Origin: Mytilus trossulus
Lineage: Eukaryota
Direction of reading: 5' to 3'
DNA: 64,000 bases
Assembly (NCBI RefSeq): GCF_036588685.1
Contig: NC_086374.1
Coordinates: 72,850,001 to 72,914,000, forward strand
The notes beneath the pieces were generated by a model. The model did not search any database. It saw only the letters and a list, made by a program, of their open reading frames with translations, and was not told the origin of the DNA. Shown piece by piece: positions 1 through 64,000 of this stretch. A program made the position numbers and the translations under genes. How positions within the stretch are numbered: the first letter of the stretch is position 1; every line of letters starts with the position of its first letter.

Positions 1-374
1 AAATTGATTGGATGTTAGCAATTATATGCATCAACAAAACCGTATCGTTGTCTATAACTCGGAATAACAACGTCCTTAAACTTAATGAAATGAGAGAAGC
101 AAGTTGTAATTTATTTGAAAGATATCTGTTTAGTAAAACAGACAACTAGAGGGCCAAAAAAAATAACCAACACACAAATCAGAAAATGAATCGAAGAAGT
201 GGTAGTCAATGATTTTAAATACTCTGAATTACTATATAATTTATCATTATGAACTGTCAATATTAAAAACAGGATAACGGGATTATGAAAGGCCCATTTG
301 GCTCAATGAAAAAGAGATTTTAATCATATGTTTTATTACAATCAAATTGTGTTAATGAAGTAAAAGAATCGTAC

Positions 375-534
375 CTAATATTGTATTCACTGTAAAGCCA
401 TGGAAGATGTTCAAGTTCCACTACTTCATTCATTGCATTTGTCGAATACACCATTTGTTCACTCTCTGATTCACAGAATTCATACGCGTTCTTCCATGTC
501 ATTTTATTAATTGAAAAGACAGAACGTGATTGCA
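375..534 (-). CDS. Internal exon of a C-type-lectin-like protein; gene continues past the left window edge
   Basis: Pyrimidine-rich acceptor (ttttgttgtttttatag|) and AG|GTACG donor. Encodes QSRSVFSINKMTWKNAYEFCESE, matching the CTLD N-terminal 'kxtWxxAxxxC' motif. Confidence 0.55.
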
Positions 535-809
535 CTATAAAAACAACAAAACAGAATTAAGATAAAAAAAAAAATGATATTTTATATGGCAATGTAAAGA
601 AGTGTTGTTAGGTGATGGAATAACATTAATAGCATCAATTATACTGCAGCAGATGTACATTTCGACAGTCAATGTATCTTCACAGAAGCTCAAAGCTTAT
701 TCAATTTAAAATTGAAAACATAATACAAAAATAAAATAAAAGTCCATTTAAGTCTGAATGAATACAAGATGAGGACCAGCAATATCGATTTACCAAACTA
801 TACAAACAT

Positions 810-1097
810 GTTTAACCCCGCCGCGTTTTTGTGCCTGTCCCAAGTCAGGAGCCTCTGACCTTTGTTAGTTTTGTATTATTTTAATTTTAGTTTCCTGTGT
901 ACAATTTGGAAATTAGTTTGGCGTTCATTATGACTGAACTAATATATATTTGTTTAGGGGGCAGCTGAAGGACGCCTCCGGGTGCGGGAATTTCTAGCTA
1001 CATTGAAGACCTGTTGGTGACCTTCTGTTGTTGTTTTTGTTCTACGGTCGGGTTGTTGTCTCTTTGACACATTCCCCATTTCCATTCTCAATTTTAT
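810..1097 (+). mobile_element. Abundant interspersed repeat (SINE-like), class not determined
   Basis: tttaaccccgcc...cctgtcccaagtcaggagcc...ttgacacattccccatttccattctcaatttta. Related copies at ~28905-29035 (-), ~31200-31540 (+), ~45000-45190, ~60475-60545 (-) and ~62340-62405. Confidence 0.7.
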
Positions 1098-1637
1098 TTT
1101 ATACACAATTCCTGATTATTTTTATATTTATTTCTGCAATTTCAATGGTGGAATTCCAATATTCACAAGCATTTGAAAAGAGATTTAATGTAAATATTTA
1201 TCTTAGACACCAAAAACCATGTAAATATAGATTAAAAGGTCAATTCTTATTTGGGAAGAAGATAAATAATTATTGTGCTTAAATCTGTTCATACATTCGT
1301 AAGATTTACGTCCAATGAAATATGTCGTATTATAGACAATGGATAATGAACTATTAAAATTAATTCATTAAACACATTGTATAGTTGATGTTATAGGCAT
1401 TTCTTTTATATAGTTAAATGGAAGGATGTCTTTAGAATGAAGACATGATCAATTTGTAAAGCCACCAGTCTAAATACCACATATTAAGATTATCAGTTAA
1501 CTGTGTAAGGGATAACCTACTATAGTTATGGAGTCAGTTAATTCCATATCAGTTCATTGATCCCATATATAAATATCAAATGGGGTCCTAGCACTTCATG
1601 TAACAAGCAATACCATTTTTCTGTCACATACATTTGT

Positions 1638-2419
1638 AGGACTCGGAACCGCGATGGTACTCCGAACCGCTGCGGTCACGCTGAAGTGCGATGGTCTACG
1701 CTGAAGGGCGATTGTTATATTGTGACGTTAAAACGCTGAAGTGCGATGGTGGTTACGTTGAAGTGCGATGGTGGTTACGCTGAAGTGCGATGGTGGTTGA
1801 ATAAAAGCAAAATGTTCATCAGTTGTTAAAATAAAATAACACCATTAAGATTTGACAAACGTAGCTGCTCAGTATCCTCTTAATTAAAAGACGTTTCAAC
1901 TTTTTTTTTATCAAACCAAAGACTTTAATTTTTGTTTAAATCTAATTTTCGAATTCTCCAATTCTCCTTTAAGCACACAAGAGTTAACATGAAACCTTCA
2001 TCTATTATGATTAATATTTACATTAGTATACTGTTTTTATCGTACAAAAAGTCTACGTCATAATTTAGAATACTTGTTAACCCATTGCAGCCAAATTCAT
2101 CTTTCTGCCGCTTTGCTTCCTTAAATGTTTAAACATATTTTTGTAACTTCAACATGTTATGGTTAAAACTGTTTGGGACTTGAATCTTTTGTGTCTTTCT
2201 TTTAACCTTACTTTCCCTTGTTATCATGAAACCTTCATCTACAAATTCATATTCCCCTGCCTGCGAAATCATGTTGTATTTTTAGAAAAGGTCAAATTAT
2301 TCAAACGTCATACACAAAACCATCGCACTTCAGCGAAAGAACCATCGTACTTCGGCGTGGACCATCGCACTTCAGAGTGACCATCGCACTGCAGCGTCCC
2401 TATCACACCTCCGAGTCCT
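1638..2419. mobile_element. Non-autonomous DNA transposon (MITE) with subterminal repeat arrays
   Basis: TIR AGGACTCGGA / TCCGAGTCCT. cgctgaagtgcgatggt is repeated at 1679-1797 and inverted (accatcgcacttcag) at 2319-2395. Confidence 0.75.
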
Positions 2420-2997
2420 TCATATTTAAAAGCAATAATGTGTTTACTAACGTTACGTGATTTGATCATTGATATTTACGAGATAAATCTTGGAAACCAA
2501 TTTAAATGAGCGCTCCGGAACTTCAAGTTTATCAATAGGTGCCTTGTAACAACCCCTAAATTGAAAGGATAAAGGATTAAAGTTGTCCAAGATATTAGTC
2601 TCTTTAAAGTAACGGTAGGTAAGACGAAGCTACCACATACGTATACATTAAGACAATAATGATAACAATGTATGCTACAAAATTGAACCAAACGTGTAAT
2701 AACATCAAAATGACATGAGTGTGTAAATAACAGTAATATATTCGGCTAGCTTGGTTGCGAGCTGAACTGTAATCGTTATTAGGTTAGTCATTTGGCTGTA
2801 ACAAGTAATACACTATGTGTATACACAAAGACTAGAATCCTGCCAACAGTGAAGTTGCAGAACGGGGATTATCCGTTGTTGGGGTTGTTTATATAAGAAA
2901 ATATGAAAAACAATAATTCATGGGTAGCCCTTGTGTTCGTTAGGGGCGAAAAGATTTTTTTGGTATATTTACTTGACGTAAGGCATATTAAGTTCAT

Positions 2998-3122
2998 TAA
3001 GAAATGACTGTAATATTTTTTCTGTCTATTAAGCAGTAAAATCAAAAAATTATTTTAAAGTGTGCAATACATTTTTTTAAGTTATTTCGAATAGACAGAA
3101 AAAATATTTCAGTCATTTCTTA
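2998..3122. repeat. Foldback palindrome, ~33-bp arms
   Basis: taagaaatgactgtaatattttttctgtctatt ... aatagacagaaaaaatatttcagtcatttctta. Confidence 0.75.
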
Positions 3123-3569
3123 TAATGTAATTCTAATTTCCATTTTTAACGGGAGTAAACCATGAAAAAATGTCGTCACAGTCACATTACAAAATAATGT
3201 CTATAAGCTGATAAACAAAACAACGTAAGCGAATCAGAAGACGTGTTACATCCAAAATTAGATTATATGTAAATGCACCACATTCCACATGTTAATAAAT
3301 TTAATATTTGTTAATTTCCTATTATTTACGACTTATTTATCAGTTTCATTTTTTATAATAGATTCAGAAGCAATGGTTATTTATTTTGAATTGGTAAGCT
3401 TGAAGGAGGTAAATATAAAGATATGTGGAATGCTTTCTAATTAATTTTTGTTATGCTCAAAGGCCAAAATATTTATCATCTAAATTTACACAATTACAAC
3501 TTTTATCTGACATAACGCATTGAGTCGTGAAAAATTCGAAATATAAAATAATTAAAAAAATTTCATTAC

Positions 3570-5559
3570 CTTTTATTAATCTGTGGATTAACATCCATAA
3601 GAAAGCCCAGTAAACCTAAAACATATGTTATAGACTACAAACAATAAGAGTAATGACATTACCATGAATACATTTTTTAACTGTTTTTTGTATTATTTTC
3701 CTACTTTTTGTTTCTTGGTGTACAATGAATGTAAGTCAATTTGATATTTTTTTCTATGTCACAATGAACTATAAAGATAAATGGACTTACGTTGTAAGAG
3801 ATAAAGATAAGTCTTAAATTCTGTAAAAACGATTAACAAATCAAAATTATACTTCATTCATGGCCCCGTTCATAAAATTGTTTTAGGTTTGACAACGTTT
3901 TTGCAATCTTAAAAACTAACCATCGACGCAACCTTGTCATAGACATCATCGACGACAGGATATAATGTCGCTATGTCTCGCTTCAATGATATACATGTCA
4001 CAAATCTTTAATTGACAAAAAATCAATAACTTGTTTCGTATTTAATTTTAAAAATAAAGCAAAAAAGGAAAGATAAAATATTTGATTATAAATTATAAAC
4101 ATAAAAACATGTATTATGACAAATTAAACTCATCACCATAAACCTAATGACTTAGAGTTAAAGAGCTATAGCTTAACGAGTTAACTTCAACAATCAACAA
4201 AACACAACAGCGCATTGTCATCCCATCGAATTGGAGATAAAGGATACTACAGATACAGTTAAGTCGGCTTCATATCTCGCCTTACATCTAAAAATTGACA
4301 ATTAGGGTCGGTTGAAAACAAAACTTTACGACAAAAGAGATGATTTCAGCATTCCAATTGTGAACTTTACATTTCTAAGTAGCAACATTCCAGCAGCACC
4401 TGCATACGGGGTATATATCTCCCAATTGATACGATATTCCCGTGCTTGCATTTCCTATCATGATTTTCTTGATAGAGGGTTACTACTCACAAGGAAGCTA
4501 TTAAACCAAGAGTTCCAAATGGTGAAGTTGAAATCATCCCTTCGTAAATTTTACGGACGCCATCACGAGTTGGTTGACCGCTATGGAATAACCGTTTCAC
4601 AAATGATATCGGATATGTTCCTTACGTCGTAACTACAATCCCCCCCTTTCATGAATGTGACCTACCGAATGAGACTATTTACCGGATTTGTAATCACATA
4701 AGCAACACGACGGGTGCCACATGTGGAGCAGGATCTGCTAAACCCTTCCGGAGCACCTGAGATCACCCCAAGTTTTTGGTAGGGTTCGTGTTGTTTATTC
4801 TTTAGTTTTCTTTGTTGTGTCATGTGTACCATTGTTTTTCTGTTTGTCTTTTTCATTTTTAGCCAATACCTCTGAATGACAACAAGAAACTAACAGTTTG
4901 ATTTGTGTACAACACAATGAACGAAAAACAAATGTATACTGCAACACACTACAACCATTGATATGCAAGCTCCTGCCATGCGACATGCAAACACATAACA
5001 TGTTGGCCGTGTTGGGAATTGCCTGAACAAAGCACTGACTACCAAGTAATTTTGGTATCTTATAAATATAAAACAGAAAAGATAATTAATCAACGTACCG
5101 AAATTAACATGGCTATAGTATTAATCCATCAATTCTTTTATCTCGTATTTTTTCCTGACATCATATGATCTGCATCCGCTTAATGTATAAAACAAAGGCT
5201 ATGATAAATAAACGTACAAATTTATGAACCAACTTTCGTTTCTGATTTTTGATGTTATTGTCCCATTGGTAATTTTGGTCAATTCTATAAGTTTTGGTTT
5301 TGATGTTACGTTTTTTGGGGGGCAAATATTTGTTATTAAAAGCATCCGAATTCTCACTTTTGTATATTTATGTATTAGAGTTAAACGCGCGTCTCAACTT
5401 GAAGACTCGTTATTTGCACTCGAATAAAAACAAATTTGGAAGGTCCTATGAAATACTAAAATTTAAAAGCATTAAAATGAAGAAAAAAAAATGCATTTGA
5501 ATTTAAAGTTTCAAAGATATTTATCATGGTATATCTCATTTGCTTACCTGGCCTATCAT
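3570..5559 (-). CDS. Candidate small 5' exons (5559-5548, 3820-3791, 3615-3570) of the lectin-like gene, encoding a possible signal peptide
   Basis: Donors are GTAAGC, GTAAGT and GTAATG; the two internal exons have AG acceptors. Phases 0/0/1 join in frame to exon 534-375, giving MIGQ|NLRLIFISYN|VYWAFLWMLIHRLIKV|QSRS. Speculative. Confidence 0.3.
4220..4866 (+). mobile_element. 5'-truncated Penelope-like retroelement: C-terminal RT/thumb region plus 3' tail
   Basis: PIELEIKDTTDTVKSASYL...RLKTKLYDKRDDFSIPIVNF...SSNIPAAPAYGVYISQLIRYSRAC is typical of Penelope-like RT C-termini. It is followed by a ggagcacctgagatcacccc...T-rich tail. Confidence 0.75.
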
Positions 5560-6243
5560 CCGACAGCAATAATTGCAAATGTCTGAACAAGTAAACAAGT
5601 TACTTGAAGGGTCAATTTTTCTCCATTTCGAAAAACATGATTGACTTTGAAATATCGATATTGACCTATCTGTAACAAATGTAGTTCTTTTGAAGCGACA
5701 TTGAATTACATCTTTTATTAAAAGGGTTTATCCAATTACGGATAAATTGATGCCCAATATTATCAAATGTTATAGTTATATAAACAAAAGGTCGTTGGTC
5801 TGGCTGTACAAATATGAATTGTTCAGTCCTAATTTTGGAAAGCTAAATTTATTTAATAAATAATTCAATATTTTTAAATCGACACCGTTATTCTTATATT
5901 TGTAAAACACAATTTGATGGAGCAGCTCTTAGTCTCTTTGGCGTCCAATTCCATAGCAATTTAAAAAAAAAAAGCAAACAATTATTCAAGGAATAAAACA
6001 TAAACATGAACAATCCATTGAAATACTTTATTTGCCAATATCGGCAATCTAAGTTAGACTGTTAGTCCCCGATGGCATCACCAACCCAGTAGCCAGTACT
6101 TCGGTCCTGGCATGAAAAAACGGATTGTTTGTGTTATTAAAATTATTATTCCTTTCACGGATTTGGCTATACTTTTTGGACCTTTTGGGTTATAGCTCTT
6201 CATCTTTTATATAAGCTTTGGATTTCAAATATTTTGGCCACGA

Positions 6244-6287
6244 GCATCACTGAAGAGACAAGTATTGTCGAAATGCTCATCTGGTGT
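6244..6287 (+). ncRNA. Type I hammerhead ribozyme within a partial retrozyme-like unit (~6056-6310)
   Basis: gcatca-CTGAAGA-gaca-agtat-tgtc-GAAA-tgctc-ATC-tggtgt: core boxes, helix II gaca/tgtc, helix I gcatca/tggtgt and a minimal near-palindromic helix III. Confidence 0.8.
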
Positions 6288-7984
6288 AGGAAAATTGGTA
6301 CCGTTCATGTTATTGGCAGATTAATTGCAATCACAATTTTCAAACAAAGCAGAAAAACTTCAATCAAAATAGATTAACGAAGTAAGACATGCTTAGTTTT
6401 AGAATTAATTGATTAACATCTAAGTTCACGAAATTAAGTACTAGTAATTCGTAATAATTAAGATATAAGATGTGAAAGGGGTCAGTATTCTAAACCAGGA
6501 AGTTATCCACGATTTTGTCTGTCTACCAACAGGGAAAAAATCAAGGTGAATACCTTTACTTTTCAGTCTGCCCATGATATGCACTGATGAGAGATACCTA
6601 TTTTAAACAATTGACACAAATAAATCAGGGTCTGCTTACCTATCTAAAGTACATGAAATCAGCCTAAAAATGTTTATGAGGGTCGTACTGCTTAATATTT
6701 GGTTTCGTGTCTTCATATTATTTTGTCTTTTTTTCCAGCCATTGCGTTATAAATAAAAATCGACTTGTGTTTTAATGCCCATTTGGTATATTTGTCTCTC
6801 TTTATAGTACTAATAGTATATCACTGAGGCAGATACGTAACGGGTGAGCGAGGATCATTAGCCATGATTGGCATCACTACAAAATAAACTGATAATTGTC
6901 GTTCATTAACAATTTTGTTTGACAAATCTGTCTGAATGACTTTATTTTTGTATTCTCTTAAAAAAGCAGGAGACTAAAAGTTTAATAAAATAAAAACTAG
7001 TGTTATCAATTTTGGTAGCACTATTTGGATTCTTCATTTCCAGAAATAGAAGTAATAATTTTCCAATTTTGTGTAATGCTTACCACTCGCAATAATAAGT
7101 CAGCACAAAAAATATGAATCATCAGTATGTTTACATTTTTGAACAGAGAATTTAATTCACTTGTATTTGTTGCAATCAATTACTTTCTTTTTCAGATCAT
7201 CATATGCAAGCCCCTGTCACTCCTCATAATTATACAAAATTATGTGTGTTGTATTGGTAGTATTTGATCATGTCATTACACATTTTTATTGAAATGTGTT
7301 TGAGGATTTTTCGAATTAAATATTGTCTAAATTAAGGATAGTGTTTATTTTCTATGTCAGACAAGACATGTTCAGGAACCCAATTGTAGAAAAATATGAC
7401 TTTTTGTGTATTCGATCATTAATAGATATAGGTAACACTAGTATACCGATGTTTAATGGTTATAAACTTATTAGGCGAAAAAAATTTGGGTCACAAACTA
7501 GAATCGAGAAGATGAAAACAATGAAACTACAGAAACACTGAATTGCAACAGACACAAACTCAAATATACATAGAAAAAGATTAATTGATGACGACTGTCG
7601 TATTCCCGACTTATTTATATTTATAATTTGGATATTCGTTGTATTATGTAATAAATCAAATATGTGATTGGAGACAAATCGGTGAAAATCTGTTAGCAGC
7701 AAATGCCCCTTTAAATGATTTGTTGGCAACTTGTTGTATAAAATCTGATCGGAAATGAGTGGGTGGGTGAAATATATCAAGTAAAACACGTCATAAAAAC
7801 AAAATAAGACACCTTATTGGTTACTTCACATTGACATTATAAAAACAATATAGATAGAATATAAGATCGGAACAATTAAAATTAATCATGGAAAAAAGCA
7901 TTTGTTTTTTTATTCTAAACATGCTTAAGTCACTTTTTTCTACAATAAATATAAACTAACGTTTAATATCATCACATCAGTAAC

Positions 7985-8530
7985 AATACAATCATCTTGG
8001 GGTCTTTTCTATTGGTTGACCTTATATGTAGTTGTCTGTCTATGTCTTTTCATATCTTTTCATGTTATATTGCTTTTCACGTATTCAAAACAATACTTTT
8101 TTATCATATTACATATGTACCATTTACAAACAAGAAATACACACCTGAGCGAATGAATGATTCATTAGTGCCTGAAAATATACGATTTAAAGGAATCTTT
8201 TAAATGCGTCAGTACCAAATGAACAAATTCTAGACAAAGGGTATATCTCTGTTTACCTTAGATTTATTTGTTTATTTTGTTTTTACATCCTTTCATGTTA
8301 TATAGCTCTTCGTGTATAGAATACCAAAGTTTTATCATATTACAAATGTAATGTTTATAATCAGACACATACGCCTGAGTGAATGAATCATTTGTCAAAG
8401 AGAATATGCTATAGATTCTCTATAAACTTACTAAAGGTTTAGCACTACAGAAAGGTACATAGTCCTTAATGAATCTTTTGAATACCCCAGTACACGATCA
8501 ACACATCGTAGACAATTGTAACTTCATGTA
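7985..8530. repeat. Diverged ~240-bp tandem duplication
   Basis: tttcatgttata...ttttatcatattaca...cctgag.gaatgaat recurs at ~8058-8160 and ~8291-8390; aggaatctttt...agtac recurs at ~8190 and ~8470. Confidence 0.55.
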
Positions 8531-10296
8531 TAGCATGTGTAGTATAAAATAACAATATCATTTCTGACTGTGGTAGTTATATAAATGTATGCTATCAATT
8601 AAGGATATACGACATACTCAAATTTGAACATCAAACAACGGCAAGTCAGCCACTTTTCTGAGGGGTGAAATAACACATCCAAAATTTATAAAGACGTTGC
8701 TTATTACTCATGTTACTGTTAAGGTTTGCATTTAATTTTTCTAGATCGTTATATTTAGTTTAAGTTTATACACAGTATTTTTTATTATTTTTTTATTTTA
8801 ATCAAATGCAGGTCTTTTGGTTCATTTTTCCAATAAAAGTAAAGACTGATTGATAAATGTCTTATTACGCTAAAATCATAGGTGAATAATTGCTATGATG
8901 AAGTAGAAAATCGAAGTCCTTTGTATTATGAGTTCAAAGATGTTTTCTTAGTGAATATAACTGTTGTGAAATAGCCGTTAACCTTAAAATGTTCGGTTCA
9001 ACACACCTATGTTGAACAACGACCTAGGTTCAGACTTGACATCATTAGCAAAAACACACTGAAGAACATTCTAGATCATTTTTCATTCAGGATACTCACA
9101 AACACATATTTAAATACATTTAACTTGCATCTTTTGTGTCGTTATTGCTCGTCAACTTTGTACTTTTTCTATCATTATTTTGATATAGCGAACGAGTTTT
9201 AAAATAAACACTCCGTTTGAAAGCGTAAACACAAAAAAATCCGGTAAATTATGATTTCATTTGTGATATAGAACTGGTTTTTAGAAAATGAATATCTAAG
9301 CAAGAAAGTTCGTGTTTTATCTTTCATTGTATATCTTTGAACTTCAGTTTTATCACACATTTCAATACTGTACTATTATTATTATCGTCTATGTCATTAT
9401 ATTATGCTGTTCCTTTACTTTTTGACTCGCAACACCGAGTTCTTAATTTTGATATCGTGACATGTGTCAATTAATAATATTGTCATGTTTTAGCTTAGGT
9501 CGATAAAAAGATTTTTGATGACGTCTTTTGAATATGTAAGTTATATTTAATAGATGACAGATGTGTATTTTAGTTAGATCGATCAATGTGTTGATATATA
9601 TCTGAATAAATTGATGAGTCAATGTTTTCATTTTCTGCTGATCATAGATACAGTACACGCATGTTTTGTGATCATAGTTGACTCAGATAAATAATTTGAG
9701 TGACATTTGCTGAAAAGTTGCAAACAGTTGAAACGCGGTAAATTGGGTTGATGATTAAAACAGTATTCATGTGGAACCAACTTACATTTTATTCTATTTT
9801 TTCTATTGTTTGCCATTGATTAGTCAATATTTTTTATTCAAAAAAGATACCAATATGTTCTTCCTATGCTTCTAACAATCGCCAATAGGATGATGCGCAG
9901 ATTTCCTACGGTATTTGAATATTCATGACCTTATTGCATAATATAAACCTGTCAAAATAAGCATATAAACTTAAATTTTTATTTTCATAGTCAACAACAT
10001 GGCGCCAGCGCCCTCAATTACATCAATAATTCAAAGCTAACTTTGATAATACTAACATCCACCCGAATGATGGTAGGGTGCAAGTTTATCTTTAGTTTGC
10101 ATAACTTGTGAAATTCAAATGCTACTTCTCCTGTTGAATAGGCAATTTGTTTGATTGTCAGTATAATAATTGTCTTAAAGAGTATTTATGGATATTCGAA
10201 TTAAACAAGAGCAACTGGTATATCACTTTGGAAATCTCCATCGAAACAAAACGTAAAATAATATCAAAAATACAAATGGAAGTTTTCCATATTATA

Positions 10297-11580
10297 TCAC
10301 AGAACATTAGTGGAAGAAGCAGATTTTAATGTCTTCCGTTTCTTTTTACGATTACTTCGGATAAATGTTTGATCACTTTTCACTGACGATGCTGAAGAAT
10401 CTGAATGTATTATGTCGTGAATTCGTTCACGCATTACCCTTTTGTATAGTTCCTGACTTTCTTTATCTATTGTTTTGATATTATACGTTCTATACGCAGT
10501 TGGGCGTTTATTGGGCATTGTAGGCTCACTCTTTTTATACATATTACTACATCGATTCATTTTCAGAGGTGCGTGAACTTCAGCTATGTGAACTACATTT
10601 TCATACGAATGTTTGTCCTTTTTACCAGTGTGACGTGTAGACCCATTTGAAAGTGTAGACTTTTGCATAATTCTTTCGTCTTCACTTGCTCTTATATCAG
10701 ATAGAGACTTCGAAAGAATTTTATTCTGTAAGTAAAACGCCGGGTTATCAACACCACTTAAGTGTTTTGAACGCTTTCCTTTCTCCTGTAAATGTATAGT
10801 ATCGTTATATTTAAACTTATTAAGTAAAATATCTGGCGAAAGATTATCTGGTTCTGAGTCATCTGTTAACGTTATCACTGTATAGTCATCATCTCTTGAT
10901 GAAGGCATATAACCTTGCAAGTAATTCATTTTATCAATAACCGTAGAACTCCTACGAAGTTGTGGCCGCTTGCCATCATTTCTATCGTCATTTGTGATTT
11001 TCGGACTTGCTTTACCCTTGGTTTCTGGCGCCAAAACTCGTACCAAGCTTACTGACTCCTGTGAAATGATAGGAAGATCATAACTAACAGACACATTGTC
11101 ATTTAAGTCTTTGTCAAAACAAACACATTGATTAGATAATGAACACATTGGAATATTCGGACAGCTAGAAATTATTGAAATTCCAGAATCTTGATCAGTT
11201 CCTGAACTGCGCTGACCCCTCGATTTTCTCGTTCTTCCAGACTGAGATTCCTCACTGCTTCCTAGATAGAACATGAGAGGCGGATTAATCTCTTTGCTGA
11301 ACACAGGACTTGACGGATCTCTGAAACTCATCTCAATTGCACCCAATCTTGCATTATTTCTGTTGATGTTGGGTCGGTGTCGAACAGTTTTTGAAATAAC
11401 CCATGATTTTGTTTTAGATAAGGTTTCCCGACACTTTCGATGCATTATAGCAACTAGAACTCCAAATATAATTAAAACACTGAGAAATGTAGCGATGAGA
11501 AGATATTTATCCCTCTCTGATTCAGATATCCCTGTCAACGGATAAATTACATGTGGTGGGTTCGTCTTGTTTGACGTCAT
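10297..11580 (-). CDS. Uncharacterised single-pass membrane protein (~427 aa, one coding exon) with a long low-complexity cytoplasmic tail
   Basis: 1.28-kb ORF in ~30% GC DNA. TM helix YLLIATFLSVLIIFGVLVAIM is followed by HRKCR. An acceptor (tgtttgtag|) lies at 11602, with an in-frame TGA just before ATG 11580. Confidence 0.8.
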   Translation of the reverse strand: MTSNKTNPPHVIYPLTGISESERDKYLLIATFLSVLIIFGVLVAIMHRKCRETLSKTKSWVISKTVRHRPNINRNNARLGAIEMSFRDPSSPVFSKEINPPLMFYLGSSEESQSGRTRKSRGQRSSGTDQDSGISIISSCPNIPMCSLSNQCVCFDKDLNDNVSVSYDLPIISQESVSLVRVLAPETKGKASPKITNDDRNDGKRPQLRRSSTVIDKMNYLQGYMPSSRDDDYTVITLTDDSEPDNLSPDILLNKFKYNDTIHLQEKGKRSKHLSGVDNPAFYLQNKILSKSLSDIRASEDERIMQKSTLSNGSTRHTGKKDKHSYENVVHIAEVHAPLKMNRCSNMYKKSEPTMPNKRPTAYRTYNIKTIDKESQELYKRVMRERIHDIIHSDSSASSVKSDQTFIRSNRKKKRKTLKSASSTNVL

Positions 11581-14500
11581 CACAACTGAGGGATGTCATA
11601 CCTACAAACAAAGAAGGAAAACATGGATTTGTGTATAAAAAAAAGTATGCAAGTAAATCGTGTAAAAACATAGGAAATTGCAAAGTTGCACTGTGGAAAG
11701 GATGTGTTTAATCTGGTGGCAATAAAAGAACGCTTAAACTCTGGTTCTTTAGTTCATGAACAGATTAACAAAGCATTTACACTTGAGGTTCTGCCAATAT
11801 CAATAAAATATGGGTTATTGGAAGAAAATGGTGTCCACATATATGAAAAAAACCTCTTTTTTATATACATGAACTTTATATACAAATAGAAACACTATTT
11901 TTGTACATTGTCCAATTTGTTTTAATATTGAAAGAATGTTAAGTGCCAGTGGCATTAACATAGGTCTAATCATTAAAAAAAAATATGGTTACAAAGTTTT
12001 ATCATAGGCCAATTCATTGATATTAATGAGACGTAGAAATATTCAGCTAGCAAAATGAATGTAATTGAACTTACCATATAAATCTCATGTTTTTTCTGAC
12101 CTGTTGATATTTTTTTTTTATTTAATGTGTGTTTTGTTATATCTCAATCCTTCGTTGGTCAAAATTTAATTATGACGTCAAATTATCAAATTATCATGTT
12201 TTTTAAGTGGCCTATTGTGACATCTCGAAAAAGGTCACCATGTATATCATTCGTAAAGAAGGATTTTATTTGTTTGGATATAGTCATCTATTCAAAAGAA
12301 AATATCACACTCGATAGATTGCTAGAATCTATATTATACGTATGAAGGTCAGGGTGACTATAAATGAACCAAGCTGTTCAGCAGGGAAAAAAAGCAAAGG
12401 AAGAGAAATGTTTTCGTCTTAGATCACTATAAAATCAATTAATATGATAATTATATTGCATGTTATATAATCATGTATATATCTTTTGCCATTGATAATG
12501 ATAATCGTAATATGTGAATTATTATGTGAATGTACTTTTAAATATTAATAAGGCTTAACACAAATATAAGAATTAGCTTTCTTTTTGTGAAACAAATTGA
12601 CGGCAACGTCGTTAAACTGACGTCATTAATTGATGATATTTGCGATACTGGTGTCACCTAACGTTGCACACTGAAAGACGTAAGACAAAATAAAAACGTT
12701 GGATTGCATGTTGTTCAGATGGCTTTTTACAATAAATTTTAAAGGATTGATTTTTTTTGGCTAAGAAATGATAATTTTTTTTTCTTAGATAACAGATCTA
12801 AAGCTTTAGTTTTATTTACAAATTAAAAAGAAAAAAGAAACTTGAGTTGAAACCATTTAATTATAAAGGCAATCGATTTCTTTATTTTTATGGATAAACT
12901 ATGCACTGCGAATGCATTCATTTTTGCACTCCAGAATGTCAAGGCGAAAGGACTACGGCATATCTAGCATGACAGTTCTGCACAAATATATGCAAGGGAA
13001 TTAACGAGAACAATTATTATAGCTGGGTTTTTTTGCTATTAATTTATATTATAGCGGATCCGACTATTATAGTCCGGAAAACACTTCAGTTCCGCGAGGA
13101 AATCTCTCTCCCCACCCCTGCTTTATGAATCGGTAAGCTTCAACATAAAATAATAATTTTAAAGTTTTCTTATTAAGCAACAAAATAAAATAGCCGTATT
13201 CCAAATCGTCTGTGAAAACCGCAATCATGACAATTAGACGGAACGTTAGGAGCATATCTGATTAAATAACGTCAAAATCGTATATGTGGACATTGTATCG
13301 GACATTTTAGTTCTATCTGATATCTCGTATATTAGATTTGAGTTATGGGTATTTAATATCAAAATAGAGATATTTTTTTGTACTTTTATCCATTATAAAT
13401 TTTTTTATAATAGCGAATGGCACTATATTAATTAAACATCATGAAAAAAACAGAAAACGTAACCCTACGTTTAATTTGGTTTGAAGGGGACAAAATGTCG
13501 GACATTGCTAATCAACTCGAATAAAAATTTTTTTTTTTTAAAATTCCTTATTATTGCATGAGACGAAAGTGTGATCTTTGTACAAAATACAAGTATAAGA
13601 ATTATTTACTTTCGACATGGGGATTGCTCTGGAAATCTCTTTTTGGGACAATTTAAAAAAAATTATGGAAACCTATCGTGCATGGGACACATAATTTGTA
13701 TCATCTTGATCCCTTTTTTTTAATATCCGTCTTTTCGAGAGTGAAAAATCGACATTACATCATCGCCCACTTATGAATTGCTTGTTCTAGACAAACTTTT
13801 ATATCGTTTGGTAAAAAAAAAATGTTTTTTACGGTATTCAGAATTTCACCAAACTAAAAGTGTAACGCGGGACAAGGAAATCATTTTGAAAAATAAAGGT
13901 TTAAATGAGTTTTAATTAATGAAAATGGTCTGTTACATAAACAAAATTGGAATAATCTGAAAGAAGAGTTTAAAAGGTTTAAAATGATATACAACACTTT
14001 AAAATATCCTTTTTTATGTTTAAAAATCAACAAGATGAATGTGTCTTGTCCGTGATTTCACCAAATTAACACCAGTAGCGTGCGACGTTTCAATACATTA
14101 GAATTATTAATTAATTCAAAAAATTGATTATGCAGACAACATGATAATTTAAATGTTTTGCTATTTGTTTCAAAGTCGATTAACTTTGTAATAATAATAA
14201 TAATAATAATAATAAAATTAAGTCATTTTTCTAATCGCCGCTTTTACTTTTTATATCGGAATACTGGTACATATCACCTTTTAAAATAACAATTAAGGAC
14301 TTTAATCGTATACCTCCCATTTGATTGGTCGTTTGATACGGCAAAGATATAGTATATCTGAGAAAATTGTTATTAAATAGTTGTGTTTTCTTGTCGTTTT
14401 CAGTTAATTTATCTTTTTAGTTCAAAAAGTAAGCTATAGAAGACGTATATTTTTTTATTGTATTTTCAATAACTCAATATATAATTGTCTCGCATGTTGA

Positions 14501-17500
14501 GATATGGTGTACACACAAGGCACTAAAGGGTCGATAATCAATATATGAATGGTGGGAGGGTCAGGCTTTACTAAAAAAAAAATTGAGATCCCTCTCACTG
14601 AGAAACAGGACCCTAAGCATCAACTCCCGCGTTGCCTTGGATCAATACATATCAGGAGTTTTTGAAATAAAGTGTTAAAATGGGAGAGGTAAATTAATAA
14701 AAATTTTAAAAAAAAAAGACCATAAAACGTCTGTCGTCAACCCTAAGTAACAAAAATGTCAAAAACACATTACGATACTACTAAAGTCGATTACGTACGA
14801 ACCTTTGTAACTTTCATATATTTTTTTAACCAGCTGTAAGAGTCTATAAATGCTTGATATGAAAAGTGTTACAGTAACGGTTGTAGTTACGTAAATCGTC
14901 TCAAAGTGCATAACTTGTATTCAATTACTTTTTAACAAAAGCGTTTAAAACGTCAACGAACTCATTTGATAATGTTTGATATTAGTCAGAGGAGTAATGG
15001 TCGATGAAATATTCACTTAAAAACGATGTTCATCAACATAAAAGGCCAGACTAGCGTTTTTTGTTTCTAAAAGATATTTAGTCCTGCATAACATTTTGTT
15101 ATTTGAAAGCGTTTCTGACTTTTGCAAGACGTTAAAGAGTGGTGGTATCAATGTTTTTAAGTTATTTTTAAAAGTGCACATGAAAAGCGTGTCCGGTATT
15201 ATCTGCGTTCGTTAGATACGACAAAGAATCTGCCTTGCTGTTATGAAAAGTCCTATTGAAATTATCGTAATCAGACTCAAAAGTCATCAAATGAACATAT
15301 CGGATTTGGTGTTTCAAGCAAAGCATTTGTACTCCGGGTTTTTTTTCGGGAGGGGGAGCTAAATGTTTAGAAACAAGACCTTCTGTTATGGCAGCTAAAC
15401 AACAAACAAAAATATCAGAGACCATGAAAACGAAAACGCCCATTTATAGAACATCGTCCATAGTTCAATGTGACTATATTGATTTGCATGCAATAGTTTA
15501 TGAATTGTGCAAAAACAATAAAAATCTTATCATCAAAAGTATTCAATAACAAAGATATATGACTACTGGGACAAACATCAGTGGAACCAATCTGGTAGTG
15601 GTAATATCAGCCTATGTCAGTGCGCAAGAACAAATACATCTTCATCAGACACATATAAGACCAAATGGTTTGAAAGTTAAGTTCATAAAACATTAAAGAG
15701 CTACAAACAAGTTTTTTGGTTAAGACATAAACTGATGGCTCAGAAATTAAATTGTCAATTTCGTCAAACATCGAACTAATGAATTCTGACCAATATCCTA
15801 TTTTTTAATCGACAAGTGGTTTCGTTACTGATGCAGAGATAGATATCTATGTAGATAAGACATATTTTTTTATTCGTCCATTGGGAACAAAAGGGTAGGG
15901 ATATACATCCTCCAAAATACATTGAAATATAGATATAGCATTACTATCATATCAACCAAGTCAACTTTTGGATGTGAATTTTGTTATCCGTATTGACAGA
16001 CAGCTTGATGTTAAGAATATGTATAAAATAAACCCCAATATTCCTTCACATTAACTTTGTCATGTGCATATAGAAGCTAGGTTCTGCATGATGAGCCTTT
16101 ATTTCATAATTCTTTAGGTATTATATGACTGTTCACATCTTTAAATTGTTTGCCCATTATTCTCTGATACTTTTATTTTAGCACCCCATTATCATAAATT
16201 ATAACTATTTTGATTTTAAAAAAATCTCTGTTTTCTGTAAAAACCCATCCAAACCCTCATATTGGGATTTTCAAAATATATACATTATGTTCCTTCTCTT
16301 CAATTTTGTATAAATGCAACAGTTTTCATTGCTTAACTTCATATTGAAAGGAATTTTAGCAACGAAATGAAATGAGACATACTGAAGAACATTCGTGATG
16401 TACGAGACAAACTAGATAACAAACAACTTTAGTTCCAAAAGTGCAAATGATTTTCATATTATTTTAAAATGTTGTATTGGTTTCAAAATAAACCAATAGT
16501 CAAACTTACAAGTGCCAATTACATTTCGTGCTTAGTCATCATTAAAGTGCCTACCTTATCGCATTTGATGTGCAATACCTCTTTCAATATAAGTGTCCAA
16601 TTACTTTCCAGTAACAATATAAGTTTGTGTTTCGGAATAACCTATACTCCTGCAAAACGTTTTCCCAGAAAAGCCTAAAATAAACTAGGAATGTGTGATT
16701 CATGTAAAAAATGTTTAAACAATATTGACAAAACATATATTGAATTGAATATTGATTGTGATGTGTATTGCTATTTAACGAGTGTAACAGCTGGTATATG
16801 TTTAATCTTACAATAACCAACTTTCTATTAGATTGGACATGATACAATCGGATGTAGGTCACGGCTTCCTAAGAAATGGGTTAACCTAGGACCAATAGTT
16901 TTCTTTCTTATTGCTCGAAAGTAGGTTATTATACATTTTTATGTATGCATGTTAATTAGGGGGAGGGGGATATGTTTTAGTATATTGCAAAGTAATTTTC
17001 CGTTTTCCATATCGGGGGGAAATATGTTTAATAAGTATTTATTACAAAAAAAACACCATTTTCTTTCTGAAAAAAAGCGCATTGAAACAATTGTACAGTA
17101 ATTTGTGTCTCTTTGATCAGTTCATCTTATTTATCATGTAGAGGTTCAGACGAACTTCCTATAAACTATCACATACAAGAAATGATTCCAATTGAAGTTT
17201 TGAAGTATTCATTTAAATACAAAACTGATCTATTGAAGATTATAATTAAAAATATGTTATTTGCCTATTAAAGAAAGAATTTAAAAAAGCCCGATTAATC
17301 CACTCTTTTGTCTGATACACATAGGTCTGCGTTTAGCAAAACAAAATCCAACAAATTTAGGAGATGATGCCAAATGCACGTACATGCTTTCATAAATTTA
17401 CTGATTAAATTAAGAATTGTAAGAACTGAGTATACACTTGCCAATAACAAATTGTGACTTTACAGATGAAACTTTATATATCTTAGTCTGGAGATTGACA

Positions 17501-18513
17501 AATCTAAGTTAATTAAAGTTTACTGATGAATTTTGAAAATTGTCAATTTTTAATGCTTTTGAACATTGTGGTTACGTTTATGTAAATAACAAGGAGCGGC
17601 ACAGATAGAAATAGACATAATGCAAATAAATATATTTACGTCTGTTAACATATTCGAGTTAAAAAATCTCAATGAAAAGTCTGTAACTGTTTGAAAAGTG
17701 AGTTTTTATAAAAACTCTACAAAACAGACCCAAATTGATCTTTTATATTTGAAGGTTTCAAAATCATTCAAAGTCTTAAATATTTACATGCATTATACAT
17801 CAAATAACTATCATACCTTGTGAATATAAAGCAATCTTGTATATTATCTAGACACATTTACTGATATAATTATTCCGTTCAAAAGAGACAATAACAACTA
17901 ACGTAAGCGTATTATTATTTTAACAAAAAGATACCTGAAAGATGTTGCTAGCCATCCTACAGATGACAAGATAAACTGTTGGTACAGGTCAAAAGTTCAT
18001 ACTTACCAAGCTAACTGTGAAAAAACTCCATGTTTTACAAATAAAACTCCAAGTTTCATCTGAATAGAATTAGAATAGAATATACATGAACGTTTTCGGT
18101 AAGCCGTCTCAAATTGTTCTTAAATGGGCACTTGCTACATATGAACAATAGAATATGATTACACAAGTAAAATTTTGAAATAATAAATCGCTTTTAGCAC
18201 AAATTTGGTTCAAGTTTGTCAAAATGAGCAGAGAAACATCGGTTTTGAATTATTCACTTGAAAGTAAAAAATCAATCTCATTTAATTCGTATTTATGTGT
18301 CCTTCAATTCAACCAGTTCCCTAGATAATGGTTGCCATTGGCAAAGTTGAAACATTTGTTGTTGTCTGATTCGATCCACAAAATTCATTTTAATACTGGT
18401 TAATCCAACTTTTTTTAACCAATAACAAAATTTCAAACAAACCTAGAAAAATGTAGCTCAAAGCCAATAACAACTGTGAATAGTAATCAAAGGTACCAGG
18501 ATTACAATTAAGT

Positions 18514-18557
18514 ACGCCAGACGTGCGTTTCGTCTACATAAGTCTCATCAGTGACGC
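18514..18557 (-). ncRNA. Type I hammerhead ribozyme, copy with two substitutions
   Basis: Minus strand gcgtca-CTGATGA-gAct-tatgt-agac-GAAA-cgcAc-GTC-tggcgt; one helix II mismatch and a broken helix III palindrome. Confidence 0.8.
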
Positions 18558-18869
18558 TCATATCAAAATATTTATAAAGCCAAACAATTACAAAGTTGAA
18601 GAGCATTGAGGATCCAAAATTTCAAAAAGTTGTGCCAAATACGGCTAAGGAAATCTATGCCTGGAATAAGAAAATTCTTAGTTTTTCGAAAAATGTTAAC
18701 TTTTGTTAACAGGAAATGTATAAAAAATGACCACCTTATTGATATTCATGCCAACACCGAGGTGTTGACTACTGGGCTTGTGATACCTTCGGGGACGAAA
18801 CGTCCACCAGCAGTGGCATCGACCCAGTAATGTAAATAGTTAACAAAGGTACCAGGATTACAATTTAGT

Positions 18870-18913
18870 ACGCCAGACGCGCGTTTCGTCTACATAAGAC
18901 TCATCAGTGACGC
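18870..18913 (-). ncRNA. Type I hammerhead ribozyme, intact
   Basis: Minus strand gcgtca-CTGATGA-gtct-tatgt-agac-GAAA-cgcgc-GTC^tggcgt; palindromic ACGCGCGT helix III; predicted cleavage between 18876 and 18875. Confidence 0.9.
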
Positions 18914-18959
18914 TCATATCAAATATTTATAAAGCCAAACAATAAGCTATATAAGTCTA

Positions 18960-19265
18960 ATATTCAGTATGGTTTAAATTTACTGATAAGAAATTCAATA
19001 TCTATACCAATAAAGCAATGGTATCGTATAAAAAGGAAAATTAGCAATAGGGAAAGAAAAATCATCTCTTATGGGTACAGTTTCTGGTGAAAAACTGAAA
19101 TATCTAAGTCTAGGAAAAGAAAGTAATTGCTGTTAGTATTTGGTTTATTTAAAGAAACTTTCTTTGGGTAAATGTCTGCAATATATTTAGAAAGTTCTTG
19201 ATTTTTCAACAAATTTTGATTTTTGAATAAGCCTGTTGGCAATGTTGATCTAGGAAAATCCAATA
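18960..19265 (-). mobile_element. Degenerate Penelope-like RT remnant
   Basis: Translation LSKYIADIYPKKVSLNKPNTNSNYFLFLDLDISV resembles the YPxELxxK...FLDL region; a broken DDF.FPI.NFPF follows. Confidence 0.55.
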
Positions 19266-19899
19266 TATAAACCCGTTACTAGATTGTACTGAACTGTTAA
19301 TAATGTCATCTAGTCAATCGAATCATAACAGATGACGAGATCTAAAGCAGCTAAATACAGAATGCATGGTTGGTCTAACAACAATCAAACTTAAAATTGA
19401 ATGCACCAAGAACTTACTCAAAATAGTTTAGTTAAGTTGTAACATAATCTGTTTTTTTAATGCTTCACATGTACCTTTTGAATGATTACATACTGAAATA
19501 TTCAATAATTTACAATGGTTGTCTTTTTATAATAAATGATATTGCATTCATGATTATAAGTGCATTATACTGATTCAGTGCCTCAATCTGTTTTCATTTG
19601 TTTACATATCATATTATTTGATATGAGTTCATTGTACTTAACAGCTGATCGTTTGGTCACCACAACATTAAATAGCCTATGAGGTATGAATTGCCTACCA
19701 TGTCATACAAAATCATACTATTTTCCCGTTATTAATTCGGGTTGTTTAGTACTATATTTCAATGACAAATTTTCTGAAGTATTTTATGCAGACTGGCAAA
19801 CGAAGTTAAATATCAACGAGCATGCATGTAAGATTTATTTTATCCACGAAAATCAATACCCACAAAAATGAATGAATTCACATTATAACATAACAACTC

Positions 19900-21350
19900 A
19901 ACGTTAAATAATACCCCTTAGGATCAACAGTGATCGTGACAGACTGAAATATATTCTGTGTATATATATTTATGTATATAACTCGTCTAAACACCAACCC
20001 AACAATGTTAGATCTGTAAATTTGCTTTCGCAAATTTTTGGTTCTTCCCTCGCCGGGATTCGAACCCATGCTACTGTGATATGATATATAAGGCATGAAG
20101 ATGTTATTGAATTATCTATAGTAAAGGATCCTTCAAATTAATGTAAGATACAGTCACAGAAAATAATTATATTCATAAGTACGTCTGAGTCAGTGACAAC
20201 CCTACAACAGATGTATCCATCGGATCGCCATCAATGATGGTGATACATGGCTGTGTACATAATGTATATACAACTCGTCTAAACATCAACCCAACAATGT
20301 TAGATTTGTAAATTTGCTTTCGCAAATTTTTGGTTCTTCTCTCGCCGAGATTCGAACCCATGCTACTGTGATATCGTGACACCAAATCGCCTGCACTGCA
20401 GCCGTCCCGCTGGCCATGTGTTACCTTTCCACGTCAGTTTTGATCTAGCGGCGTACTACAGTACATGATAAATAAGGCATGAAGATGTTATTGTTACAGA
20501 TCAGCTTAATTATCTATAGTAAAGGATCCTACAAATTAATGTAAGATACAGTCACAGAAAATAATATATATATATATAATTCGTATAAGTAACAGCCAAA
20601 TTATATCATCTCTGTAAATTTGCTAAATCAAACTTGTGTTCTTCCCTGGCCGGGATTCGAACTCATGCTACTGAGATATCGTGGCACCAAATTGCCTTGC
20701 ACTATGGCTGGCGAGTCAGTCGATCTCCTAGGCTCGAAACATTTCTAGCTTCATTGCACGCGTCTTACCTTCTCTGGTCAATTTTATCTAGCGTCGTAAC
20801 ACAGTGCATGATAAATAGGTCATGAAGATGGAATGTTACAGATTAAAATTATCTATCGCAGAAGATCTTACACAGAAATGTAGGATGCAGCCACAGATAC
20901 AACTATATTATAAGCACGTCTGAACTAGTAACTACCATACGACAGATTTTATCCATGGATTCACCAGTGATGGTGACACAAGGCTGAAGACCCGTTCTGT
21001 TTGATATATATAGCTCGTCTAAATAACAGCCCAACAATGTTAGATCTGTAAATTTGCTGAAGCATGTCTTCCCTGGCCGAGATTCGAACTCATGCTACCC
21101 GCGAAAATAAATAAATTCGCTGTATATTATAAGTACATTTTAACTAGTAACAATTCCACGACAGACTTTATCCTTCAGATTTCCAGTGATTGTGATATAA
21201 TGATGAAAACACATCGTGTCCATATATATAATTCGTCTAAATAACATCCTAACAATGTTATATCTGTAAATTTTTTAGTAGTAAAATTCTAAGGCCGTGA
21301 TTCGAACTCATGCTACTGAGATATCGTGGCACCAGATTGCCTTGCACTAA
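19900..21350 (-). repeat. Tandem array of partly deleted tRNA-derived (B-box) units
   Basis: Five minus-strand GTTCGAATC B-boxes (near 20060, 20352, 20657, 21085, 21302), with shared flanks gtagcatg.gttcgaatc and aatttacagatctaacattgttggg. Confidence 0.7.
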
Positions 21351-21641
21351 AAAAGTATAAGCCCGGCGCAAGAATGATGTTTTAATTTTCTATTCGTTCT
21401 ATTCGGAGTTGATTAACTGGTTTTTTTTATGATGTAATCGGTCAGTTTTTGTTTGATATAGCTCTGCTTTTTCCCTAGTATTAAATTTGAACATATCATG
21501 ACCAACTTCCCCCAGATTCAAGCATTGCTTACTTTTAAACATATTAACTAATTAATCACGCATGAAAATTGCAGAAAACCGCATTTTTTGTTGATGAGAT
21601 TTCGCAAATTTTGTTCATCAACCCCTAATCATTAAAAAAAA

Positions 21642-21900
21642 ACAAGAATGTGTCCCCAGTGCACGAATGACCCACTCGCACTATAATTTTCTATGTTCAG
21701 TGGACCGTGAAATTGGGGTAAAAACTCTAATTAAAATTAGAAAGATCATATCATAAGGAACATGTGTAATAAGTTTGAAATTGATTGGATTTCCAACTTC
21801 ATCAAAAACTACCTTGATCAAAAACTTTAACATGAAGCAGGACGAACGGACGTACAGACTAGAAAACAAAACCCCCTCTTCTATCGTAGGTGGGGCATAA
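21642..21900 (+). mobile_element. Short HINE/pearl-like non-autonomous element
   Basis: acaagaatgtgtcc...ggacgaacggac microsatellite...gtaggtggggcataa. Same family at 28003-28265 (+) and 54716-55013 (-). Confidence 0.75.
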
Positions 21901-23938
21901 CAAGTTTTACTTAAAGTCGGAATTCAGGAAACTAAATATGACCCAAGATTATTTGAATTTTATAAATTGGATCAAATACAATATATATATGCATGTGCAA
22001 GTCATGAAAACATCACCATTTTTAAAATACAATTCATAAGTACAAGTTACTTTGATGCAAGTTTCCATTTCTTACATCGTGAATTTTGATTTCTATTCAC
22101 CAATATCCAACCTGTTATCTTTGTTTAAACAAATGTATATTTGTTACCTAATATCTAAAATATAAAATTCCTGGTACATATACATAAATTATGTTATGTT
22201 GGAAATTGTTGTATTATTTGAATGTATGTATTTATTTACTGTCTATAATTCAGTGTAAAAGACTCTATTTTATATGTACATTTTCCATTTAATGTACTAA
22301 TGTTGTATTATTCATTCTCACATAAAATATTGAACTAAAATTAATTGCATTATTTGACCTTTCAATAACTTCTGAAAATTCCTGAAACTCATTCAGAATT
22401 TAAAGCATTTTTTTACTTAGACCATCATAATTAATCTTGCTCTTTCCATCAGCAAACGGAACCTTTTTCAATTCCATGTTGCTACTATTGTAAATATGGC
22501 TGTTTTCTATATCTGATTTCATTGCTCATGTTCGTATTTAGTTTGTCCTATTTCTGTGATGTATTTTGACCTTCTGAATCACTCACGGTTGTTCAACACC
22601 TGTGGGAGATCACTGGGGTTGTTTTTGTTTTGGTGGGGTTCGTGTTCCTCAACTTAAATATAATGTTTTGTAGACTGTTGTTTACGTTTTACTTGGTTTG
22701 TTTTGCCATGATATTGTCAGCTTCTCTGATTATGATTTTTCATTCACCCTTTGATATCTTTCTCTCCTTCCCCCCTGCTCTATGGCAATATATCTGGTTA
22801 AGCTATAATAGTTTTTTGGGGAAAGGACAAGGGCACCTGGTTATGTTGTACTTACATAGGCTTGACACAGCCTTTAAGTTTGCTTTCAAATAAGGTCTAT
22901 TAAATATATCAAATACAAACTTGCTGGTCTTTCAGTCTATATATACATGTATATATGAATTCTGTCAAGGCTGGATCCAAAATTTATTTTAAGTATGGCA
23001 CTCCTTTCCTTCTCTATAATTTTTGCCATCTCATAAATGTCATAGGACAGAGGAATTAAGACTATGTTGGTTTTTTTCAAGAATGATCCCTATATTTATT
23101 TCTCCTCGCCATTTAGCATGATAAAACATAACTACAAGTATTCAAATTAAAAAAAAATACCTTTAAAGGTAACATAATAAAAATCTTTATTTGTTTCAAA
23201 AACGTCTGTACATAATATTATTTACATAAAATAAAAATCTTCATTTGTATCAAATAAATTTACACTTTATAAATGTTAAACACATAACTAAATAAATTGA
23301 CCAAATGCACCAGATATAAACAATTAATCAATAACAAACACCATGATCAGGGGTTGGGGGTTTGGGGGGGGGGGGGTTGTGGGGGGCAAATACTACTTTA
23401 GAACAAATTTTTATTGGGTCTGTAGGTGAACAAAATTTCTTTTTATTCTTGTAAAAATAGGGAGTTGGGTATGACTGCCAATGACAAAACTATCCACCAA
23501 AGTTCAAATGAAGTGGATGTAATCAATTATAGACAACGGTTAACAATCTTCAACAATAAGAAATACAACACTTTTTCAGCTTTAAAAGGTCCAAATATAA
23601 AAATATGAAACAATTCAACTGAGTAAACTAAAGGCATAATTTCTAACAAAACTTTTCACAAATACCCCTCCTGAAAATGATATTAATATCCAATGTCAAT
23701 TGACATGGTTTAGTTAAATATTCAATATTCACTTACACTGTTCTCTGGCTATTAAGATATTTAATAGTGAAACAAGCAGATTTAATCAGGGACACAAATA
23801 ATCAAGCATCTCTGTTATGATGAAAACAATTAAAAAAATATTTTGGCAAACATGCTTTTCAAGGTTTTATAGCAAAACAAGCAGATTTAAAAAGGGGCAT
23901 ATATAATCAAGCATCTCTGTTAAGATGAAATAAAAATT

Positions 23939-25048
23939 ACAAGAGTGCACACACTGAAATGTCTCGCCTTCTTTACTAATCATTGCGATATTATGTTGAT
24001 AGTCCTAAGTATAAAGCTTTATTACAACTGTCACATAAACTTAGCATTAACCAAGATAACTAAACAAAGACCAATGAACCATGAAAATGAGGTCAAGGTC
24101 AGATGAACCATGCCAGGTAGACATCTACAGCTAACAATGCTTCCATACAACAAATATAGTTGAGCTTATGAGCTATTACTTAAAGTTTTAGAAAAATAGA
24201 CCAAAACACAAAAACTTAACACTGTGCAATGAACCCTGAAATTGAGGTCACGGTCAAATCAAACCTGCAGGAATGACATTTAGATCATAATATATTTCAG
24301 TACACCAAATATAGTTGACCTTTGGCATATAATATTAGATAAAAAGACCAAAACTTAAAAAAATTACTTTGACCACTGAACCATGAAAATGAGGTCAAGG
24401 TCAGATGACATCTGCCCGCTAGACATGTACACCTTACAATCATTCCATACAACAGATATAGTAGACCTATTGCATAAAGTATGAGAAAAACAGACCAAAA
24501 CACAAAAACTTAACTATAACCACTAGACCATGAAAATGAGGTCAAGGTCAGGTGACACCTGTCAGTTGGACATGTACACCTTACAGTCCTTCCATACACC
24601 AAATATACTAGCCCTATTGCTTATAGTATCTGAGATATGGACTTGACCACCAAAACTTAACCTTGTTCACTGATCCATGAAATGAGGTCGAGGTCAAGTG
24701 AAAACTGTCTGACAGGCATGAGGACCTTGCAAGGTACGCACATACCAAATATAGTTATCCTGTTACTTATAATAAGAGAGAATTCAAGATTACAAAAATT
24801 CTGAACTTTTTTTTCAAGTAGTCACTGAACCATGAAAATGAGGTCAAGGACATTGGACATGTGACTGAAGGAAACTTCGTAACATGAGGCATCTATATAC
24901 AAAGTATGAAGCATCCAGGTCTTTCACCTTCTAAAATATAAACCTTTTAAGAAGTGAGCTAACACCGCTGCCGCCGCAGTCGTAGCCGCCCCCAGTTCAC
25001 TATCCCTATGTCGAGCTTTCTGCAACAAAAGTTGCAGGCTCGACAAAA
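23939..25048 (+). mobile_element. HINE/Helentron-like element with internal ~150-bp tandem repeats
   Basis: Starts acaagagtgcacac. gaaccatgaaaatgaggtcaaggtca is repeated ~6 times. Has a gccgcc microsatellite and a terminal hairpin gtcgagc-tgcaac..gttgca-gctcgac followed by an A run. Confidence 0.8.
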
Positions 25049-25460
25049 ACTAGATGTGTCAAAGCACACAAATGGCCCCGTCTCAAAAAGTTGAAAAATC
25101 TGCAATTTCGATAAAACATGTGGACACAAACATGATGGTAGTCTCACTTATCCAAAATCAGCTCAAAATCTGGAGGAATATAGAAAAAAATTCTGTATAA
25201 CTATGACTTCCAACATTTTTTAAAGTTGTAAACACTTAATCTAGGTAACATACCAAAATTCAGCCCAATATCTGAAAGCATTTAGAAAAGAGGTCCGTTT
25301 ATAAACTGATTTTCAAATATTTATAAAAGTCCAAAGCCCCAAATAACAGCAAAAATGAACCGAGCAGAACAAAACTTAAACTTGATCTGTAACTGATCAT
25401 GGATAACTCACATACCAAATATCAGCCCAATATCTGAAAGCATTTAGAAAAAAAGTCTGA
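25049..25460 (+). mobile_element. Truncated HINE-like element; fuller copy at 26768-27152
   Basis: actagatg.gtcaaa...cacaaatggcccc.tctcaaaaagttgaaaaatctgcaatttc is shared by both copies. Confidence 0.7.
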
Positions 25461-25783
25461 ACATTTATAACGTTTTGCAGGTACATCATTAAATAAGGTC
25501 ACACTGACATACATGGCATATATACAGATAAACACACATGGCAATCAAAACATACATAGCATATAAAATTATACATTATGCTTTTGAAACTATTTTTTAT
25601 AATCAATGTTAACAGAATAAGCCCAGGACACAATAAAACACTAACATTACTCACGTTTTTTAACGGCAGTACAATGAACTGACTAAATGTACTTTATTTT
25701 TACAAAAAATGACCTGCTTAAAAAAAATTAATTCTGACACTGTGCTCAAATTTTTAAGAAGATCCTGACATTTGTAAAATGGA

Positions 25784-26586
25784 ACTAGAGGCTCTAAAGA
25801 GCCTGTGTCGCTCACCTTGGGTCTATGTGAATATTAAACAAAGGAAGCAGATGGATTCATGACAAAATTGTGTTTTGGTGATGGTGATGTGTTTGTACAT
25901 CTTACTTAACTGAACATTCTTGCTGCTTACAATTATCACTATCTATAATGAACTTGGCCCAGTAGTTTCTGTGGAAAAATGTTACTGGTAGTAAAAATTT
26001 ACAAATTTTATGAAAATTGTTTAAAATTGACTATAAAGGACAATAACTCGTTAAGGGGTCAATTGACCATTTTGGTCATGTTGACTTATTTGTAAATCTT
26101 ACTTTGCTGAACATTATTGCTGTTTACAGTTTATCTCTATCTATAATAATATTCAAGATAATAACCAAAAACAGCAAAATTTCCTTAAAATTACCAATTC
26201 AGGGGCAGCAACCCAACAACGGATTCTCTGATTTATCTAAAAATTTCAGGGCAGATAGATCTTGACCTGATAAACAATTTTACCCCATGTCAGAGTTGCT
26301 CTAAATGCTTTGGTTTTTGAGTTATAAGCCAAAAACTGCATTTAACCCCTATGTTCTATTTTTAGCCATGGCAGCCATCTTGGTTGGTTTGGCGGGTCAC
26401 ACCACACATTTTTTAAACTAGATACCCCAATGATGATTGTGGCCAAGTTTGGTTAAATTTGGCTCAGTAGTTTCAGAGAAGAAGATTTTAGTAAAAGTTA
26501 ACGACGATGACGACGACGGAAGACGGACGACAGACGCCAAGTGTTGAGAAAAGCTCACTTGGCCCTTCGGGCCAGGTGAGCTAAAA
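25784..26586 (+). mobile_element. HINE/pearl-like element
   Basis: 5' hairpin aggctct-aa-agagcct, subterminal gctcacc/ggtgagc repeat, gacgac microsatellite and 3' hairpin tggccc-ttc-gggcca. Confidence 0.8.
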
Positions 26587-26767
26587 ATTCAAGATATTGA
26601 ATTTATTTTCTGGTTAATAAATTATTAATAATAAACAATTTAATTATGGCACATTATCATGAATATCTTTGTTTGCAAAATGTAATCATAACAAAAATCA
26701 TTGGCAAAAACTATCTGTTACAAAAGAGTGGAAGCTAATCAGTAACACATTTTGAATTACATAACAG

Positions 26768-27152
26768 ACTAGATGGGTCAAAACGACACAAATGGCCCCA
26801 TCTCAAAAAGTTGAAAAATCTGCAATTTCAATAAGGCATGTGGACACAAACATGATGGTAGACTCACATATCAAAAATAAGCTCAAAATCTGGAGGTGTG
26901 TAGAAAAATATAAAATATAACTGTAATTTTTGTCAACTTTCAAAGTTGTAAACCCTAAATTTTGGCAAAAATTAGCGGAACCAAACTTTAACTTGATCTG
27001 TAACTCATCTTGGTTAACTCACATGCTGAAAATCAGCCAAATATCAGAAGGCGTTTAGAAAAACACTCGGTATAATGGTTTGTTACGGAATGACAGAATT
27101 ACAGAATTTCTGTAAAAAATATAGCACTGACAACTTTGTTGCGGGCCATAAA
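26768..27152 (+). mobile_element. HINE-like element, same family as 25049-25460
   Basis: Shared 5' end, ttacggaa/acagaa microsatellite and an end at acaactttgttgcgggccataaaa. Confidence 0.7.
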
Positions 27153-28002
27153 AAGAAGATAAAGGAAATGCTGTGTGCAATAATACAGCAAATACAGAAA
27201 AAAGAAAATAACATGTAGAGGTCAATATCTAGACTTCAACAAAAGAAAGCACTTTCAAATTTAAATATTAGTATAACTTGTTAATTTTTATTACAGATAG
27301 CTTTTACCAGCATTCACCTATATATAATACACACTATATCTAGCACCAAATATATTTTTTTTCCCCCTGATATTTAAGTATTGAAGACAATTTTACATCA
27401 AATAAGGTGTAATTTTTTGGAAATTTATTTAGCTGTGTAATCATTCCTGTTTGCATATATATATATCATAACACATAATATGAAGTTGGATTCATTGAAT
27501 TTTTTTTTACATTTAAGAGATACTGCACTTTATATAATCGTTGGGAATAAAAGGATACAAACTTCCATTTATTCATTTTTTTGAAGTTTTATCAAATAAA
27601 ACTAGACAATAGATGGAAGAAAAAACTCAAAAAAACAATTATGGCCTTGTATAAATCATTCATAATAACATATTTCTTCCATGCCTACTAGATACAAATT
27701 CTAGAATTTCTTTAGCTTTGTTACGTACATGTATTTTCAATTTCCCCAAATCAAAATTTTTATTGTTTGCCCAAGAATAACTTACAAAATAAGACAACTA
27801 TTAGCATGATTAGTATATTAAATTCAAATCCTAAAAGAAAGACTGATAAGTCAACAGTGCTTTTAAACTAGAAAAGTAAGGAATAGCCATGATTCGCTAT
27901 GAAACGACATCATTAAATAGACAAAAGAGCAAGGGTGAAAACAAATGCAGGTCACATACATGTATACAAAATGTCAACTTAAAATTAACATGGTTATATT
28001 TC

Positions 28003-28265
28003 ACAAGAATGTGTCCAGTTACATGGATGCCCCACTCGCATTGTCATTTTCTATGTTCAGTGGACCTTGAAATTGGGGTAAAACCTCTAATTTGGCATTA
28101 AAATTAGAAAGATCATATCATAGGAAAACATGTGTACTAAGTTCCAAGTTGATTGGACTTCAACTTCATCAAACACTACCTTGACCAAAAACTTTAACGT
28201 GAAGCAGGACAGACAGACGAATGGATAAACAGACGACCAGAAAACATTATGTAGGTGGGGCATAA
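28003..28265 (+). mobile_element. Short HINE/pearl-like element, copy 2
   Basis: Colinear with 21642-21900. Confidence 0.75.
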
Positions 28266-29750
28266 ATATCACACATTTTGGATTACATATGAACATGTTA
28301 AACAGCATCATTACATAAATATTCTTGTTTATTGATTGATAATTATATAAACTGATTATATCAATAAAAATATCAAAATTGCAACATACTTTAAAATACA
28401 GAAACTAAATATTTACATAAACAATCAATTCAGTCATATGCTGTAATATATATATTTATTTGAATGAATCACTCATCATAATGTTTATATAAGGTTTAGA
28501 AAAAAGAAAGTCTAAAATGTGGTTTATAACAAAAATAATATGAACTTAAAAATTTCACACAGTCAATTGAGTATTACTTACAAACCTTTTTTTTTTTTAA
28601 CTTATTAATACCGGTAGTTGTAATACATGTATATCAATTTGGTGATATTGCACCAAATCAAATTGTGCATAAAAAATGTCAATACTTCCAAATTAAAAAT
28701 TAAATCTTCCCCCCTCCCCCTCAAATATACAAGATACATTGTACATTCAAACTATCACAGAAATATTTTGACTTTTTATATAAACAGTATATTACCCTGT
28801 CATGCCTTTTGACCATTGTTGACATGAATAATCTATCATGCCCTGTATAGTATAAAGATGTTCAAAGTCAGTAATACAAATGTATTTAAAATTCTAAATT
28901 GTAAAATTGAGAAAGGAAATGGTGAATATGTCAAAGCGACAACCATAGAGCAGACAACAGCCTAAGGCAACCAATGGGTCTTCAATGTAGCGAGAATTAC
29001 CGCACCCATAGGTGTCCTTCAGCTGGCCCATAAAAATATTTTTATTTTCTCTCAGCAGTATTATTTAACATGTGTAAGGGCGACACTATAGGTATAGCTA
29101 TAGTATCCATAAATTTTAGGATTCTGATAAATCTGCAAGGATATGATTCCAACAATACAAACTAGCAGTACATGTAGTTATATTATGTATGTTTAAATGT
29201 ACTGTCTCTAGAAAGGTCCTTTTTCTTGATTTCATACTTTACTTAATATCAGCACAGAAATTTACTGATTAGGACATAAGAGTTGAAATTTACCCCTAAC
29301 AAAGAAATGGGGCATCTCCTTTCCACGTCTGCTTTTAAGACGTCTGGTTGGCACATTTTTTGGGGTTAACCATATCTACTCAAACTTAACAATGCTCTGG
29401 ATTTTTTCTTCTTTTTTTTTTTACAATTTTCAAAATAATTACTATGATGGCCTACTTATAACATGAGTATTTGTAAATAAATAATCAAAGGATTCTTAGT
29501 TTTGCATGAAATTGACTGACAATTTTGTCAACCCCAAACCACCGCACCTACCCCTCAACTGCCCCCCTCCTATAAAAGAGTTTAAGAATTCAATGTCCAG
29601 TCAAATTGATGTAGCATTATAAGCATGTCTAATAGGATGTACAAAATGATCAAATCTGATTTGATTATGCATTTTTTGGTTTGTTAGTTTTTTAGCACCA
29701 TGATAAATAGGTTTAATAGACAAATTAACAATAAATTTTACAATATTCTG

Positions 29751-32700
29751 CTATGTACCAATAGTTCTAGCCTGTGTAAATGTAGCAATCTGATGAAGTT
29801 CTACCTTGTAAGATTTCAGCCATTGTTTTCCGTCCCAATATTTATCATTGAGCTCATCATGCCAAGTACCTTCTGGTAAATAAATATCAATCTCTGTTGT
29901 CCCTGGCGACAGAACTGGTGCCACAAGTAAAGTTTCTCCTACCAAGAACTGGTTACCTATTGCCAGTGCATCTGGGTCTGTTGGTGATACCCACCATAAT
30001 GGTCTAATAATGGGAGACCCTGTTAATACAAGAAATGAAATATATAATAAATATATCATTAACAATGGACTATGGTTGTAATAGTGAAAACACATACCAT
30101 AGATTCAAAATGCTGTGTATTAGAAATTGTTAATACAATTATCAATTTTGATTATTTAGTTTATTTTTCTAATTTGATTTTATCGGCAATTCTGTACAAA
30201 AAACTCTGAGATAAAATAGTAAAAAAAGTATATATAATAAAGATGTTAACAATAATTTTGACATGAATCCAAAAGTTCAATCAATGAGCTAACAATAAAA
30301 TATTAAAATGAACATGATGAATGGGCCTTTTTGAATTTGTTTACTGTAAAGATGTTAACAACAATGATATTCTTGTCAATTCCATAATCCTTATAGTACA
30401 TTTAACTGATCAAACCAAGGAATGAGATGTGGTTGTACCTGAATAGATGAGACAATGTTTAAATAAAGAGTGTCACAAAACTGAATATATAATTAGCATG
30501 ATTAACCCTATATCAACATCCGGGCAACTGAAATTACAAGTGTAAAGTTCTACTTGTATGTTCTGTACATTTTGATAATGTTTCACTTTATTTCTTATCT
30601 AATAGATTATATAAAATCATCTAGTCAACAATCAACAAACATGACAAATGATTTGCCACATAATTAGCTTGTGTGACAAAACCATTTCATAAACTGTTCT
30701 TTTAAAGATTTTCATATCGAAAAAAAAATCAGATTTAATCATACATGTACATGCAATTCCCTGGGATGCCTTGATATCATTTGTTATTGACTGTACACTG
30801 TGAAGAATCTATTTTGTTATCAGATGATATCTCATTGGTTTAATTAATATGCTGATGCTGCAAAATGTATGTACTTACATGACTTATAATATTAAAATAG
30901 ACTTTTGCATGATAACTAATTCCTTGAAATTCTTCATCATATACATGATACACTTGCTTATTTCCCTTTATTCTTATAAAATTTGTGTGATTGTAGAAGT
31001 TGAATCATTATATTTATTAGACAGTAGCCTCAAGGCAGCAAACCAGAAACAAATAACTGCAGTAATTTACCTAGAAGCCTTATGAAAATTCCATATTACA
31101 CTCAGTGATGTACATAGAATGTACAATGTATAATTATATGCCTTATTTGTTCTGTTGCACCACTGTCCCATGATTAGGGATAGGGTTTGAAGCGTGCTTA
31201 CATGTTTAACCCTGCCAAATTCCTTATGTATGTACCTGTCCCATGTCAGGAGCCTGTTATTCAGTGGTTGTCGTTTGTTGCTACATGTATGTTACATATC
31301 TGTATTTGTTTTCTCTTCATTATTTGCAATTTGTACATAAATAAGGCCCTTAGATTTCATGTTTGAATTGTTTTACATTTTTTATTTCTGGCCTTTTATA
31401 GCTGAATACATGTACTGGGTATGGGTTTTGCTCATTGTTGAAGGACGTACAGTGACCTATAGTTGTGAATTTCTGTGAAATTTCGTCTCTTGTGAAGAGT
31501 TGTCTCATTGGCAATCATTCCACATCTTCTTTTTATATGATTATGTAAGTGGCAAATTTCATTACAAACATCAACAATTCAACCCTCATCCTTCATACAA
31601 TTCTAAATAACTATGGAGAAACTGCTTAAATTACAAGTAGTAAAATAAACAAGTTGCGATTTTTACCATAGTGTTCTGCTTCTCTTGCTGCCTTCTCAAG
31701 TAAAGGTAAAATAGATTCTCTCTTCTCTAACATTGTTTTTGTTAATGTCACCATTTCTTCATCATAATCCCATGGTGGAATGGAAAACTTCATTACAGGT
31801 AAATATGTAGCTACCTGTAACCAGCGGATGTACAGCTCTCTATCAGGTAATAAAGTCTCATTAAAATTATCTCCCTTGAATCCATTACCTCCTATAACAT
31901 CTGGAATAACATAGGGGTAACCAAGGATACCAAGAGTCAAAACAGCAGGAATGATGCTATTGAGTCCATTATAATGGCTCCATGTAGAGTCTCTGCTACT
32001 TAGATGTATATAAACTGGGAATTTTTGTGTTTTGTGACCACATGTCACTTGGCAGCCATATTTGATCACATTTGATATAAAAGTTTGAATAAATGTACAT
32101 GGATTTTTTAAGAACTGATGTGATTTATGACTTGACGGAATAAAATTTGTTTCACAACCATGGAAAGTAAAATTTTTAAGATTGAAATTACTTTTCATAT
32201 CTTCTAGTTTTTGTTTATACCATTCTTGTGTTTTGGGATTTGAAAAATCCAGAATTGCAACTAACCCACCATACCATCCAGTCAGTGTAGGTGCTTTCCC
32301 TCCATTGTCATGAATAAATAATGCTGAATTCTGTGCAAAATTTCTAGTGTTGTTATCTACAGACACAAATGGTGTTAAAACAGCACTGACATCAGAATGG
32401 GTCTGTTTTAAGATACCAACCATTTGAGCTGAGTTACTGAAAAAATCTGATCTAAAATCAAAATTTCCATATGCAGATGAATAAGGTTCATATATTTCAA
32501 AATTTGTTTTCCTTTTATCAATTTTTGTAATGTTTGATGAATATTTTAAAACTACGTTCTGATTCAATCCAGATTTATACTTCGCTTTAGTAGACCATGT
32601 TACTTTCTGCATAACAGACAAATCTGGAATTCCCTGTGGTTTTTCAAAGTGAGTTCTCTGGAAAAAATCTCTCATCTTTTTTACATTATCTTCTTTACAA

Positions 32701-35700
32701 ATTGTATATTTCAAAAATGGAGGTTCATTGTTTGGATTAGGGAATGGTGATTCATTGTAATCTCCCTTGAAACATAAAAGACTACTTCCTGATTCGTTCA
32801 GACTAACATGCAAAGGAACACTACTGTCAACTACAATACCAACTCCATTGGAATTTATCCAAAATCTCTCAACAACATTACCAAAAACATTGGTACGATC
32901 TTTTTCAACTTTTGACTTAAATAAAATATCATTGGTGATATATGGCTGCATAGGAACTTCAGCATACTGCAGTGGCATGTACTGACTGGACAGTAAGGAA
33001 CCTCCAAACCAGTGATGTGGTCCACGTAGGGTGAAGCAATCATGTGGAGTGAAGTCACGACTTGTTGATGTCCAATAGACATCGTGGCAGCTATCATGTT
33101 GGTGTTGAATCACCTGTAAATATATAAGATCAACAGATTAAGGGGGGTCAGATTGGGGAGGGGGGTTGGTGGGGCTTCTGATCCCAGATTCCGCTTACTG
33201 TTTTGTCAGATTGCAGTTTCTGGCTTACAGTTTGTATGTAAGTTATTCATTTTTTTGTAATTTCCCATGTCACGCTTGACTTCATTTTCCGTTTTCATGG
33301 CACAATAATTTGACTTTAACATGTCACGCTTACAAAAAATCGGAAATCCCACATCACGCTTAGACCACCATGAGACCCATATTACAATGTAAGTACTGTA
33401 GATTCATTATTATTCGTTGGATACCAATTTTTGTGGGTTTCGTGGGTACAGGTGAACCAAGAATTCAAATGTTCAATGAAAGCTCATATTTTAATAGGCA
33501 TATATTGTATATGTAGAGATTGCCAAAACCACGAAATCAAATATCCACAAATATGCTAGTTTTCAGCAATCCACGAAAATTGATACTCACAAAAATAAAT
33601 GAATCCACAGTATCATAACCACTGAGAAAATGTTACTTTTGAGAGCCATGAGCAACAAATTAGACATAATACATGCATATACCAACTATCCTTGAATACT
33701 AGAAAATGCATGTCATTGTGCATTTTAAACAAAAGTTTCATTACTAATTATAATTATAAATGCTTAATATATTTGTTAAACATTACCATTAAATTGTTAA
33801 CACATATCATTTTCTTTTCTTATGAAACTGATTCACAAATTGCTGTTGCTTCAGAAAATAATTTTAAATATTACATTTATTATTCATGCTATGTTTAGAA
33901 AAACTTTGATGGCAAGTGTAATAAATGTGATAAGAACTTTATTATCTGATGACACATCAATAATTTTATCATGACTGGATAATCCAATCCTGAAAGAGAC
34001 AAAAAAAAAGGTTTAAAAAGAATATTATTTATTTCAAAATATGTGTACTCAGCTTTCTCCAACACTGCAACAACATACGAAATTCTTACAAGAAAGAAGT
34101 TTTAAAAAGAAAAAACATACTTGAACCTGAATAAAATAAAAAAAAAAGAACAAAAAAGAAACAAAATCAAAACATTGAAAAAAAAAATTAAAAAGTGACA
34201 GATACAAAAGTGAATAAAAACAAATAAAAAATACTTGAATAGAAAAAAGCAAAATCAAACATACAAACCTGAATGTAATAAATAAAAACAAATAAAAAAT
34301 ACTTAAATAGAAAAAAAGAAACAAAATCAAAACATACAAACCTGAATTAAAAAAATAAAAACAAATAAAAAATACTTAAATAAAGAAAAGAAAAGAAACA
34401 AAATAAAAACTTTGAAAAAAACAAATTAAAAGAATAAGATACAAAAGTGAATAAAACAAAGAAAAATTCAAACAAAAGAAAAAAAAGCAGAATCAAAACA
34501 TACAAAACAAATAAACAAGTAATTTAAATGAACGAAAATTAAAACAAAATTTTATTATATAATTTCAAGAAAAGGTTAAAATGTCAATTTCAATAGAGTC
34601 ATTAGTTACACATATGTATGCACAGGTAAATTTTAATGACACACACTAGCAGAAAACTTCAACCCTGATTGATTTCAACAGGTAACATAATTAGATAAAA
34701 CATCAGCCTATGTTTTATGACCCCAATAAATGGCCAACATCTCAAGATTGAATACCCCAATAAAAGGTCACCATTTAAAGGTGACCATACAAGAGGGTGG
34801 ACATTACTAAGAGAAAGTCACAGGCTGTACTGTAGATTATAAGAATGACATTGATGGCAAGCAGGATAAAGACTTGTATCATTTTACATTTTTGCATGAT
34901 TAATATATTTTTTTGGAATAATTGAGTTTGCAAATATCATTCATGGACAAGAAAAATCTTATCAATTCGGTCAGGGGTATTAATACTTAAACAAGTCATT
35001 TCTACATGTTGAATTTACTTGAAGGTGTAAGTACTGTAATAAATTCTGGTAAAATTAATTTGTGAGATTTTTATTTCATTTTCTAGGTGTGAATTATCTC
35101 CCATTAATCTTTCTTAAAAAAATACTTATACAAGTAACTATGTTTTACTAACATGACTTATATGGTCCAGAACAAATATAATTATATAGAAATTTTCCAT
35201 AGAAGAGAATTATTTCAGTTCAACAGTTGAACCTGGAGCCTGCAGCTTGATTAATTGATTCCTTAACAAACAAAAAATGTATGTTTTTGAGTTTTAGAAG
35301 AAAAAAAACAAGGCTTCACTTACATAGTCATGATTTGTTGTTCCTGAAATACTTTAAATTATAAGCATATATTTTCAAACAATACTGATGCAGTAAAGAT
35401 CCAAAAGTTAGCATGCAATAAATCTTCAAAATTCACAACATCATCAACGACAAAATCTAAGTTAAAACCAATTTATTGCCAAACAATAAAAGGGTTATTG
35501 CAGGCCTAGAATATTGGGGAATATAGTCCGTTGTAGAACATATATATTGCAACTGGTGATAAAAAAAAGTTAGAGCATTAATCTGAATTCACTAATTATT
35601 TGATATATATATGCTTAAATTTTTAATTTGTAAAGTTTATAGTTGAATTTGTGACCAAGCAATGTTTAGTTCGTGTATTTGTATGATTTGTGGTATTCAC

Positions 35701-38255
35701 AAAATCCGTTATCATTTTTTATGTAACTTTTAGATCATATTATGGTTTTTAAACAGAGACTTTGTGATATGTATTGTCAAACAAGAGTTTGATGCTACTG
35801 TAGAAGTTAATCAAATATTTTTTTTGTATAGATATATATGATATCCAATTTTTCAAACAACTCTCAAGGTATTTTTATATCTTTTATCAAGCAATAATCT
35901 AGATTTCGTAATTAATAAGTTGACCATTTATTGAATTTTTCAGCATGACAAGGTAAAGAATCTCAAATTTAATCAAAATAATAAAGCATGTATTTTTCTT
36001 TTTGTGGTTTAAAGATTCTTCAGATAAGTAAAATGCTGAAAAAATATAATAAACAGATGTAAACAATACCAAATTTTCACATTATTTTTTCCAAATGGTC
36101 ACAAAGCTTCAAATTTGCAATTTATTTAATGAAAAATGCACGAAAAAACAAAACTACCCATAACACTTCAGTTTTGTACATTTCATGAGCAGAAGATTAT
36201 ATAATTTAGTCAAATACAAACTTATAACCCCATCAAAGTTTCGTACGTAACATAAATTTCAAACAAAACAACCAAAAACTGACAAAAAAGACTCATTTTT
36301 GCAAGAGTTATCTCCCCTTCAAATGTTAATTTCCATAGGAATTAGAAATGCTGATTTTGAGTTTTCCTCAAGTTTGACTTTTTTCTGTGTATATAAAGGC
36401 CATAATAATATAGATTAGAACTAAATCAATTTCTGTTGCGATTAGTTTGAGGTTAAATCTTAGTTTGACTGGACTATAAAGAATTGACCACCTAACTTAA
36501 GGGGGGCATTACTTTTTTCTAAAAAATATTTTAATTTTGATCCCAAATTTTATGAGAAAAAATATGTTGTGGTCTAGCATATAACATAATAATGTTCTGA
36601 TGCCTGTATTTCTGGATACCGTATATAATCATCTACATGTAACTTGAAAATAAATGAAAATAGTTGGGTGATACATGTATGTATACAGCGTTCAAACCCA
36701 GTGTCTTGCCTATTTTTGCTGTAAATCGCAGGCTCAACAACAATGAGGAAAAAAATCAATAAAAAATGTTCCTCTTGTTACTATTTTATGATTGTAAGAA
36801 AATCTAAGTCCATTTAAAAGTAAATTACAGAAAAAAAACGAGTAATCTTTTTACAAACTTTACTTCTGGTTACAATCTTATGATCATAAATAAGCTTCTG
36901 TCCAAGTTTGGTACAAACCCAGGATAGTTTAAGAAAGTTATTTAAATTTTAAAAACTTTAAGTACAGAGTGAATGTAATGGTTCCCTGCAGAAAAAACTA
37001 AGTCTATTTATAAGTAAAATACGAAAAAAATGGAATTTTATTTTTACAAAATTTACTTCTGGATATTATCTTATGATCATAAACAAGCTTCTGTCCAACT
37101 TTGGTACAAACCCAGGATAGTTTGAGAAAGTTATTAAAATTCTAAAAACTTTAACCAGAGTGAATGTTTTGTTTCCCCTCAGAAAAAAACTAAGTCCATT
37201 TATAGTAAAATACAGAAAAAATGGAATTTTATTTTTACAAAATTCACTACTGGATACTATCTTATGATCATAAACAAGCTTCTGTCCAACTTTGGTACAA
37301 ACCCAGGATAGTTTGAGAAAGTTATTAAAATTCTAAAAACTTTAACCACAGAGTGAATGTTTTGTTTCCCCGCAGAAAAACTAAGTCCATTTATAGTAAA
37401 ATACGGAAAAAATGGAATTTTATTTTTACAAAATTTACTTCTGGATACTATCTAATGATCATAAACAAGCTTCTGTCAAAGTTTGGTAGAAATCCAGTAT
37501 AGTTTAAGAAAGTTATTAAAATTTCAAAAACTTTAACCACAGAGTGAATATTTGTTGACGCCGCAGACGACACCGACGACGACGGAATGTAGGATCGCTT
37601 AGTCTCGCTTTATCGACTAAAGTCGAAGGCTTGACAAAAAGTAATTGAAGTCTGAATGAGTCCGACCATAGATTTTCAGGTCCCTTCAGGTCTTTACATT
37701 TCTTATTTCAGGTCCAACTTTTGGCATCAAAAACTTATTTTTAATTTAAAACATTTTAATGAAATATGGATATCAACAATTAATAAGATTCCAACTTGAA
37801 AAAATTCCATCCAATAATGAAAAAAGTTCTTGCAATTTGAAAAGTTTAGTAGTATATTTTCAAGTCTTTTCATGTCCAGTTTCAGGTTTTTAGTGTAACC
37901 CCTTGTTACCTTGTTTTCTTACCTCTAACTTGGCATATCTTATCCAAACCAAGCACAAATAGTTCTTATCTGATGCTTTACTCTTTGGTTTACATGATAA
38001 AGCTGATGTTGATCTCAGAGTTTCGGACACGAATCCCTTTAAATACACATTTTGTTCTTTATTGGTGAATGTAAACACTCCTGTAGAGAAGTCAAACCTG
38101 ACATCTCCTATGTTCGCCTCAACAACACCGTTTGCATATAATGGTGTTACTTTAGGTTTCAATGCCGCTAGTATATATAGAATAACTATAACGGCAGTTG
38201 TTAAAATTCCTAAGATCTTAAATAACTTAATTTTTCTATTTCGTGAGAAACGCAT
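29751..38255 (-). CDS. MYORG: MYORG-like GH31 glycosidase homolog, type II membrane protein, ~682 aa; exons 38255-37923, 33113-31667, 30019-29751
   Basis: N-terminal signal anchor ILGILTTAVIVILYILAAL. MYORG/GH31 motifs HWFGG, FGNVVERFWINSNG, DFSNP, GYPYVIPDVIGGN, PDRELYIRWLQ, FSIPPWDYD, PIIRPLWW, QFLVGETLLVAPV and IYLPEGTW. GT-AG junctions in phases 0 and 1 join in frame. An upstream in-frame ATG at 38366 is an alternative start. Confidence 0.92.
33394..33612. mobile_element. Tc1/mariner-type MITE flanked by TA
   Basis: TA-CTGTAGATTCATT...AATGAATCCACAG-TA; second copy at 57440-57652. Confidence 0.85.
34090..34555. repeat. A-rich low-complexity imperfect tandem repeat
   Basis: Recurrent aaaatcaaaacatacaaacctgaat and aaacaaataaaaaatactt units. 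Confidence 0.8.
36685..37640 (+). mobile_element. HINE-like element with ~4 internal ~190-bp tandem repeats, in MYORG intron 1
   Basis: atcttatgatcataaacaagcttctgtcca repeated at ~36876, 37068, 37259 and 37450; gacgac microsatellite; hairpin tcgact-aa-agtcga; A tail. Confidence 0.8.
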
Positions 38256-38529
38256 TTTTATTTTCACTGGAGGCAACCATTTTCTGTAAACACATGTAAC
38301 CTTCCGGGTTTTAGGTCTAGTTGAAAACCAAAAAGAAAAATAATTACCTTTTCCAAAAATATGCATTTCATGAATGTAAATTTATTTGTTTTCTGGCCAT
38401 TATCTAATCATAACATATTCTTTTAATTTATTCTGTCTAATAATGAATGTGTTTTCGAACAATATGAATAAACAGTTTCTTAAAAATAAAATGGGTAATT
38501 ACGGTAATCTAAAAATAGCTTTAAGGTTA

Positions 38530-38539
38530 GTCACGTGAC
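38530..38539. promoter_or_regulatory. Palindromic E-box/CLEAR-type element in a bidirectional promoter
   Basis: Exact GTCACGTGAC between divergent ATGs at 38255 (-) and 38638 (+), in a locally CpG-rich segment. Confidence 0.6.
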
Positions 38540-38637
38540 AGGTAAAAAAACATAAGAGGAACCATACCTCGTTACGATTAAACGTCAAGCGGGAATACAA
38601 GTAGGTGCACTTGTGCTGCTGTAAAATAGTCAAAGCT

Positions 38638-41600
38638 ATGGGTCGCTGGGGAAATGCCCGGCTTGTCCGACGTGACAGTCCAACTTTTGAGGATGTTGAG
38701 CTCCGTTCAAACCGAAGATTGATCGAACAGGTAAACCATAAAATTACAATAATGTAAAAATGTTCACCCAAGGTATTAGTTTTAGTGTTTTTAAAGCACC
38801 AGAGCATTTATTCAGCAGGGTTTGTATTCACAAATATCCCTCCAAATATGTAGTATAACACTTCAATTAACTTAATTATATTTAGAAGCACTTATTTATT
38901 GACATATTTCACTTGCCACAATTTTTTAGCAAGAGTTATTTCCCTTGACACAATCTTGGAACAAATCTAGCAGTTAGTTATCATCATAGCTGGATTTTCA
39001 TGTGTCACAATTTTCAAGCAATAGTTATTTCCTTTGACACAATCTTGGAAAAGACCTAGACGTTAGTTATGATCATAACTGGATAACAAATAAAAATAAG
39101 TTTTTTACTTGATTTATTTAATATAGGCATTTACTCCTCAGTTCTACCTTATTTATAGATGTAAAAGTGATACATGAGGGTAGAAATGACGTTTAACATC
39201 AGGCTTCAAACGGTAATTTCAGCTACTGCCATTGTCAAATTGGTTAAAATCTCATCATGTTTCGTCAGAGTTCTTAAAATATTTTCATCAACTTGATTCG
39301 TGAAGATCAGTAGATTTTTTTTATCGTCTAATAAAGTGTTTTGTCATCATGCACCAAAAAATACTGAAACGTTTTGACAGTTATATGCCAAGAAGGTACC
39401 CCCATTACAACCCTCATGCATTTATGGTTCAACAATGGTCAGATGCAAAATAAATGCAGAAAAAAAAATGTTTGAAGTCAACTGACAGCTCAATGCTTGT
39501 ATTCAATGCTTGTATTCATTCTTTGTGCAGGAGGCAAAATTTGTTTTGGTTTTATTTTGTGTATTATTTATCTTGTGTTGCTTCTTGCTGATATCAAAAG
39601 ATTATAAAAAATAACTTTCATTTATATCAGTTGGACTGAAATTTATGCACATGATTTTGATGCATTTCAGTTTTCCTAATGAATTAAGCCTGTAATAAAG
39701 AATTCTTCAAAACAAAAACTTGTAAATGTTCTTTTGTTAATATAATTGTTAGTTTTATAATCAATAAAAGACCAATAGCAAATAAATATGTCATATAACT
39801 AAAGTTTTCAATGTAAGAAGTTACACAATTTGTCACTGAAACTTTATTTAAAGAGTGCATTTGTCATTTGAAAATATTAAAAATCTATTCAAGTTTGTCC
39901 ATCATCAGAAAAAAAAGTCAATTATGTGCGCCATTATGACGTCATTTAACATATAGAGTCTGAGAGGATCGCCTCATCCCTGCACTACTTACGTTCATCA
40001 AGCGTCTTAGTGATCGTAACTGTACAGGATAAAGTAGAAGTAATGTTTGTTCTGTAGGTACTTACATGTAATGCTGACTGTCATTTATGAGAATTTAATT
40101 TGCTGAATTATTGGTGCAATATAGCTGCAGCATCATAGTTTTTGATGACACCCTTAAATGCATGCATGATGTTCAATTAAACCAGAGATTTTGACAGAAA
40201 TGCATCCAACTTGAAAGTTGTCTATTGAAATACAATTCAGCATCAAATATTTTAAAAGTAAAACCACAAATAACTGAACTCTGAGGAAAAACTCAAATGG
40301 AAAGTCTCAATTGTATGGCATAATCAAAATGGTTTTGCTTAGATACTGGTTTGACCTATGACATATGGTTTAGTTGGTGTTTGTTAACTTCTACAAAAAT
40401 GTGTATAACAGTTTATCATCTTATAACTTTTTGTTAAAGATCTGATTCTACACCTACAACAATCTTTCATTGAATACATTAATAGAAAAGGAGTGTTTCT
40501 TATTAACATAAAATGCATGAATGACTAAAACTGGATTTGTAGGAATCTAGTAGTAAATTGATTCTATTGGAAAGGTTAATATTTGTTATGTTGAGAAATT
40601 TTTCGTAGATATTTGTAAATTAAGGAAGAAATTGTCAATGAGACAATTTTTTTTAATTTAATTATGTGATCAGTTGTATTGCCCTTTTGTGAGTCATCAG
40701 GAACACATATATTGTTAGATATACTGTTCCCAGGAGTCATACATTTTTTCATACAGGAAATATTTGGACAAAAAGTATCAATCAAAAAATGAAAGAAAAC
40801 TTTTCAAGGGCTGATTTTGTGTGTCAGAAAGTTCATTCATATTTACATCCCATATATATATATGATGTCCATGTTTTGTGGAGTGAGGAACTTGTAAATC
40901 AGTGGACAATAAGTTCTAGAGTTATTTCCCTTATCATAGACATTGAAATTTTGTATAACAAAAGTAAATTTAAAGGATGCATAATTTATGGATTAAAATG
41001 CATTTCAATTATATAACAAAAAGTGTTTAATCTCATTAGTTAAAAATAAGTATCAATAAGGTGTATGCCTCAGAATTCATGGTTCACTGAGGCTGAACAT
41101 GGACACAGTGCAAGAAGGAAAGAGTTGATATCAAAATCTATTCTTGTTGAATTTACATTTTTTTAGTCTAGGAGAAAAGGCTTTAAAATCATATTTTCAC
41201 CATCTATTTTTAATGTTTTATATATATATTTTTTTAACAGTTCAACTGATTTATTTAAGTTTGATATGGTTCTGAACAGCATTGTTTAAAGTGAGTGTTA
41301 TAAACATAATATAGTCAAACTGTTAATAAGGATTAATGCATTAAAATTCATTAATTTCATATGGGGTTCTGTTGGGATTGTAATTTATATGAATATAAAG
41401 TTCTTTCACATTTTGTTTATATATTCTGATATAAAGAATAAAAATAAACAATATTTTCTTTCATAACTAAAAGAAATACTGTATAAATGAAATTTATTGA
41501 TATTTAATCATAAAAACAATCCACCCATTGAGATTCCATATCAGTTTAATCAAGGGTCCCCTTTATTTTCACCTCTGTGTATTACACCTAGGAAACAAGT

Positions 41601-44600
41601 AGTTTTTTACCTGGACATATTTTTTATTTTGTATAATTAAAAATTGATGGACTACTGGCCACAATGACAACTATTTCACCATGTAAGTAAAAGTAATGGT
41701 CAGTTTTATCCCTCTTTTGTGGCATTTTATGTTGTTCTTAAAATTGGCTAGAAGGAGTAAGCATCGTAAATATTATTACTGATATATACTTCAAATTCTT
41801 TTTGATCCTTTGTTAATAGTGTAAAAATATTTTTATAATTGATTTGACATTGTTTTTACAACATGACCCAGATTGACATATTTATAACATATAGTTTACA
41901 TGCCTTTAAGCTATTTTTTTTACAAATTTATTGGTAGGGGAAATCTTAAGGCATATTAATTATTTGTCCTGAAGAAGAGTTAAAATAATTTGCATCCATT
42001 GTTTGACATCATATAGAAACATATAAAGCATATCAGAGACATATATATTAGTATGTATCTGGCTATATATCTTAACATCCAAATAGCCATGTCCTATAAG
42101 AATATAAGATAAACACTAGTAGATTTTTAAAAAACAAACTCTTATTTTGCTAGTGGGTCTCTTTTGCTCTTCTTAATTGCAATCTTTTTATAATTCCCTT
42201 GATACAGTTCATTTAATTTAAACCCATATTTATACATGAATTGTTGGAAAATGCCATATTACTACGTTAATTTCCTAAGCAAAATTGCAAGCTAAACATG
42301 TTACAGCATTTTGAGGCTACATGTATTTGAAGTCCCTTTTTGGGAAGAAAAACAATGGATACACATTCAAAACCAAATTAGATTATTACGAACAAAACCT
42401 GTTTTTCTAGTTTGTTCAGAATTGTTTTTAACAGAAAAAAAACTTTATACATATGTAAATGTATATAAATTAAAATGCTTACTTATTTTAGTCAAAATAA
42501 CTGTTTTAAAAAAAGTTCCATATCTGTACGAGGGTCAAATATTTCACATGTTTCCAAGTTATATTTTGTGGGTAAATTTCCCCCTTAATTGTAGCTATAA
42601 TATTCTAATGTCAAATGTATTAAACAACGTAAATCATCTGGATCAAACAACAATAAAAAAAACTCTTGAAAAAAAACCTGATATTTTTCTTATGATAAAT
42701 TTTTTGGTTTAATTTTCAATTTAGGATGTATTTTGTCAAATTTTTTGTCAGATACTTGGGCTTCTGAGATCAATATTATAAAGGGTAAAATACTTTGCTT
42801 CACAACACCCATTGTTTCCTACTTTGGTTTCTAAACTTATTAAAGTTGAAATTGAGCATTCCAATGTCCACACTGTCAAATGATTAATTACTTAAACATA
42901 TATATGTTCATGTTTTTACAGATGAAACTAAAAAGAAATCAAACTTAGGAATACTAAAGCCATTAGAATGGAATGCTACTGGGTTTACATATTTATTGGT
43001 AATACAGTGTGACAGTTTGAACATTTTGTGCCATTGCATGCTGTGTTCATCATATGTTGATATCTGTGTTGGGTTTCTGGTCAAATCATTGAGAAAAAAC
43101 ACAAACAAATAACACAGAGGAAAGAAATTGTTCCTTGTTCGTAGAAACGTTTAAAAAAAAAAGATAAACTTTTGTGTTCTTGTCACAATAATACCTTATT
43201 TTACATGATATTTGATACTAGAGTCTAGACGTGATCAATATTGAGAATGTCAAAACTGAAAATGAAAGGACCATGAATTCAACACTGATATCAACATTAA
43301 ATTAAACCTAAATATTTCCCCTTGCCTAAAGAATGTTAAAATACAAATCAATTTATTTTTTATACAGCCAAATATGATTTTGAGAAAACTGATACAGTTG
43401 GTTTCTTGGAGAGGGTGAGAATATGATTTAATTCATGTACATTGTAGTATTATCAAAGAGCTTACAATTAATTTGAATGTTTTGGATAAAGGTTCACCAC
43501 ACATAATCATATTATAGACTTTGTACAGTTGACACGAAAAAATTCTAATGAAAGGAAATGGTTAAAATTATGAAACAGTAAATATTTATTTGATGATTTT
43601 TTTGGGTATATTTTTCAAAATAATTCATGTAATTAAAAATTTTAGTTAAAGAGACATAACCCAACCTGAATAGACCCTTAAAATGAAATTATGATCCTGT
43701 TTGGTGAACCATATAGGCTGAAGTAACAAATCTTCTTTTCTTCTACTTTTATCAATTTCTTTGGCTGATATCTCAAGTTTTATAATCACAGGTGTAGTCA
43801 TTGTTCATGAAAGATCTCCTCTAGTTCAGCCAATCTTAGTGATTATGTCCCACAATGCAATTGTCTTTACAATCACTTTAGATTTTAACTGGAAGCTGAT
43901 TGGTGTTATAGATATACAAATGTATCTAGATTTTAACATGTAGATATGTCTGCTAGACTATCACTTGTTTGTATTATAGTCAATGCCTTGGACATCTATA
44001 TCATTGGTTGTTTGTTCAATGTCCAGTGGCAAATATTTCATGCATTTTGTGTGAAGTTTTCATCTGACTTAAATGCAGGTTTACATTTTCATGATTCTAT
44101 CCCCTATATAAATCAATACTTTTCCTTATTAAGTGACCTTTTGATTAAAAATACATGTCTAAATATTTTGTAAATTTGATTCATCAATTGAACTGTTGTA
44201 AGATGTCTACTAGATGTGTCACATCTTATAATTACCTTGACATAATCTATATGATTCAATCATTGTATTGTTCTTATTAAGTTATGTTATTAGGTCAATT
44301 CTTTGGTTTCTAGGTATTAATAAGTATACTAATATATGTAAACTGATAATAAGTGGCTATAATATTACCTAACCAAAGTTTTACATTTAATTTTTATTTG
44401 GTCTCTTACATGCTGACAGTGGCGGATCCAGAACTTTTCTTAGGGTTGGGACTGGGCCCGCTGACTGGCCTTAAGGGGGGCTCCAGTCATGCTTCAGGGA
44501 TTTTCTATATAGTCAACCAAATTTTTCCCACCTAAGGGGGGGGGGGGCAGGCCCCCTGGATCCGCCTATGGTAGGTACAACATCTTTGCATGTTCACATT

Positions 44601-47600
44601 TATTTTGTTTAGAAGTATAATGTACAAGGATTTGGATTACAGCATATATATTATTATAATATCCATGTTCATTATCATCATGTTCTCTTACATACAATGT
44701 GTTTACATTCACTGTTTTCATACACTATTAGTGCTTGCATCTGTATGATAATTTACTGTTTTGAGGGGAGGGTTCTAGAATTGAACTAAAATTTATAGAC
44801 TGTGCTTCTGGTCATGACTTGAAGCCATTATTTATAACATTGACTTGATAATTCATATGGGACTTGACAACACAATTGTTCATATGGACTACCAACCCAT
44901 TAACTATCTTCTCAACTTATAAACTTTGATATATATAGATAGCTTTAATATTAATGCTGTAGTTGGTTGCTGTCTGTCATATTTTTTTCATTTCATCCTT
45001 CTTTTTTTGGTTTCAATTGTTTCCCTTTTTGTCATGTAAAGGCAGTTAAACATGTAGCTGACTTAATTAAATGTATGAGTTTGCTTATTGTTGAAGGCAG
45101 TACAGTGTCAAATATTTGCTAAAATGCAAGTCATTGGGACTCGTGTGGATAATTGTCTCATTGGCAGTTTTACCAAATCTCATAATTTTTATTTCTATAT
45201 ATAGTCCGTATACATAATATTGAGAATGTTAAATTGATGAAAAGAATTCTCAGTATTTGATCAAAAGAAGAACGCCTACCAATGTACTCAAATAAAAAAA
45301 TGTTTTCAAGGACTTTTAAATGTTTAGTGTGTCAACAGTGTGTTTCCTTATGTATTAATCCATGTCTGTGTTCTGAATACTAACTGAATTAAACTGCTTT
45401 AACACTCATGAGTGTTACACTGCTTGTAGTGTGGTATTTGCACTGAATTGACATGTTTTTATATAGCTTAGCTTAATAGCTAGGATGTCCATATATTAAA
45501 CTTAAAACATACTTGTACTTTCATTTCTCAGAATGTATAGTTAACAATAGACTGATGAGGTTTTTTTGATTTACAAAATGTATACACAAGTCTGCCTTTA
45601 CATAAATTAGATGTTGAAGATCAATACAATAATGTTTTGTCATTTTTTTACCTGTCTTCAAATGGAATCGGTAAAACTTCCAGGTAGTCCAGTGTGCCCA
45701 CTTCCAAGCCAAACATATATTTATTTGTTCACCATAAAATTAAATTGCAATAACCTGAGTCTACAGTATTTGCAAAATTGACCTACCAATGTACTCTTTT
45801 ACTTTCAATAGACTATGATTTAAAATTCAATATTATTGGATTTTTTTTTATTAAAATTCAATGCTAAATATGTGAATTTTTTTAAATTCAATATGTGTGA
45901 AATTTAATTGTACACAAAAGTACCCACCAATCAGAATATTTCTTCAATGTTCATTAACAACTGGAGTAATACTACTGACAAGTCGTGAGATGACAATGCA
46001 TCTTTTCATTCTGATCAAGGATTTGAATAATGAATATTCCTTGATCTGATTAGATGACATTAATCTTACATAACAATAAGAATTTGCAAGTGAAGAATTT
46101 AAAATGTGTATCTCTCAATCAGTGTTTAGAATTACATAATTATTTTTAACAGTATTATCAGGTCTACCACGAATTGGTCATGCTTCAGTACCCACCCATT
46201 GTTCTCTCTGTGTATTTAATCCTGTGTGTTTTAAATCTTTATTTGTTCGTTTAAACTTTCGGAGACCACAGGTTTTATTTGCCGGTCAATACAATTACAT
46301 GTATGCTTGTTTGACCACTTTGCAACATTAGGCTGCATGTAGGACTACTGTTAATTGTAGAATTTCTTTTGTATGACCACATTTGATCGGCTGCCGTGAC
46401 AATTTAAGCATACAGTGGAATTCGCTCATTTTGATTTTTTCTATGAAAAAAGGTAGGATTTTTTTTGCCACTTGAATGAATTTGTTTGAAGAATTGTTAA
46501 TAAAATCTACATCTATTAAATGTTAAGTGCTAGAAAAATTACAATAAAAAAGCATTTAAATATATTCAGGGTGTAAAATCATCATGGGCACTCAAGATTT
46601 TTATTTTACCTGAGTGTGGTCACTTATTTTAACAATACAAACATTTAAATTTTGACCTAAAAAGATATTGTTTACTGTTGAATAATAATATAAGTCTACA
46701 ATATCAGTCGGCTCATTGATTAATTGGAATATATTATTTTTAATTTGATTAAGAGGTTCATGTTTATCAATAATTTATCGTTCACGGAAGACTTAATATA
46801 GGTGAAAATATATAGAACTTAACATAAGAGAAATAATGTCAAAATAGTGAATTCCACTTTAAGCTTGAATTGATTTCCAATACCTTCATTTTTGGTGTCA
46901 GAAGATAGAACACAGCATTGTAGAAGATTGTCAGAATAGATTTATTTTGTAATTCTTATATGGAGTCTGGATATCTTTGTGCAAGATTTGAAAAGTAGAA
47001 TTTTTCGTATTTAGTAGCTTTATATCAAAACTATGGAATATCGCCAATCTAGATCTGAAATATATCTCCAACCAGAAATAGGTAATTACCGCCAGCCTCG
47101 TTCAGAAATGCGTGTTTCTGGTCGGTCTTACAGACAACCTAAGCAAAGAACAGTGCAGTATGTTACAAGGGAACAACCCAGATATATTGTTAGACAAAAT
47201 GAGGAATTATCACCACAATATGTGGTCAGAGAGAGGAGTAGGTCACCATATACGATAAGTAATGGTCAATCTCCGCAATATGTGGTCAGGGAAAGGAGTA
47301 GATCTCCATATATGATAAACAATGGTCAATCGCCTCAATATGTGGTACGAGAAAGGAGTAGATCTCCATATATGATAAGTAATGGTCAAACTCCTCAATA
47401 TGTGGTCAGGGAAAGGAGTAGATCTCCATATATGATAAGTAACGGTCAATCTCCGCAATATGTGGTCAGAGAAAGGAGTAGGTCACCATACATGATTACT
47501 AATGGGGACTCCATTTCACCTCGCTATATAACAGAAAATCCATATGCTGTGAAAGATAGAAATATTCTTCTGTCAAATGGAAATACACGTTATGTAAGCA

Positions 47601-50600
47601 GATATCAACCTAGGCCCCTTACAGAAATGGAGTTAGATATGTACAAGGTATACTATATTTTTTGTTCCTTAATACATTGAACACGATTGTCATTATGTAT
47701 TCATTAATGCAATGATATCCCTAGTTTCAGTGCGTAAGGCTCAGTGTTCATGCTATATTAGTTAAAGCTCTAGTTTTAATACGACCGCAAAATTTGAAAA
47801 TATTTGCTCCATAAGTATTATTGGTATGACATTGGCGTTGTCGTCGTCCGAAGAATATGGTTTGCCCACTATAACTTAAGTATAAGTAAATAGAAATCTA
47901 TGTAATTAAAACACAAGGTTTATGACTATAAAAGGAAGGTTGGGATTGATATTGGGAGTTTTGGTCCCAACAGTTTAGGAATTAGGGGCCAAAAGGGGCC
48001 CAAATAAGCATTTTTCTTGGTTTTTGCACAATAACTTAAGTAGAATTTTAAAAGAAAGCTATGCAATTTTAACATAAGGTTTATGACCACAAAGTTTTGG
48101 AGTTTTGGTCCTAACAGTTTAGGAATTAGGGGCCAAAAGGGTTTCAAAATTAAACTTGATTTCATCAAAAAATGAATTAATGGAGTTCTTTGATATGCCC
48201 AAACTTACCGTGTATTCAGATTCTTAATTTTTGGTCCTGTTTTCAAATTAGTCTACATTAAGGTCCAAAGGGTCCAAAATTAAACTTAGTTTGATTTTAA
48301 AAAAAAATAAATTCTTGGGGTTTTATGATATGCTGAACCTAACTATGTATTTAGATTTTTGATATTGGACCAAAAAAAGGTAAATGTCCAAATTTTTTTT
48401 TTTAAAGTTTTTAAGTTTCAGTTCTTAGACCACATTCATTCTATGTCAGAAACCTATGTTGTGTCAACTATTTAGTCAAAATCAAAATTCAGAGCTGTAT
48501 CAAGCTTAAATGTTGTGTCCATACTTGCCCCAACTGTTCAGAGTTCAACCTCTGTGGTCGTATAAAGCTGCACCCTGCAGAGCATCTGGTTTTGTTTGAA
48601 ATATTCAGATATTGTTTCTACCACTCTTAAAATTAAATGTACAGAACAAAAGTATAAGTAAAAGAGCCTGTAGAAATTTTCTTGTGAGTTCATCTTAACT
48701 TCCTCACGATGTTTATGATTTTTTAGCGCAAAATCGTTTAAAAAAATTGTCTCCTGAGTATTGGATCATCCTTGCACTCTATATACAGTTTTCTGAAATA
48801 ACTATCCAGCATTTACAAAGTATTTTAAGTATTTAAGGTAAAGAAATATTTCATAGAGGACTTTATTTTCACATATGTGTTAATTTGACCTTCTTACAAA
48901 CTTCTGAATTCTTTGTGTAATGAAATCTTTGTATTATGGATCTTATTGTATCTTTAGAGAGATTGGTACTGAACATTAAATTAATTTTGATTCTAAAATA
49001 AGACATAACGATTAAAGATTTATCAAACTTTCCTTGAGGTAATTTCTACCTAGGGTTAACATAAAGGATTATATATGTAATTTAATACAGTCTAGAAACT
49101 GTCTTATTGAACCTTGAAGATATTTTTATCACAATATAAATTCTTTATCTGTTAAAAAAACGCCCAACTTTACCAAGTTGAATGATTGAATACTGTTTGC
49201 CTAACATCCAGTGGCAAATATTTCGTGCAAATTCAGAAGTAGAAATGATGGACAAATTAATGCAGGAGATGAATAAACCCCTTTATTTTACAAAAGTGGT
49301 GTACGGGTTCTTCAAAATAGGTTAACCAGGTTGAAAAGAGCTTTGAATGGCTTCATTTGAAGGTTTTTGTATAGTTGTCTCAAAGGCATTCATACTGCAT
49401 ATCCTTACTTAATATTAGAATGTAGATGGCTTAAAAAAGTGGATGCTGGAAAGGGAAAGAAATTCTGCCTTGCAAAATGCTACTGAAAGGCCTCTCAAAG
49501 AGTTATTATAATTGAAACATGGCTATCACCATGATCAAGCATTGGTTTATATGTAACTATTCTAAATCGATATGACTGCATATTTATAATATCCTGCAAT
49601 GAAACAAATGCCCTATATGGGTTTAACTACCAAATGGAAATCTGGGCGAACATGCTTCTTTACCCTTTCAACTGTCAGGGTTAACAGGAAGGATTTCTAT
49701 AAAAAAAAATCTGTTAGATCATTATAAGGACAAATATATTTCTTTGAAAATCAAATTCATACTTTCTGAACTGATAAGAATATGTTGTCAAAAAGAAAAT
49801 TTTCAGTTTGAGAATTTTATTTCTTAAAAAGCATCTTAAGGGGGAAAATTATGACTATATAATTGAAAATGAGAATTTAAATATTAATGATAATGGCATA
49901 TATATATCAGTGACGTTTAGATATTGTACTTGAGATGCACGATTACTGTTGTTATAGAAATGTAAAATGAAGATTGTTTTGTGTGAGTCTGACAGGATTT
50001 TCCTGATATTGTCAAATATTTTATTTCATGATTAATACTTTCTTATATGTAAATAATTTATTACAGATCAAGTGACATTGAAAAGAAAAATGCTTACTAA
50101 AGGACTTTCAGTGCATCCTTTACATCAATTCTAAGAGAGTCAATTTTAATCAGGAACACAAGTCATTTATATTTTGATAAGATGCATATTATTTTCTACT
50201 TAAAATTAGAACATTATGAATTGTTAAAATCTTTGCAAAATCTGGAATTTTCAACCCTTGACCTTTAACCCATTCATGAGAAAATTAAAAAGTACAAATA
50301 CAAGATGACTTGGCAGAAAAAAAAGAACACATAATCAGCTTTTTAAAACCTATACTTGGCATAGAACCTTGCTGGGTGGGTGTATTGGACTTTAAATTTA
50401 TATGCCTGATGTCATGCAAATTTTCATCATAATTAGACAAGCATTTTGTCATGTTAGTGGGATGTTGGAATCTGTATACCTTGATCAAATATGAATGATA
50501 TTGTATGTAGTAATGCTAATTTGTTTTCCTATAAGACAGTAAGACTTCAAAGCTGAGGAGAGATATGTAAAACTTATGTTGTAAACTTGCAACAACTAGT

Positions 50601-53600
50601 AGAACCCAAAGGGTAGAAATAGCAATTGTTGAAGGCATATGTTTGATAGACTGGTTTCCTGTTATTTTAATATTGAGTCCTTGTTCTGATAAAGGTCATA
50701 AAATACCTCCAATGTTAAAGAGTTATCTCTTATTTTACCTGTTTATTATTTATATATCTCAAATTCATTATTTATGAGTGATTATCCATTTCCTTATGTT
50801 CTAATGGAGTACCTTAAATGTTAAAGAGTTATCTCCCATTTCCTCAGTTCTAATAGAGCAATTCGACTGTTTTTTTATTAGAGTACTTTCAATGTATTTA
50901 AAGTTATCTCCCATCTGACCTGTTCTATAAGAGTGTCTTTAATTTCAAGGAGTTATCTCCCATTAAATATAAAAAGTGGGTTTAATTTTTCATTTTATTG
51001 TTGAAAATGTATAGTTAAATAACGCTTAAATGAATTAAGATGCTTTCTAAGAGTTTAACATAATTGAATTAGTTATAACTAAGAAGTATATCTTTTATTT
51101 AAGAAATAATTCCTTCATGTCATGCTCTATGCTCATTTTAACATGGGTAGGCATTATATTTGTCGATATTTTACACTGAGCGTTTATTTTAACATGGGTA
51201 GGCATTATATTTTCAGATATTTTACACTAAGCGTTAGAGAGGTGTAAAATGTTGTCAAATATAATGCCTAACCATGTTAAAATGAGCAAAGAGCATGACA
51301 TGAAGGAATTATTTCGATTCTAATATGACAAATACAATATATTTATAGATTGAAGCGTACGAAAATACCGTCAGAATGTTTGGCTGTTCTCGTGTCCTCC
51401 CCTAGGAGTTTGTATATTACATTTCATATTTGATAAGTTTAAAAACAACGAGCAGGGCAAATATATGTTGTTTGATAAAAATATATAATAAAAGTTTATG
51501 TTAGCTGCTGAAATGTAAATATTTAAAAGGATAACGATGGAAATAACGTTAATATAAACAGTAAGTCCGTGCGCATGTGTCAAACATATTTTTTGTGCTC
51601 ATTAGAACACGGCTTTGTTAACAAAGCGTAGTAAGGACGTCATATTAGAATAAAATTATTTATCTGTACTTGATATATATTTGCTGATCAACAAATCTGA
51701 ATACAGCATTATACTATTTAAGTAGCATTTAATGTAGCTTTAATGTGTTCAAGGTCTGAAAACTTTGAAACAACTATAAAGTCAATAATAAATCAGGTTC
51801 ATCTTATAACTATAACTCTGCATAAATTATTGAAGTTTCTTTTTGTTGTGTTGATATTATAAATCATGACCCCCATACAACTTAATCAAGTCTGAAATGT
51901 ATGTCTGTTCTATATTTTTTTTAATAATAATTATATTTTTTTCTTCTTTTTCATTTTCATGACAACAGAGATACAAGCCAATATTTGATCGGGTGAGTAC
52001 CTCATTTTTGCAGAATTCTTATGTGGTAGATACTTAGGTACTATTCTTCTAATTATAAATGAGGCTGAAATTGACCAGAAATTAACAGATACCATGTGAT
52101 TATTTGTTGACATTATTCAGTGATTAGCAAGATGATTAGTTTCCAAATTGTACCATCAATTGTACTATATTTTTAAAGTTGTCAATCTATCTATTATATT
52201 GTGAAAACTTGCTTTTTTCTCATCGTGTGAACAAATTCTTAATATAAAATTCTTTACAATTTGTACGTTTATCAGAATATAGAATCAAACTATTGAAAAG
52301 TTTCACACTGCATTTAGTCTGCCAACTGTCATGTGACATTCAATTGATTCAAGGTTAATCTCTTAAAGATATTGTTGACATAAGATTTTTTATGATTTAG
52401 AAAGCTTTCTCTTTTTTTTTTGGTATTTTTATTTGTATTTATTGATAATTATGGAATTCACTCAACCATTGTGTCAACAACACACATTTCCTTAAGATAA
52501 CGTAGTATAAAATCACTGAAGAGAAAAAAAATAAAACCATTAAAATAGAGTGAAACCTGTTTAAATTGAACTGCTTCCTCAGACAATATTTATGGTTTTG
52601 ATTAGATATTTAATGGTAATAAGTATAAGTTTAAATCACAAAAATGTACAAAATAATGGCGTTAATGGAAGAGGTCAATTTCAACAGGTTTTGCTGTATT
52701 ATGAAATACCAAGCTAACTGTGATAACTACAATAAGATCATGTTTAAAAGTTCATGTAAAGGTTTGCTTATTTTTGGTGTCAAATTAGTTAAAATGGGAA
52801 ACAAATACCTTAGACCCATGATCGATGGTGCAATAACAAGGTCATGAAGAACATTATAATCAGCATCTCAGTCATGAAAATAATTATAATATTTCAGAAT
52901 CAAATTAATAAAAACTCTTTGATTCAGGGTTTTAAAAAAAATACCCTTTGCCTAAACATTGAGTCAGCTGAACATGACTTTTCCCCCTGCCTGTTTTAAA
53001 TCTTTTGCTTATGTTGCTGAAGATATTTAGGTCTATCACCAGAAGTTCATAATCAAGGGGAAGACATTCATACTACTAAAGGAAGAGACCACCAATTTTT
53101 TTTTAAAATAATCCAATTCAAACCGGACTGTGTCATATATGCTTTCAGGCATGTTTAGTCACCACGAAATTTAAAAACTTTTGTCTCAACACTTGCTAAA
53201 TTGAACCACGATTTTGCAGGCATCTTCTTAGTTGTTAAGAATTAGGAATGTTATTAGGTTATTTCTCTAATTTGGATGCTGTATCATTGACATATTCCTT
53301 TTCTAAGTACTGTACAGAACAACTGCTGTTTCTTGACAAGTTTTTTTTTTATTGTAGCATGAACCTGATGGCGTACCTCTCAATCTCCTGAAAGAAGAGT
53401 TAAAAGATGAAGGGATCACAGATCATATCCCAGAGGCCAGGCTACATCGTATCCTTGACAGAGCCGATCGGGATGGAGACGAAAGAATTGATTTTGTGGA
53501 ATTCATGAAAATGGCAAGTACATGTATATTTACCGAGTTATAATAAAGTTGAATGGTAAAAGGGTTGTCCTTTTTATACTAGTATATCATAAAACAGTAA

Positions 53601-56600
53601 TGTTAAAAGATTTAACAATCCAACTGCTTTTAATTAAGAAAAAAATGTATTTTGTTCGTTTAAGTGATTAAATACTCATAAAAGACTAAGGTGGTCAGGA
53701 TGGCAGTAAGTAGGCTAAAGCATTCAATATTTTAAAAGTGAAGAAAGTATTCAGAGATGTCAGTTACGATTGTATGCAGACTTAAAAATCCATGAATTAA
53801 AATACTGGATTTGATGTTCTGAGCACAAGTTTTGGTCTTTAAGCTGCAGAGGTAAGTTTAAAGATTAAAGAGCCCTATGGGGGGTCAAAATTTATACACT
53901 AAATTTCTGGCAAAGTTTCTACCAGTCTAAAGAAAACCAAGAAAACAATACTTTCATACCCTTAGTCACCTTTGGAGTATCAGCTTAAAGTTACTGGTAA
54001 TTATGACTAAGATTATATGGTATATATTCTGTTTGAATATCATTTATATATATCATTTTTATGCTAATTTAGAAGTTGCATATAATCTTAAGAATTTAAA
54101 AGAATGTCATGCATGTTAACACTACAAAATATTTTCATTTTGGGTTGAAAAAAAATGAGGAAAAGAATCAGATAAATAATGTGTTATTGTTCTATTTATA
54201 GATGACAACAGATGTAACAAAGGAAGAGAGATCAGCATTTCAGAGTGTTATAGGTGCTGCTGTCGCTGATATTTTACCCAAGAGTATGAGGGAAGATTTT
54301 CTTGCCAATTACACCTGTAGACCACCACCTATATTTATGATATTTATAAGTTTAGTTGAGGTAATTATCTGCTAGTCAATGAAAAATGTACCTGGTGGGC
54401 AATTTTAAACTCCATTCAGTCAGTGGTTAGAATTAAATTAGACCACATGTGGATTTAGTTTTCTGATGTCCTTAACATGATTGTATTTCAGGTGCTTTTA
54501 TTAGTAGCGAATACTTTATGACAGTAATTGGTAGATTTTTTGACAACAGTCTCATCAATTATGGTTGAATTTGATCATAGGTCTTTTAAAATGAAGGAAA
54601 AACATATATGAGAACTCTTTTTGTTTGATCTTAATTTTCTCAATTTCACAACTGCTTCATTTTTAGAGTTGAGCATATATATTCCTTAAAACTCAACAAA
54701 ATAAATTGAAAGTTGTTTTTATGCCCACCTACCATAGTATAGGGGCATATGTTAACTGGTCTGTGCATCTGTTCATTCATTCGTCTGTCCATTCGTATAT
54801 TCTTCTGGCCTGCCTAGGTTAAAGTTTTTGGTCAAGGTAGTTTTTGATGAAGTTGAAGTCCTATCAACTTGAAACGTAATACACATGTTCTCTATGATAT
54901 GATCTTTCTAATTTTAAAGCCAAATTAGTGTTTTTACCCCAATTTCAAGCTCCATTGAACATAGAAAAGGATAGTGTGAGTGGAGCATCCGTGTACTGGG
55001 GACACATTCTTATTGTTATCAAATGTTGATTTTAGTAAATTAAATTACCAGGAAAAAATAATATTTAGTATAAATCTTGAAAGTTTTAAGGTAAAACGAA
55101 ACAAATTACTATGCAGATTAAAAAAGAAATCACAAAATATCATCCCACTCATACTCAAAAACATCTATTACAACAAAAGTCCCTTTAAATTTAGAAATTA
55201 TAAGCTTGTACCTTGAAGTTTTAAATAAGCATTAATTCTGAAAAAAAAGATTAATAAAAGTAAACTGCATTAAAAACATACATGTACCTGAATATAAATC
55301 ATAAAAATCACAAAATATCTACCCACTCAAATATCTCATAAAATTAAGGCCTCTTTAACTCAATAAAAAATATAGGATTCCTCGTAATTGAACAGAAATG
55401 GGTTGTAATTGCCAATGGTAGGAAGTCCTCGATATTCTGTACCTGAAACTGTCGTAGTTATCATGCAGTCAATATCCCTAAACATTGATACTGGTACATT
55501 GACTGATTGTGCTACTTGCTCTTTGTTGGAAGTAAGCCAACATTTGTGGATACAGTAAAGGATAGTAGTACCAAAGCCAGTAGTATTTAACACCAACAAT
55601 CAAGAAGACTGGCATTACAAAGGCAAAAATTAGATAAAAGTTCCACATCATTACAAAAGTTGTCAGATATCGGTTTACTTAGTTGAAAGCAATTTACATC
55701 TGAGTAAAAGGCCTCAGAGAAGATCAATTGTATAGCAAGCAGTCACTGTAGTTCACTAAACACTACACTGAAAGTCAAAGATTGAGCAAGATAATGCCCA
55801 TTCCAAGATAGGGGTGAAATCAAACATACATATAGGCAACAGTTCACTAAACACTACACTGAAAGTCAAAGATTGAGCAAGACAATGCCCATTCAAAGAT
55901 AGGGGTGAAATCAAACATACAGGCAGCATTTCACTAAACACTACACTGAAAGTCAAAGATTGAGCAAGACAATGCCCATTCCAAGATAGGGGTGAAATCA
56001 AACATACAGGCAACATGTCACTAAACACTACACTGAAAGTCAAAGATTGAGCAAGATAATGCCCATTCCAAGATAGGGGTGAAATCAAACATACATATAG
56101 GCAACAGTTCACTAAACACTACACTGAAAGTCAAAGATTGAGCAAGACAATGCCCATTCAAAGATAGGGGTGAAATCAAACATACAGGCAACATTTCACT
56201 AAACACTACACTGAAAGTCAAAGATTGAGCAAGACAATGCCCATTCCAAGATAGGGGTGAAATCAAACATACATATAGGCAACAGTTCACTAAACACTAC
56301 ACTGTTAGTCAAAGATTGAGCAAGACAATGCCCATTCCAAGATAGCGGTGAAATCAAACATACATATAGTCAACAGTTCACTTAACACTACACTGAAAGT
56401 CAAAGATTGAGGAAGACAATGCCCATTCCAAGATAGGGGTAAAATCAAACATACATATAGTCAACAGTTCACTAAACACTACACTGAAAGTCAAAGATTG
56501 AGCAAGACAATGCCCATTCCAAGATAGGGGTGAAATCAAACATACATATAGTCAACAGTTCACTAAATACTACACTGAAAGTCAAAGATTGAGCAAGACA

Positions 56601-59600
56601 ATGCCCATTCCAAGATAGGGGTGAAATCAGATGCAGTTGTTTCTGTATTTATAATATCTGGCACACTCTAAATCACCTTACTACTCAAGGTGGGGTATAC
56701 TGGTTTATGTTAACCATTGAGTTATCAAATTGATATTTAACAGTCATCACACATTTATTTGCTTAATTTGAAGTCCATTACATTACTATTTTTATATTTC
56801 AGATCATTATATTTGCTGTGTATGCTGCTGAGCTATCGGACACCACAACACCAGTAACAGCTACCTCAGGGGTACCACTGTACAGTCCGTTACTATATAA
56901 ACCAAAGAGACGTTATGAGGCTTGGAGATATATCACTTATATGTTTATACATCAAGGGTATGTTATTGTTATTTATATTCTTATCTCTCTGTTCCCTATA
57001 GAGGTAGTATAAAGATAGGAAAGAAGTGATCTGATTATTTAATTCCCTATAGAGGTAGTATAAAGATAGGAAAGAAGGGATCTGATTATTAAATAAATCA
57101 TTACAAAATCAGTACATGCACTTGATTTAACAAAAACCAAAGAATACAGTTTTTATGGCATCTTTACTAATATCAAAATTGGTAAAATTTGATAGAGCCG
57201 AATTTCTAGATTATATAGATCAAATTCAACATTCCAGAAATTCAGGTCTATAAAATTTACGAATTTGATATTTTATACCTCCTCCGGAGTCAACATATTT
57301 CAGAAATTCTGGGAAACCATTTGAAAATAAAGTAATATTTGCTCACCTGGAATGGAATCATATCTTAATTTATCATTTCTTTTGGATATTTCTGGAAATA
57401 TTTTGCATCAATAGCACAAAAAAGATAAGACTTTGTAACTACTGTGGATTCATTATTATTCGTGGGATACCAATTTTCGTGGCTTTCGTGGGTACTGGTG
57501 AACCACGAAATGAGATGTTTAACGAATAACAAATTTTCTATAGGCTTGTATGTAGACTTCAGCAAAACCACGAAATTAGATATCCACAAACTTTCAAGTT
57601 TTCCATAATCCACGAAAATTGGTACCCACGAAAAATAAATGAATCCACAGTATGCAAACATTTCTAGCTGGTAATGAGAAATCTTGCAAAAGTTGAGTCT
57701 CAAGGTTCCCTCCAAAACTCTCTCTCAAAGTCCAGACATAAAAAATAGCTTCTGTGTTATGGTAGCGAGTGGATTCTATCTGTTATCCAATACTATGATA
57801 TATGAGTGGTAATCATGTCAGATGTAAGAAGTAGTTGAACAGAAAATGTTGACCCTTATGCAAATTATGTGTGCTGAAAACAATGATCATTTACAGATTA
57901 TCAACAAAATAAGGATATTTTTCTTTGTGAATAAATAACTTAAATTATCTTTGGCAAAACATTTATTAGAAATTTTGGGTCCTCAATGCTCTTCAACTTC
58001 TTTATTTAGCCTTTTTATCTATTTTTTAATTCAGCGTTATTGATGAGTCTTTTATAGAAGACGTACAAAATAAACAAAGTTGAAATTATATAAAAATGGC
58101 TGAATTAATTCATTTACCATCACCACATCACCATGTAGATGACATAGCATCTATGAATGCTTTAATATAGATTTATTGCTGATATTTGAAAGTATGTTAT
58201 TGTTTATTTCAGATACATGCACATCATATTTAACCTGATATTCCAGCTGTTATTAGGTTTACCATTAGAACTGGTACATAAATGGTGGAGAGTTCTGTTA
58301 ATCTATATATTAGGAGTTATAGCCGGTAGGTGATTTAAAGATATTATACAACAATAATTTATCTCATAAATCAATTGAGAAAATACTAATCAAGCCAACA
58401 CCAATACAAAATGAGGGAATTCAAAGAACTCAAAAAGGAGCAATATTAGGTGTGTCAATTAAGAAAATACTAAAAAAGGCAACATTAATAAAAACGAGGG
58501 AACTGAATGAAGTCATAAAGGAGTAATTCCAGGTGTATTGACAGATAAGACATCTCCTGTTATTAATGCATCACCAATCATACAATCCATTTTCTGGAAA
58601 TGAAAACAATTAGCAAAATCATACTTGAAATGTATAAATGCTATTTTAGGATCGCTTGCCCATTTTGTAACATGTTACACTTTAAATGATTTCATGTTAT
58701 TTCAGGATCACTTGCTTATTCTGTAACATTTTACCTGTTTAATGTTAACATGTTTTATCTCTTGCACGTTAAAGCCACCCTTGTAGATATTGAAAAAGAG
58801 CAGGCTAATGCCGCTACAAGGCAGCATTCGCACCCGCAAAGTGGAAAGGGATTTATATAAGTTGCAAAACTTGTTTCCCTATCCACTATAAATAAATATG
58901 TTTAAACTAAACATGTTCTTTCAGCATCACTTGCCATTCTGTGACAATTTACTTGTTTAATGTTAACATATTATTTTTATATCACTTGCCCATTCTGTAA
59001 CATTTTACTTGTTTAATGTTAACATGTTATTTGAGGACCACTTGCCCATTCTGTAACATTTTACTTGTTTAATGTTAACATGTTATTTGAGGATCACTTG
59101 CCCATTCTGTAACATTTTACTTGTTTAATGTTAACATGTTATTTGAGGATCACTTGCCCATTCTGTAACATTTTACTTGTTTAATGTTAACATGTTATTT
59201 TAGGCTCACTTGCCCTTCTGTAACATTTTACTTGTTTGATGTTAAATGTAATTTGAGGATCACTTGCCTATTCTATATTTTAAGTTTAAATGTTATTTCA
59301 GGCTCACTTGCCCATTCTATATTTAAAGTTTAAATGTTATTTCAGGCTCACTTGCCCATTCTTTATTTAAAGTTTAAATGTTATTTCAGGCTCACTTGCC
59401 CATTCTATATTTAAAGTTTAAATGTTATTTCAGGCTCACTTGCCCATTCTATATTTTAAGTTTAAATGTTATTTCAGGCTCACTTGCCCATTCTATATTT
59501 AAAGTTTAAATGTTATTTCAGGCTCACTTGCCCATTCTGTAACAGATGTAGATGTTGCTCTAGCAGGAGCCAGTGGTGGATGTTACGCTCTTATTGGTGC

Positions 59601-61971
59601 TCATATAGCGTCTGTTATAGTTGTAAGTAAAGATTAGATATAAAGCATAAAAATACCTAGTAAATTGCTCCATGTTTTGGTTCTTTGAAAATTGTGGAGC
59701 CTATCACTTAAGTGAAGGTTATGTGATGAGCAAGAAATATGAATATAAGGAGAAGAATTTGACCGCAACTCAATTGCTTTAGTTAGAATTCCCTTACTTA
59801 TTTATAATGCACTAAAAACTGAGGGATACAGTGATTATCGATATAAAAATTCCAACAAACAACAAAACCAAAAGCTAAGGAACAACATTTTATTGCTGTT
59901 CACAATCTGACTTTCATATTCTGGCCATCAACATAGATCATATATTTACACTTCACTGAAAGTTAAACAAGGAAACTCTTTTTACACATAATGACTTGTA
60001 TGGAGAGTTGTCTCTTAGACACACATACCACATCTTCATATTTCTATTGGAGCACACTGATGTAGGGTATATTCATCAGTGAATTGAATTAAAAAAAGCA
60101 ATACCACATCTTTTTATATTTATAATGAAATCAAATATTAAATTTGAATTGTATGATTATTCTTCAGAATTGGAAAGAAATGAATTACCAGTGTACTGAA
60201 GGATCATTACTGAGGTTTCTGTGCAGTGCACCTATAAGACTAACAGTGCTTCTTGTTCTGTGTAAGTAACTAAAAAGTATACCTGTATTACTGACTGATG
60301 ACTCAGTGCAGTAATTTTATATCAATGCCTTAAGCATCTTCACAACCTTCTGTTCTGCCAAATCTTGAATATATGTGAACAGATATATATTGAAACTTAT
60401 GAGAACAAAAAACATGACAGCACAAAAAAATTGTAGCGTGAAAAGATATAGAATAAGCTTTCTTTTTTTTATCAATAAAAAAATTGAGAATGAAATAAGG
60501 GAATGAGTTATAGAGACAACAACCCAACCAAAGAGCAGAAAACAACTTATATACCACAGAGAAAACTGAAAAAGAGAATAGAAAGAGTGCAAAAGATTTT
60601 GATATATTTTTTATAGAAATAAAGTTCATGTTGGTATTTCTCCAATATTTACCACTTTATATAATACAATAAAATGATTATTTTCCCTAAATGTTTCAGC
60701 TGTAGGAGATACAGGACTTGCTATCTACAGAAGATACTTTGAAGAAGAAGTAACAAAAGTTGGTATATCTGCTCACATAGGAGGGATGATTGCAGGTATG
60801 ACAGCCTAATACATAATTGCTTTAAATGCAGTCATTACATTAATGGCATTTTTCTAATTCTTTAGATATTTGAAAATTAAAGACAGTCGTTTTTTGCAAA
60901 AAACATTTTATTTAGCCAACAATATACATATTTTCTAAATAAATATTACTGAAATCTTCATCCAAAAATATGCATCATGAACTTTATGAACAACATTTCC
61001 CACAAACAACAAAACTATACCATTTCATCATGTTGATGGCATTATATAGAGTTGTCCAATCATTTATGAATAAAGAACAATTTAGTGAAACAAAAATAAG
61101 CTATGACACCTTTTAAATTGTTTGATTCTGTAGTAAAAAATGTAAGACAATAAAAATATGTCAATTGTATAAAGAAACAGGACAACATTGCTATCAGAAA
61201 TAAATTGTTATGGTTACAAAAAGAAAACACCAGAAACTAGCTATATCTTGTTCACAGAAAAGAATAGAAGCAATCTAAAGTCCTCTAAAAAAAGAATCAG
61301 TAATAACTTAAATTATGGTTCTGGTATAATATGCAAGCTCCAGCTTCATTCATGATCCATTGACCCCAAAAAGTATTGCAAATACCATTTAAAAAATCAA
61401 TTGACAAGTCAATAGGGAGAAAAGGCAAAAAACATTGGGATAAATGGAGTAATTCTGCTGTCATTCATGATTTAAGGTGATACCAACTACCTTGTCTTTG
61501 GCTCGTTTAATTTTCATAAAATTTTGACAAAATGTTTAATTTGACATTTTGTCAAAAATATAAAGATTTCAAAAAATTTGAACCAACCACTTTATCAGAT
61601 AAATTTCATTGGTTATATAGCAGTTTGACAAACACTAATTTTGATCATTGAGAAGCTTAATATTTCCTTAACAATACAACATGATTAAAACATTTAGCTG
61701 ATTTTACAGAGTTATCTCCCTGTAGTGTTAGGTACCACGTAATGTATTTTTTTCACTAAAAATTTTGCAAATGTGTAAAGAGTTTATTTCTTTTTCAGGT
61801 TTACTACTTGGAATACCCATCTTGAAGAATGTAAACATCTTAACTTGGGAGAAAACCCTTGGTTACGTTACTCTTTCAATATACCTGTGCTTTGTTGGGT
61901 TTTCTATGATTTTCAATGGTGTTTATGAAGGCTACCCAGAAACAGATTGGTCAAAATGCTGTCCATCGTAA
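38638..61971 (+). CDS. EF-hand rhomboid intramembrane serine protease (RHBDL1/2/3, Rho-4-like), ~387 aa; exons 38638-38730, 51969-51992, 53358-53513, 54202-54360, 56803-56957, 58213-58325, 59522-59622, 60168-60261, 60700-60795, 61799-61971
   Basis: EF loop DRDGDERIDFVEF, YTCRPPPIFM, EAWRYITYMFIHQG, HIIFN, catalytic GASGG and AHIGGMIAG. All exon phases are compatible. The first exon is less certain than the core. Confidence 0.9.
41664..43414 (+). CDS. Candidate alternative rhomboid 5' exons 41664-41682 plus 43368-43414 (MTTISPSKYDFEKTDTVGFLER)
   Basis: gccacaATG context, T|GTAAGT donor (phase 1), tttttatacag| acceptor and AGG|GTGAGA donor (phase 0), in frame with the microexon. Confidence 0.45.
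44417..44570. mobile_element. Small hAT-like MITE
   Basis: TIR CAGTGGCGGATCCAG / CTGGATCCGCCTATG; no clear target-site duplication. Confidence 0.65.
47033..47647 (+). CDS. Candidate alternative first coding exon of the rhomboid: 205-aa Arg/Ser/Tyr-rich repeat domain
   Basis: aaaactATGG start, ~4.7 copies of a 60-bp unit encoding SPQYVVRERSRSPYMISNGQ, and an AAG|GTATAC phase-0 donor. Confidence 0.7.
47772..48592 (-). mobile_element. HINE-like element in reverse orientation
   Basis: Subterminal repeat tacgacc / ggtcgta, gtcgtcgtc microsatellite and duplicated internal units (aggaattaggggccaaaaggg). Confidence 0.7.
51103..51315. repeat. Long foldback palindrome (~75-bp arms) with an internal ~50-bp duplication
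   Basis: gaaataattccttcatgtcatgctct...ttttacac / gtgtaaaa...agagcatgacatgaaggaattatttc. Confidence 0.85.
54716..55013 (-). mobile_element. Short HINE/pearl-like element, copy 3
   Basis: Reverse complement of the 21642-21900 family. Confidence 0.75.
55751..56628. repeat. Intronic minisatellite of 87/91-bp units, ~10 copies
   Basis: Near-identical units of cactaaacactacactgaaagtcaaagattgagcaagacaatgcccattccaagataggggtgaaatcaaacatac. Confidence 0.95.
57440..57652. mobile_element. Tc1/mariner-type MITE, copy 2
   Basis: TA-CTGTGGATTCATT...AATGAATCCACAG-TA. Confidence 0.85.
58640..59543 (+). repeat. Tandem array (56-bp then 44-bp units) of the rhomboid intron/exon junction
   Basis: tgttatttcag|gctcacttgcccattct and variants, ~15 copies; the last is the real exon start. 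Confidence 0.92.
58755..58909 (+). mobile_element. 5'-truncated SINE inserted in the junction array
   Basis: Flanked by duplicated AACATGTT (58747-58754 and 58910-58917), with a taaactaaac tail. gcacgttaaag resembles the conserved Meta domain of bivalve SINEs (from memory). Confidence 0.65.
61472..61742. mobile_element. Degenerate TTAA-flanked MITE (Kolobok/piggyBac-like)
   Basis: Imperfect TIR ttaaggtgatacc ... ggtaccacgtaa. Confidence 0.5.
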
Positions 61972-64000
61972 ACTTTGTCACACTGAATCAGAAGAATACT
62001 GCATAATGAATTAGTTTTAAGGTTTTAAATAATTTGAAAGAGTTTACCTGGTTATGTTACATACAAGTTTGGGGATGCACCTCATGGTTTGGCTTAGAAT
62101 TCAAAGTGCAATTAAAAGATTAAAAGATCTGAAATCTTTTTTTTTAGTTTATTTTTTAATTCAACATATATGTATGAACAGATATTAAAATGACAATTAG
62201 ATGCATGCATTTATTCCTTATCACTGTGTTACTAATTTAAGTTGGTCTTTTTATGATTAAAAATATGAAATTTGTTTTAAAACTAAAACACAGAAAGAAA
62301 ATAGAGAGTTAAATAGAAAGTAGAATACAGAAAATAAGTTCTATGTCATTTTGGTCTCTTGTGGAGATTTGTCTCATTAGCAATCATACCACATCCCCTT
62401 ATTTTTATATAATTGAATTTTTCGAGAGAAAAAAAAGAGAATTAATGTTAAGTTTGATATTTGAACATTTTTAACAATATTTCTTCATTGTCAATGTCAG
62501 GTGAAGATATACAGTATATTTTTTGTCTTCCAAGTTGTACAAATTAATCATATGAATTCAGTTTAATTAATTACTTGGCTGTTTAATTTAAAATCTAGCT
62601 AATTTAAGAATTAGTTAAAACCTGTATAAAGTAAATATGAATAACAAAAAAAGTTATTATTGAGTTTTTTATCTGGACAGAATTTTTTTTTTTTTCAATC
62701 TGTGTGAAATAAACAAAACCATTGTTAGGAGTAGGCAAAAGGTGTTTTTTTTTAACTAGTTTTTTATGTCATATATAACTATGTTTATCTTAATTGTCTA
62801 TTTATTTGTACAATCAATACTTTCTATTTATGTAATGTGCCATTATTCAGTAAAAAGGGTTGTGAATATATATATATATATATATTTAAAATTATATGCC
62901 AAAAGAATTATAAGGAAAATATTATTTCAGATACACCGTTATTGTTCAGTAAAAATTAAGTGCCTTTTGACACATATTTGTGGAAATGATTAATTAAAAA
63001 ATATACATCAGTGTCTATTTTGGAATGTTCAGATTGAAGATGTCGAATTTCTTAAATTCTTACAGAAATAACCTGTTTTCCAACTATTGGCATTATGAGC
63101 AGATTTTGTTATCTTAATTCTCCAAATCTGGCTTTAGAGCAACCTCAAGTTTTTCAAATGGAAATGTTACCATTAATGTTATTTTTAGTTGATATTTGCA
63201 GTTAACTATCTTGCCTCCTGAAATTAGAAATGTTAAGTTAGTTCATTCGCATATTACGAACAAAAAAAAATTGTAAATAGAGTCATCATGAAAAAACTTA
63301 TATCCTTTTAACAGTTATGAGTTCTTTTATCAAATTCAGGACAACAAAGATATTGTGCCTTCTTTAATTTGTGTGAGTTCCAGTAGGGAAATGTTCTTAG
63401 GCTACAAGGTCATGTTTAAAAAATTACCTCTGGTCTCATTTTAGCAAATTTGAACGATAAACATGCATGGGAGGTTGAGGTCCTTTTAAATGAGATTTAG
63501 TCCTAAAATCACTGGTCTACCTCAATTGAAACTCTTCATTTTGAAACAAAAAGATCTAATGCAATAATTTGATTCATCAGAAATAAATATGTATAATTTG
63601 TATAAAATATTTTAAGGATATTTAAATGAAACAAAAACGCTGGGATCTCTGACCTGTTGTCCTAGAATGACTTGCTCAAAACATTTATTGGAATCTAGTT
63701 GTTGGTCATGTGTAGATAGGTCAAAAATGGCAGTTCAACAGATGTTTGAACAAAAGTTAAAAATGGCAAACGAAAATTGCTCTTTTAGGCACGTCTCTTG
63801 ATTTGTTAAATTTGAAAGTTTTTACTATATTTATATAGGTTGGTTATTGCTTTTTTACAATTTTACTTTATATTTCTTTTCCTTATTTATTGATCTTGAA
63901 ATATAAAACTATTTCAAATTAAAAAAAAAAGGTTTACATTCTTATTTTCTAATATACAGTGTACAAGTATAACATCAACATTCCAAAAAATATTTATTTA

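Follow-up and report, generated by a model that had tools for sequence, protein, structure and literature searches.

Within the window, the 64,000-nucleotide stretch of Mytilus trossulus DNA analysed here (contig NC_086374.1, 72,850,001 to 72,914,000), the forward strand carries a rhomboid gene with an EF-hand region, and in this Mytilus gene positions 47033-47647 make up the coding portion of one alternative first exon. The gene has four alternative N-termini, of 22, 31, 32 and 205 residues, on an identical core, and all four converge on a common micro-exon. Its features are listed below.

38638-38730, +: short first exon 1a, 31-aa N-terminus, 387-aa isoform (fits run X5)
41664-41682, +: small first coding exon used by both the 388-aa and the 378-aa isoform (0 mismatches between the models and P0016 and P0009)
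42922-42998, +: second exon of the 388-aa isoform (gene model)
43368-43414, +: second exon of the 378-aa isoform (gene model)
46370-46452, +: candidate non-coding leader exon, donor AG/GTAGGA (the joint itself unseen)
46902-47032, +: 5' UTR of the repeat-tail exon, putative acceptor 46901/46902 (record 7 of run X2)
47033-47647, +: alternative first exon, coding part; 205-aa basic Tyr/Arg/Pro-rich N-terminal tail (contigs, isoform X1 match)
47210-47509, +: five tandem units of 60 nt (20 aa), tyrosines exactly 10 residues apart
51969-51992, +: common 24-nt micro-exon, RYKPIFDR (contigs, gene model)
53358-53513, +: core exon, EF-hand region, GC donor (contigs, model)
54202-54360, +: core exon, juxtamembrane helices and start of TM1 (contigs, model)
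56803-56957, +: core exon, loop 1 with the WR motif (gene model)
58213-58325, +: core exon, TM2-TM3 (gene model, predicted structure)
59522-59622, +: core exon, catalytic GASGG with Ser425 (gene model)
60168-60261, +: core exon (gene model)
60700-60795, +: core exon, catalytic His498 (gene model)
61799-61971, +: last coding exon, seventh TM helix and stop (gene model, predicted structure)

Splicing of the repeat-tail exon

The sequence-only reading had proposed that a phase-0 donor joins ELDMYK to RYKPIFDR in a protease of about 561 aa. The GT donor after 47647 is in phase 0, and joining it to the micro-exon gives exactly 561 aa with zero internal stops; this model agrees with the M. trossulus RefSeq isoform X1 (XP_063424189.1) without a mismatch. 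Contigs of runs X1, X2 and X8 cover 47413-47645, continue with 25 letters and resume at 53357, running on to 54201. The insert has the number of letters predicted by the gene model. In three of the four runs the tail exon was spliced via the micro-exon to the protease exons, the spliced runs coming from two studies with two organism labels. The fourth run (X5) fits exon 1a, with side 28 as predicted and a depth of 54.5 at 38623. Within each run the unbranched contigs fit a single first exon, the tail exon or exon 1a, and a switch of this kind between samples is consistent with specificity for tissue or stage. The runs were presumed to be RNA: none is recorded as such, but the contigs skip introns. 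Uncovered exon 1a in X1, X2 and X8, and runs X21-X24 without words of the tail exon, were not counted as evidence.

Upstream of the coding part, record 7 of X2 begins at 46900 at its own position 84. The 83 unplaced letters before that point, together with the depth of X2 and X8 in the bin 45916-46459, are the basis for the candidate leader exon. The 5' UTR contains an out-of-frame uORF of 12 codons (46960-46998), and some runs have a 7-letter insertion at 46960 and a 20-letter insertion at 47023. An in-frame cassette exon with an acceptor at 47018 is an open frame on paper only; it was rejected because X2 and X5 carry the 20-letter insertion at 47023 and contigs continue across 47018 from upstream.

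We consider it very improbable that the tail acts detached from the protease, whether as a stand-alone product of read-through that stops at 47680 or as a cleaved fragment sent to the nucleus. Record 16 of X5 does pass the donor to 47792 at a depth of about 5, all records of the diverged exons described below are read-through ORFs, and the Mytilus tail has a pI of 10.2. However, read-through may represent pre-mRNA or DNA, the exon lies in the spliced contigs, and the residues past the donor vary from lineage to lineage, as expected of an intron.

The 205-aa repeat isoform is already present in RefSeq/GenBank. Long forms are annotated in M. edulis, M. galloprovincialis and M. trossulus (561 aa), M. 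californianus (541 aa) and M. coruscus (619 aa, a model which also carries exon 1a), as isoform X1 of 'rhomboid-related protein 1/2-like' (XP_063424189.1, XP_071154383.1, XP_076091172.1, XP_052092750.1, VDI57074.1, CAG2242447.1). These models come from automatic annotation; the repeats, their selection, the diverged orthologues and the switch between isoforms were nowhere found described, and searching the literature turned up no work on the tail isoform.

Repeat units and their diverged versions

An intronic ORF with 20-aa repeats had been noted from the sequence, and both the ORF and the five units are present. The stop-to-stop frame extends from 47018 to 47680 (+) with its ATG at 47033, and its 220 open codons compare with at most 164 in 200 base shuffles of 38731-51968. 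Of the distinct variants among the units, 15 of 21 are synonymous, where 21-25 % would be expected (binomial p between 7e-7 and 1e-5), and pooled dN/dS is 0.075, from unit pairs that are non-independent, while synonymous sites diverge by 22-62 %. The remaining five frames contain 3-9 stops each across the array. The suggestion that unit differences are mostly synonymous and reflect protein selection was thus borne out, and the units are, judged by this substitution pattern, under purifying selection at the protein level.

The Mytilus tail has 21 Tyr, 31 Arg and 0 Phe, and the spacers between tyrosines consist of Val/Ile/Met/Pro and charged residues. Disorder had been proposed from the sequence alone, and the predictions agree: FoldIndex is -0.21, the hydropathy maximum of -0.43 (19-residue window) leaves no hydrophobic segment, residues 1-63 and 164-193 have pLDDT below 50 in the AlphaFold2 model, and a diverged orthologue is unfolded in its model (mean pLDDT 31.9, pTM 0.15, alignment of 10 sequences). 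Against pure disorder, the Mytilus repeats form ten regular 4-residue strands at residues 63-156 with pLDDT 63-69. We give little credence to the repeats being a two-stranded beta-roll or cross-beta stack serving as a rigid stalk or polymer, since the diverged orthologue lacks such structure, no solenoid was among the listed PDB matches, and each unit contains two prolines and four charged residues. The strands are of a known artefact type, AlphaFold2 having been reported to produce spurious beta-solenoids from near-perfect repeats (PMC11795689). As a beta-solenoid repeat protein the tail was likewise rejected, since a confident repeat fold kept in homologues was not obtained.

Mussel foot (byssus adhesive) proteins have a signal peptide, are secreted and have their Tyr converted to DOPA; the tail was rejected as one of these, having no hydrophobic N-terminal segment, and none was found among the 12 of 46 matches examined. 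Pfam gave two sub-threshold matches on the tail, nothing real, the ESM Atlas yielded no usable match, which speaks neither for novelty nor for absence, and YxxPhi, PPxY, YxN and mode-1 14-3-3 patterns are absent from the Mytilus tail. RS domains are long stretches rich in RS dipeptides, with more than about 40 % RS content, and classical SR proteins also have an RRM; the lamin B receptor carries an RS-type stretch on a multi-pass membrane protein. The tail resembles these in being Arg/Ser-rich, basic and predicted to be phosphorylatable, but R+S is 27.8 %, the longest run is RSRS, broken by Tyr-hydrophobic motifs, and no RRM was found by Pfam. The label 'RS-rich' therefore overstates. FUS-type sticker-and-spacer regions are disordered, with many evenly placed Tyr together with Arg and with Gly/Ser/Gln-rich prion-like spacers. 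The mussel tail shares the predicted disorder and the evenly spaced Tyr with Arg, whereas the prion-like spacers are missing (Gly 3.9 %). Its composition is compatible with condensate targeting.

Diverged versions of the exon were found in two further lineages: P0184, with 124 aa up to the donor, P0187/P0233, with about 200, and L001, with 228. They are known as read-through ORFs, and their splicing to the rhomboid is an inference. They keep the Mytilus start and the ELD[ML]YK end, and in L001 a GT donor occupies the corresponding position. A gappy alignment of the exons of the window and of L001 gives a pN of 0.34 and a pS of 0.70, which is close to saturation; upstream non-coding sequence of L001, which is chimeric, aligned to the window no better than shuffles (score 42.5, shuffle maximum 55). 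Across the three lineages Tyr makes up 9.6-11.3 %, Phe is 0-1, Trp and Cys are 0, net charge is +11 to +20, and a Tyr-[VIM]-[VIT]/Asn-Gly/basic pattern is kept. Y[VIM][VIT] is enriched in six of six tails, and also when a Mytilus tail is collapsed to a single unit (reached by 0 of 3000 shuffles, three-decimal precision), and aromatic spacing is more even than in shuffles in five of five tails (p ≤0.04).

It is improbable that the tail is a tolerated spacer in which only the exon ends matter (the start region and the helix completing the EF-hand) and the middle is merely kept soluble and in frame. Its length varies from 124 to 228 residues, different units were expanded in Mytilus and in the P0187/L001 lineage, Mytilus itself has 4 or 5 units, and in the edulis group tail identity is 94-96 % compared to 99.7-100 % in the core. 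However, the low dN/dS at such synonymous divergence exceeds the needs of a neutral spacer, and Tyr is preferred over Phe near-totally.

RxRxxS, RxxSP and RSRS are found in every Mytilus unit, and [ST]P at 11 sites along the tail; relative to shuffled sequences, Mytilus has an excess of [ST]P and RS/SR. The motifs resemble the consensus of several kinases. A phospho-switch, in which proline-directed, SRPK/CLK/DYRK- or Akt-type kinases act on the RxRSRSP units and the charge change toggles activity or partner binding, is nevertheless unlikely. RSRS occurs 4-5 times in Mytilus tails and is absent from P0184, P0187, P0233 and the L001 exon, where [ST]P and RS/SR are at chance (p 0.2-0.8), so RS/SP phosphorylation is not the conserved core of the tail. 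Moreover, the RERS position varies in single units of edulis-group alleles, and a mode-1 14-3-3 pattern is missing. Of the Arg-Tyr domain with RS/SP phosphorylation sites originally envisaged, the conserved Tyr pattern stands, and the excess of putative phosphorylation sites is confined to Mytilus.

The protease core and related proteins

The core appears to be an active S54 rhomboid of the 6+1 secretase type with an intact catalytic dyad. The rhomboid domain PF01694 was matched with E 1.3e-31 (110 bits, cut-off 22.6), and Foldseek matched the core to iRhom and GlpG. GASGG with Ser425, His498, WR at 359 and H368-H373-N377 (HxxxxHxxxN) are present, the Ser, His and H-H-N residues being invariant across 80 sequences, and the AlphaFold2 model has seven long helices at residues 310-546 with the extra one C-terminal. 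From the rule for the 6+1 family and the absence of a hydrophobic segment in the tail, the N-terminus is predicted to be cytosolic. In a midpoint-rooted tree, in which vertebrate and Drosophila rows are absent, the protein falls in a mollusc clade (100/100) beside arthropod proteins, one of which is named rhomboid-4.

One canonical EF loop is present at residues 250-261 (Pfam EF-hand E 2.5e-4, under the curated cut-off). AlphaFold2 places two helix-loop-helix units before TM1, the first of which looks degenerate, and the final ~8 residues of the tail form the start of the first helix. The protein resembles Drosophila Rho-4 and human RHBDL1 and RHBDL3, which are active rhomboids of the 6+1 TM type whose N-terminal EF-hand region lies in the cytosol, but it differs from their paired EF-hands in its single canonical loop and in the tail placed ahead of this region by an alternative first exon. 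Regulation of EF-hand rhomboids via cytosolic extensions has been reported (PMC12615303, PMC13597478, bioRxiv 10.1101/2025.11.21.689725).

Among 179 homologues the median N-terminal extension is 25 aa, and extensions above 100 occur only in 7 Mytilus models and one protein of Babylonia areolata. The long isoform is absent among the listed cluster members from oysters, scallops, abalone, Dreissena, unionids, octopus and Littorina, the longest having 422 aa, a comparison limited by annotation (40 of 87 members of the oyster cluster were examined and 15 listed). The 12 representative tail matches comprised 2 orthologous exons and 10 unrelated repeat or low-complexity proteins. The tail exon, which was detected in Mytilus and the two diverged lineages only, is a real variant, though of narrow distribution, within a known family. 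The Babylonia protein (XP_076440786.1, rhomboid-related protein 3-like, 571 aa) belongs to the same mollusc clade and has a 208-aa Arg/Pro/Tyr-rich tandem-repeat N-terminus, but this does not resemble the mussel tail in sequence (best E = 20) and has a net charge of -1. As it is a long-branch gastropod paralogue known from a single automatic model, its tail is probably an independent gain.

Possible function of the tail

We tentatively favour, at slightly under an even chance, that the tail is a cytosolic, disordered, multivalent positioning module which holds or clusters the unchanged protease in a particular membrane domain. The alternative first exon would swap an N-terminus of 22-32 residues for the basic Tyr-repeat tail and would be driven, in certain tissues or stages, by an internal promoter of its own. 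Tyr and Arg could then provide weak multivalent binding to acidic lipids, a scaffold or the tail itself; repeat number would tune avidity, and phosphorylation may be a secondary dial added in Mytilus. As the tail leads without a break into the first EF-hand helix, calcium gating may also change. Against this positioning role, the shared pattern may be mostly descent from one ancestral unit and not selection for a binding grammar, and the variable length and gappy alignments indicate that exact sequence matters little.

There are precedents for rhomboid cytosolic tails that regulate or serve as address labels, including the Rho4 EF-hands (PMC12615303) and an N-terminal targeting motif in Plasmodium ROM1 (PMC3164628). 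The tail of yeast Rbd2 binds PtdIns(4,5)P2 and acts in positioning (PMC4395130); the likeness lies in the role proposed here for the mussel tail, and in the available part of that source the Rbd2 tail is not described as an alternative exon or repeat. The long iRhom2 tail, also cytosolic and N-terminal on a rhomboid fold, is regulatory and phosphorylated (PMC5656746), which would suit a phospho-switch, but iRhom2 is a pseudoprotease recruiting 14-3-3, whereas the mussel protein has the catalytic dyad and tandem repeats.

The units could alternatively be PY-NLS-like signals on a disordered linker, read by karyopherin-beta2 and directing the protease to ciliary or inner nuclear membranes, which we regard as improbable. 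The PY-NLS consensus is a basic/hydrophobic motif followed by R/K/H-X2-5-PY in a basic disordered region (PMC5544186), and transportin-1 carries membrane proteins into cilia (PMC5087665). [RKH]X2-5PY occurs 6, 5, 2, 3, 3 and 3 times in the six tails, the first count being that of the Mytilus tail, and the R-X5-PY of the core unit is kept in all three lineages. However, the enrichment is significant in two Mytilus tails only (p 0.07-0.18 elsewhere, 0.10 in the collapsed tail), and no PY occurs in the units that the P0187/L001 lineage multiplied. A broader version, also rather improbable, is that the promoter switch adds Tyr/Arg import or condensate motifs sending the active protease to a compartment in which rhomboids are not known to act (e.g. 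the ciliary or inner nuclear membrane), and that retargeting by repeat tails is recurrent, the gastropod paralogue having gained its unrelated tail independently.

The reach of the finding is limited by the narrow distribution of the exon and by the gene model being already public. Within a single exon, separate repeat expansions have preserved a Tyr/Arg pattern despite their different units. For human RHBDL1 and RHBDL3, a recent preprint reports that substrates have yet to be identified and proposes the N-terminal domains as allosteric regulators (bioRxiv 10.1101/2025.11.21.689725). With four N-termini on one core, the mussel gene offers a natural swap experiment in which location, calcium gating and substrate choice are directly comparable.

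The long exon and the gene model

The rhomboid gene lies on the + strand at about 38.6-62.0 kb of the window, and the sequence-only reading had claimed an open frame with 20-aa repeats within one of its introns. Such a frame is present at 47018-47680, with an ATG at 47033, five 60-nt units at 47210-47509 and a phase-0 GT donor closing the first 205 codons. The five alternative frames of the array contain 3-9 stops, and in 200 base shuffles of the region no frame was longer than 164 codons. Differences between units had been described as largely synonymous and as a sign of selection on the protein, and the counts bear this out: 15 of 21 distinct changes from the unit consensus are synonymous (21-25 % expected; p 7e-7 to 1e-5), and the dN/dS check gave a pooled value of 0.075, with pairwise pS of 0.22-0.62. 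Judged from these substitution values, the units are old and their likeness has been maintained at the protein level. That the tail is a tolerated spacer appears quite improbable beside these values.

When the long exon was joined to the nine core exons, a protein of 561 aa without internal stop was obtained, identical to M. trossulus XP_063424189.1, so that the protease of ~561 aa predicted from the phase-0 donor is matched exactly. From this identity, M. trossulus is very likely the species from which the window comes. Three short N-termini are encoded further upstream, and all four N-termini meet at the 24-nt micro-exon at 51969.

Short N-termini and array copies
38638-38730, + strand: 31-aa N-terminus (exon 1a); public isoform match, 0-1 mismatches
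41664-41682 and 42922-42998, + strand: 32-aa N-terminus; public isoform match, 0-1 mismatches
41664-41682 and 43368-43414, + strand: 22-aa N-terminus; public isoform match, 0-1 mismatches
59296, 59340, 59384, 59428, 59472, 59516: six copies in the 44-nt array

The 19-nt first coding exon (41664-41682) joins either of two alternative exons, giving the 32-aa or the 22-aa form. Further downstream, a 44-nt tandem array at 59242-59538 holds six copies of the acceptor of the catalytic-serine exon together with its first 17 bases. Of these, the last one alone leads on in frame; from any of the five decoys a stop would be reached within about 10 codons. A related 56-nt array precedes this one.

Long forms occur in the public annotation of five Mytilus species; the edulis group has five repeat units, whereas M. 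californianus and M. coruscus have four. Several accessions, three from M. edulis and two from M. trossulus, encode one long protein, a pattern that leader variants could produce. In M. coruscus the 619-aa model (CAC5421407.1) strings together exon 1a, a stretch of 47 further residues and the long exon, and is probably a prediction fusing two first exons. The sequence and gene model of the long isoform are already public. Among the listed matches on rhomboid in Mytilus, seen as titles and abstract starts, no study of the long isoform was found, nor was any paper found for mussel 'rhomboid-related protein' or for six accession numbers. A search on rhomboid protease isoforms, alternative splicing and intrinsic disorder listed one match, which is unrelated. 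The scope of all these searches lies outside subscription journals and the mussel transcriptome and proteome supplements, which may list the isoform.

Splicing and choice of first exon

Four sequencing runs, all in the form of contigs and RNA only by conjecture, were aligned to 38300-54600. X1 and X2 are from one study (organism A), X8 is from another (organism C), and X5 is from organism B. The proposed junction 47647->51969 was recovered: in X1, X2 and X8 a single contig spans 47413-47645, 25 letters, 53357-53512 and the exon from 54201, and 25 letters between the long exon and 53357 are exactly what the model predicts. The predicted shorter side at the micro-exon joint is 25 for the long exon and 28 for exon 1a; 25 was observed in X1, X2 and X8, and 28 in X5. 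A contig of X5 fits exon 1a (depth 54.5 at 38623), and the long exon is seen in this run solely as low-depth pieces, one of them extending into the intron. We are almost certain that the alternative-first-exon long isoform exists.

We infer one dominant first exon per run, because the contigs are unbranched, owing to the way such contigs are built; this pattern is compatible with promoter switching. In X2 the match of one contig begins at 46900, preceded by 83 other letters, compatible with an acceptor at 46902 and a candidate non-coding leader exon with its donor at 46452, and one X1 contig is unspliced from 46792. The leader of the long isoform carries an out-of-frame 12-codon uORF (46960-46998), where X5 has a 7-letter insertion. 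A very high-copy repeat element (47850-48600; depth in thousands in all four runs) lies just 3' of the long-exon donor, and the GC-AG intron 53514-54201 is spliced in all four runs examined.

A glycoside hydrolase 31 gene, which we take to be MYORG-like, occupies 29751-38381 on the - strand. Its probable first coding exon (37890-38381), which has no Pfam match of its own, lies head to head with rhomboid exon 1a, about 260 bases from the ATG. This layout suggests a shared bidirectional promoter, because of which the long isoform may need an internal promoter of its own. Elsewhere, a 432-codon open frame at 10297-11595 (- strand) has no Pfam match. It combines a single hydrophobic segment close to the start with a long tail rich in Ser, Arg and Lys, and probably represents the final exon of a single-pass membrane protein.

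The protease core and the long exon outside Mytilus

The core carries a rhomboid domain with the motifs WR and HxxxxHxxxN, GASGG (Ser425) and His498. Seven TM helices are modelled, and the EF-hand region contains a single canonical loop. In a 37-row tree the mussel rhomboid falls inside a well-supported mollusc clade. The core search covers the best 120 of 205 matches. Across 179 homologues the N-terminal extension has a median length of 25 aa; eight exceed 100 aa, seven being Mytilus models and one a Babylonia areolata paralogue (XP_076440786.1). Residues 1-208 of the latter form an Arg/Pro/Glu/Tyr-rich tail of 7-residue repeats, unrelated in sequence to the mussel tail; convergence is possible, the Babylonia tail coming from a single automatic model.

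Profile searches found diverged long-exon versions, P0184 and P0187/P0233/P0235 with relatives. In common with Mytilus they have the RSEIY start, one central unit and the ELD[ML]YK end. Val and a short unrelated tail come next, which is what read-through of a GT donor would give; in the DNA of one of them, contig L001, this donor is directly visible after the exon end. The central unit is single in P0184 and present four or five times in Mytilus, and the P0187/L001 lineage has expanded different, downstream units. L001 (1-8192) is chimeric, its first ~7 kb carrying bacterial genes (GmrSD-type and AAA ATPase proteins) and its last ~1.1 kb the mussel-type exon. We infer that the diverged versions come from other mytilid mussels and are spliced to rhomboid. 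The long exon is real, selected, and older than the split from two other lineages, and its known range is narrow.

Possible roles of the tail

The suggested disordered cytosolic domain agrees with disorder prediction and with the RHBDL1-3 family rule, which puts the N-terminus in the cytosol (bioRxiv 10.1101/2025.11.21.689725) and by analogy would do so in the mussel. AlphaFold2 gave regular short strands for the Mytilus repeats (pLDDT 63-69) and a mean pLDDT of 31.9 for a diverged orthologue. Such strands in near-perfect repeats are described as an AlphaFold2 artefact (PMC11795689), and a beta-roll is very improbable.

Across lineages the tails contain 9.6-11.3 % Tyr, 0-1 Phe and no Trp or Cys, with a net charge of +11 to +20. 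Y[VIM][VIT] far exceeds shuffles in all six tails, Asn-Gly is enriched in five of six, and aromatic residues are evenly spaced in five of five. Of the RS/SP-type phosphorylatable tail proposed earlier, the RSRS motifs and the excess of [ST]P and RS/SR hold in Mytilus, but in the diverged tails compared RSRS is absent and neither excess is conserved; a phospho-switch as the tail's role is accordingly unlikely. A pattern resembling the PY-NLS consensus (PMC5544186) is retained in the central unit, its enrichment outside Mytilus not being significant, and an address for karyopherin-beta2 (cf. PMC5087665) is distinctly improbable. That the tail, which the contigs join to rhomboid exons, works as a detached product is highly improbable.

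Our tentative preference, at slightly under even chances, is a positioning module. Regulatory rhomboid tails have precedents in Rho4 EF-hands (PMC12615303, PMC13597478), Rbd2 (PMC4395130), iRhom2 (PMC5656746) and Plasmodium ROM1 (PMC3164628). Through an internal promoter, some cell type would obtain the long isoform, the catalytic core being unchanged and its cytosolic face gaining a basic chain with about 20 Tyr motifs at even spacing. In line with the Tyr/Arg sticker idea, these motifs would bind weakly and multiply to acidic lipids, a scaffold or one another. Such binding would retain the enzyme in a membrane domain, thereby setting the substrates it encounters, and Mytilus may have added phosphorylatable RSRSP sites, for which kinase motifs are known, as a dial.
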